Source of the DNA: Ruditapes philippinarum
Taxonomy: Eukaryota
DNA length: 64,000 nt
NCBI RefSeq assembly: GCF_026571515.1
Contig: NW_026861555.1
Location: 124,001 to 188,000, forward strand
Direction of reading: 5' to 3'
The notes beneath the pieces are model-generated. The model saw only the letters and a list, made by a program, of their open reading frames with translations. It was not told where the DNA came from and did no database searches. This document shows positions 1 through 64,000 of the stretch, piece after piece (position 1 is the first letter of the stretch; every line of letters starts with the position of its first letter). The translations under genes were made by a program, and so were the position numbers.

Positions 1-7
1 TGTATAC

Positions 8-778
8 CTTTCGCTTGAACATGGTACTAATCTGCAAAGAGGAAAACAAAAACGTATTGCATTAAACGTTTTTTATAAATCGGCATATCTTAATTTCTCT
101 TTGATTCGTACGTATGTTAGTAACTATTATTTCTCTACATTTACAAAATTCGGTTCTAAGATTCATTAATGTACTCTAAAAAAATAAAGATATTCTTTAA
201 AGTTTGTTATACCCGATAATTCACACAATGAAAGCAGATGTAAGGCTGCTTGTTTGTCATATTCGGTATTTACATGATTGAAGCAGAAGCATAATTGATT
301 GTGTTAGATTGTAATACTTACGAAGCCTCTATAACTTGAGCTTGGTTCTGTAGAATAACAAATTATATTCCATATATTAATAAGGTTCATATTGTTTGGC
401 ATAATATTTTTCCGGAATCACTTTGTTAGTTTCCGTTAGTGACCGTGATTTCTTCAAAATATACTCAATCTTAATACTCAATTTTTAAAGAACAATTTTT
501 GAAGTCAATAGTATATTGCTTGGTTATTTCAAGAAAACATCGATAACTTTAAAGCAGCATGCCTCCAGATTCAAACCAATGTCATGAAAATTTTAAAAGT
601 ATTTAAAAATAAAATATTGTGAAATGAACAAAGAAAGTATCTTAGACATTGTAAACTGCACTTGCTATCATGTTGATTACCAAAAAGACTTTCAGAATTC
701 AGTGTATTTTTTGTACTAGACTAATATAAACTCACCTTAGAAATGTCCTTGATGTCTATTGGTATTTCGTATACGGTT
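8..778 (-). CDS. Mucin gene C-terminal small exons (736-778, 322-347, 8-31)
   Basis: 43-, 26- and 24-nt exons with AG/GT boundaries; phases 2-0, 0-2, 2-2 join to TVYEIPIDIKDISK-NQAQVIEAS-LVPCSSE with no stops. Confidence 0.75.
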
Positions 779-3700
779 CTGAAATATTCAATAATGCATT
801 TAAGAACGCAACAATGTTATTTTAAAATTAAACTCTTAACACATTTGAGCCGCGGCACGACAAAACCAACATAGTGCGTTTGCGACCAGCATGGATCCAA
901 ACAAGCATGCGCCTCCGCGCAGTCTGATCAGGATCCATGCTGTTTGCTATCAGTTTCTCTACTTGTTATAGGGTTTGTAAGCGAACAGCATGGATCCTGA
1001 TTAGACTGTGCGTATACGCAGGCTGGTCTGGATCCATGCTGGTCGCAAATGCATTATGTACATGGCATTTAAAACAGGTGGTCTTTATTTTGAAGAATAT
1101 CTAACTTTCTTCTATTTAATCAATGAAGGTTTGGTTTAAACATATTTATTTTTTCATCATGTTACAATATTCACATCAAACACAAAATTTATACAAAATC
1201 ATGATAAATTGGATTGAACTGGAAGATGATTTAATAAATTGTTACATCCAAGATAAAATATATTAACATTATTATTATTAGGAAAATAAGACAAAATTAG
1301 AACAAAACAATCGAAAAAAAAATAGAAAGAAAAACATAAAGAAGTGTAAAGAAGTTTAAATTAGGAATGAAATTCGAGTAAAGAAGAAAATATGAGAAAA
1401 TTTAAAGATATAAAGAAGTGTGAAGCTATAGAATTGGGCGAACTGCAGAATGACACATTCATAAAGATGATGGACCTTTTCAGATCAGTCAAAACGTTTA
1501 GACTTTTCAATATAAGTGTGAACAGCTTTGAATATACTTTCATTCTCTCCAACTGATAAAGATGTGTTTCCTGAAATAATGGTTTTAAGAGAAACAATAC
1601 AATAAGTATTGATAACATTTATCAAGGAAGGTCTGATATTATCATACTGCCTACAATGCAAGAAGAAGTGAGAGGCTGTTTCGCGTAATCCACAGGTACA
1701 AAGAGGTGATGGGATGATATTTTTGGAAAATAGGTCATCTGCAAGTAAGCTACAATTTGTACGAATACGGGCGTGAATAATTTGATTTTTACGTTTTCCA
1801 AAGTAGAAATATTGCGGTACAGTTTTTGTTTGTTTAAACAATTCTTTCTTAAAAGTTGAAACTGTTGCTGCATTTCTAAGAGATAAAGGAAGTTCATTAA
1901 AGGCTCTAGTTGTTGCAGGGAGAAATGAGTCATAGGACAGCGATGTTCTAGCTCTTGGTGTTCTACGATCTTCACGGTTACGGAGGAGATAATTTTCGTT
2001 ATCAACTAATGGCGGACATAAATCTGAAAGATAAGATGGCGTTAGGTTGGACTTCATTTTGTAGAAAAGGAGTAGCTTATGTTTCTGACGTCTGGATTCT
2101 AAAGTGTCCCAACCAACTTCATCAAGAAGCTTTTGCAAAGAGACTAGTTTAGTTGCACCTGTAACAATACGGGCAGCCTCATACTGGACATTTTCAAGTG
2201 CGGTTTTTTGCTCGAGTGTACAATTGTCAAAAACTATATCACCATATTCTAATATTGGCCGAATAAATGAAATGTATATAGTTTGTAGCGATTGTCGGTC
2301 AAGAGTGAACTTAAGCTTCCGCATTATATTTATGCGCTGATAAGCTTTTCCAAGTACATAATCAATATGAGTATTCCATTTCAAATTATTTGCAAAAATA
2401 AGACCTAAATGTTTGTGGCTAGATACCTCCTGAATTTCAACATTGTTCATAAATACGTGAGGATGATTTGGGGTGTTTGGTTTACGAGAAATGATTAGAG
2501 ATTCTGTTTTCTTAGGGTTGAATTTCACTAGCCACTTTGAGGCCCATCTTGATATTGTTTGTAAGTCAGCGTTCAAAGTTTCGGCAGCACTTACTGGATC
2601 TTCGACTGTAATGTAAAGACTGGTATCATCAGCGAACAGGCGTATATTAGCTCTTATGTCGGCAACAATATCATTGATAAAAATGAGAAAAAGAAGGGGG
2701 CCCAAGATGGACCCTTGAGGTACACCTGCTCTGATATAATTCCACCTTGATGTTGCACCTGGAACAACAACCCTTTGTTTTCTGTTCGACAGATAAGAGG
2801 AGAACCAACCTATAAGATTTCCTTTAATACCAAAACTTTTCAATTTATGTAAGAGGCCTTTATGCCAAACCCTATCAAAAGCTTTGCTGATGTCGCAAAA
2901 TACTGCTCGGACCTCTTTTCCAGAGTCAATTGCCTCAGTAAAGAAATTATACAAGAAAGTAAGCTGATTTACGGTTGAATCGCCGGGGACAAAACCTGAC
3001 TGAAAAGGTGTTAAAAGGTTATGTGATAGAATATGGTTATAAATGTATTTAAAAACAATTCTTTCAAAGACCTTCCCTGTTGTACATAAAAGAGATACAG
3101 GACGGTAATTCCCAGGTAAAGATCGATCTCCGGATTTGAAAATTGGAGTGACATTGGCTTCTTTCCACGCTTGAGGATATCTAGATGTGCGAAGAGACTG
3201 ATTGAATAGATCTGAAAAAGGAATAGACAATTCTTTGGAAAGTTCTTTTAGAACCCTGTTGTTAATTCCATCAGGGCCCGATGCTTTACCTAAAGTAAGC
3301 GTTTGTAGTATTGACTCTACTTCGGTTGCTGACGTAACAATTGAATCTAATTTATGAGGGGAAAGCTCTTCTTCTTCAATAATCTGTGTAGGGTTTACAT
3401 CTAAAATGGTTTGATCACGGAAATAATTGTTAAGAATATCAGCTTTACACTGTTCATCTTCAAATAGATCGTCACCGTCTTGCAACGGCGGTATTGTTGA
3501 AGAGCCATTTGATGGTTTTATAAAAGATTTTAGACAAGACCACCAAGACATAGTTGACCTAGATGTAGTTTGAAGGTTTGCAGCAAGTTTTTGGATGTGA
3601 TCATCTTTAGCCTTTCTTATATCTGAAATTAATTGATTACGCAGAGATCTAAATTTTGTCCAGTCAGCTGCATTGTTTGTTCGTTTCGCTTTTCTGTATG

Positions 3701-6700
3701 CTCTGCGTCTACGTCGTATTTGGAATTTTAAGTATGATGTTATCCATGGAGGGTCACTTGGACGAACTGTTATTTGTTTATTTGGAATACAAGATTTCGA
3801 ACATTTTAAAATGACATCAGAAATATTATTGGCATATGTATCAATGTTTGTGTCTTTCAGTTCTTCCCAGTTGACAGCTGCAACTTTCTCTCTAAGGAGC
3901 TGATAATTACCTTTGTCAAAAAGCCAGATATGTCGTTTAAAAGACGCCATCTTAGGTTTCTTAAGAGTAAGAAAACCATATACAGGGCAATGATAACGTA
4001 TTGTTTGATCAAAACAAGGGTCACTTACTCCTGAGTAAATAATGAGAGAAGGATTTGATGTAAGTATAAGATCAATGAGAGAAGATGAATGTTCTGTAAA
4101 GTGAGTTGGGTCTTGTATGCATTGAGAAAGAGAGAATTGTTGACACAAGGTTTTTATTTTTGTTGCTAAGACTGGATTCAGCATGTTTATATTGAAATCA
4201 CCAGTTATGATGATATCCTTAATGCCTGTATCCACTGCAAGATGTATCGAGTCCTCAATACAATTGTGTGTGTAAGCTGTTGTGTTCGGATGTCTGTAGA
4301 ATACTCCAAAAAGTATGTGTCTCGTAGCAGTAACAAGTTCAATCCAGATAGACTCGACACCAGGGATTTCTAGATCATGTCGACGCTTGTAGTGAATATT
4401 ATGTTTTACATATAAGAGTACACCACCATGGCTGTCACCAGGTCTGTCTCTTCTTTCTGGAACTTGAAAGGAATTAAGCGAGAGAGTTGAGGAATCAATT
4501 GAATCGTTCAGCCAGGTTTCAGAAAACGAAAGAATATCAAAGTCTTTGAATTCAGCAAATATGTTGTCAAGTTTGTTTTTTATACTTTGTACATTGTAAT
4601 GCATAAATGACAGGTACATAGATAAATCTATTGTGTCTGTTGAGGATATGGAAGAGGTAGAACTTGACCTTGTTGACACTGGTCCTGGGTTTGGATGAAC
4701 ATCTCCAGATAAACTGACTAATAAAATTAGAAAAACAAGCAGTCTTGTTGTAGGAAAGAAAACCGTATATATGACGAAGTAGGAAAACAACACATTTGAC
4801 ATTTGTTTATCAGATAACGGACATCTACGCTTGCTGTATGTATGCCTGTAAGGCACCGTATCGATGGAATCCCAGATAAATTTCAGCAATGAAACCAAAG
4901 AGAGTATAGAAAAAAAACAAATAAACGAAAACCATCACCGATAAAGTCAAACGCCATCTAGATCTGAGTCTGAAAACCTTCATGACGACGGGCTTTGTTT
5001 CATTTACTATCATTATGTTATTCCTTGCTCACCTAATAAATGTCTTAAGACGGTCGTCAAGAAGTAAAGATCCATAATCAGAAATAATTCAGTATGACAG
5101 TCGCAGTACGCTCCAATTGAATGAAAAGATAGAACTAGAAAACAGACAGAACAAAAAGAGAAAAGAATAAGCATAAGTTGCATGATTATAACATAGTGGA
5201 AGATGTGGAATAGGACAACATATGGTTCTTTGTTATATTATTACAAATCATATGAGACGACGAAGCAACTTTTACTACACGTTTTACTAATTTCTAACCA
5301 AGGTTTCAGAAATAGTGTGTGTACTTGAATTAATATTGGAAAAAAATCCAAAGACACCAAAAAAATTGAGCTTGTAAAAAGTTCTATGGAAAAAGACAAT
5401 TTTAAGAAAAATAAAAAATAAACAATATTGAACCAATTTTAGACATTTCCAAACTTCGCTCCAACGTGCTAACTAAAATTCGTTTTAAACATATTGCAAA
5501 ATTATTATACATTCACAAACTGTTCAATATTCACTTTAAAATCAATATTCCGATTCAAATTTTTAACTGATATGTAATATACATGTGCTTTTAAATTTAC
5601 TGCAAATTTTCATTTTAATAACGTTTATTTATCTTAAGATCCACTACAGCGTAACAGTTAAAAAAATAATTCAGAAAAATATATCTAATAATACAATAAA
5701 ATATTTCCTATAAACATAAACTTGTTAAAGCTGTCGACTTATTAAACATATACATTGTACTAATACTTTAAATTTGAAGTATTTAATGAAGGTTTGACGA
5801 AGAGTGGTATTTATTAACAGGTTGATATTTATTCAGAAGTGGGTTTTAATTAAGGTTTGACTGTACAATTTCTTTAGAACTTTATCTATACTAAGACCAT
5901 ATCATTATAGTAGGGATTTGTATCAATAATTTAATTCAAGATTCATTATGTACACATAAATATACATACTCAGTTACCACTGTCGCTTCCACGACAGCAA
6001 CTTTTCCATCAGGCAACTGTAAAAAGCAAAAAATAAAAAGATAAAAAACACAAATACATGTATGTATAAACATACATAGCAAAATTCTTCATGTGTCAAC
6101 AATTTATCTTTTTAAAGTCTAGTAGAAATTAACCTAGTGGCTATATGCAAACTTAGTTGTTTTTTTTAAGAAAATGTCAAAATTATGGATTTAATTTAGC
6201 ACTTAACATATCTTAGGGTAGAGAGTTAAAGTTAAACTTCTTTATTAAGTACCTAAATTTAACTATGTTGTTGTTTTTTGTCACATATATCGAATGCAAT
6301 TATGAATTGTAATCACCTTTGAATTATATATATATATCATCATGAAATATATATCATCGTGAAATCAAAATATAGCAAGGGTACGCAACTTATTGAAGGA
6401 AAATACTGCAAAGATCATTAGTAAAAATTATAAAGATACATTATTATGATAATAATTACTAAAATTACAATCATTTATCAATTTGCAACAAAATTGTCGC
6501 CTTTGGTTAAAGAAACTTAAAATTTGTAATCTCATTAAAACTAACCTTTCTTATTGGTACAACAATGTCATTTGTCAGTTGAATTTCGTTTATTATCCTG
6601 AAAAATGAATAACTGGTGTTAGTTTTTTTAAGTTATGATATTATTATTGTATTGGATAATATCAAAAATTAAATACAAAAAAAAATCTTCTCAGTATTTG

Positions 6701-9700
6701 CTCTAAAAAGTAAAATAAAAACGGAAGCATATGAACGGAATCTTTTTTATACTTTTTTCACGACAAAAAAGGAACGAAATCGAAATTTACGTAGAGAATG
6801 TTCGTGTTTTTCTCTTTAAATACATGTTTTTTTTTTCATTGAGTGGTATGAAAATAAATATTTCATGAATTGCGGTAGCCACGAGTGAAATATGATAATT
6901 TTCCTGCCACAAGATGAAAACAAATCATGTATTTATAGAAAAAACTTGAAAATTCTGTTTATTATATAAATTAGTCTTTTATTTGTCATTACAATTTGAA
7001 AGATTTTCCATAAATTCTGTGTACTGGCAGAATTTAAAAGAAAGTAGACCAGCAAGACACCAGCAAAATACGGAAAAAGTGTTTCACTGCAGTGAAAAAT
7101 AAATTTTGACAGTGAAAATACGAAAAATGAAAATACGCATTTTATTACATCAATTTATCATTTATAATTATATAATAAAAATAAATATTTCAGTAACATA
7201 AACATACTCTCTTTTAACAAAAAGAAACATGTCTTATATTTTGCCCGTTTTAGTAATAATTGTCAATAATCTAAAATTATATTGAAAACATAAAATGTTT
7301 GCAGTTTTAACTTAATAAAAACATTTACGTACTGTGCCAAGATAACAAGATGTCCATGTCTACGTTTTTCGCAGCAACATGTATCTGTGGTTGTTGTTGG
7401 AACAGAGCTTGTTGTAAAGGATGTCGTTGTTGTAGTTAAAGTAGTAGTAATTGTAGACGTAGATGATGTTGTTGTCGGTGTTGTTGTTAAAGTAGTAGAA
7501 GATGTTGTTGAAGTAGTTGAAGATGAAGTTGACGTTGTAGTTGATGAGGTAGAAGAAGATGTTACTGATGTAGTTGAAGATGTAGTTGACGTCGAAGTTG
7601 TTGAGGTAGAAGATGTAGTTGAAGTAGTTGAAGATGTTGTTGACGTCGAAGTTGTTGAGGAAGTAGAAGATGTTGTTGATGTAGTTGAAGATGTTGTTGA
7701 CGTCGAAGTTGTTGAGGAAGTAGAGGATGTTGTTGATGTAGTTGAAGATGTAGTTGACGTTGAAGTGGTTGAGGTAGAAGAAGATGTAGTTGAAGTAGTT
7801 GAAGATGTTGTTGACGTCGAAGTTGTTGAGGAAGTAGAGGATGTTGTTGATGTAGTTGAAGATGTAGTTGTCGTCGAAGTTGTTGAGGTAGAAGAAGATG
7901 TAGTTAAAGTAGTTGAAGATGTTGTTGACGTCGAAGTTGTTGAGGAAGTAGAGGATGTTGTTGATGTAGTTGAAGATGTAGTTGACGTTGAAGTTGTTGA
8001 AGTAGTAGAAGGTGTAGTTGACGTCAAAGTTGTTGAGGATGTGGTTGATGTTGTTGATGCAGTTGAAGATGTAGTTGACGTTGAAGTTGTTGAAGTAGTA
8101 GAAGATGTAGTTGAAGATGTTGTTGATGTCGAAGTTGTTGAGGAAGTAGATGATGTTGATGTAGTTGAAGATGTAGTTGACGTCGAAGTTGTTGAAGTAC
8201 TAGGTGATGTTGTTGAAGTAGTTAAAGATGAAGTTGACGTCGAAGTTGTTGAAGTGGTAGTAGGTGTTGTTGAAGTAGTCACAGATGTAGTTGACGTTAA
8301 AGTTGTTGACGTAGTAGAAGAAGTTGTTGAAGAAGTAGAAGATGTTGTTGATGTAGTTGAAGATGAAGTCGTTGATGTTTTAGCAGAGGTTGATGTGGTG
8401 GAGGATGAAGAAAGTGTTGAACTTGTTGATATAGTTGTGGTTGTAGTTATCTGGAATAAAGATTTAAGAAATTGGTATATACATTTTAGTTGCATGTTTA
8501 GAGTACTATTGAAAAGTTTATTTAGTTTTACGTATTTTCATTCTCTAATTCAAACTTTTATCATCAAAATGTATCATATTGTTTGCATATTGAAGTAATA
8601 ATAGAGACTAAACATTCATTACTACCTTTGATATTTAAAAAAAACTTTGAAAGAAAACACCGTTAAGTTCGTAAAAACGGAAATGGCATATTTACTAACA
8701 GAATCTTAAATATGAGTAAACTATTTTCATTTATATGCGCTTTTTTTTTATAATTTCCGAGAAATCATCTTTCATTTTATTTTGGCAATTAGCATACTTT
8801 CATTAAGATATTGTTCATTTTTCAAAATATATTGTTTTAAATATTTAATCAATGATACATGCGTTTTAAGTGGATAATGATAAAATTGTGGTGGTACAGA
8901 GCATATAAATTATCAAGAATTACAAAGTTAGACTATGAAATATCTTTTGTATATTCAACCTTTTCGAGGTAAGAGTATTTATAGGCATACAATGTATGTA
9001 TACATTGCACTTCCAGAAAATATTCTAACGGTGCATTTTAAGAAGCATCAAAAAGCAAATAGAATCTAGCCGGAATAAACAATACAATGTTCTACCCTGT
9101 TAAAAATGCATAGTTAGCCTAATAAAGATCTGTTCATATAATTTTAGAATAACCTATATCAGTGTCAATTGTAAGTTTAAATCCTTTATTTGTCTGCGAT
9201 GTCATTCTTTTAAAAAACAATAAAAAGGAAATAAAACATTTTTCCCCAGACATTGCGGTTACATTAACTTTAAGAAGTATTATTTCATAGGACACTAAAA
9301 CCCATCGAAATCATGCATAGATCTGTAGAAAAGTTTAATTTACAAATCATAATTATAAGTTGTGACAAGTTATGTCGTTGAAAACGTTTTCATATGAAAC
9401 CGCAACATATTCAGGGACTTTGATTAAAAATGTTTACATTCAATAAAGTTAATCCAGCCACATAACAAATAAGAAAATCACTAATGAAATTATATCAACC
9501 AAAAACAAATTACCTGTATAATAGATAGAGAAGCAGAAGACAACGAAGCTGGAAAGAATGATGATCCTGTGACTGGAAACATTGTTGAGGATATAAACAT
9601 TGTACTTTGTTTCGGTTTAGTAGTTGTTGTTGTCTCGGGAGCTGATGTAGTTGAGCTAGATGTTCTTTTAGATGTCGAAGAGCCTGAAGTTGGTTTGGTT

Positions 9701-12700
9701 GATGTAAACGTACTTGGTGATGTGATGCGGGAACTCCGCCTCGTCGTGATAACGGGCAATGTAGGTGTTGTGAAGTCAGTTGAATAAAATCTTGATGTAA
9801 CAGGAACTATATCAGTTGTTAAAGTTGAATAAAAGGATGTGGTTGTCTGAAAAAATAAATTGTAAAATTCAATAAAAGCGTTAAAATCTCTCCAATATAT
9901 TTTTTTTAAAAGGTAAAATAAATTTAAATAGTGACAAAAAGTCTTTATAAATACTATGTTTTCCTTATTTTTTAGTTTACAATCATACAACCCTTTTCAA
10001 AAACAATAGTAAGATAAAAAGGTAGATCTTCCTCTATGCCTTTAGGCCAATCTCAAATGCAAATTCTGTCGTAACTTTACGTTGATGTCATAAGTGATTT
10101 TATTATTCAGTAGCTTTGTAGAGTAGCTTTGTGAAAATGACTGAATGTTTGACCTACGATTACCAAAATTCAAAAACTTAAGATAACGTTTTTTAAAGAT
10201 ATTTTGTGAAAATGGCTGCTGATTTAGAGTTTTAGTTAAAAGAAAAAAATCATAATTTAATATTTATTATAAACAATTCTTTTAAATTTCGTTAAAACTT
10301 GCATTACATACACCAGCAACGTTAAACTAATATTCGCTTAACATTTAGGAAAATTTCAGAAGATGCACTTGAATAGTCTGCATATGCTCTATAACATAAT
10401 TTTACTTCACTTCATTCTGCGGTCCTAATGTCACTGTTATTATAAATGTAACAACATTAAAAAACATTTGAATAGGAGATAAATGGGGAACAAATTCAAA
10501 TTATAGTTAAAACATATGCATTCAAACTTATTTTTCATAAAAAATAATAATAAAAATATAATTTTAATAACACTGCTTCTGCTCATGGTTGAGATAAAAT
10601 GACATACATACCCGTATTGGTGATAGACTTGCAGTTTCCGGTCTTGGAGCCATCGATGTAGCAGTGGAAACTTAAAAAGATTTAAAATTATTGATGCATT
10701 TGATAAAGAGACTTTAAAGAAAGCCAAAATACGTCTGCAAAATATATTAGATTCAATTACCGCTTATACATTAACATAAAATAACTGAGATTTTATTTAT
10801 CATACATTTAGGCATTTATAAATATTTTCTCGAACGTTTCACAAGATATATTTTAAAAGAAATATTATCATTTATGAATGACTATAACTTACATGTAGAA
10901 ATTAGCGTTGGTTCAATTGTTGATGTGAATGGTTCTCCAGTTACTGTTTCAATGGCGGTTATTGTTTGAGATGAAGTAACAGTTGAGCTACTTTTTGATG
11001 TTTCTGGTGTCTCTTTTGAAGTTGCTTGTGAGATAGTAGTTGAAGATAAAGTTGACAAAAATTTTGTAGGTTCTGTTGATGCAATAATTGTAGTAAACTT
11101 CGATGTACTAAAGACAGTAGGTTTAAACGTACTTGTAACAGTTGCAGACGTGGTTGTTGTTTTATCTTCGGTACTACTTTTATCGGTTATAAAAGATGTG
11201 TACTTAACTGAAGTTTTTTCAAAAGTAGAAAATGTTGTTGATAGAATACTTTGTGTACCATTTTCCGTTGTAGATACCTCTATTGGAGTGCTCCTTTTTG
11301 TAAATTTCATAGTAGTGCTTTCCGGACTGGTAAATATCGATGGTTTTGAACTGCCAGATACCGTTTTTGTAACAGCTGTCATTGTTGTTGTCACAGTGAA
11401 AGGAAGCTCTGTTAAAGTGGATCCTTCAATTGCTGTACTTATTTCAGGAGAACTAAGTTTAGTCGACCGTATCCTGCTTGATGTAGTTTCGATTACTGTG
11501 GTTGTTGTTGTGGATATCTCAGGTGTAAAAATCGATGTTACAACAGGGGTACTGAACACAGATGATTTAACACTACTCGTTTTTGTAATATTTGAAGTTG
11601 TCGCTGCTGTTGTTGTGGTTGTTTCAGCTACGACAGAAGTAGAATCAGTAAAGGTTGAAGTATATACGTTTATACTTGTTCTAGGGGAGCTTATGTCAGT
11701 TAGTTGTAACGTGCTTGATTTAGGTTCAAGTGTTGTTTTAACGGATATGTAATCAGAGGTTACATTCGTCGTTACGATAGGTGTGCTAAATTCAGTTGGG
11801 CTTAAACTGCTTGATTTAGATTTAAATGATGTCGTTGTCAAAATCGTTTTAGTAATAACACTCGATGTTACGATTGGTGTACTAAATACTGATGAAGTTG
11901 TACTACTAGCTTCTGTTTTAGTAAACTTCGTAGTACTTGTTTCACTACTATTAGTAGGAGGTTCGGTAATTAAGGAAGTATATAAATTTGTGATTAATTT
12001 AGATGTAAAATTCTCCGTAGTTCGTGAAGTACTTGATTTAGATTCAATTGTTGTTTTCACGGAAATAATATCAGTAGCAGGAGAACTGTATACCGATGGT
12101 TCAAAACTACTTGTTTCCGTTATGTTCACATTTGTTATTGTTGTTGTTGTTAGAGTTGTTTTAGCTTTAGGTTCAGTAGAAAAATATATGGTTCTGCTAA
12201 CTTCAAGTGGGCTAGTTTCAGTCGTTGGGAAAGAGCTAATATTAGACAGAATGGTAGTTTTTCCTATTGTCGATGTTAATTCTGTAAGGACTGTGAATTT
12301 ACTAATAGGACTACCTTTCATGAAAGGGCTGGATTCTGTCGAAGTGCTTGGTTTGGTTTCAAAACGAGTTGTCGTATTTGATGTCGGCTTTGCAGAAACA
12401 GTTTCTGTTGAACTGTATCTGATTGAACTTATTTCTGGTGAAATGCCTTCTGTTGGCGTCAATGTCCTTTTAGAAACTTTTGTGATTGTTACAGTTATAT
12501 CAGAAGTATATTCGGTTGTTTCAAATTTATTAGTTGAAGGTTCAGCAGAAATCGACGAATATATGTTTGTACTTACTTTATGTAAGGTAGTGTCAGTTGG
12601 TCTTATAGTACTTGATTTAGATTCCATGGTTGTTCTTATGGATATATTTTTAGAGGTTACAATTGACGTTACTATAGGTGTACTAAATATTGATGGTACA

Positions 12701-15700
12701 AAAGTACTTGATTCAATTTTTGTTGCAACTATTGTTGTTGACGTTGTCGTTGTTATTGTAGATGTACCTGCTTCGGTAGAAGAGTATATGATTTTGCTTG
12801 TGTCTGGTGAGCTTAAACTACTTAATTCTGTTTTAATAACATCCGATGTTGTTGTTTTAAGATTAATTGTTGTAGGTTTAGAAAAAGTAGAAGTTATAAT
12901 GTGTGTGCTACTAACACTAGGTGGGCTTATTTCAGTAGGTGGTACCGTGCTTGATTTATATTCAGAAGTGGCAACACGTGTGCTGAAATCTGATGGTTTG
13001 AAAGTACTTGATTTAATCTTGGTTGAAATGTTTGTTGTTGAAGCAGGTAAGAACGTTGACTTGATGATAGGTGTTCCTTTATTGCCGGTAGTTTGGTTAT
13101 ATATTTTCGTTAATTTTAAATCCATTTGTACTTTTATTCAGTTAAAATTAAAGGGCGGCGTACTTGTTTTTGGTTTTAAAGCTGCTTAAAACCCAGTCGA
13201 TTAAAAACTATTTTTTTTTGTAGAAGTCCAAAAAATATGTTGAAAATTTAAATATAAAGAGGTTTGTTATTGGGTGTTTAAACATTGATTTTTTCACTTT
13301 TTGAATTTAGCGAAATAGAAGCGTTTCTTTATAAAAAATATTTTCAAAGTCGAAACTTAAAATGTGTTGACTCAAAGGAAGTTGTTATTTTGGAATTGTT
13401 TTCTGATGGTACAAATGTGAATAAAGATGTACGCATAGGAGTCGTTGAACTGAAATCAGATGAAGATATTCCAATTTCTGTTGTTAAAACAGACGACTTG
13501 CTAATAAGTGTTTCTCTTTTCCTGGAAATAGTTGAATCTGTTGTTGAAAATGTGATCGTAGATTCATTATGAGTAGAGCTATACCTTAAAGTTGATATTC
13601 TTGTACTAAAGACTGTTGATTTTATACTTTTTGTTGTCAAAGAAGTTCTTCCAGTAGTGGATTGCTCAACAGTTGTTATTTGAGAACTGACGCGTGTTGG
13701 AATAAAGGTGGACGATTTTCCAATCTCCGTTGTTGAAAAGGGAATAATGGTCGTACTGATTACAGACGTTTCTTTTTCGCCTGTGGTTGACTGTGTTTCT
13801 ATAAATGATATCGTAGATTCAATATTTGTCGAACTATAACTAGATTTCAAAGTGCTTATTTGAGTTGGTATAAAACTGCTTTTTGATGATGGAACAGATT
13901 CAGTAATTGTTGAGGAATCAAACTGTGTAGATTTTAAAGAACTAGTAAATTGTGAACTGGGGATAGTTGGTATTGAAGATTCTGAAAGTGTCGTCAACGA
14001 AGTATATTCAGTTGATTGTATAATATCTGTTGTTGTTGAAGATTCAAATAGCGTCGACTCAAAGGTTGAAATCATTCGAGAACTGTAACTTGTTGGTACA
14101 GATGTGAATGATGTTATTTCCGGAGTCGATGACCTTAAATCGGTCGATGGCATTTCAATCTCTGTGGTTGAAACGGGGAGACGAGTTGACTTGCTAATAG
14201 GTGTTCCTTTTTCGCCTGTAGTAACATCTGTTGATATAGATATTATCGTAGATTCAAATCCAGTGGATCCGTAGCTAAACGAACTAGGTTTCAAAGTACT
14301 GATTTGGGTCGGTATTAAACTGCTTTGTGATGATGGAACAAATGGAGTAATTGTAGAAGATTCAAACTGTGTAGATTTTAAAGAACTAGTAAATTTTGAA
14401 CTGGAGATAGTTGGTATTGAAGATTCTGAAAGTGTCGTCAACGAAGTATATTCAGTTGATTGTATAATATCAGTTGTTGTTGTTGAAGATTCAAATAGCG
14501 TCGTCTCAAAGGTTGAAATCATTCGAGAACTGTAACTTGTTGGTAAAGATGTGAATGATGTTATTTCCATAGTCGAAGATCTTAAATCGGTCGATGACAT
14601 TTCAATCTCTGTGGTTGAAATGGGGAGACGAGTTGACTTGCTAATAGGTGTTCCTTTTTCGCCTGTAGTAACACCTGTTGATATAGATATTATCGTAGAT
14701 TCAAATCCAGTGGATCCGTAGCTAGACGAACTAGGTTTCAAAGTGCTTATTTGGGTCGGTATAAAACTGCTTCCTGACGATGGCACAAATTCAGTTATTG
14801 TAGAAGATTCAAACAGCGTAGATTTTAAAGAACTAGTTAATTGTGAACTGGAGATAGTTGGTATTGAAGATTCTGAAAATGTCGTCAACGAAGTATATTC
14901 AGTTGATTGTATAATATCAGTTGTTGTTGAAGATTTAAATAGCGTCGACTCAAAGGTTGAAATCATTCGAGAACTGTAACTTGTTGGTACAGATGTGAAT
15001 GATGTTATTTCCGGAGTCGATGATCTTAAATCGGTCGATGACTTTTTAATCTCTGTGGTTGAAATGGGGAGACGAGTTGACTTGCTAATAATTGTTCCTT
15101 TCTCGCCTGTAGTACCATCTGTTGATATAGACATTATCGTAGATTCAAATTCAGTGGATCCATAGCTAGACGAACTAGGTTTCAAAGTGCTTATTTGGGT
15201 CGGTATAAAACTGCTTCCTGACGATGGCACAAATTCAGTTATTGTAGAAGATTCAAACAGCGTAGATTTTAAAGAACTAGTTAATTGTGAACTGGAGATA
15301 GTTGGTATTGAAGATTCTGAAAATGTCGTCAACGAAGTATATTCAGTTGATTGTATAATATCAGTTGTTGTTGAAGATTCAAATAGCGTCGACTCAAATG
15401 TTGAAATCCTTTGAGAACTGTAACTTGTTGGTACAGATGTGAATGATGTTATTTCCGGAGTTGATGATCTTAAATCGGTCGATGACATTTCAATCTCTGT
15501 GGTTGAAATGGGGAGGCGAGTTGACTTGCTAACAGGTGTTCCTTTTTCGCCTGTAGTAACATCTGTTGATATAGACATTATCGTAGATTCAAATTCAGTG
15601 GATCCGTAGCTAGATAAACTAGATTTCAAAGTGCTTATTTGGGTCGGTATAAAACTGCTTTTTGATGATGGAACAAATTCAGTAATTGTAGAAGATTCAA

Positions 15701-18700
15701 ACTGTGTAGATTTTAAAGAACTAGTAAATTGTGAGCTGGAGATAGTTGGTATGGTAGATTCTGAAAGTGTCGTCAACGAAGTATATTCAGTTGATTGTAT
15801 AATATCAGTTGTTGTTGAAGATTCAAATAGCGTCGACACAAAGGTTGAAATCATTCGAGAACTGTAACTTGTTGGAACAGATGTGAATGATGTTATTTCC
15901 GGAGTCGATGATCTTAAATCGGTCGAGGACTTTTCAATCTCTGTGGTTGAAATGGGAAGACGTGTTGACTCGCTAATAGATGTTCCTTTCTCGCCTGTAG
16001 TAACATCTGTTGATATAGACATTATCGTAGATTCAAATTCAGTAGATCCGTAGCTAGACAAACTAGATTTCAAAGTGCTGATTTGGGTCGGTATAAAACT
16101 GCTTTTTGATGATGGAACAAATTCAGTTATTGTAGAAGATTCAAACTGAGTAGATTTTAAAGTACTAGTAAATTGTGAACTGGAGATAGTTGGAATTGAA
16201 GATTCTGAAAGTGTCGTCAACGAAGTATATTCAGTTGATTGTATAATATCAGTTGTTGTTGAAGATTCAAATAGCGTCGACTCATAGGTTGAAATCATTC
16301 GAGAACTGTAACTTGTTGGTACAGATGTGAATGATGTTATGTCAGGAGTCGATGATCTTAAATCGGTCGATGACATTTCAATCTCTGTGGTTGAAATGGG
16401 GAGACGAGTTGACTTGCTAATAGGTGTTCCTTTCTCGCCTGTAGTCACATCTGTTGATATAGATATTATCGTAGATTCAATTCCAGTGGATCCGTAGCTA
16501 GACAAACTAGATTTTAAAGTGCTTATTTGGGTCGGTATAAAACTGCTTTCTGTTGATGGCACAATTTCAGTTATTGTAGAAGATTCAAACAGCGTAGATT
16601 TTAAAGAACTAGTTAATTGTGAACTGGAGATAGTTGGTATTGAAGATTCTGAAAATGTCGTCAACGAAGTATATTCAGTTGATTGCATAATATCAGTTGT
16701 TGTTGAAGATTCAAATAGCGTCGACTCAAAGGTTGAAATCATTTGAGAACTGTAACTTGTTGGTACAGATGTAAATGATGTTATTTCCGGAGTTGATGAT
16801 CTTAAATCGGTCGATGACATTTCAATCTCTGTGGTTGAAATGGGGAGACGAGTTGACTTGCTAATAGGTGTTCCTTTTTCGCCTGTAGTCACATCTGTTG
16901 ATATAGACATTATCGTAGATTCAAATCCAGTGGATCCGTAGCTAGATAAACTAGATTTCAAAGTGCTTATTTGGGTCGGTATAAAACTGCTTTTTGATGA
17001 TGGAACAAATTCAGTAATTGTAGAAGATTCAAACTGTGTAGATTTTAAAGAACTAGTAAATTGTGAGCTGGAGATAGTTGGTATGGAAGATTCTGAAAGT
17101 GTCGTCAACGAAGTATATTCAGTTGATTGTATAATATCAGTTGTTGTTGAAGATTCAAATAGCGTCGACTCAAAGGTTGAAATCATTCGAGAACTGTAAC
17201 TTGTTGGTACAGATGTGAATGATGTTATTTCCGGAGTCGATGATCTTAAATCGGTCGATGACATTTCAATCTCTGTGGTTGAAATGGGGAGACGAGTTGA
17301 CTTGCTAATAGGTGTTCCTTTTTCGCCTGTAGTCACATCTGTTGATATAGACATTATCGTAGATTCAAATTCAGTTGATCCGTAGCTAGATAAAGTAGAA
17401 TTCAAAGTACTCATGTGCGTCGGTATAAAGCTACTCTTTGATGATGAATCAAATTCGGTCATTGTAGAAGATTCAAACTGCGTAGATTTCAAAGAGCTAG
17501 TGAATTGTGAACTGGAAATGGTTGGTATTGACGTTTCTGAAAGTGTCGTCATAGAAATATATTTTGTAGATTGTGTCGTATAATTTACTGAGGAAGTTTC
17601 AAATGGTGTCGATTCGAAGGAAGTTGTCACTTGAGAACTGAAACTTCTTGGAATGGATGCTGAGGATTGCATACTTTTAGGAGTTGTTGATATGACACCA
17701 GTCGATGATATTTCAAATCCTGTTGTTGAAATTGGAAGAATTGTTGACTTGAAAGTTGTGCTTTTCTCAGAGCTAAACTGTGTCGATCTGTAGGTACTGG
17801 CTATTATTTTAGTGTATGTAGAGGATGCGATTGATTGTGTTACTTCAGGACCAAACGTAGATTTATATATAGGTGACCCTTTTCTAAACAATTGTGATGA
17901 TGACAATAATGGCTGCATTGTTGTAGTCGAGTTCTCTAATGAAGTAATGGTTGATATGTCTTTTAAAGAACTTGATATGGAACTGAAACCACTGGTCCTT
18001 GTCACTGAAAAATAAAAATTTGACACATCTTTAATAGTCGACGTTTTACCTAATTCAAATTAAATTTCAACTACAGGATATAATTATTTGATTTATGCTT
18101 CTTGTTAGTAATGTCAAGACACCTGAAAACGTACACAAACGTCTACAAATTGTAATGGACAATATTTAAAGTATGCATACATTTAATTGTACATTTTTAT
18201 GCAATTCATTTGAGTTTGACTTGAATAAAAGTATTTGCAATATATTGAATTTATCTGGTGTTGTATATGTGATATTATTACCAAAAAGTGATATCATTGT
18301 ATATTTTTATGTATATATTAGCTAGTACTGTTTATCGTGAATCAACCTCATTATGTAATTTTCGAATAAAAAAGTATCGTCAAACGAGGAAAAGGGCATA
18401 ATTCTATCATTTGTATGCCTAATAATTTAATCACATAAAAATCCTTAAACCGAATAGGGATATGTAAGGAAGGGGTAGAATTTATCAAAGGAAGTAATGA
18501 AGACGTGCAGGTAAGTAGAAAATAAAACAGAATGGAAAAACTCCTAACCAAAAAGGAAAAAAAGCCTTGGTCCCGAAGAAAAGATAGAAAACTGTGAAAT
18601 AGGTTTAAATTAAGCACGAAATATTTGTGTCTCGAGCAAATAAATCCTTTTAATACCAATGTCACTTCTTGTGGAATATATTATGTTTGTAGTCGACACT

Positions 18701-21700
18701 TCAAAAAGGATAGTTGTTGTGCCAGAAGTGTATGTTGACATTACACTACTTTGACTTCTAACAGTTGTATTTGGTACGTCTGAAGCAAAAATATCATTTA
18801 ATTTAAAATCAGAAATCTTTTGTTCAAGGCTAATATTTTGACATATAGAAGAAGATGTATTTACTTACATTACATAAAGAATGTGCCTAAAACAACAACT
18901 CTTAGAATGTTATAAAGCTTAAACAAATTTTAGTAATTATTAGATTATACATTATGTATTTTGATTTTTTAACTGCTCGATTGTTAACAATAACGAATCA
19001 AATACAATTTCATTATTGAATTGTTACCGAATTGAAAATTGACTCAAAGGTGATGTATTATTAACGACAAAGACGCCGATAAAAAAAACTAGTCATATAT
19101 TCTCACCTGTACTTAATTGAATTGTACTGTTATGAATTATTGTTGATGAGCTTTCCCGTGACGTTGAACTTGCTACTTGAATACTTGATCCAGTATACAA
19201 TGTTGATAATGATGATGTTAAATTAGTTGTCAAAAAAGATGTTATTTCTGTCAATAATGATGAGATATCTGTTGCTATCGATGACGTAGTATCAGTTGGT
19301 AATAATGATGTAGCAACTGTAGTAAATGCTAGTGTTATATTTGTTGTTAAAGATGTACCAACTGTGGATAATGTAGATGTTACATCTCTTGATAAAGATG
19401 ATGTAATATCTGTTGAAGATGACGATGAAATAACAGATAATGATGTTAAGTCTGTTGGTAATGATGATGGTACGTTTGTTGATAATGACGATATAACCCC
19501 TGTTGGCAACGATGTTACCTCTGTTGGTAATGGTGATGTAACATCCGTTGGTAAAGATGATGTAACATTTGTTGTTAAGGACGAAGAAAACCTTGTTAAC
19601 AATGAGGTTACCTCTGTTGGTAATGTTGACGTAACATTTGTTGGAAATATTGACGATACCTCTGTTTGTATTGTCGAAGTCACCACTCTTTCAAATGATG
19701 TTACATCTGTGGGTAACGATGATGTTACAATTGTTGATATTGGTGTTTTGTTTGTTGATAAAAATGAAGTAACTTTGGATGTTTCATCAGTTGGTAATGA
19801 TGAAGTAATCCCTGATGGCAATGATGTTTCATCTGTTGGAAATGATGAAGAAGAATCTGTTGGTAATGTTGATGTTACGCCAGTTGGTACGGACGAAGTA
19901 ATCCCTGATGACAATGATGTTTCATCTGTTGGTAATGGTGAAGTAATCCCTGATGGCAATGATGTTTCATCTGTTGGAAATGATGAAGAGGTATCTGTTG
20001 GTAATGTTGATGTTACGTCTGTTGGTAATGACGAAGTAATCCCTGATGGCAATGATGTTTCATCTGTTGGTAATGGTGAAGAAGAATCTGTTGGTAATGT
20101 TGATGTTACGCTTGTTGGTACGGACGAAGAAACTCCGGTAGGCAATGATGTTAAGTCTGTTAATAAAGATGATGTTACGTCTGTTTGTAATGATGATGTT
20201 AAATCCGTTGGTATTGAAGAAGAAACCCCTGTTGGCAAAGATGTTACGTCTGTCGGTAATGACGAAGTAACCCTTGATGGCAATGATGTTTCATCTGTTG
20301 GTATTGATGTTGCTTTTGTTGGTAATGTTAATGTTACGTCTGTTGGCAATGACGAAGTCGACCCTGATGACAATGATGTTTCATCTGTTGGTAATAATGA
20401 AGAAGCATCTGTTGGTAATGATGATGTTACGTCTGTTGGTAAGGACGAAGACATCCCCGTTGGTAATGATGTTTCATCTGTTGGTAAAGATGTTGTTATA
20501 TCTGTTGGTACTGATGACGCTACGTCAGTTGGTAGGGAAGAAGAAATTCCGGTAGGCAATGATGTTAAATTTGTAAATAAAGATGATGTTACGTCCGTTG
20601 GTAATGACGATGTTACGTCTGTTGGTAATGACGATGTAACTCCTGTTGGTAATGATGTTAATTCTGACGATGAAGCATCTGTAGGAAATGAAGAAGGTAC
20701 ATCAGTTGACAATGATGTGATGTCCATTGGTAATGATGAAGTAGTATTCGTTGGTATTGATGATGCGCTATCTGTGTGTAATAGTGAGCAAACATGTATT
20801 ATAAATAATGATGCTATACGCATGTATGTTGACAATAAAAACATGTGGAAATTTTGTTTGAGCGTAAGCATTTCAAGTATGTCAGTTATCGTTACCATAT
20901 AGATTGTTACAGGTATGCCATAATCATTTCATACATAGAATTATTACATGTAATGGTAATCAGTGCATTATCAATTAAAATGAATGCACAAAAAACCCCA
21001 ATGTTTTATTTGATATCTATACAACGTCAGTTTGCTAACAGATGTCAGTTTATGTGTTTTCCCTCTTGGTTAAATTTTATACTAATCGTTTACACAATAC
21101 CTAGATTGGTACGATCTTAGATATTATTAAACATATTATTTTATAAAGATTAAAATATACTTACTACTTGTTACAACACTAGGAATGGAACTGATTGAAC
21201 TTATCCCAGTTGTTTTGGTTACGGCTGATGTTAAATTCGAAACAGTAAATGTCGAAATATCTGTACTTAACATGCTTGAACTTGAAATTAATGTTGTACT
21301 TAATCGAACGTTTGTTGACTCTGACGGAACGTTACTACTTTGAGAAATAGAATAAGATAATGTTGAAATCACAGTACTTGGTTGTTTCGAACTGAAAGGA
21401 GTAGATGTAACTGGTCTATGTGAAGTTGAATTTGACAATGTTATAGTTGAAATCAAAGAACTTGGTACAGGTGAACTTGAATATAATATTGATGAACTAA
21501 ATGTTGAAGTCGAATCGTCGGTGGTCACAGTTAAAATGCTTGTTTTTGGTGAAGTTACAATCGACACGGATACAGTTGAAATGTCGGTACTTAAGAAAGA
21601 CGAACTGGGATAAGTTGTTAGTGAAAAAACGGTCGATGTTCTAGCAGACGAACCTGCTGTAGTCATAGTTGAAACGTTCGTTCCTCCTGAAGTTAAATCT

Positions 21701-24700
21701 GTCACTAATGTTGATGAAATTGAAATGTTTGTCTGCGTTGAACCTAAAACGGTTGTTGGTAAAACAAAAGTCGAAGTTCTTATAGATGAACCTGTTGTTT
21801 CAGATAAAAAGTGTGTACTTTGAGAAGTAATGTTCGACACAAACAATGTTGAAACAAGTGTACTAGAAAACAATGAGCTTGAAAATTCTGTCGGAGTAGA
21901 AGTTGATGTTTCTACTCTACTAGTTTTTGATGACAATTCTGTTGAAACAATGTACGGTGTTGATGATTCAAGTAGTGTTGAACTTTGTGAAATACTCGTT
22001 ACAGAAGATAGCTCAGAAGAAAATCTTCTGATAGTAGTACTTAAAGTTGATATTATCATTGTCGACTTTTCTGAAAATAAATGTGTGTTACTCGACGTTA
22101 GAATTTCAGTTCAAACGGGCACACTTAGTAAAAAACTGGTACCCGTTGTGTCCAAAGAAAATGTATTAGCTGAAAGACTTGAGAAGAAACTTTATTTCTA
22201 ACGGGAAAATGGAAATTGTTTGATTCCAAAAGAGCTGGAATAAATTATTTAAATCAGTTAGCATATGCAAAGTGTTAAAATTAAATAAACTGTATTAGAT
22301 TAAAGGTAATACAGCATGCATTTAATAAATGTTAGAATTGTTAACACAGATAAAGAGAGAACATTTGGATTCAGGAAAACAAACTTTTAGCATAATAAAC
22401 TAGGAACTGTTTAGATTTTGTTTCTAAATGTGAGTCGAAATGTTAGAGTTACATAGAAACGAGAAGAAAAACAATTATTGTTCGAGTCTAAATCTTACCA
22501 GTACTTGGTGGTTTAGAAGACGGTGAAATAAATGTTGATGTAAATTTGGAATCAGTAGTAAGTTTTGTACCTACGAAAAGAAAGAAATAACTATTTGACT
22601 TAAGTATTTGGCGTGAATATTTATGTTTCGACATCTTGTTTGAACTTTTTTAAAATAACACGCTCATATTTTTTTAAGGAAGAGGATAGTGTTATTCAAT
22701 TATGACAATAATGCGATTGCGTTTCGTTTCCATTGTTCAGTTGCTTCCATGCTTTAATTTATCTCTCAAATATCATTTCAATAGCAGTTGGTTTATTGTC
22801 TAAAGAAAAATAATCCATCAACAATATCAAAAAATAAATGTCATTTATAATTGCTTATGTGCACATTTTCATTGTATTTCTAAGAAAGGTGAATTAAAAA
22901 AAAACATGTTGAAAGTTGTAGAACGAAAATAAGAATACTTAAAGAAATTGAGAAAAAGTGGTAAACAAAATACCATCTTAAATTTGTTTTTGATATTGAT
23001 ACAAAACATTGTCAGTATATTATAACTATATGGTCTTATAAATTCATCTGGACTTTATAATTATATACTTGACTTTATACAATTAAACACGAATTTTGAG
23101 AAGTGTCGCATTTTGGAACTAGTGCACTTACCTTTGCTTGGCACCTCAGAAGATTGTTTGCTTGAAATTGAAGATACATCTGAATCAGTAGTAAATTCTG
23201 TACCTGCAATGTCAAAATATGATGTTATCATTCCCTACTTATCATATCCCTCACATTGCTCAATTAGTATAACATACTCCACTTTATTTTAACTTGTAAC
23301 TTCCCCTTCTTGCCTTTACGGGTTGAGGCATCAGAATTACAGCCACCAATTAGCCCTGCGTGATCGTACGAGGCGGCTTAATGGGTTTGAATTATTGAAG
23401 TGTATGCATCTCTTAGCTCCAGCAGGTGAGATGATTTTGACCCCTGATGTTGCTTAAAGTTTTAACACCCTAGGTTAGAAAATATCATCTCTCCTGTTTC
23501 GGTGCCATTTGACCTACATTGTGTTTCTGCGCAGTAAAACCAAACCAAAGTAAAACAAATTAATTTGTATATGTCCAAGGAAATTGTAAGATTTTTGCTA
23601 GCTACTATAACAAAGATAGAACCGCAAGACTTGAGTGATGATTGTACAGTATTTGCAGTTTGAATTTGCCTATTTTATTTCTTTGATATAAATGTTAGCT
23701 AAACATTAACAAAATTATATTTACAAAGTTGTTCAACCGATCAACAGTTACTATGTATATATTCCATAACCGGATACAGGAGGGCTTATAGCCTGAACTC
23801 AATTGGAAAACAAGCAGTCTACAGTCGCATAATATCGCTGACAAAAAGTTATAGATGTGATGAACTTTAATATTTCAACACATCATCACACAGTGTATGA
23901 TCACACATACATTTTTTATCAATCAGAATGAAAGATCGTGTAACGTTCAAAATTAACTAATAGAATCTACTTCTTGGATTATAATGGCATGATGTGTTAA
24001 TTAGTTTAATAAATAAGCTGATATTATTTCTAGAATTACGGTTTACTGATTATCGGGAAAAACCTTTTTACTCGATTCACAGGTTAAACATTTACAAATA
24101 TCTCATAATAAAAATATGCATGGCTATTTGGTAAAATATTTACCTAACGATGTTGAAATTTCTGTAGTAGATGCACCAGATACTGCACGTGTTTCACTTG
24201 TGCTATGTAACAAAGTCGATGACAATAGCGTACTTGAAAATTTATAGGTGGAACTTAAATTGTCTGTCATTGCGGTAGAGATTGGAGACGATAATCCTTC
24301 AGTTGAAATTTCTGTCACAATACTTGGTTTATGTGTAGATATGGACAACAAAGTTGTGCTTGGCTTAAAAGTGTTCGAAAACGTTGGAGATAGAGATGCA
24401 CTTTCAGCCGATGAGACTGGTATTTCAGTTGTTGAAAACGTTACAGGTGGTTTCGATGAAGAAAAAGATGAAATGTCTAATGTGATTTCTGTTGAATTTT
24501 GTGACAATGACGTAGAATAAGTTGATGTAAATGAGGTGACTGGTGAAACTGAAGATGTAAATTTTGAAGAAGAAGCAAATGAAATATCAGTTGGCAACCT
24601 AGTTGACTCTGTTGATGTTAAAATTGAAGATGGCAGCGACTCTCTTGCTGTAGACGTAAATGTTTTTAAAGTTGAAATTACACTTGGCAACACAGATGAT

Positions 24701-27700
24701 GAAGTAAATAGATTTGTAATTGATGATGGCAATACTGATGAAGATATCAAAATAGATGACGATATTAAAGTTGAAGATGATGATAAAATTGAAGATGTTG
24801 ATGATATTATCGTTGATGACATAACTGTTGATGACGACAATGATGATGATGAAAAAGCTGTTGATGATGACAGTGATGACGATGATATTATTGTTGATGA
24901 TGACAGTGATGATGATGAAAAAATTGTTGATGATGAAAGTGATGATGATGAAATTACTGTTGATGATGACAGTGATGATGATGAAATAATTGTTGATGAT
25001 GACAGTGATGACGATGATATTATTGTTGATGATGACAGTGATGACGATGATATTATTGTTGATGATGACAGTGATGACGATGATATTATTGTTGATGAAG
25101 ATAGTGATGACGATGAAATAATAGTTGATGATGATAATGATGATGAAGGGGATGATATAACAGTCGAGGAAAAAAGAGTGGATGATGCAACTGATGTTGG
25201 TGTTGATGACACCACACTTGATGATGACGATTGACACGCATCATTTATGACACTGAAAATAGAAAGATATTATCTTCTTTGCTTTGTTTATTAAATTTCA
25301 CCTTATGATAATAAAACAAGGAATAGATAAGTTACGTATGATGTTAAACACTTTTTACCATTAGAAATATTTAATAAGTTTATAAATCAAAGAATTAATT
25401 ATAAAAACAGTAAGATTACAAGTTATTTTTGCATAATAATAATATGTTCATGAAATATGTATTTATTCAACTTACTCCGCCAAGATAATCAATGTGCCTA
25501 TTTTTCTGTCTCGACATTTTCTAAAAAAATGAAATATCTACATGTTAAAACTGAGTACAATTTGTTTATAAAAAATAAAGCTAAAAAGATTCATATACCT
25601 AAAAAAGATGTTTCCTCAGAGGAATAATGCAACTTTTTTATGCATTAACATCTGCAGAAGCCCGCGAACTTAATAAAATCCCTCGGCCTGAGGGCTCAGG
25701 CTTTAAATACGTCCTCTTGCTCCAGCAGATGTTAATGCACGAAATAGGTACCTAAGCGTCACTCTTGCATATAAGTATACGTCCTATTCCGTGATTCAAC
25801 GCTTTATATATGTTTTTTTGTTTGTATAAAGAAGCCATTTATTAAAATATGTTAGTGCGATATAGCTGACAGGTATGTTTTTTTTTTTTAAATAAAACAA
25901 CCTGGGCAGTAATTCATGAAAGCTATTTCTACATGGCACACTGAATCAAGCATATAAGAACGCGCAAATTTTATCTGTTAATTTATTTTTTTCCTCTCCG
26001 TAAAGTTTATACTTAGATGGGTAGTAACTATGGTAACTGTTGTTATGCAAGAATAATGATATTATAAACAGCTATGCGTATCCAAGTTTATTAAAGTTAA
26101 ATTAGTTTTTTAGGATAAATGCATAAAAGTAGTCAAAGGCTTCGTTGTATTCTTATGATAAACTAAACTAAAAGGAAATTGTTACTGTCTTTAATACATT
26201 AGAAATCTGTATTAGAAAAAAGTAAATTATTAAATGACATGAATAAATAAATGGCATCAAATGTTACAAATGTAATAGCAGCTTGTCTGCTTTAAAAAAA
26301 AAAAGACCTCACCAATTGTACAGTCTAAATGGTACATTTTAAATTTAAAAAAATGATTTGTTCAGTGGAAAATAATGCATACCTTGGACATTTTGTTACA
26401 ACTCTGAAAAACAAAAACAAACATAAATGGGTAATTAGTTACGTTTAAAATCTGCTAACGGTATGTTTTTTAACATACACAATTTGAAAACTTAAATATG
26501 ACTTCTCGCCATATTAAATGAATCTTCATTGCATACATAAATTAAGAACTAATAAGTTACTCTAATTTATTATTACCAAAATGTAAAAATGATCACAATT
26601 TTGAAACAGATTAGAGTTGGTTTACTACCTGGTACCATTTTCAATTAAAAGCATCATAACTATTACATTAAAGTAGAATATGTGTGTATTGTCATCAATA
26701 CTTTTCTTAAAGTGGCATTATGGTATATAGTGAGTGAACGGGTGAAGATCAAAATAAGTTTTCATTTTGCCATAATTCCTTTTAATTTAATGATAAGTTC
26801 ACATAAACAATAAATAACGCACAGATTCAAACGAAATTTCTGTAAATAATCATTTACCATCCATGCTTAGTATATAAAAAGAGTGGGGCAGTCGTTGCAG
26901 ATCCTAAACATTTTCCAAAATCAACTGTTGGTCAAAGACCATTTTGACAGTCAATCTTTTGAAATATAAAGTCAATTCAGCTCAAATTAAATATGAAAAA
27001 ATGAGTATAATGGCACTTGAAGTTTGAATCATATTATAACAATTATCCAGCAGTATTTGACTATAACACAAGAAATAGACTTCATTGACAAGAAATGATA
27101 AATTGATATAAAGAAAAGTAATCAAAGGAACCTTGGGCACTGATATTTTATTTACACAATTAATACACTAAGAGATTGAAATACAATAAACAAATAACAT
27201 TTCTTCTTAACATAATTTTAAGAAAAAGAAGAAGACAATGTTATTTAACTTATACATTTACATGTATCTCGTTATACATCAACTAGTAGTACATATAAAC
27301 GGTTGGTATTCAAATGAAAGAGAATCATTAATGTTTGAGTTTATAGTTTATACATAATGGAGAATAGGCTCTAATAAACATGAATTAACAGCAATTTTTC
27401 ACCAATAAAGTGTCTAACAGTGAATGTAATGAACATTGTTATAGTCTTAAAGTCTAGGATATGAATTCAATAAATCATTTCTTTTCATATTGGCTAAATA
27501 AATAAATTTGCTAAGATTGTTAAGAACTGATTTATTGTTTGACTTAAGCATTTCTATGAATTTGTACATACTGGGTCTATGATAAAAATAACGTTTAATT
27601 AATCGAATTCTTAAATCATGGTAAACACTGCATATAAGAATCATATCTACCTGTTTGAATTCTAAGATTATGCAAAGAAATTCTTAAACGCTTCTTAATA

Positions 27701-30700
27701 CTACTCCTTAGATAATTAGTTTTGATAGTAATCAAATAATTTTCCAAATTTTCCACCGTTTTTAGATGAATATAAAGAATGTTTAAAACATTATTATTGT
27801 TTAAATCTGCTTACTATTTTTTGATTAAAACAATCCAAAAAACTCTTTGTTTAAAATGTACCATAAATGCATTTATTTTAATTTCATTTGGTTACAAAAA
27901 TACATATGCAAAACCATAATTTTCTAATAATATTTTAACATTGTATGTTCATCTTTGACACCATTTAAACATTGTTTTAATGAGTTGTTATATATCGCAT
28001 CTAAAATGATATTGTTTGTATTTGAAATTTTCAACCAATATTTTATCATTTGAACATATCTGTTTTTTTTTTATAAAGGGTTTCTCCCTAATTCTCCGTA
28101 TACAGCACTATTGCTGGAACTTTTATTAACGCCTAAAATATATTTGCAAAATTTGAGATGTACAGTTTCAATATCTTTTGACTTAGAAAATCGTCATACA
28201 GGACATGCATAATTCAGAATAGAGCCAACAAAAGAATCAAATAATTGTAAAGAAATATATGGTGATAATTTACCTTATTAATATTACATTGTAGAACGTT
28301 ACATGCTTTTAAGACTTTTCCAATAATATATTGATTATGTAAAACAAATGAACCCGTATAATTTAAAACTACTCCTAAAGAAGTGAAATCATTAACTATG
28401 TCAAATTGTTTATCGTTCTGTCTCAAGGGGTCCCTTTTTCTAAATATAACGAGTTTTGTTTTTGAAGTATTAACTTGTAAACCGCAGTATGTACAATATT
28501 CATATAATAAGTTTAGACTGGATTGTAAATCTTCTATAGAATGTCCTACTAACACCATATCATCAGCAAAGAGTAAAATAATGATACAAAAATTGACAAA
28601 CCACAATTTATTCTGTTTTTGTAAATATAGTTCTAAGTCCTCTAAAAAAAGTGCAAACATAACCGGAGAATTATTTAGGCCTTGACGAAGACCAATTGAA
28701 ATTTAAAAAAAGTTTCAGAATGTGTTGCAATAATTAAAACATGATTTAACAACAGTATATATACATAGCCTGAAACATTTTTAAAATTCTTCAATCAAAA
28801 CCCATGTTAAACAATTTGAGCCATAAAGCGTTTCTATAAACAGAGTCAAATGCTTTCGTGAGATCTATAAAAGCGCATGGCAGTCGCATTTTTTTAGTTA
28901 AAACATGTTCTATCAAGTTGTGTAAAACAAATGTTTTACAGAAAAGAACAGAACAGAACATAATTTTATTAATAAATCGTATGTAAAAAGCATATTAATT
29001 AAACAATAATATTTTACATGCATGCATAAAAGTATGTAATGAGAGCATGAGAGAAATGAATCAATGTATCGAAGCATCACTACTTCATGGTGTTATATAT
29101 TACTTATCATTTTTACAATGGACTTACTCCGGAATTAAAAATAATTTAGGTCTTCCCGGCTGATCTTGTGATACATATACAAATATTTCTTACAGTTACA
29201 GCCTCGAAAATAAGCGCAACATGTTGACTAATCTCTTGTGAACTGTAGTGCCCCGTGAAGCTTTAACGCTAAAAAATGTGTTTGTACCAGGGGGTTAGCT
29301 TGGGGAAAACCATATTTACCCAGTTAAGAGTAAAATCAATGACATAAAGTACATACTCAGCTAGGAGAATGAGATGTCCAATTGGTCTGTTATCCTTCTT
29401 GCAATTTTTTCTTTTATTTGATTGCTCATTGCTGAAAAGAAAACAAATACAATTATAGAATTCCTTGACATTTTTGTCGAAATTCAGATACAAAATTTAG
29501 CATTGTTTTATTTACACTAAAACGATTTAAAAGACAACTAAAAAGGGGTTTCGAAGTTTCCTTATCATCCATATTAAAACGGTCTTTTGTTTCTTCACTG
29601 AGTGCTTATAGGCGAAAGGGCAACACCCGATATTTCAAATTCTGTTTAAACTTGTAACAATAATATAAAGATAAGTTGGTAAATACTTCAAATTAATGTT
29701 GATAAAGTACATATAAATTGAACATACCTTCGTGTCTGAACTGTTTTGTTTTGTGTATCAGTATTGTTACTTATATTTCTGAAAACAATAAAGACATAGA
29801 CACTGGAAACCTATGTTGTAACATTTGAGAATATACAATATTCATCAAGACGTTAAATAAAATTCAAGAATATAGTTATTTAATTGTAAATGCAGTAAAA
29901 ATGTATGTTATAGATATGTGGGAACAGAAAATGTACTTTGTTTGAATTTAAGTTGTCTAATTAAAGCAAGGTTTTTCTTCTCCGTAAGTCTACATCTAAA
30001 AGCCTAAGGCCTATTTGATAAGTAACAGGCAACATATTTTATGTAATACTCCCACACGTGCGGTTTCATTTTAAAATATTTTATATAGATCGAAAGAATT
30101 CACGTCCTGTCTGCGTGTTACTTGTTTTCTATTTGTTTTAGTAATAGAAAGAGCATCGAAACACGAGGCTATCTGATTTGTACGAGAGGACACCTGTACT
30201 CTTGTTAACGCACTGTGCAGGTAACTCTGACACATTTTCAACGGAAAGGTCCCCAAATTTTGATACAATAATACTTACGACTGGTTTTTACTAATAACAG
30301 AAGTTATTCCTGTACCGTTTACGAAAAGTATGAAGTCTTTGGCATTGTGTACTCTGAAGCAGAAATAATAATGATAAAAACACAGGTAATAAATTAAAAC
30401 TGTCACAGTTATAGATATGTGTATATGATATAAGCATAGCAGAATCTAACACACATACTCAGGAATGTTTGCTGTTAACAGTTACAACTTTGAAAATAAT
30501 TACGCAACAGGATCATTAATCCATTGTGAACAGTTAAATGTATCCACTGTGAAGCTAAAACGGCAAACGTTTGTTTGTATCCCCGGACCAGCTTGATAAA
30601 AACCCACATTTGCCGAGTTCCGGAAAACATCTGTTAATACTAATTAGAACTTTTTTGTAAACCTGAATATTTAGTTTCTTTTTATCTATTGAAAACTATT

Positions 30701-33700
30701 TTTATGATTATTCTCATTGCAAAACATACATGTATGTGCAGCTTAACTCATTTTTGAAAGTTTTTATTTACCTAATATAAATTCAAAATGGACTGTTTTT
30801 AAACAAAAGCAGCGTAAAGTCATTACAAAAAATTCAGCATACAAATTTATTTGTTTCAAAACTTAACTTGCATTTCGATCAAAATTTAAAAGTTTCTTTG
30901 TAAATTATATTCAATAACTAATGTTGATAAAATATTTATTACTCATTACAAAGTATATTTTAAATTTTCAGGGTTTTTTCCTAGACGAGTCGACCACGTA
31001 TGAAACAGAGATTTTATCAGTCAATTTTAATATTTTGATTTATGCCATAGTTGTATTATGTCATCTTCTATTCTGAATGCTGTTATCTCTAAATACAAGC
31101 GTTCTCGCATATTACAGTTGAGATATTTTAAAATTGTATTGCAGAAGTTTTGTAGAAAATAAGATGATACTGGGCTTATAATAAGACATAAGATTAAAAA
31201 CTTTAAAGTAAAACAGTTAGTTTTAAAGAATTACATTTACACGCACAATTTAAGTATTTATTCAAATTTGGCCAAATCGTTTGACAGACCTCATTCATTC
31301 ATTTGTCATAATTCTACCGAAAGTGACTAGTTTTATTGCCTTTAATTAAACAACAATGGCATAAGTATGATCAGCTATATGGAACACAGATTGAGATATG
31401 CTGGCTTTTATCCTATTTTTTTTCTGAAAATGACTCCACTGAGATTGGTTTTACATGACGGGATTCGAAATTTATGTTCTATTTATTATGAATATAGACC
31501 AATAACTTGTGTGCGAAATTTCAGATCAATTGCTCACTCCCTTTTTCCAGAATAATTTTTCTAATTGTGAGAAATGACCAAATATTGAAAAGCGTTGCAA
31601 CGATTTTCACTCAAATAGAGCTTAGAATGATTATTTTAGCACAAAAATGCGATTTTCAATTTATTTCCAAGTACATGTTTATTTCCTAAAAAATCGTTTG
31701 CATATCTTTCTATCTTAAGTGCCCGAGCTGATCTATGTAACAAATTCAAATTTAATGTTTTTAGGCTTTGGACCCCAATGGAGTGTGCAGCTTGATTTTC
31801 TTCAAAATTGCTTACAAAACAGAAACATACTTTTTTTATTTGTGTTTGGCCCCCTTTCAAATAACTGGGGAGTCATGGTATCTTTTAGGTATACATATAT
31901 AGTATGGTTAAAAGTCAATTAATATGTATACATGTTTTATTTTTCATATATTGATCGGCTACATTGACAATAAAAATACTTACTTATGGTTGCTTGTATT
32001 TAGAGAGTTTATTAAAGTGCCGTTCACGAAAATTCTTGAGTCTTGTGCATTGTGTACTCTGTAAAATTGAAATAAAAACTTAATTGTAAACATTCTGATT
32101 AAAGAAATAAAAAATATCTTACAAGACTAATGATGCTTTCTATAAATTTCAAACACAGAATTAGACATTGTTTCTCTGAACGAAAATTTGGAGAAACAAT
32201 ATCTCTTTTATGGAATCAATATTCATTACATTGAACGGTATCTTCATAACATTAGACAAAATTCTGGAAACATAGTCATCAAAAGCAATAAAATGCAAAA
32301 ACAAAAATTTGAAAATCGTAGACTCGATTTTATCCAGTATGTTTGTGAGAGATAATCGAGAGCGCAACGCCTCTCATGCCCCCTAGCACCGGCTAAATGG
32401 GACCACAATCATTGACATTGGAATCAATGATCATGGATAACAACACTGAGATACGGGGCGATGTTTTACAGCCGCCACTCATCACCTGACATCTGTTAAT
32501 TTTGAAAAGGGAAGGTCCATCGAAAGAAATGAAAATAAATGTAAATGAAAATCTTAGCGCTAGAGATGAGTTCATCCAAAGTTTAAATTTGAATTGTGAA
32601 AAAATGAATATTGTCTCTGCTTTAACCGGGTTGAACAAATGCATATTGTAGAGGGGGTTTTTTTTGCTCAAAATGTAACAGGTATGGTTTGTCATGCGTT
32701 TGTTTGTTTCTGTTTGTTGTTGTTGTTTTTTTTTAAATTAAATCCACTCAAATGCAATTTGCTTTTTAAAATATCCCTTGTAAAGCAGCTTATTTCAATA
32801 GTACGCTATAATAGGTCTAATGCTCATGAATGCGTATGTCCGACTTTTTAATTGAGATTGTCGGAGACAAAGAGCTAATGCTTATGCCTTAGAAAAAGAT
32901 GTGATTTAATCAACAAAGTAGAATATTGTAGATGATTGTCAGGAACAATGACGGTAACAATACACCAAGTGTAATAAAACCCCTATCAAGACCTTTCCTT
33001 TCTCTGAATTTTGTCCCCTTTTTAGCTTAAAACGTCTAAGTCTAAAATGTTTTTATTCTTTCAAAACAAATAGTTTTAGAAACTGTGTTTACCTTTTTCA
33101 GCTTTGTTTTTGGACGAGGGCTCTACAACGAAAGCGTCGAGTGTTTTCATTTAAACAGATCATCAAAATGTGAAAGAGCCACTGTTTATTAGGGGTGGTT
33201 CCACAACATTATATGCCAGCGATTAATTAAAAAACTAATAGGAGGGTCTTTTTATTGAAAGTTTGATTGCAAACATTTAAATAAGTTTAGTTTGACAGTT
33301 CACATCATGTCATAACGCTAATAAGTTTCAGTTATCTTTGGTAGATCAGTTAAACTTTTTTACAAGTTGAATCTATTTTTGCCTAAGGACCTGAATTTAA
33401 TTACATATTTGTATGTATAAATATCGTATATAAAAATTAAAGTCAATGTTTCTCTTTCGATTTCTTCTCAATCATGACGTGATTTCAATTTTTATTTTAA
33501 ATTTGGTGTGGTTATAAAAGGGAAGAGTTTAAGGTAAATGCGGGGGTTGCCGGTTTCATAGCCAGAAACTGTTGCTTTATGACATCATTATTAATTTTAC
33601 AAATAATGGGATAGTGCATAAAACGGGTCAATATCAATGTCGTTTTATCTGCGTGTTTGCCCTTTCTTAATTTGCAAAAATTGATTCGTTTCTGAGGCAT

Positions 33701-35466
33701 AATGTGCCTTTAAGAGAACTCAGAACATATGAGCCGTGTCATTACAAAACCAACATAATGCGTTTGCGACCAGCATGGATCTAGACTAGCCTGTGCATCC
33801 GCGCAGTCTGATCAGGATCCATGCTGTTCGCTTACAAACCCTATTACAAGTAGAGAAACTGATAGCGAACAGCATGGATCCTGATCAGACTGCGCGGATG
33901 CGCAGGCTGGTCTGGATCCATGCTGGTCGCAAACCCACTATGTTGGTTTTGTCATGACACGGCTCATATGACAAACATATCGTCTATATATCCCTTTACA
34001 ACAAAATGTAAATATCCTGCAAAATAAGTACAGAGCGTGAAAGGACTAGACTAACCTAGGCTTGTTATCAAATTAGTATTTTCAGTAATATTGCCAGCAA
34101 AACGTAAGTCCTAAAAAAGTCCATAATAAAATAAGAACATATCCTACTGAAATATGCTCGAGAAAGGTAATTGAATTGATATAAATGTTCGCCTTGAGGG
34201 AAATGTATTGGTATGACAAAGTTTACCATTGCAATGGTTAATTTAACGCCTGTTTCCTTGATTACAAAAGATATAGAAGCATTCATGAGGATAGATTTGA
34301 AAGCACATTATGCCTCAGAAACGAATTTTTTTTTCCTTATAACGAAACGGTAAACTTGAGTTTTAAAATGTTTTAATAATGGTTTTAGAGCATGTTAGAT
34401 GTATATATCACCTGAAGAAAGAAGCGCTGAATATGAAATTATTTGTAATAAATGTAGCAAAATGTAAACAAAGTAATATTTTGACTTCCATACAAAATAC
34501 TAAATCTATTTGTTCAAAGAAAGCAACAAACGCTACATATGATTCAGGTTATTGGTCAATGAGTACTTTTTTGGAAACAATAGCAGGACGAAGTCTCTTT
34601 TGTTTTTTTTAAAACACAAATGCGTTCTTGAATTTTTATTGTGTAAAATATAAGATGGTTCTTTAATTGACATAAAACCTTTTTAGAACACTAATCCCTA
34701 CAATAGTTAAAATAAATAAGTTATACTCACGGTATGCATATAACTAGGAGAACGGCTGTTATGTATATGCAGTACTGTATGGCAACGATAAATGGTTTAC
34801 TGGAAATAAAAAAGATAATTTTAGATATTTTAGAATATGCTACATTTCCGGTTGGGTTTTGTTGGGGTTAAAGTCACGCGGACTCTGTAAACAACACCAA
34901 GGCGATTTCCAGCTTCATAGAACGCTCCCTGTATGCATTAGGCAGGTGCAAGCGTGAACCTGAGTAGAACCACCAAACTTCCGTCAGTTAGCTGGGATAG
35001 GTTCTTCAAATGAAAAAACAATCTAAAACAACGACTTTTCCCGTATGTTACTTCGGATAAGAGGCTATTGCAAATGGGTAAGAAAATAAGTTCTAGATGT
35101 CTAAAAACCTTAAGCATTGCGGTAATAATTTTAAACACGAAGTAATATCTATATATCAGATGCGTAACTTTAACACTGTATACGAGTCCGTATGTTTATG
35201 ATGTGTGTCATTTCTATTTTGCTCTTCGTTTCCAATAAAAGCACATGTATTCTTACTTCAGACCAGTTAGGCCACATGCATCGATACATACACATTTATT
35301 AGGTTATTCCATTCAATACTAAAATACTATGTCCTTGTCATCACGATATTGCATGAATGCGATTAGAATCTATCTTCACTTAAACTATAAATATGATACA
35401 AACACTCCATTTTATTAGCTTTTCTCAAGCTACATACTATTTACAAGTCGCAACTTTTCGGATCAT
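8..35466 (-). CDS. Giant multi-exon mucin-like (PTS) glycoprotein, about 4,400-4,500 aa in window, continuing past the left edge
   Basis: Hand-traced GT-AG exon chain: 35438-35466(ATG), 34731-34799, 31984-32058, 30279-30353, 29728-29778, 29357-29431, 26383-26403, 25476-25520, 24144-25252, 23132-23203, 22499-22570, 21165-22070, 19107-20771, ~18451-18779, 10893-18004, 10612-10670, 9514-9846, 7333-8450, 6546-6597, 5970-6016, 736-778, 322-347, 8-31. Phases match at every junction except across the garbled patches near 13.2 kb and 18.5 kb. N-terminus MIRKVATCKYKPFIVAIQYCIYITAVLLVICIPVHNAQDS; C-side ...TDTCCCEKRRHGHLVILAQIINEIQLTNDIVVPIRKLPDGKVAVVEATVVTETVYEIPIDIKDISKNQAQVIEASLVPCSSE. Confidence 0.85.
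847..1059. mobile_element. Palindromic MITE family A, copy truncated at right end
   Basis: TGAGCCGCGGCACGACAAAACCAACATAGTGCGTTTGCGACCAGCATGGATCC... matches 8 other copies in the window; self-complementary arms. Confidence 0.85.
1134..5784 (-). mobile_element. Full-length non-LTR retrotransposon (CR1/L2-group LINE), single ORF, intronic
   Basis: Direct repeat AATGAAGGTTTG at 1122-1133 and 5785-5796 (TSD); minus-strand 3' end AATAAATATGTTTAAACCAAACC; intact APE+RT ORF inside. Confidence 0.88.
1485..4898 (-). CDS. LINE ORF2: 2A-like leader, APE endonuclease, reverse transcriptase, C-terminal Cys/His motif
   Basis: APE motifs YNVQS, SETWL, HGGV, ITGDFN, SLIDLI; RT motifs YRPVSLL, FCDISKAFDRVWH, GVPQGSILGPLLF, LFADD, KHLG; C-terminal CTCG..ETASHFFLHC; 1137 codons with no stop. 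Confidence 0.95.
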   Translation of the reverse strand: MVSLLKFIWDSIDTVPYRHTYSKRRCPLSDKQMSNVLFSYFVIYTVFFPTTRLLVFLILLVSLSGDVHPNPGPVSTRSSSTSSISSTDTIDLSMYLSFMHYNVQSIKNKLDNIFAEFKDFDILSFSETWLNDSIDSSTLSLNSFQVPERRDRPGDSHGGVLLYVKHNIHYKRRHDLEIPGVESIWIELVTATRHILFGVFYRHPNTTAYTHNCIEDSIHLAVDTGIKDIIITGDFNINMLNPVLATKIKTLCQQFSLSQCIQDPTHFTEHSSSLIDLILTSNPSLIIYSGVSDPCFDQTIRYHCPVYGFLTLKKPKMASFKRHIWLFDKGNYQLLREKVAAVNWEELKDTNIDTYANNISDVILKCSKSCIPNKQITVRPSDPPWITSYLKFQIRRRRRAYRKAKRTNNAADWTKFRSLRNQLISDIRKAKDDHIQKLAANLQTTSRSTMSWWSCLKSFIKPSNGSSTIPPLQDGDDLFEDEQCKADILNNYFRDQTILDVNPTQIIEEEELSPHKLDSIVTSATEVESILQTLTLGKASGPDGINNRVLKELSKELSIPFSDLFNQSLRTSRYPQAWKEANVTPIFKSGDRSLPGNYRPVSLLCTTGKVFERIVFKYIYNHILSHNLLTPFQSGFVPGDSTVNQLTFLYNFFTEAIDSGKEVRAVFCDISKAFDRVWHKGLLHKLKSFGIKGNLIGWFSSYLSNRKQRVVVPGATSRWNYIRAGVPQGSILGPLLFLIFINDIVADIRANIRLFADDTSLYITVEDPVSAAETLNADLQTISRWASKWLVKFNPKKTESLIISRKPNTPNHPHVFMNNVEIQEVSSHKHLGLIFANNLKWNTHIDYVLGKAYQRINIMRKLKFTLDRQSLQTIYISFIRPILEYGDIVFDNCTLEQKTALENVQYEAARIVTGATKLVSLQKLLDEVGWDTLESRRQKHKLLLFYKMKSNLTPSYLSDLCPPLVDNENYLLRNREDRRTPRARTSLSYDSFLPATTRAFNELPLSLRNAATVSTFKKELFKQTKTVPQYFYFGKRKNQIIHARIRTNCSLLADDLFSKNIIPSPLCTCGLRETASHFFLHCRQYDNIRPSLINVINTYCIVSLKTIISGNTSLSVGENESIFKAVHTYIEKSKRFD
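5797..5866 (-). repeat. Older DNA-element end (TACAGTCAAACC...) split by the LINE; other half at about 1065-1121
   Basis: Both halves carry an ACAGGT(G/T)G..TTTATT..GAAG motif and join across the TSD. Confidence 0.55.
5970..6597 (-). CDS. Mucin gene exons 6546-6597 and 5970-6016
   Basis: IINEIQLTNDIVVPIRK / LPDGKVAVVEATVVTE; phases 2-0 and 0-2, canonical sites. Confidence 0.8.
7333..8450 (-). CDS. Mucin exon: almost pure Thr/Ser repeat (~19-aa, 57-bp unit) ending in CCCEKRRHGHLVILAQ
   Basis: Acceptor TTATTCCAG at 8451, donor GTACGT at 7332; 57-bp period visible (7628 vs 7685). Confidence 0.88.
9514..9846 (-). CDS. Mucin exon, 333 nt, phase 0-0
   Basis: TTTTTTCAG acceptor, CAG|GTAATT donor, S/T/P-rich. 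Confidence 0.82.
10612..10670 (-). CDS. Mucin exon, 59 nt (STATSMAPRPETASLSPIR)
   Basis: Phase 1-0 bridges the giant exon and the 333-nt exon; GTATGT donor. Confidence 0.75.
10893..18004 (-). CDS. Giant (~7.1 kb) PTS exon, broken in the assembly at about 13100-13365
   Basis: ORFs 13344-18026 and 10882-13125 are both PTS-rich and share the KG[TS]PIxKST motif; acceptor at 18005, GTAAGT donor at 10892; no credible splice sites in the gap. Confidence 0.75.
13780..17770 (-). repeat. Coding tandem repeat, 444 bp / 148 aa, 8 well-conserved units plus degenerate flanks
   Basis: GEKGTPISKSTRLPISTTEIEMSS recurs every 148 aa; shadow ORFs at 14743, 15187, 15631, 16519, 16963 are spaced in multiples of 444 bp. 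Confidence 0.95.
18451..18779 (-). CDS. Mucin exon, 3' part garbled
   Basis: TTTTGCTTCAG acceptor, phase 1, reads DVPNTTVRSQSSVMSTYTSGTTT... then degrades in homopolymer-rich sequence; 3' boundary uncertain. Confidence 0.5.
19107..20771 (-). CDS. Mucin exon, 1665 nt, SSLPTD[VE]T 7-8-aa repeats
   Basis: Phase 1-1; ACACAG acceptor, G|GTGAGA donor. Confidence 0.88.
21165..22070 (-). CDS. Mucin exon, Ser/Thr-rich, little periodicity (5' end may extend to about 22234)
   Basis: Phase 1-1; TTATTTTCAG acceptor, GTAAGT donor. Confidence 0.8.
22499..23203 (-). CDS. Two paralogous 72-nt mucin exons (23132-23203, 22499-22570)
   Basis: GTEFTTDSDVSS... and GTKLTTDSKFTS...; both phase 1-1 with GTAAG donors. 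Confidence 0.82.
24144..25252 (-). CDS. Mucin exon with Ser-rich 11-aa (33-bp) SSTIISSSSLS repeats
   Basis: Phase 2-1; begins VINDACQSSSS; G|GTAAAT donor. Confidence 0.88.
25476..35466 (-). CDS. N-terminal small-exon cluster of the mucin gene (signal/anchor, sequon-rich linker, two Cys-GxLxxLA motifs)
   Basis: 29-nt start segment, then 69, 75, 75, 51, 75, 21 and 45 nt exons, all phase 2-2 with canonical sites and no stops when joined. Confidence 0.78.
25641..25739. mobile_element. ~100-bp hairpin element (family B)
   Basis: TGCATTAACATCTGC...GCAGATGTTAATGCA terminal inverted repeat; second copy at 55817-55913. Confidence 0.65.
27447..28930 (-). mobile_element. Decayed, 5'-truncated non-LTR retrotransposon (RT remnants)
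   Basis: Frameshifted fragments AFIDLTKAFDSVYRNALWLKL, IGLRQG, SPVMFALFLEDL, LLFADDMVL, AVYGELG. Confidence 0.85.
31430..31795 (+). mobile_element. Degenerate copy of the TTAA-flanked family at 55290 and 56650
   Basis: GACTCCACTGAG start, shared internal TTTTCACTCAAAT, and TTTTAGGCTTTGGACCCCAATGGAGT end. Confidence 0.55.
33729..33967. mobile_element. Palindromic MITE family A, complete (~239 bp)
   Basis: ATGAGCCGTGTC...GACACGGCTCAT; ~100-bp near-perfect arms around a short asymmetric core; AT flanks. Confidence 0.92.
34850..35010 (-). mobile_element. SINE fragment (resembles the mollusc Meta-type central domain)
   Basis: GGCGATTTCCAGCTT...GTAGAACCACC..CTTCCGT.AG..AGCTGG recognised from memory of mollusc SINEs; not database-checked. 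Confidence 0.45.
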
Positions 35467-36284
35467 TCCAACACTTTCCGTCAAGATACTGAATAATTGG
35501 TGAGGGAACTGAATAAGGTTCACTGAACTCATAATGGATTCCGTTTGTTCTTTATAATTCCAAATTATGATACGTTAAAAAATATTAATCTGTATAATAC
35601 ATTTTTAAAGATCCATTAAAAATAAGCACTGGAAATTGCTCTCATGATCACTTTTCTAAAGGCGTGTTCCGGATTACGGTCCAAATAAGATACTAAGTAT
35701 ATTATATGTTTATATCCCTAACACCATACTATTGTAAAATAAGTCACGTCTAGATCAACTGATGTGCAAAATGTTATTTCCAAATCAAATCAATCAAATA
35801 CGTTTATTTCTGTTAATTGTCGGTGTCTGCATCCAATTCCTTGCTAAATCTCTTTTGTGTCCTATAATATCAACCTCAGAACATGATCATTATTTACATG
35901 CTCCTTATCTAAGTGAACATTGGTTAGTGCTGGACTTCTTAGTTAGAAATAGCAACAAAAGTCATGTATAGATATGCCGTAATTTTGCAGAAACCACTGA
36001 AAATTATGTTCGTTGTTTACAATATCGCAATATTCACGACATCGTTAACGTTCCTATATTCCTAGATGACAAGATGAGTAAGTTCAACACAACAGTTTGC
36101 AAACCTATATCGCACTGCAAACATGGAATCTGTCTCACTTTCCTTAACCTGTCCTTTCTTCTATGCTACTAATTTTAGCATTAGGAATCGTTTCGAATTG
36201 AATCAGCTAAATGATAGATCGCTCAGCTCCGGGCCTAGCCAATAAACATTTTTGAACAAGAAATGGTATTCATGTTATACTTAC

Positions 36285-38199
36285 AAAACAAATCCATAAT
36301 TAAGGTGTCGCGCATAACGATTTTATCCTAGCATTTCCCCATGGAATAGCGGGGAGCAATTATCAAACCCTGGGAAAGACCTTGAACTGCGGGAACATTC
36401 ATAATAGGATATCTTCACTTAATTAATTACCATGTCCTGCGAGTTTGAAAATCACCCCTGCAATTATGGCGCCAAAACAAAACCACCGCAATGATCCGTC
36501 AGTGCGTTTTGCGCAATTCCCACAATATTTCGGGATTGTGGTACGAGCTGCATTTACATATTCATGGCATTGAATTTGTTGTTTTTTAATTTTTTGCCGG
36601 ATGTATGTTTTCAGATGAAACCTTTATATCTAAGAATCTGTTGGAATACAGGATTGAGCCTGTTTTTTTTTTTGTTATTTTTGTGTGTGTTTTTTGTTTT
36701 TTCTATCTTCGAAAACTGCGCATTCACCACAAAACACATCAGAATTGCCGTTTTATTTAGATATATATAAATGAATCCAATACTGCCTTGGATTATAAAA
36801 TTCGCGGGCACTCAGATTGCATATTATATAAAGGACACTAACAAATACGTACGATATGTAAGAACTATTTTAATTCCTACCTTTTTACATGATTATACAT
36901 GCGACTGGTCGTTGTATTTCTTCGGTATCTGTTCACAGTCATATTTCCACCCGAAACTCATACTGGATTTATATAAGACCTACATATAACAAAATTCTTA
37001 AGCTTCAAATATAATAGTAGTAATATTATTTTACAAGTAATCAAACTTTTTTACTTTCCTTTTTAGTTACTTATTTTTGTTAAAAATCCAGAATTTTTTC
37101 ACGTTTTTCTTATGTTATTTTTTTTTTTTTTTTTGGTGGTATATTTAGTACTAAGTCTTATTTTCACCACCAGATATCTGTTGCCGACGACATACAGCCA
37201 AAGACGTCATTAAAATTGTTATTTCTTAATACCCTTGCGGGCCTTTATCGCGTTATCTTTATTAGAATCGAATAAACATAATCACGTTTTGATATATAAT
37301 ACATAAGTTAACATTCTTTAAAAGTACTTACAATCGATTTTTTTACATAATACAACACAAAACTTTTATTTTTATAATGTTTTAAGTTAACGTTCTATAT
37401 GTTTATGTAAATTATGTTGTAATGTTCGTTTGTTCTTGTTGTTGTTTTGCTTTGAAAAAAAATGCTCAGGGTGGTTATGTATATCAGCTGATTGATATTA
37501 AAGTGGCGTTCGACGTATTTTGCATGCTATAATCAAGATATATTCGTTATTTCTCGTGGCGTGTGCATGGCGTGTGCATGATTACAAGCAGAAACAAGAA
37601 AGGGAAACAAAATCTTACCTTTTTGTCAATTAAAAAATATAGACATGTACATAAAATAGCCTTCGGATATGTGTCGCTAACGACTCTAATTCTGAAATTG
37701 AGAAAGTGTTATATTCTACAAGTCAATAAAAAAAACATGTAAAAGAGATGTAGGCCTGTTGATGTATAGTTGCTGCACAAAAAATACGGTATAAATAACT
37801 TTTAAGCAGCTTAAATTGTGTTGGAATTATATTTACAGAGTCTATTAACGACGAAACAACCATAATTCGTATTATAAAGCTTTATGATATTTCCTAATAT
37901 TAAATAACGCTTCTCATTTTATTTTGTTGTCTTCTGACAATCACCACGTAGCCTTTTAAAATAAACCGAATTGCAAACTGCTCACTATTGGGTGAATATG
38001 AATTTGACAATCAATTTAGTGTATTGTTACCTATGCATTATTTACAAATTACTATTTTCGCTGCGCCGTTTAATCTCGTCAATTTCCGTTAAGCTACGGA
38101 AAATACCGAGAATTCCGTATCCGATGTAAACAATATGGCCGCACTGAAACGTTGAAACTTGTTCGTTTGTTTTGTTTATTTCTGAGTCAAACTTCAAAG
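36285..38199. promoter_or_regulatory. Divergent promoter region between the mucin gene (-) and the coiled-coil gene (+)
   Basis: Candidate 5'UTR donors at 36284 (-, GTAAGT) and 38200 (+, AG|GTAATT); CpG-richer patches near 36.3-36.55 kb and 38.05-38.15 kb; YY1-like AATATGGCCGC at about 38132. Confidence 0.45.
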
Positions 38200-38932
38200 G
38201 TAATTGTCACGTTTTTGTATAACTGATAATTAAGAAAAAATCAGTTAGAATATTGAGATCACAAACCTGTGTTTCAGATTTCAGTTACTTTCTTTCAACA
38301 GTTCAACTCAACATGAAATCTCTTCAAGTTCAACAGATCAACACTTGAGTCTTAAATTGGTAGGATAGATGACGTTTTTATAACCTGAAAAAACTATTCA
38401 GTAATTCCTTAAACATTTACACCTTATGAATATCTGCATGTTTGTATATATTTTAACTTATAAGTTGGAACCTAATCTGTAATCTCTACTGGATCTTGTG
38501 GTCATTCTTTTTAGACACCCTTTCACATAATGTGTCTTACAGTGTAGTAGCCGAATTAATTTGGCGTGAACGGTTTGACCCATTTTACAAACTTTTTTTC
38601 AAACAGAAAAAGACATCACCCGTCCAAAATTATTTTGATGTCTCTTTGACAAGTCTAAATAGTTGGACTAACAGTGTAGTGTCAGGACGAGGTGTCGTCT
38701 CAGTCGATAGATGACTTTTCCCAGTGACACCACTGGGCAGATTACATCAGTAGAATGAAGGAAAACAAACAACATTTTAGTCGATTTTTCCTCCAAAAAT
38801 TTTCTGCACAGTCTTAAGTATTGAATCTGGGAAGTTTCTAACAGTTGTTTCATGATTAAACCATATGATACATGTATGAATAATTATACTAATTAGAATA
38901 ACTCTCATTTAAGCCTTTATTCTGCAGGAACG

Positions 38933-41900
38933 ATGCCGGTAAGCCAGAATGAAAAGCTGTATGGCTTGCCAGGCCCGCAGAACAGTGCTGTTTTGATGGA
39001 CATCATCAGTAAACTAAAGCAAGAACTTCACCAGAGTAAGGCAGATAACCACAAACTTGTTGATCAACTGAACTGTTTAATTTCGCTAGTGAAAAGGTAT
39101 TTTGAATTCTTGTCTTCTCAAATAGAGTAATATTTCATTTCTGGAACTGTCTATTATCAAATTTGGGTGATAACAGGATGGAAATTTTATGTTAGTCATC
39201 CAATAGTATAGATTAAAGAGAGTGGTCAGACTTTTAACCAGTGCAGGCTGACCTGGCACTTAACTGGTGGCATAGACTTAACCAATTAATTAGAATTTTT
39301 TTTAACACTACTGTGCTTGTTTTTCAGAGCATGGGGTGGAGAACAAGGAGCCATTCTGCACCTTGCAAATATTGTTGGTGAGATGTTTTCATTTTTTATT
39401 TTTGAAGAATTAGTATAATGAAGGCTCTGTTTATTCTTTTAACTTTTAAAACAACTAGGTCAGGTAATATGCTGCCAGTGAAATCATGTCATTAAATAAA
39501 CTGTCCGTAACAGTAACTACAGTGTCAGTGAATACACTGTCAGTAAATAAACTGTTATTAAGCTGTCATTAAACAAAACTGTCCATAAATAAACTGTTGG
39601 TAAATAAACTGTCAGTAAATACACTTTCATTCAATAAACTGTCTGTAAATACACTGTCAGTAAATGCACTGTCATTAAATAAACTGTCCCTAAATATACT
39701 GTCTGTAAATAAACTGTCAGTAAATATACTGTCATTAAAGAAACTGTCCATAAATAAACTATCAGTAAATACACTGTCGGTGAATAAACTGTCATTAAAT
39801 CCACTGCCAGTAAATAAACTGCCAGTAAGTACAATGTCAGTAAATACACTATGACTGCCAGTAAGTACATGTACAGTGTCAGTACTTTTGAAAGTATTAC
39901 ATGTATGTTTCAAAATTCAAACAATAGTTTTGTAAACTACAGGGAACATAATACACATAGATTTATACACTTTGATTAATTTTAAATTATATTTTTAGCA
40001 GATTTTCCTCATACTATACTTAGAATAATTTTGTTTGTCATAAAAATCACAATTTCTATTGTATATTTATAGGAATGGAAGCACCAAAGTTTGAATCCCA
40101 TGATGTAAACAGAAACACACCTGTTGGTGACAAGGCAAGTCAATTAAAATGATGGTTGCGGTGGTGTTTGTAGTTTTTACACCATATCATGGCAAAAAGC
40201 CACATTGAATTCACCGGCCACCACATTGTTCCCGGGCATGCTGTCAAGCAGTTAACTAGTACTAGTTGCTTTCACTTTCACAATGAACTGATAACTTCTG
40301 TACATGCCAGAGCAGAGGTACAGTGTGAATGACCGTAGAAAGGATGTCATAATCAATTGCAATTTTGTCACAGAAATGTATAATACTGTTATATTTTGCT
40401 ATTAAATTTACATTGATTTTATATTGTGAATATTATATATTTAATTTTAATATATCATTTTAAAATTTTACCATAAAGGGAGATAATTGTAATGTTTTGA
40501 ATACTATGCAAGTTACGGATTATATATTTTGACACAGTGATGTATTAGCTATAACTGACATTGATTTTAAAATGCAAAAATTATGTATATAAGATTTTTT
40601 TTGCATATTACTTTTTGATAATAGACCCGTGCAGTGAAGAACTGGGAGAGGTTTGCGGTAAAACTTTTGGAGCGGGAATACACTGCTATTCAGGAAGAAA
40701 TCCGACATAGACAGTTGCTTCATATACAGGTACTGTTGTAAAATAATGCACTGTTCGAGTTTAAATGCTTAGGAATAGATTAATAAAAGTTGATAAGCCT
40801 GAGTGATTAATTACAAAGCATTTGAACAAAAAGGTAAAAGGTAAAGAGAATTGGTAAAGGTATATTGAACTACATTGAGCATAGAAGTAATTTAGTTTAT
40901 ACAAATTTATTTTAGTTTGATTGTGTTGGAAGCTATAAGCTTTTTGAAACACTGTTGAATCCCTTTGTGGAACCAACCAGTACTAAGCAATGAATGTAAA
41001 GTTTCTTGCTCAAGGAACCAACAGCTTGTCCCTGACAGGGTTTGAACCCACGCGGTCAGCAATCCTAAGATTACTAGTCCTACGTGTTAACCACTCGACA
41101 ACGCTTAATTCATTGTGTGTGGAAGCAAAAACAAAATTGTATTATAGAAAATATCCTATGTTATCCTTTGTGACTACAACAGTCACTTACCATATTGTTT
41201 TCATTTAATGCCCCCCCCCCACCACCAGATTTTGTAGATGAAAAATTCTAACCTTTTAGATTTGTAAATCAAAAATGAAAGAGCAATTAAAAAACTTCAA
41301 ATATTTTTATTTAAAAAATGACAAGAACACTTCAGTAATATTAAATCATTTTTAAAAAATCCTGAATCCTGTATTACATACTTGATTATAATATGAGCCG
41401 TGCCATGACAAAACCAACGTAATGGGTTTGCGACCAGCATGGATCCAGACCAGCCTGTGCCTCCGCGCAGTCTGATCAGGATCTATGCTGTTCGCTTACC
41501 AACTTATTAAAAGTAGAGAAACTGATAGCGAACAGCATGGATCCTGATCAGACTGCACGGATGCGCAGACTGGTCTGGATCCATGCTGGTCGCAAAACCA
41601 TTATGTTGGTTTTGTCATGATGCAGCTCAATTATGTATGTATGACAACAAACCAGAAAGAATAATATATGGATGTAGTTTGTGAGTGTGAGATACATGAT
41701 CTGATATGACATATATATATATATAGCAGATAAGAAAATGGTCTATAACAAAATATTAGTTTTGATCATATGAATAACATATATACTATCAATTAGAACT
41801 TTTTACTTTTCAAAAAATAAGAATCTCCCATTGGCCAATGATATTAATTTTTATTGCTTTTATCAATATTTGAGATACATGTGGAAAATGTGCCCATATA

Positions 41901-44900
41901 TAGACCAATCTACTTAAAGGACTTTTGATAGTTGATTAGAAATACTTTAATTATTTGCTTTAAAACGATATATTATCATGTCATTGACCTTGAACACATG
42001 AGCCGCGTCACAACAAAACCAAAATAGTGCGTTTGCGACCAGCATGGATCCAGACCAGCCTGCGCATCCGCGCAGTCTGATCAGGATCCATGCTGTTCGC
42101 TTTCAGTTTCTCTACTTGTAATAGAGTTGGTAAGCGCTGATACGCAGACTGGTCTGGATCCATGCTGGGTGCAAACGCACTATGTTGGTTTTGTCGTGAC
42201 GCGGCTCATATATTGACTCAGACAATGACTGTTTTGTTATTAACCTGACAGTTCATGAGTTCATGAAAACTCACATTTTGTTATTAAAGAGGGCTTTTTT
42301 CCCTACTGTAGCAGGGGCAATGTTCAGGTTGCTTCCTTTCGAGAGAAAATTCTTAAAAATCATGCAGTTTTCCCCTATTTTACATCTTATTTTTTTTCCC
42401 TTTTGCAAAAAACACAGTGTTATTTCCCCCAAAATAAAGGTGAAGTGCCCTCCCCCTACCTGACAAAAAATCCTGAAAAGAGGCATAATTATGATGACCA
42501 AAATAAAGTATATAACCATGAGTGGTTATATGTTTTATTTTAAAATTCATCCCTTTTCAAAATGATATATGAAAATGTCTTTTGTAAACAATTCAAAATT
42601 TTTAATATTAATCAATAGGAAGAATACTTTAAAAACCAACAAGTTGTAGTCAATTAAAGCTGTAAAGAGATAACATTTTGTCTTGCCTCAGGCTTTCTTA
42701 TGTACAATTACAATTGAAAGATATATATATTTATGTACTTGTATATATTTATATTAGGGATGGCAACGAATACCAAAATTAATACTCGAGTACTCGGTCA
42801 TTTTTCCGATCGAGTACTCGGTTACTCGGACGATTTCCAATGATCTTCAAAGTTTATCACACAATATCAACGCCGTCCGCATGCTACTTTCGTTTTCTAT
42901 TTATATTGAATTTCATAGAATTCGTAACTATAGATAGGACTGCAAAGGAGACAAATTAATTAAAATTAAATCAACGACATTATACTTTAGAACATTTTTT
43001 CATAACCTCTGATCCCCTCTCAAAATTCCATTTTATTTAGTTCCGCCCATTGTTTTCTCGTTTAGGGCACCTTCATTTTATTACTTGGGGACCATACGCC
43101 GCTTTTCATGGAATGGCACGGAAGTGTCACATTGAAGGTTCCATGATAACCGCCATATGAACACATCTGCGGATGTTTCCAAATTCAAAATTTTACTATA
43201 TCATGTTTAAATGTTGAATTCTGCTTAAGCCGGTGCTAGGGGGCGTGGACGGTAACTTGCACTTTCCAGTACCGTCCATAAACAGGCTAAATCAAACCGA
43301 GCCTGCAACATTTTCAATTTTGCCGTGTTGGGCTTTCTTTAGGGATTCTGTATTTATCTATTTTAATTAATGCAATATCAAGTTTAAAACATGTTTAGCA
43401 GTTGAAACATCTTTTTCTTCTTGTAATTAAATAGACTGATCGGCGGCAACAAAAGTTAAACCGGGTCTAAATACTACCTTAATTATTATATCATAATAGC
43501 AATACGGCCCTTTGTTGTTTTCAAAAATGTTACCTTAAAACAAGATTCGGGTACAAACTGCATTGTGTTACACAATTAAAGGTTACTAAATATCTTAAGA
43601 GACCGAATGACGTAAGCACCACATGTGCGCGTGTCAAACTGTTGATCGCCTCATTAAATTTATGGTATCATTTTCGCACCTCTGCAAGGAAGTTGTGATT
43701 GTATTTAACAGGTATTTATGAAGATATATGCACATCTCCGAATTTTTTAACTAATTGGATACACCAAACTGTCTAAATAGCAAATAAAATAGAAATTATA
43801 CATTTTTTCCGAGTAATCGTATATCAATTTTGTTAACCGATATTCGGACGTTCGATCGAGTACTCGGTTAACCGGTTATTCGTTACCATCCCTAATTTAT
43901 ATTGATGTAAAGTATGTTGTAAAGTTCAAAACTAGCCAATGAATTGCAAGGTAATTTTTAGCTCGACTATACGAAGTATATGGAGAGCTGTCCTACTCGC
44001 CCCGGCGTCCGCGTCCGCGTCCAGATTTTAGATTAAAGTTTTGGTGCAGTAAAATATTTTTCACTATAACTTTGTCATTTCTTAAGGTATCAACTTCAAA
44101 CTTCAAATATATGTTCCTTATCATCAACCACATCTTATGTGACAAGGTTCATAACTCTAGCACCAATATTTTCAGATTTATCTCCCCTTGAACTTAGAAT
44201 TTTCCTTAAAAAATACTATTTTTTACTGATACTTCTTTATTTCTTAAGGGATCAACCTAATACTTCAAATATATATACCTTATCATCATCCCCATCTTAT
44301 GTGACAAGGTTCATAACTCTAGCACCAATATTTTCAGATTTATCTCCCCTTGAACTTAGAATTTTCCTCAAAAAATACTATTTCTTACTGTTTCTTCTTT
44401 ATTTCTTAAGGGATCGACCTCATACTTCAAATATATTTACGTTATCATCATCCCCATCTTATGTGACAAGGTTCATAACTCTAGCACCAATATTTTCAGA
44501 TTTATCTCCCTTTTAACTTAGAATTTTCCTCAAAAAAATATTATTTTTTACTGTAACTTATTTATTTCTAAAGGGATCAACTTCATACTTCAAATATATT
44601 TACGTAATCATCATCCACATCTTATGTGACAAGGTTCATAACTCTAGCACCAATATTGCAAGAATTATCTCCCCATAAACTTAGATTTATTTACTAGAAA
44701 AATGTTATTTTTTATTTTAACTTTTTTATTTTTAAAGGTATCTACCTCAAACTTCAAATACTTATACCTTATCATTAATTACATTTTATGTGACAATGTT
44801 CATAACTCTTGAAGCAATATTTACAGATTTATCTCTCTTTGAACTTAGGATTTTCTTTAAGAAATATAATAACTTCTTTACTTTTTAAGGTATCTACTTC

Positions 44901-47900
44901 AAACTTCAAATATATATTTCTTATCATTACACAAATGTTGTGTGGCAAGATCCATAACTCTAGCATGACTATTTCTATAATTATTCCCCTTGATCTTGGA
45001 ATTAATGTTAACAAATGCTATTTTTTTACTATAACTTAATACGTAATTATACATAATTGATTTTTCTTTCATAGTTTTGTCCTTACTGCGTCCAGTATTT
45101 TATTAGTCGAGCTTCGCTGTCTCCTGTGACAGCTCTTGTTCTAATTATGTTTATCTATTGATTTTCAACAACAGCATGGTGATACTATGTTTAAGGCCAT
45201 ATTAAAATGTGGACAAAACCATTTATCACAATATCAAGATAAAAATCAATTAGTTCATGGTTCATTTATAAAAAAAACATATCTGTACTTTAAATTGACT
45301 AGTAAGATATACAGTTTTAAACCTCGGCGCAGTTGCCCTCTGTTAAGCAAGTACCTCTTAACAACAAAAGTACCAAACCTATATCCCCCCCCACACACCG
45401 AAAAAAAAAAAAAGAATTCACCAAAGGTGAACCCTCCCTGGAGCAAAACAACTTGGCAGCAACCAAATCTGGTCTTAAAATGGTAGTTTCTTTGCGGAGG
45501 TTTTTCTGATAATAAATGTAAATAAGCTATATTCAAGCACTATTATAATACTTTTCCATCATAAAATTTTGCTTAAATTTTTAAACTTGAATATTCTAGA
45601 ATAGGTAGAGCTATTTTACTCACCCAGGTGTCTGCGTCACACTCTGGTTAAGGTCTTTTTTACAAGTTGGTATCTCGAAAAACTGCTAAAGAAAATGGAT
45701 TGATTTTTTCCCCATTAATTTGCCAGCATAATAGGTCACTGTCCAAGTGGTTTTGACTGAATTATTTCCCTTTTTGAATTAAGAAAATTCTTCATAATCC
45801 AGGCTCTTGTTATACTATCCAGCACTGAGAATAGTCGAGCACAGACTGTTTTAGTATTAACTCTGGTTGTAAAACATCTTTATTACTGAATCCTTTAAAG
45901 GTATTGTTTCAAAGCTTTGACAATAGTGTCTCTATCTGTTGGCAGAAGAACATGACTCTATCTTTAATGATATTCCAATTTTGACTTTTTAGAAAAAGTT
46001 TCAAACAACCTTATTTTTTCACCACTTTATTGAGATATTTCTTTGACAGATGTAACACTTAATTATGATATTCACCCTCATTTTGAGAAAAGAATACATA
46101 TCTCTGTGATATATTTGACATGGTTATTCCCCTTGTTGTTTTTTTCTTATCAAGCTTACTTCATCTTGACTGTTACAATTGTATAATAGGGAAAGCTATC
46201 CTGCTCACCCAGGCATCTGCTTCTGCGTTTAACCTTTTGTAAAGTTTTTCATACCACCCCAAACTTAAATCCTGTACCCTTTGATGTATTGTTTTGAAAC
46301 TTAAAATGAATGTTTATAATGCCATCCCCATAACCTATTAAGTACTTATAATAGTCCATATTGCTGTCTTATGGACAGCTCTTCTTGTTAGTTATTGTGT
46401 TTGTCTATGCTTGAACATGCACATACATGTATATTATTTCACATACATGTATATTATTGCACATACATGTATATTATTTATTTTCTCATTACATTTGTTG
46501 TGTATTTATATTTCAGAATAGACAAATGTACATGAATGATGTAATTGAAGATCATAAACAGGAAATGTCCAAGTTTCAGCTTCATAAGAAAAGTACAACG
46601 AGCTTAGAAGATGTTGACAAACAGTTTCTGAAGATTTATAATACACAGGCCAAGGTACAAATTAATAACAATTGAGCCGCGTCACGACAAAACCAACATA
46701 ATGCGTTTGCTACCAGCATGGATCCAGACCAGCCTGCCCATCTGCGCAGTCTGATCAGGATCCATGCTGTTCGCTTACCAACTCTATTACAAGTAGAGAA
46801 ACTGATAGCGAACAGCATGGATCATGATCAGACTGCGCGGATGGGCAGGCTGGTCTGGATCCATGCTGGTTGCAAACCCATTATGTTGGTTTTGTTATGA
46901 CACAGCTCAATTTAGTTTTATTCCATAGGAAGCAGTCAAATAATGGCTGATTCTTGCCATGCCATATCTTTGCTTTATTCTGCAACAAAAATGCGAAAAT
47001 ATAAATCTATGACAGAGTTAAAAAAGAAATGGCCCCAAAAGATTTATTTTTTCTTAATTTTTTTATAGCCAGCTTCAAATTTTTTAAAATTGGTTATTAG
47101 ATTGACAGATTGCATTCAGGCTATCATTCTGGCTACTGACTAACCTCAAAAATAAGTTATTTTGAGTCTGAATAACTTTAGGTCAAAGGTCAAGGTTATA
47201 TGTACATGTATCTTGTCTGAAAAAAAAATCAAAACAACATGTCTTTAGCTACTAAATTTTACATTAAGTTCTCCACCCTCAGATCATTATTTGATTTATA
47301 GAACCAGTTTATATGATTTGTCTTTTGCTAACATACAAACTTTGATTGGGTTATTGCAAAAACTGACTAAACCTCTGTTTAGAAAAATAACATGTCAAAG
47401 AACTATTCAATAACAAGTTTTAACTAAATAAATATATATATATATTTTTTTTTTTGTAATAACATCGAAAAATATTATGCATTAATTAATATAATATTGG
47501 CAGTTGAGGATTTTCTTGTTGAGTTTTTGTAATATTAACCCTTACCTCTCCAAAGATCGTAACTGGACTTGTTCATCTTCTAATCTGGGCAAAACCAATC
47601 AAAGCCACTTTCTAAATTGTAAGACTGCCTATTCTATTTTTAGAACAAAGATCCTAGAAGAGTAAGGTCAGCTTGTAGACCAAGGTCAGGTTATAGAGGT
47701 CAGATTTCACGGGCAGCTGCTATGGCTGACAGGGCAGATGTTAGAGTTGAAGATTTATTAGGTCAACAGGGGTCACAGGGTCATAATGGTGTTGGTGGTG
47801 ATCCTAACAGCAACAGTGTGAGTATTTAAGTTTGGAAAAAATGAGTCGGGCCATGACAAAACAACATAATGCATTTGCGACCAGCATGGATCCAGACCAG

Positions 47901-50900
47901 CCTGCGCATCCGCGCAGTCTGATCAGAATCCATGCTGTTAGCTTACAAACCCTATTACAAGTAGATGAACTGATAGAAAACAGCAAGGATCCTGATCAGA
48001 CTGCGCGGATGCGCAGGCTGGTCTGGGTCTGTGCTGGTCGCAAACGCATTACGTTGGTTTTGTTGTGGCGTGGCTTAAATATAACTTGTTCTTAAAAGAC
48101 AAGTGTTTCTTATCAAGAGGATTCTCTATATTGTTTAAGCATTGAACTGTTGTCAAAGGAAGATGGACAAAACCCCACCAGTTAAAACCCCACCAACTTT
48201 AATTTTATAGAGTGGGCAAAATCCCATCACTTCAGTTTTTATGCTTCTCGAAAAATTTCGGGGGAGCATATAGTCGGCGCCTTGTCCGTCTGTCCGTCCT
48301 TTTGTCCGTCCGTCCGTTGTCTTGTCCGGAGCATAACTTGAAAACCCTTGGAGATAATTTGTTGAAACTTCATACAGTGGTAGAGGGCATTGAGGGAGAG
48401 TGCAGTGTCAAAGAACCATAACTCTATTTTGCCAGGTTTTTGAATTATTTCCCCTTATAGAAAAATCTTGTCCGGGGCATAACTCTAAAACTATAAGAGA
48501 TATCAACATGAAACTTTGTAGGTGAATAGATCTCAATAGGTAGATGTGCAGTGCATAAGAACAATAACTATATTTGTCCTAATTTTGGAGTAATTGCCCT
48601 TTGTTTATTTTAACACTTTGAACTTAGTCCTGAACATAACTCTAAAACTATAAGAGATATCAAGATGAAACATTGTAGGTAGATAGATCTCATTGAGTAG
48701 AGGTGCAGTGCAAAAGAACCATAACTCTGTTAAGCCTCATTTTTGAATTATCTCCCCTTTTAGAAAATCTTGTCCAGGACATAGCTGTAAAACTATAAGA
48801 GATATCAACATGAAACTTTGTAGGTAGATATATCTCAATGGGTAGATGTGCAGTGCACAAGAATCATAACTCTGCCTTGCCTAATTCTGGAGTTATTGCC
48901 CTTTGTTTATTTTTACTTTTTGAAATTGTCCGGGACATAACTCGGAAATCATAAAAGATATCATCAAGAAACTTTGTAGGTTGAGAGATCACATTGATTA
49001 GAAGTGCAGTGCAAAGAACATTAACTCTGCCTTGCCTAATTTTGGAATTATTCCACTTTGAACTTTTTCCAGGGACATAACTCTGAAACTACAAGAGGTG
49101 TACTTTCTGTGTCCAAAACCTATTCGGGGAGCATCACCCGGCTCAAACCGGGTTCTTGTATAGAGTGGACAAAGCCCCACACTTACCAATTATTGGGCAA
49201 GATTGTATAAACTGATTGCTAGTACATTATGCTGAACAAATAAACACAAACTTGTTACAAGCTTGTACAATATGGGAAATAAAATGTTAATTACAAAAAT
49301 GTGTTGATTGTTAATTTAATTTTAGATTATTTTGAATGAAGCTTTATTTTAATCTGTACAATTCCTCTGACACTTTTCCAAGAAATTTGCATTACTTATC
49401 CAGATTGCAGTAGATATTTCTTACATGTATATTTATGTATTTTATTACTGTATAGGCTTTTAGTGCACTGTACAAGCTAGATTCTAGTGAAGGACAGAGA
49501 CCGTTATACAGGCCTAGAGAATATTTTGACGATGCAAATAGATATAAACAGGTGCGTATAGACAAAATATTTTTGTTGGTATATGACAATCAAATCATTA
49601 GATAAGTGCATTACAATAGGATTTCACCACAACCTATTTGTTAACAAAAGAACACATGTCAGTATTTGTGGTTAAATCTATTGGTATTCAAATAAACGGT
49701 CAGAGTAGGGATCTATGAATTATATTGTGAGCAGACAATATTTGTAAGGATAATTTATGCCTGACCTTGACCTCAAATGACCTTGACCTTGTAAACCTAT
49801 TATCTATTTCCCTACACCTTCGCCAAACAGACCAAAAAAAATAGCTTATATTTTCTTAAGGAGATTATTAGTCAATTTATTTGTGTGTGTACTTATTATG
49901 TATAAATATTGATAAATATGTTAATATTTTCCTAATCACTATGTTGGAAAACAGCTATATATTCAGAATCAAAATGTAAAAATCATTTTTATAATTCTGG
50001 AAAGCTTAATAAATATTTTTTTTTGGTAATTAATTAATTTCAATGTATTTCAGAATAACCTATTTGACCCAGATGTGATATTTAGCCCAGAGTTATTGGC
50101 ACCACAAAGAGAGGCCAAAGGAAGGCCTGGCAGTGCTACCAGTTCATTATTAGGGTCTGGTATAAATCTTAAGAATAGACCAAAATCTGCTTCAATGGGT
50201 AATTATTTGAGCTGTTTTTATTTGTAATTTTAAACAATTTTAAAATCTAGACTTTATCTAAGATTCAATAATTTTATTTGCTTGACAATTTGAAGAAAAG
50301 GGAGAGCTATCCATCACACTGGTCAAGTTTTTGCGTGCTTACAGGTTGTGTCTTCAAAACTAGTAAAGAGAATGGGTCAAAACTTCACACACTTGTTTGA
50401 TAGCATAAAATTTAGTCACTGTCTAAGACCCATAACTCTAACATAGATGTTGACAGAATTATGACCTTCTTTGAACTTAGAAATTCTACTTTTATCCAAA
50501 GCCCCGTTTTTTTATCAAAATTGGCATTTCGGTTATTAGGAAAAAATTTTATTGAACAAAAAACATTGTTGACAATGTTAAAACTCCATAAATAATGAAA
50601 GGGTTATGGAGGGGACTTGGTTTTTGTACAAGAAAAATTTTTAAACCCCAAAAATGAAAAATTTTTAAAAAAGGGAAAAGAAAAAAATTTAAAAATTTTA
50701 AATGCGCTCCTCTTAGTTCACCCCTACTAAAAAACTTTGAAGGGAAGAAAAGGGAAAAATCACAAAAACTTATGGTACAAAAAATTTTCATAAGCTGTAA
50801 ACATATAGGTATTTTTTGCTGTAGGGAAAAAGGAAAAAACAATATATTTTGGGCAAAAAAAGTTTAAATGACCCGACGTTAGAAACCCCCAGTTGGGGCC

Positions 50901-52625
50901 TTTTTGAAAAAAAGTATGTCATCATTTAGATCGCGGTAATGGTGTTCCATTTTAGTTTTTTTCATGTTTAAGTTAAAATTTCTACATGTTATTTTGCAAA
51001 ATATTAAATGCTATAAGTAACTTTACATTGTAACTCAAAATTTCTTTTTTCAACAAACAAGAACATTTAGAAATTGATAATTGTTTCAGACGTATGCACA
51101 AATTTAACGGACTATTGTTGCTTTTTGCAGAATTTTGTAAAATGTTGTTCTGTTAAGACTGTTTTACATAAAAACTTAAAGATTTAAAATATTTTGCACA
51201 AAAACTTTCTTGTTTAGGTGTTTGAATAAAATAATATTATGTCAATTTTGACCAATTTCAACACTGGTTACATGAAAATATGCCATTACCGTGATATAAG
51301 TGATAACGCAGAATTAATGATGTTGAGTATAAAGTAAAACATTTGAGATCTGAGTATGTATAGAATTGTTATAGGAAAATCAGTCATTTTTTGCTATTTT
51401 TTTTGGAAGACAAGCTTGTGACATTGCCCTATCATGTTGATTAACCTTCTTATTAAGGGAATTTTCTCTGTGATTGTCGAAGATATCCCATTTGAAATTT
51501 GGAAAATTTATCTGATAATTACAGGAATAGGATTCCATTTTAGCAAGCAGGTACCCACAATATTTCAGCACAATTTTACTTGCAATTGTAATATCTTTAA
51601 AAGAATTTAACTTTTTTTACTTATTCAGGCCTTTTTCCTTCTATTTTGGGGAAGGGCCACATGACAAATTTTGGAAATTTGTGTCGTAAATTTTTTTAAT
51701 TTGAGAAGAAAGTTATTGTGAAATTTGCCAATTTGGAAAAATATGCTAGCATTTAAAGTGTAACATTTGTTTAAATAAATCCTCTTACTTAAACTGTTCA
51801 GCTTTTTCTGTCATATCAAAAATACAAGGACAGGCTAAAATGTGTACAAATGTAAAACTGATATCAATTAAAAATCCTGTTCTTATTCACAAAACATGAA
51901 TTTATTCCGTAATGCTATTTCGCGACACCAAAATTGAAGATGTGGTACTTTTTCTTTCAAAATGCTGACTTTTAGATTGGTAATATTTTTTTTGGATTGG
52001 GAAAAAAACCAAAACATAATTTGGATGGGGACTGGGGCCCATATTCCGACCCATGGGATAGGGGAAAAAAGGGCTGTTATTTAGTTATTAATTTATTGAT
52101 GAATGGGAAAAAAAAACATAAAGAGTATTTGTGTTCTTTTTAACAGTGTTCATGACAGAACCAAAACCAGAGCGACCACTGAAATACGAAACTACACGGC
52201 CTACATCCGGGAAAAAGCCTCGGCCTGGCAGTGGCACTGCCTCACTTCGTGGACGACGTCACTCTGCACCTACAAGGAGACAGGGTCCGACACTGATAAA
52301 CAGGAAGGAACTTCACAATAGATCTGAACTGGATCACAATAATGAGCCAGAAAATGATGAAATTGAACCAGAGTTACAGAATATTGAAAACCAGACAATG
52401 AATACAAGTTTTAATGAAGGAAACTTAAGTGATGAACAAAATTGCAGTGGAGACAACACAGTGAAAGAAAAGCCACCCATAAAGGTCAAGGTCAAGAAAG
52501 GTCATCCTATGGACAAATTTGTAGAAGATCTGAGGCTCATGGGTGAAATGGAACTAGATTTTAAGAATTCTACTTTACAATTGCAAAAGAAACTTGGTCT
52601 TGATGGAAGTGGTTTTATTTACTAA
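38933..52625 (+). CDS. Uncharacterised 470-aa coiled-coil protein with repeated RPxS[AG] motifs (possibly ciliary/centrosomal)
   Basis: Exons 38933-39096, 39328-39377, 40073-40134, 40625-40729, 46517-46654, 47644-47817, 49456-49551, 50054-50198, 52147-52625 sum to 1413 nt with consistent phases and no internal stop. Confidence 0.88.
39497..39885. repeat. 15-bp minisatellite (AAATAAACTGTCAGT-like), intronic
   Basis: More than 20 degenerate units; explains the spurious SLFTD/LSVNK ORFs. Confidence 0.9.
40930..41104 (-). mobile_element. tRNA-derived SINE (CORE-type)
   Basis: Minus strand: A-box-like TGTCGAGTGG, B-box GGTTCAAACCC, then CORE-like CCTTGAGCAAGAAACTT. Confidence 0.75.
41393..41630. 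mobile_element. Palindromic MITE family A, complete
   Basis: Matches 33729-33967. Confidence 0.9.
41998..42209. mobile_element. Palindromic MITE family A, internal deletion
   Basis: Both termini present; part of the right arm is missing. Confidence 0.88.
42755..43894. mobile_element. Non-autonomous hAT DNA transposon (1140 bp)
   Basis: TIRs TAGGGATGGCAACGAATA / TATTCGTTACCATCCCTA, perfect 8-bp TSD ATTTATAT, subterminal CGAGTACTCG palindromes. Confidence 0.92.
43955..45140 (+). mobile_element. Helentron-associated element (HINE/DINE-1-like) carrying a ~162-bp tandem array (~6 units)
   Basis: Sub-TIRs GCTCGACTA/TAGTCGAGC, (GCGTCC)n seed, 3' stem-loop GCTGTC-6nt-GACAGC, T-rich ends. Confidence 0.85.
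45595..46390 (+). mobile_element. Two degenerate HINE relics of the same family
   Basis: AGCTAT...CTCACCCAGG heads; a TAGTCGAGC sub-TIR in the first and a GCTGTC..GACAGCTC tail in the second. Confidence 0.55.
46672..46910. mobile_element. Palindromic MITE family A, complete
   Basis: Matches the family; 17 bp downstream of a splice donor. Confidence 0.9.
47841..48078. mobile_element. Palindromic MITE family A, complete, more diverged
   Basis: Matches the family; 23 bp downstream of a splice donor. Confidence 0.88.
48236..49159 (+). mobile_element. Second HINE family with alternating ~145/~157-bp tandem units
   Basis: 5' inverted repeat ATGCTTCTCGAA/TTCGGGGGAGCAT, (GTCC)n microsatellite, 3' TTCGGGGAGCAT plus stem-loop ACCCGG-6nt-CCGGGT. 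Confidence 0.85.
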
Positions 52626-53209
52626 ATATGAGTAAACTTACAGTATTTCCCAAAACAAAGTATTTTGATATAAAAGAATATCTTATTTTTTAAGACATTG
52701 TATGTTATTAAGCTGTTTTAAAAATGCTAAAAATAAGAAAAATTGCATGTTTTGATTGACTGAATCTCTTTTTTTACACACAGAAATACTTACTTTGAGG
52801 ATACTTCAGAAACTTGAAGAGGGTGGTATGAGATCTCCCATATTTTTGACATTATTTGGCAAAGAGTTTTGTCCTATCTTAGAAGCTGTATTCGAATACT
52901 GTTGTAACATAGATGGTTAGTAGCTGGTCACTTTTAAAGAAATTTGTAATTACTGGTTAGTTACGCAGGTGTGCTGTCCAAATAGACAGACCACAAAGAT
53001 ATGAATAAACAGATTTGAAATTGGCATAAAAACCAGAGAAACAAACAAACAAAGTTTCATAGAGCGTTTCATGTGAAAACTTACAAATGGCATTGCATCT
53101 AAGAAATATAAATTCAGTGACATCAGTTCATTTACTCAAAATCATTTACATTTTGCATAGCTTTAAAATAGCAAATTATACTTCATTTGGATTAGTTTTA
53201 TTGGATCCG

Positions 53210-53800
53210 TAGACCAAATGGTTTTCGATCAATAACTAAAGAACCCTTAGGCCTAGGAACTTCAAACTTGGTATGAAGATTGTTCATGACCAGAAGATGA
53301 CCACTATTGTTTTCTGGGTCAATGGGTTAGAGGCCAATATTATATTGACCTTGTAGGTATAAACGGATTCAAATCAATAACTTGATAACCCATGCATAGG
53401 CCCTTGACCTTCAAACTGCAAAGACGCATTTGCCTTGGCCAGTAGATGATTCCTATTGATTTTGGGGTCAGGGGGTCAAAGGTTTAGGTCACATTGACCT
53501 TGTATGTCAAAACAGTTTCCTGTCAATAACTGGAAACCCATGGACCTTTAAACATAACAAATGCATTGCTTATGGTCAAAAGACGACCTCAATTGAATTT
53601 TGGAGTCAAGGGGTTAGAGGTCAAGATCCAATGACCATATAGGTAAAAACGGTTTCAGATCCATATCTCAACAACTCATGGACGCTTTACCTTCAAACTT
53701 CACAGGTGCATTTGTCTTGGCCAGTACATAACCCCTATTGATTTAAGGGTCAAAGGTCAAAGTCACATTGACCTTGTACATAAAAATGATTTCCGCCAAG
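53210..53800. repeat. Degenerate ~155-bp satellite-like tandem repeat (GGTCAAAGGTCA / CATTGACCTTG motifs)
   Basis: About 4 diverged units visible. Confidence 0.65.
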
Positions 53801-54251
53801 TTGCCTTGGTTGATATTTTTTATTTACTAAAAATGCTTTAGTTGATATTTTTGATTAAACTAAAAATGCCTTTGGTATACACATCACAAAAATTGTGTAC
53901 AATTAAATTTAAAGTCTCAACATTTCATAGATCAAAGATTAAAAAGAGGGGTACAATTTCCATATTTTCAAATTGTTAGTCATGTCAATATTATGATTTC
54001 AAGACGATGAGTAAATATTCTTTTATGGCATAATTTATTTACATTATAGATGCTGATCATATTTATATTAAAAATTTATATTGTTACACTAAAATTGTAT
54101 TGTGTTGATGATATATTGAAAACTGTATACATAATAAATGTGCTAACTAAGTAAGGGCATGACCATTTCATGTATGAACTATAGTATAGATGTATTGGCA
54201 TGGTATATTCATTTAATGCATCCATGTTGTTCTCATATTTCTAGTTTACAA

Positions 54252-54490
54252 ATGTGCCGTGTCATGACAAAACCAACATAATGGGTTTGCGACCAGCATA
54301 GATCCAGACCAGCCTGCGCTTCCGCACAGTCTGATCAGGATCCATGCTGTTTGCTATCAGTTTCTCTACTTGTAATAGAGTTGATAAGCGAACAGCATGG
54401 ATCCTGATCAGACTGCGCGGATGCGCAGGCTGGTCTGGATCCATGCTGGTCGCAAACCCATTTTGTTGGTTTTGTCATGACACGGCTCAT
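54252..54490. mobile_element. Palindromic MITE family A, complete
   Basis: Matches the family; core in the opposite orientation to the 33729 copy. Confidence 0.9.
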
Positions 54491-54629
54491 TAATGTTCTG
54501 TACCTGTTTGTAATACACTGTGTTCCTGTGATAAGTGATGATAATTTTTTTTGCATGTTATATGGCCCAGTATATATATTAATGCCTTGAAAGCCAGGTA
54601 ATGCTATCCAAGGCACTGAGGTATTTTAT

Positions 54630-54975
54630 TAGTTATAAATATTTTTGGCAGGTTATATGGCCCTATATAAACGGTTGTTTGTAAATATAGCGGCTCGGGT
54701 TATATTGCAAACAACCGTTTATATACGGTCATGTAACCTGTCAGAAATATTTATAACGAATTCATTATACAGCAAGCATCATTTTTATAGGAAAATAGCG
54801 AGATTGCTTAATAAATCGACAGAAGCCGTGTATATAAAACTATATAAACATCACTCTTATCCAATGAAAAGCGACGTTACAAACGTGCAGTATTATAAAA
54901 ATGGTTATATGGTCAGCAGCCATTCATTCTTGGCCATATAACCTGTCAAAAGTCATTATAACAACTATATAATAC
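54630..54975. repeat. Hairpin-rich dispersed element
   Basis: GGCAGGTTATATGGCC...TATATAAACGGTTGTTTG is inverted at CAAACAACCGTTTATATA...AACCTGTC and again at GGCCATATAACCTGTC. Confidence 0.55.
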
Positions 54976-55106
54976 TGCCCAAATTGCTTTATTTAATAAG
55001 TGTTATAAATTCCATGCGTTGGTGTTTATAGATAATATAAATATCATGATTATCCAATGAAAATCATTGTTACAAATTAATCATTATTATAATGAAATAA
55101 ATCGTT

Positions 55107-55183
55107 CTGTTTCTATATATAATAAAGAAGCATAGGAGGGGTAAGCTGTTTCTATATATAATAAAGAAGCATAGGAGGGGTAA
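55107..55183. repeat. Perfect tandem duplication, 39-bp period
   Basis: CTGTTTCTATATATAATAAAGAAGCATAGGAGGGGTAA occurs twice. Confidence 0.9.
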
Positions 55184-55289
55184 TTTTTTTCCTATATTAA
55201 TAAGTACATGAGCATTAATTATATAGTCTCACATTTCAGAGTATCATATACATTTATTTTAATGTATTGTATACAAAGTCTTTGCAATT

Positions 55290-55636
55290 TTAAAGGGACT
55301 CCACTGAGGTTTTTTGAAATGACAGGACTGAAAATATTTTTTTGAGATTATTACTCCATCTGATGTAGGTCTACACCAACAATTTATGAGCAAACTTTCA
55401 GATCATTAGCTGGCTTCGTTTTTCCAGAATAATTGTTTTAATTGTCAAAAATGACCTAAACGCTTTTCACTCAAATCTGACTGAGAATAACACAAACATA
55501 CGATTTTCAGTGTATTTCTAGGTATATTTCTTAATTATCTTTTGTATCTATTTCCGTTTTAGGTGCACCAGTTGATCTATGTGAGAAATTAAAATTCATG
55601 GTTTTAGGCTTATGAACCTCAGTGGAGTTCCTTTAA
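55290..55636 (+). mobile_element. Non-autonomous TTAA-flanked DNA element (Kolobok-like)
   Basis: TTAA-AGGGACTCCACTGAGGTT ... AACCTCAGTGGAGTTCCT-TTAA. Confidence 0.8.
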
Positions 55637-55816
55637 GTCATATTTAGGCAAGGTATTTTTTTATTCATTTAATAACAATGCTTAAAAGTTATTTTTGTGC
55701 TTATTAAATAATATTATGTGTGTATATTTATAATAATACATGTATTCTTACTTTGCAGTATTCTTTATGATAAAGTACATTTAAAGGTAGATTTAATGTA
55801 CCTTTTATTCATGCAT

Positions 55817-55913
55817 GCATTAACATCGGCAGAAGCACACAGACACATTTAAGACCAGAGCCCACAGGGCCAGAGATTTAATAATGTCTGAGTGCTTCTG
55901 CAGATGTTAATGA
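55817..55913. mobile_element. ~100-bp hairpin element (family B), second copy
   Basis: CATTAACATCGGCAGAAGCAC...GTGCTTCTGCAGATGTTAATG. Confidence 0.65.
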
Positions 55914-56649
55914 GTGAACTAAACTTTCTTTGTATTAAAGATGTGCAAAATAGTTATTTTATGTTTCAGGTCCTTCACATTTATATGACTTCATCTCAGT
56001 GCATCCTTGTGTTTGCCTAATAATGTCAAGGACATGTGCACAAATTTTGCATCTGGGTGCCAAAAAGCAGTTGCTCTCATGTTTCTACCATGATAAGTTT
56101 TTATTTTGTAACAAAACGTAGCAGAAGACTTTTCCAATCGATTTATACACAGTAATGACATTTTTGCACTGAGGTGAACATTATTTCATCATATCTCCAC
56201 TATTGGCATTTGTTTTTAAAATAGTCTAATCAGCTTGAAGCTTTTCGATAATTATCTGTTTCACGGGGGGGGGGGGGGGGGGGGGGTTTCAGACAGATAA
56301 ATAGAACATATACTAACTGATGTCTCATGTAACTTGCTTATCCTTTTTATGCCCCCACTAATTAGGGGATGAATAGATTTACCCTTGTCAGTTTGCCCTA
56401 TTCTCATGCTGTCCTGAAAATACAGTGGAATGTGCAGGCATTTATATAATGGACACATTTATAATTGAAATATTTTAGGTTTATTTTAAGGTTTTCTATT
56501 ACGCTTATGTTATTGTGTTTTGTTAGTAGAATGATGTACACTTATATTTTTTTAAACATGCTTAGATATTTTTTCTTCAGTGTCAAAGTCTTGCTTCTAG
56601 TCATAGATATACGAAACTTTAGGATATGTGCGATTTTGTGTGTATTTCT

Positions 56650-57021
56650 TTAAAGGGACTCCACTGAAGTTTTTTGACATGACAGGACTGGAAATATTTT
56701 TTCGAGATTATTGTGCCATTTCATGTAGGTCTAGACCGATAACTGATGTGAAAAATTTCAAATCATTTGCGTACTCCATTTTTTTTCCAGAATATTTATT
56801 ATAATTTTGAAAATGACTCAAAATTGGAAAGCATTGTAAAGCTTTTCACTCAAATTGGTTTAAGAATATTACAAAATATGATTTTCAAAGTTATTTCTGG
56901 GCATATTTCTTAATGATCTTTTGCCTGTCTTTGTCTTTATGTTTTGAGTGCCCAGATTAATCTATGTAAGACATTACAGTTATATGTTTTAGGCTTTTGA
57001 ACCTCAGTGGAGTTCCTTTAA
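56650..57021 (+). mobile_element. Second TTAA-flanked Kolobok-like element
   Basis: Same TIRs and TTAA flanks as 55290-55636. Confidence 0.8.
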
Positions 57022-57691
57022 GTTTGTTTTTTCTGTACATTTTATATTTTGATATATATTCATGCTGTCATTTTATCATAATTAGATGATTAAGAAATTC
57101 AGTGCTTTTTGTCTAATCAAAGTAAATCTTTGATGAAAAAGTAAACTACATGTATTCAACTGAAGGTGAAATATTTTTTTCCTGTAAAAAAAACTGCATT
57201 AGGCAATATGTATGTTTCGCCTTAAGTGAAGAATGTCTTCGTTTTTCTTTTAAAATGAAAATGTTTTATTTTCCTGAAAATCCTCTTTTATCATGTTTTT
57301 TTTTGCTATAAAAAGGGAGAAAAATAACAATAACAAAAAGAATCAATGCATATTTCTGGTGAAGACTATTAAAGCCTATAAACAACCGGTTAGTTGCACT
57401 CATTTAGTGGAGAGTATTTTATTTTTTACCAGAAAACATTTATGTTAAACGAACATCATTTTTGTTTTTGGCAATAAACAACTTTTAAAGAGAATTTATT
57501 AAATTTTTGGCCAATGAATTTTTCAAAGACATTTTTGTTCCATTTCATTTCTATGTATGAAATTTGGCTGAGAATTTTATGCAAATCTGTATTATCATAT
57601 TATTTTGTAAGTCAATAGCTTTGCCTCTACTGCTACAAGCTCTCTATTTCGAATTCTGTAGTTGTTTTACATATTATATTGGTTATCTAAA

Positions 57692-57829
57692 TTGAGCGGC
57701 GTCACGACAAAACCAACATAATGGTAAGCGAACGGCATGGATCCTGATCAGACTGCGCGGATGCGCAGGCTGGTCTGGATCCATCCTGGTCGCAAACCCA
57801 TTATGTTGGTTTTGTCGTTACGTGGCTCT
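57692..57829. mobile_element. MITE family A with most of the left arm deleted
   Basis: Left terminus fused directly to the core and right arm. Confidence 0.85.
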
Positions 57830-58056
57830 TATCTATTAGCTTTTGTTTTTGATTTCTTTATTGTCTATTGTTAAACAATTTTGTCTGTTCATACATTCCA
57901 TATGTGCATAATATAACGTCTTATAACATTTAACACATGATAGATAGAAAAATAAAAAATATTAGATATAAATAGATGTTTGGTGTCTACTGTGCTCCCT
58001 TTCCGGTGGTCCTGTGTTGCTGAGTTGTGTTGTGGGGATGCATTCAGTTATTACTT

Positions 58057-58262
58057 GTTTGCGACCAGCATAGATCCAGACCAGCCTGCGCATCCGCGCA
58101 GTCTGATCAGGATCCATGCTGTTCGCTATCAGTTTCTCTACTTGTAATAGGGTTGGTAAGTGAACAGCATGGATCCTGATCAGACCGCGCGGATGCGCAG
58201 GCTGGTCTGGATTAATGCTGGTCGCAAACCCATTATGTTGGTTTTGTCGTGACACGGCTCAT
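58057..58262. mobile_element. MITE family A, left-truncated
   Basis: GTTTGCGACCAGCA...GACACGGCTCAT. Confidence 0.88.
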
Positions 58263-60817
58263 ATAGAGATTTCAAATTTCAACCAGTGTAACCCGCAGTA
58301 TTCAGATATTTCATATACCTGCATTTTGTTTGTACCTTACGTCAATTATGATACTTATAATAGATTGAAATTTGCAGTTATTTGATGAGAATTTGTCATA
58401 TGTCCATCAGAAGTACTACAACATTTCAAGTATTGAATGTAAATATTAAATAAAACTGTAATATTGTCCAACTTATACATGAACATTATATACCAATCGA
58501 GTGCAATTAACATCATATGATGTTTAGATAGACAATTCAAATGTCAAAATCTAGTTGCTTCAGTTCCAACATAAACAATATATACTTTATATGCAGAGGC
58601 ATGTATAACAGCTCTTAATATAGATGTTACATGTAGGTATCTGCAGAAGTTAAATATAATTGTAGCGCATATGATTAAATGTATCAACTAACTGATTTAG
58701 ATAAATAATTAATTTATATAAAAGCGCGGTCTCCTAGTTGACTATGTAACACATTGAATACCGCCCTACTTCGTTAAGCTTTGTTTTTATATTCTTCTGT
58801 ATTTTGTTTTAATTTTGAAAAAGAAAAATGAAAAAAAAAGAAAAAATGGAAAAATTGAAGTCATCCACCACAGTCAAATTGAAAGTTGTGTTTGCTTACT
58901 TTGGTTGAGCCTGTCCATAGTAAATGTATACTATCCTCTACGCCCCCTAGCACCGCCCCCTAGCACCGTCTTAAAAATAATCCAACAACTGACTATGAAA
59001 ATTGTAAGCTCAATAGAATTACGTAAAATTTACAAAGATGTTCAGAGTTGAAGTAAGTTGAAGCATATAATTGTTTGAGCACATAATTTAAAAGGTCAGT
59101 TGCTAGATCTTTAGGTACCACAAGTGTTTCAGCTGTTGATTAAGGTGATCTTTCTCCAGTATTAGTAGATTTGCAAAGGTTGAAGAAAAAATGTATACAA
59201 ATTTTAGTAACATTCTCTTCATTTCTATGACTTTTTATTGTTAAAAATACGAATATCACAGCAGAACATTTATACTTTATTTCTGACTTGGGCTCAGTGC
59301 CAATTATAATAATATGCATGTGTAATGATATATTTGTAAGATGGTTACATAAAATTCAAATGCACTCTATATAAATCAAGCTAGAGAAAAAAAGAAAGTC
59401 ATTTTGTATTAAGATATAAGTGAGCGCCTTAAAGTATTCATTTTTTGTCGTGTTATTATGACCACAAAACTTAAATCGCCCCAGCAAAGTTTGAAATCCG
59501 CATCGAGTAGTTTCGTTGGGTCTTCTTTTTTGTACGTTTAGCCTGTGTTTTATGTGCTCCTACTGTAAAATACACACATACGCTTGCATCCCCCTTTCTC
59601 TCCCTATAAACATGTGCTTTTTTGGAGTATTCACCTCCATGTACATTTAAGCGGAAAACTTGTGGTCTCTCCATTTATATGATTCAAATATTTGTCTTGA
59701 ATAATAGAACCTATATATAGATCTTACGATGAAAGGTAGTGGAATTATGGTGGCTGATTTGGTACACTTTGCCGTTTGGCGCTTTGTCATGCTGTCGCGA
59801 GCGACAACACCACGCTCAAAAGGGCCATAGGAAATAAAAGTTAAATGTGTTATATTAGTTATGTTATGTTGTTATGTTTTAAATATTGTGAACATAATAT
59901 TTCATATTTTAATTCTAATTTCAATAATTTACATTGTTTAACTTGGAAAAGGAAAACGCGGCCAAAATTATAATAAAACTGGACCCATTAATGCTTTACA
60001 TTGGAGCATCCTTTTGAGCAAATGCTGGAAGTGTTTTGGTTTACAATTTAAGACGGATGAAACAAAGGATATTGCCAGTACAGATCCCTCAGTTTTTTTT
60101 TACCATAAACCAAACATAATTTTATCATTTCCGTTACATTAACCCTAAAAATTGTGCGTTTAGTATCGTGTTTTAATTAGAACTATCATTTGAATTTTCT
60201 ATCGTCTTACCAGAAGAAAATGGGCGATCAATGATAATCAACTAAAAATATCTAACATGTGACCATGTACGATAAACCTCGTTTTGCAAATAAATGATGT
60301 CGTCTTTAAAGATAAGTAATTCGCATTTGAATTTAATAAGTATTAATTTTTGTTTCAAAACTATTCATATGACGAAAAAACTGGCTCAGTGGGTATGTTC
60401 TGCTATGTTTTTCTAAGTGGAAAGCAATGAAATCTACTAATATTTTAACATGCATTTTAAAAGATATAACTTTCAAATTGTGTATAATATAAAAGGATCA
60501 AATATTAATTCATTAAGTTTTATTTGCAACAGAATGCCTACATTTTCACTTTTTGATAGGTATGAACGTTATTTTAATGATGTATTTAGGAGCTGCTTAT
60601 CTCTGTTAATAAAAGGTGTTTCTCTTTCATTATCAAGTCATCTAAATCACATCACTATATACTTCCGGTAGATGATACAGCAAGTTCTCATACTATCTAT
60701 AGGGAATATAAACCGCACTGCGTTATCTTTCAAAAATACTATTCACAGCATACAAATCATTAAGTAAATATTATATAATTTATTATATGTAAAATGTCAA
60801 TAAAATCACGTATCGTT

Positions 60818-61760
60818 TACAAGGGTCATTCAATGAGTTAAGCTGCTGAATTAAAATTTTGTTACTGCTACGTTTTATAAAAATGTTTCTATTTCATAAC
60901 TACAAAGTAGTTTCCCTCTACCTGGATGTATTTTTGTAATCTTTCTGTCCAGTTTCGAAAACCTGATAATCAATCTTCTTTTGGAATCTGTTACAGACAC
61001 CGATTAACTGCACTGCCAAGGAAATTGGATGTATATCTTTTACCAAAAAGCATTTTATGCCTTGGAAACAGAAAGAAGTTGCAGGGACATAAATCAGGAG
61101 TGAAATGCAGATGGATTAACATTTTAACATTTTCAGACGCCAAGAAAGACTGAACAAGCTTGCTTTTGTAAGAGGAAGCATTGTCATGTGTAAGATGAAC
61201 TCTTGACATCCTTTGCTTCGATGCGTCTTTTTGTAAAGTGCTTCCTATCTTTCTAGATTGTTTTCCAGAGACCGTGTGACCAGAAAGCCAAGGCAGACGA
61301 GCGACTTGTCCACTGGAGTTTATTAATTTGCATACAATAACTTCTTTGTACTTTCTTTTGACAATGCAGGGTATTTTATATCTTTTCTCAACCATTGCTT
61401 GTTATCGGCCCTTCTTGAGGCTCAAACATATGCATCTTATTTTCAACACCTGTCAGCAAGTTAGAAATACCTGATTATCACAGTCGTGTGTTTTCAGAAG
61501 TTTTTTGGCATACTTCAGGCACTTTTTCTTTTCTCCCTTTGTTGCGCAAATGGGCAGAAGGTCAAAATTAAATAAATTCTGCCTTCTGGCAGGCCAATGC
61601 AACTGGCTATCTCCATAACGAACAATGGTGCACACGTTCAACTATAACCTTTCACAAGGGCAATATTTGAAATGATATCCAATGTTGTAGACATACCTGA
61701 ATGGTAGGCATCTTTGACAGACACCTTTACAGCTCTGAAAGCTTTGAAAGCTTTAAAAAC
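60818..61760 (-). mobile_element. Decayed mariner transposase relic
   Basis: HDNASSY and HFTPDLCPCNFFLFP resemble mariner HDNAxxH and HPPYSPDLAPxDFxLF; TIR-like TACAAGGGTCATTCAAT at 60818; frameshifts; far boundary uncertain. Confidence 0.8.
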
Positions 61761-62515
61761 CTAAGAATTTGCGCTTTAATATACATAAGGTTCGCATATG
61801 ACACACAATTGTTGCTAATGCTAATGTAGCTTCAAATTTCAGTTGTTTTGTTGTCCACTATACAATCTATTTAGTAAATTGGTATGTATGTATACATGTA
61901 TTCAGAATTGAAATATCCTGGTCATTTTACATACAAATTACATGAAACAAACCGTTATAGTAAGCTATTGAACACCTCATTGCATAAAACTCATATATCA
62001 ATTAAGGTAATAACTTATAGAACAATCCTCATATACTATGTCTATAAATATAAACACATAATTTTCGGCGTAGTATATATTCGATTTCTTGTTATCTGTT
62101 ATCTCTGATTGAACAAACATTATTTATACTTACGAACCGTTTAAGTCAGGTTGAAGAACAAAGATTAAAAAAGAGGTAAGCATTTTGTTTTCACTTTGAA
62201 ACTTGTGCCTGTATTGTTATTTAAGATTAATTATTTATTCAATTTTCTCCGATAACAGTAAAAATATCAGCAGACATTTCAACATATGATAATACTGATC
62301 AAGATATTTTGTATATAAGCTTTAGTTGTATTCATAAAGTCTATTTTTGAAATTCTAAATGTTTGGTACGCAACTAAATACTTGTAGAGTAGATTTTTAT
62401 ATAGGCCTACTTTACGTTTTTTTTTTTGAAAAAAAAAGACATAAAAAAACAAACAAAAACACCACAACATCTAATAACACTGACTTATAATGAAACATTG
62501 TTATGCAGCAAAAAA

Positions 62516-63346
62516 ATGGCTTTGGCGAATGAAAAGGCGTCTCTATCAAATATTCAGTTTGATGACATGTGTGTAAAGTCACCTCAAGATGGCAATAACT
62601 GCGTTATTTCTGGAATAGCATCCCTGTCTCCTTTAAGACTGGTAATCGCAGATAATGGGAACAGTTCTGTCAAGTTGTTAAACGTCAGTGAAAAAACGAT
62701 TTGTGACCAAATAAGCTTACCGACAGCTCCATGGGATATTGTGGCCATTTCTGATGAAAAAGTCGCTGTTACATTACCAAACACTTCCAGCATTCAAATA
62801 ATCCGGGTCACCGCTGACAAACTTGTCCTTTCACAGTTAACACGTGCAAGTGGAAATTGCGCTGGAATATGTCGCTTCAAAAATAACCTTGTTGTCACTT
62901 AACCCGACAGAAGAGAGATAGAATTCATGGATTTAGAAGGAAAGCCCATACAGAGTATCAAAGAATGCGGAAAAAATCGAGCAGGAAAACTATTAAAGCC
63001 ATTCTATATCATTGCCGATGACCGATTTATTTATGTATCTGATAAAGAAGGCCTGGTTTTCAAACTAAACGGCGAGGGAGACTTCAGAGATAGTTATGAG
63101 GGCTTAAACCAACCGAGAGTCATTGCAATCTTTGACAACGGTTCTATTCTAGTAAGTGAATACGAGACTGGAAAAATAAGATCCATCAAATCCGACTTTT
63201 CCAGTGATAATGTATTATTGGAGAATCTTGAACGTCCATGGGCGGTATGCTGGTGCAAATATACTGGAAAACTGTTTGTTAGCTTTGACAGACGAGTTGC
63301 TGCTTTAGACAACTTTGTCAAAATTTTCGATGTTAAGACGGCGTAA
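62516..63346 (+). pseudogene. NHL-like beta-propeller (TRIM-NHL C-terminal type) with one in-frame TAA at 62900-62902
   Basis: Blade motifs VIADNGNSSVKLL, PWDIVA, PFYI..IYVSD, PRVIAI..GSILV, PWAVCW; ORFs 62426-62902 and 62927-63346 are in the same frame; candidate upstream donor AG|GTAAGC at 62176 and acceptor TATGCAG at 62508. Confidence 0.75.
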
Positions 63347-63609
63347 AATGATACAAGATTCAAACTCACTGAATCCCAGAAATATGCCGAAAGTTTTAAT
63401 TGCACCTTTAAGATCGTTACATTTTTCGGTACGAATTCAAGACTTAAAAACTTGTCAATATGTAAGTTAAACACTCGTTCACAAGGAAACGTTAAAGGTT
63501 ATTTTATAATAATAATATACATAACCAGCAATACAGACTTTGAAGTTCGATACATTATTGCAACAATGTTTATAGGTGTAAACAGCTAATATCATATATG
63601 TGAATTTAT

Positions 63610-64000
63610 CAAATTAGACAGATTATTTTGACAGCAATGCTTACATGGAGAAACAGCTCATATAATGTATTTGGAGATTTAAAATAACTATTTTAACAAC
63701 AAAATTCATGTATTAAATTCTCGTTTTATATTTGGAGTCTGACAGGGTTCTACCGATCATTCAACAATGTTTGTATATATAAACAGTTTATTCAATACAT
63801 GTACATTTAATATATCAGACAGATTATTTCAACAATGTTTAAGTATAAACAGCTCGTTTCATATAATTATGTGCATTTAATATATTAAACAGATTATTTC
63901 AAATGTAAAATTTTCGTATTAATCAGATTAATCATGTAAAAACTACTCATTTACTTTTTTAAGTGAAGTTGTCTTATTTAATATATTATTTCAACAATGA
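63610..64000. repeat. Degenerate AT-rich tandem repeat (ACAGATTATTT/AACAATGTT motifs)
   Basis: Recurrent motifs at roughly 60-70 bp spacing. Confidence 0.5.

Follow-up and report, generated by a model that had tools for sequence, protein, structure and literature searches.

Structure of the locus

The window analysed here, a stretch of 64,000 nucleotides from the Manila clam Ruditapes philippinarum, carries on its minus strand a gene whose mucin-like product exceeds 4,100 residues (Table 1). Three short motif stretches (29357-29431, 25476-25520 and 7333-7381), found where the first-pass annotation had placed them, are spliced coding parts of this one gene. As that annotation had also stated, a phase-2 intron splits the codon of an acidic or polar residue in each: the three copies end with GA, GA and CA, each followed by GTA, and with the downstream acceptors the split codons become E, D and Q and the reading continues as VVTKC, VINDAC and IINEIQ. 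Two copies lie at the N-terminal border of a Ser/Thr-rich region and one at its C-terminal border, again in agreement with the earlier description. Each copy together with its second half is called a module below.

Table 1. Exons, modules and the Ser/Thr-rich region of the mucin-like gene in the window, in order of translation
Feature	Position	Strand	Evidence
Upstream coding exon, 75 nt, phase 2 at both ends, translation VHNAKDFILFVNGTGITSVISKNQ	30279..30353	minus	Joint 29778>30279, X1 contig
Asn/Thr-rich linker, coding exon of 51 nt, phase 2 at both ends	29728..29778	minus	Joints 29431>29728 and 29778>30279
Module 1, first half: C, basic stretch, R-P-I-G-H-LILL-A, GA/GT donor	29357..29431	minus	Joints 26403>29357 and 29431>29728; 48.6 bits with the family profile
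Module 1, second half (VVTKCP), 21-nt micro-exon closing the C-x19-C loop	26383..26403	minus	Joints 25520>26383 and 26403>29357, X1 contig
Module 2, first half, 45-nt exon: K-C-R-D-R-K-I-G-T-LIIL-A, GA/GT donor	25476..25520	minus	Joints 25252>25476 (X1 and X2) and 25520>26383; 26.6 bits
Module 2, second half (VINDAC), opening the first Ser/Thr-rich exon	25234..25252	minus	Joint 25252>25476 in two runs
Ser/Thr-rich (mucin-like) region, eight open segments	7382..25233	minus	Open frames
Module 3, first half, end of the last Ser/Thr-rich exon: CCC-E-K-R-R-H-G-H-LVIL-A, CA/GT donor	7333..7381	minus	52.2 bits with the family profile
Predicted last exon with module 3, second half (IINEIQ...), no Cys	6507..6597	minus	Acceptor with pyrimidine tract, correct phase

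The eight open segments of the Ser/Thr-rich region contain 20-42% Ser, 15-51% Thr and 1-9% Pro. Their length of about 4,090 aa, near the 4,200 aa or so claimed before, is a sum of open frames in which simple splice-site rules left the internal exon borders unset. The region is assumed to be O-glycosylated on the basis of this composition, in which proline is low. Outside the modules it has just two Cys, both at segment edges (20790 and 10893) and both probably intronic.

At the 5' side the exons continue for at least 326 nt in a transcript contig, beyond 31100. A candidate first exon at 42271-42519, with an ATG, a hydrophobic start and a phase-2 donor, was rejected because it sits in a dispersed repeat. 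At the 3' side the predicted last exon reaches a stop at 6507-6509 unless a possible donor after 6546 is used, which is in line with the paralogues described below, as these too end a few residues past their last module. No more Ser/Thr-rich or coding frames were found in the 10 kb downstream of module 3. Features of membrane-tethered mucins were also sought: Pfam gave no SEA domain, and the 29 residues that separate copy 3 from the predicted stop contain no hydrophobic run of about 20 residues.

Transcript evidence for the junctions

A transcript contig of 777 nt from run X1, with a depth of 23.9, joins 25252>25476, 25520>26383, 26403>29357, 29431>29728 and 29778>30279, and all five joints are GT..AG on the minus strand. 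Run X2, which comes from a separate study, also yields a contig with the joint 25252>25476. The fraction of words sampled from 19501-29500 that is contained in run X1 is 0.32, about the exonic share. Thus the proposed junctions are present in transcripts for copies 1 and 2, including the 21-nt micro-exon, while that of copy 3 (7333>6597) is a prediction.

The module and its copies in the genome

All three window copies have the core R-x2-G-x-(V/I/L)4-A, and after it come one residue that is acidic or polar and two that are hydrophobic. The canonical module, of about 20-25 residues, reads C-x2-CC-E-T-R-x2-G-x-(V/I/L)4-A-[E/D] / (V/I/L)2-x-[D/E]-x(0-2)-C, where the slash marks the intron. The motif is no product of chance: a degenerate DNA pattern made of the core and the donor matches the 1.4-Gb genome five times and its reversed control never, and three of the five matches fall in the window gene. 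Altogether the R. philippinarum genome has nine copies of the module, of which the window has three and a different contig (C13168) the other six, and a second profile search of the genome found no copies beyond these. Several weaker candidates were not counted: a locus on contig C5452 (L001) lacks Cys and is closely preceded by a stop, five weak profile matches (L018-L022) are without a donor, and two others (L034 and L035) reach only about 20 bits.

Is it the protein or the nucleotide sequence that is conserved? Every copy ends exactly at a donor, and the phase-2 intron lies in the codon after the invariant Ala in 9/9 genomic copies, so one may ask whether the likeness reflects splicing signals at exon ends. 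The codons speak against this. In the alignment of the nine copies R, G and A are invariant, while the Arg is encoded by AGA, CGT, AGG and CGG, the Ala by GCT, GCG and GCA, and Leu by CTC, TTG, CTT and CTA; the synonymous sites are saturated, with R, G and A fixed. Between the window copies, 4-5 of the 10 core codons differ synonymously with the residues kept, as the first-pass annotation had noticed. Moreover, the second half of the module, which stands on a separate exon, is also conserved, and the protein motif is kept in another genus. An origin of the conservation in splicing signals is therefore very improbable.

Relatives in two venerid genera

Among 1.84 billion proteins searched with the profile only four matched, namely XP_060567791.1 and XP_060567795.1 of Ruditapes and XP_045195046.2 and XP_053402622.1 of Mercenaria mercenaria. 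Modules number three in XP_060567791.1 (residues 31-72, 96-137 and 161-202), one in XP_060567795.1 and two in each Mercenaria protein. The products of LOC132726486 (XP_060567790.1, XP_060567791.1 and XP_060567792.1), XP_060567795.1 and the two Mercenaria proteins share the module core beside Ser/Thr stretches, and they are the true relatives. In the RefSeq exon maps of the four Ruditapes products the intron stands at the same position within the module. When Ruditapes and Mercenaria are aligned, the invariant columns are mainly in the modules, and the rest are single Ser or Pro of the linkers. The module is the mark of a small mucin-like family in two venerid clams, and the claim of a real, spliced and conserved coding module stands with its recovery in the second genus. 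No further relatives appeared in searches with XP_060567791.1 and XP_045195046.2, and the window gene's own protein was not found by word matching with the first Ser/Thr exon.

Throughout the family the modules are at the borders of Ser/Thr stretches, with the last one near the C-terminus; the general layout is a signal peptide, a module, a Ser/Thr stretch and again a module, and XP_060567791.1 has a clear signal peptide. These uncharacterised proteins have automatic names, and the LOC132726486 products are labelled "mucin-2-like" or uncharacterised. The relatives are mostly of 135-242 aa with the pattern C-x2-CC...C, and in the small paralogues a Ser/Thr linker holds the modules about 40-60 residues apart, whereas the window gene has a Ser/Thr region of about 4,100 residues. 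Within the family the window gene is both divergent and of giant size: its two N-terminal copies, in tandem, are degenerate, with one Cys on each side of the intron, and its single C-terminal copy has no closing Cys. Because most members are so small, a role of the module that is specific to giant polymers is unlikely.

Comparison with known domains and structures

Could the motif be a fragment of a described domain that searches with short exons overlook? Exon-sized queries are indeed too short for Pfam scoring, and full-length spliced relatives were searched as well. Pfam assigned no family to the module exons, the terminal exon, the ten longest upstream minus-strand frames or the paralogues and orthologues in which the modules are intact. 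Likewise, PDB sequences gave the intact-module relatives only matches with E>1, and no relevant paper turned up when the literature was searched for mucin-like proteins of clams and for the CCETR string. The chance that a described domain has been missed is accordingly very small, and the motif represents, on the sequence comparisons made, an undescribed module of cysteine and hydrophobic residues. It is kept in a second genus and matches no described domain, and so the earlier proposal of a new module has withstood both comparisons. The known assembly or cleavage modules of mucins were reported missing from the start, and in the frames and exons searched with Pfam there is indeed no vWD, C8, TIL, CysD, cystine-knot or SEA match.

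Structure prediction was carried out on the relative with three modules. AlphaFold2 with an alignment of five rows gave XP_060567791.1 a mean pLDDT of 31.7 and no confident fold, and the complex prediction for its three modules scored 0.03, which bears on binding in neither direction. By Chou-Fasman propensity the 9-residue core averages 1.30 for beta and 1.12 for helix. In the ESM Atlas the sole look-alike is a cluster of the glycoprotein G of RSV, with a score of 0.78, below the counting level, and this likeness is probably compositional.

Cysteines and possible role of the module

The canonical module of the family has four Cys (C-x0-5-CC ... C), three before the intron and one after it, and this 3+1 arrangement is found in all three modules of XP_060567791.1 and in the first module of each other family protein. 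The window copies have 1+1, 1+1 and 3+0. Copies 1 and 2 retain only the two Cys on either side of the loop (C-x19-C and C-x18-C), and since exactly this pair is kept, the other two Cys were lost jointly. The even number of four and the paired retention point to disulfides within the module and not to free thiols, a pattern that is deduced from Cys counts. Copy 3 has an odd number, three, and its second half brings no closing Cys; the same holds for the last module of Mercenaria XP_053402622.1, likewise with three Cys.

What role might such a module have? The first-pass annotation suggested covalent polymerisation, in which N- and C-terminal modules would join chains end to end by interchain disulfides and thus replace the vWD and cystine-knot domains. 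The modules do flank the Ser/Thr region on either side and account for nearly all its cysteines, copy 3 and the last module of XP_053402622.1 have three Cys with no closing one, and the canonical assembly domains were not found with Pfam. Yet the even four Cys of the family modules and the matched pair in the N-terminal copies of the window gene fit closed loops without free thiols, and the small size of most members would not be expected of a dedicated giant-polymer system. We consider end-to-end polymerisation by disulfides unlikely.

The same closed loops might instead be self-contained caps or ligand sites with no part in assembly, that is, small disulfide nooses that end glycosylated stretches. 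They might bind a lectin, a metal (by H-G-H) or a receptor, or might limit glycosylation or proteolysis. The even count of four Cys, together with the loss of two at once, suggests loops of this kind, the short linkers between the modules of the small paralogues would suit them, and the cystine noose of RSV glycoprotein G, the one protein with a look-alike in the Atlas, is a precedent. For the metal site, several copies carry H-G-H beside the Cys cluster, but the His are not conserved across copies. A further difficulty is that a loop of 20 residues cannot bury 9-10 consecutive hydrophobics within itself, and a partner surface is therefore expected. Caps or ligand sites appear rather doubtful, if less so than the disulfide-joined chains.

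The reading that we favour tentatively, and to which we would give a little less than an even chance, is that the module is a disulfide-closed loop whose beta-prone hydrophobic strand acts as an associative sticker beside a glycosylated chain. The last Cys on the N side would bond with the Cys on the C side and close a loop of 16-19 residues, in which the beta-prone hydrophobic strand would lie bare beside a densely O-glycosylated chain. Strands of this kind might pair with one another as stickers, within or between chains, and with stickers at its ends alone a polymer could build a reversible network; the C-terminal copy with three Cys might add an interchain disulfide. In its most specific form the proposal would make the module a minimal self-complementary end-sticker, a disulfide-stapled hydrophobic strand of 20 residues that pairs with its like and gathers bottle-brush glycoproteins into a reversible or disulfide-locked network. 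This fuller version is speculative and, like covalent polymerisation, we regard it as unlikely.

Likeness to known systems

Studies of the mucus of invertebrates have dealt mainly with mucins of the vertebrate type, which carry vWD and cystine-knot domains. Gel-forming mucins and von Willebrand factor resemble the window gene in that units with Cys and without glycosylation flank a very long Ser/Thr-rich region on either side. Their vWD-C8-TIL units at the N-terminus and cystine knot at the C-terminus are of 70-400 residues, with many disulfides and with known dimer or trimer chemistry, whereas the clam module has 20-25 residues and 2-4 Cys, shows no sequence match to them, and has a putative assembly role. 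CysD (Mucin2_WxxW) domains are also small hydrophobic Cys islands in or beside glycosylated stretches, and they are thought to give non-covalent cross-links. The clam module shares neither the length of a CysD, about 110 residues, nor its ten Cys or its WxxW motif, and gives no Pfam match. In the glycoprotein G of pneumoviruses, a short central cystine noose with four Cys lies between two mucin-like regions, but it is viral, its Cys spacing is different and it is without a long hydrophobic strand. Small conserved end units that control the assembly of a huge low-complexity core are known from the N- and C-terminal domains of spidroins and the His-rich flanks of mussel preCOLs. Their sequences and folds are unrelated to the clam module, and they are of at least 100 aa or metal-binding, so the likeness is an analogy only.

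In this protein of more than 4,000 residues the non-repetitive parts are only three tiny Cys-hydrophobic units, of a type that recurs in another genus of clams. If the module mediates association, it would be among the smallest known assembly tags for a glycopolymer, easy to test as a mini-protein and of possible use in engineered mucin-like gels. If the end-sticker version is true, there would be mucus assembly without vWD, cystine-knot or CysD domains, confined to venerids in the protein sets searched. Even with no role in association, the module is conserved and so far undescribed. It escapes gene predictors and domain databases owing to its division among exons down to 21 nt in length. And because the intron lies within the module, the joining of exons, including alternative last exons as in isoform X3 of LOC132726486, rebuilds the module at the junction.

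Three copies of a split module

The first-pass annotation had placed copies of a short Cys-hydrophobic motif at three sites in the giant Ser/Thr-rich (mucin-like) gene of the window. All three were found there on the minus strand, each with its E/D/Q codon split at a donor, so that every module has a first and a second half on either side of a phase-2 intron. The first halves of modules 1-3 each end on two bases of the following codon (GA, GA and CA); the donors right after them are GTATGT, GTAAGT or GTACGT, and the codons are completed as E, D and Q by downstream acceptors with pyrimidine tracts. A loose six-frame search of the whole window for G-x-L-x-x-L-A gave the three module copies and one unrelated match.

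Module copies and dispersed repeat copies, with positions in the window unless a contig is named
Feature	Position	Strand	Basis
Module 1 first half, N-C-K-K-D-N-R-P-I-G-H-L-I-L-L-A	29357-29431	minus	strand read-out
Module 1 second half, VVTKC-P	26383-26403	minus	21-nt exon
Module 2 first half, K-C-R-D-R-K-I-G-T-L-I-I-L-A	25476-25520	minus	strand read-out
Module 2 second half, VINDAC-QSSSS	from 25252, start of first Ser/Thr exon	minus	acceptor
Module 3 first half, C-C-C-E-K-R-R-H-G-H-L-V-I-L-A	7333-7381	minus	strand read-out
Module 3 second half, IINEIQ	from 6597	minus	acceptor, predicted
Six module copies, contig C13168	near 768.69, 773.10, 779.19, 788.58, 789.60, 796.18 kb	plus	profile search
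Dispersed repeat	831-965	minus
Dispersed repeat	42011-42205	minus
Dispersed repeat	47832-48095	plus
Dispersed repeat	54335-54616	minus
Dispersed repeat	57962-58255	minus

Are these junctions used in transcripts? Transcript contigs were compared with the stretch 25120-31100. One contig of RNA run X1 (777 nt, depth 23.9) has the joints 25252>25476, 25520>26383, 26403>29357, 29431>29728 and 29778>30279, and all skipped pieces have CT..AC ends on the plus strand and thus GT..AG ends on the minus. The joint 25252>25476 is also present in a contig of X2, a run from a different study. Thus the junctions claimed for copies 1 and 2 are real, and by the X1 joints so are the 21-nt micro-exon and two more upstream exons, 29728-29778 and 30279-30353. 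All five confirmed introns of the gene are in phase 2, and the X1 contig reaches 326 nt beyond the compared stretch on its 5' side. The junction of copy 3 is predicted from the acceptor and its phase, from the way IINE fits the second half of the family module and from the architecture of the paralogues.

An RVT_1 reverse-transcriptase fragment (28217-28702, minus strand, E=2.6e-14) lies within the 2.95-kb intron splitting module 1; this intron took up the retroelement with splicing undisturbed. In all four runs, one of them raw RNA-seq, the short stretches 30138-30186 and 26720-27119 reach depths from the hundreds into the thousands, and their reads run on at either end into dissimilar sequence; the two stretches resemble transcribed elements of high copy number within the introns of the gene.

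A small venerid family

A degenerate DNA pattern of the core plus donor has five matches in the 1.4-Gb Ruditapes genome, three of them in the window gene, against none in a reversed control. Genome searches with first-half profiles gave nine copies in total, three in the window and six on C13168, and in every one the first half is followed by two bases and then GTA or GTG. Matches at loci L001 and L018-L022 were not counted, being without donor or cysteines on inspection, nor were L034 and L035, which score only about 20 bits. A retrocopy origin is unlikely; the module halves occur in the whole-genome searches only at loci with a donor following.

When the nine first halves were made into a profile and searched against 1.84 billion representative proteins, only four were returned: XP_060567791.1 and XP_060567795.1 from Ruditapes philippinarum, and XP_045195046.2 and XP_053402622.1 from Mercenaria mercenaria, both species of Veneridae. 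With its Mercenaria relatives, the family extends beyond a single species. In XP_060567791.1 (202 aa), a signal peptide is followed by three modules with short Ser/Thr linkers between them, and the protein ends eleven residues past the third; in both Mercenaria proteins a Ser/Thr stretch separates two modules. With the RefSeq models mapped on the contig, the annotated exon breaks fall within the module at the same codon. Word-based searches with two family proteins found no further relatives, and neither the profile nor the word searches of proteins recovered the product of the window gene itself.

The XP_060567795.1 model (826 aa; C13168:796108-801870, plus strand, loci L007 and L027) stops inside a Ser/Thr region of which about 1,100 further residues follow in a different frame; the model is probably truncated through a change of frame or an intron that went unrecognised. 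The genome profile search found no C-terminal module for this gene.

Is the module a known domain? Pfam gave none for the exons with the module halves, for the terminal exon or for the ten longest minus-strand frames upstream, only a chance 12-bit match on the upstream exon, and, in the more telling test on intact spliced relatives, nothing relevant. A PDB sequence search gave only noise (E>1), an Atlas search just a compositional look-alike under the level that counts, and literature text searches nothing published on the motif; AlphaFold2 reached no confident structure for the 202-aa paralogue. The module is a real, expressed and conserved coding unit of an undescribed kind. In the small venerid family that carries it, of which the window gene is a giant and divergent representative, it lies at the edges of Ser/Thr-rich stretches.

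All nine genomic copies share the residues R, G and A without exception. Most alignment columns that are invariant between Ruditapes and Mercenaria fall in the modules, and the others are isolated Ser or Pro residues of the linkers. The fixed Arg is encoded by AGA, CGT, AGG and CGG, and the fixed Ala by GCT, GCG and GCA; 360 codon comparisons (36 copy pairs) comprise 118 synonymous differences, 67 identical codons and 175 amino-acid changes. At the level of codon comparison, this varied usage at fixed residues shows that the module is conserved by selection on the protein.

Possible role of the module

The full unit reads C-x(0-5)-C-C-E-[T/F/K]-R-x-x-G-x-(V/I/L)4-A-[E/D/Q/R] in the first half and (V/I/L/F)2-x-x-(x)-C in the second. 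Four cysteines are present in all three modules of XP_060567791.1 and in the first module of each other family protein. The two N-terminal copies of the window have exactly two each, C-x19-C and C-x18-C: they lack both of the additional N-side cysteines and retain the bracketing pair, as would be expected if the disulfides are internal. One disulfide would form a small staple, and the other would close a loop of 16-19 residues. The nine-residue core is Val/Ile-rich, with a crude beta propensity of 1.30 versus 1.12 for helix, and each unit may be pictured as a disulfide-closed loop presenting a hydrophobic, strand-prone segment. Since a 20-residue loop could not bury such a segment alone, some partner surface is expected. 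The likeliest role is that the hydrophobic strands pair with one another, in one chain or across chains, and we place it at somewhat under an even chance; service as a non-assembly cap or ligand site is rather unlikely. Three cysteines, with no closing one, are found in the window's C-terminal copy and in one Mercenaria protein's last module. The odd-Cys copy of the window could supply an additional covalent link. The stronger claim made at first, of a non-canonical mucin polymerisation system in which modules join chains covalently end to end, we consider unlikely.

The intron position has a further consequence. Because a first half stands at the end of one exon and a second half at the start of another, any in-frame junction rebuilds a module, and alternative last exons can exchange second halves. 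Isoform X3 of the paralogue locus LOC132726486 has a different last exon, which supplies another second half.

The Ser/Thr-rich region and other elements

Between 25251 and 7335, eight minus-strand open segments carry Ser/Thr-rich frame for a total of about 4,090 residues (S 20-42%, T 15-51%, P 1-9%). Apart from the cysteines of modules 2 and 3, they contain just two, both at segment edges and probably intronic. Simple splice rules gave no fixed internal exon borders in this region; the share of sampled words of 19501-29500 present in X1 is 0.32, about the exonic share. Past copy 3, the predicted frame meets a stop at 6507-6509 after 29 residues, and no more Ser/Thr-rich frames were found in the 10 kb past the window's start. 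About 1.6 kb downstream of this predicted stop, on the same strand, lies an intact-looking LINE open frame (1488-4934, minus, 1,149 aa) with Exo_endo_phos endonuclease and RVT_1 reverse transcriptase domains.

A dispersed repeat has an open frame with a recognisable peptide around MDPDQTARMRRLVW-H/Y-AGRK; there are at least five copies in the window and others elsewhere, including on C13168 near 790.7 and 793.6 kb. The adjacent open frames 62426-63346 (plus) and 60991-61392 (minus) have weak NHL-repeat matches (about 18 bits, just below the Pfam cut-off) and may be exons of a TRIM/NHL-type gene; a DDE_3 transposase fragment adjoins them. Two tandem-repeat blocks, 39569-39913 and 44139-44516, have long open frames on both strands, and the second coincides with a negative GC-skew dip at 44-46 kb.
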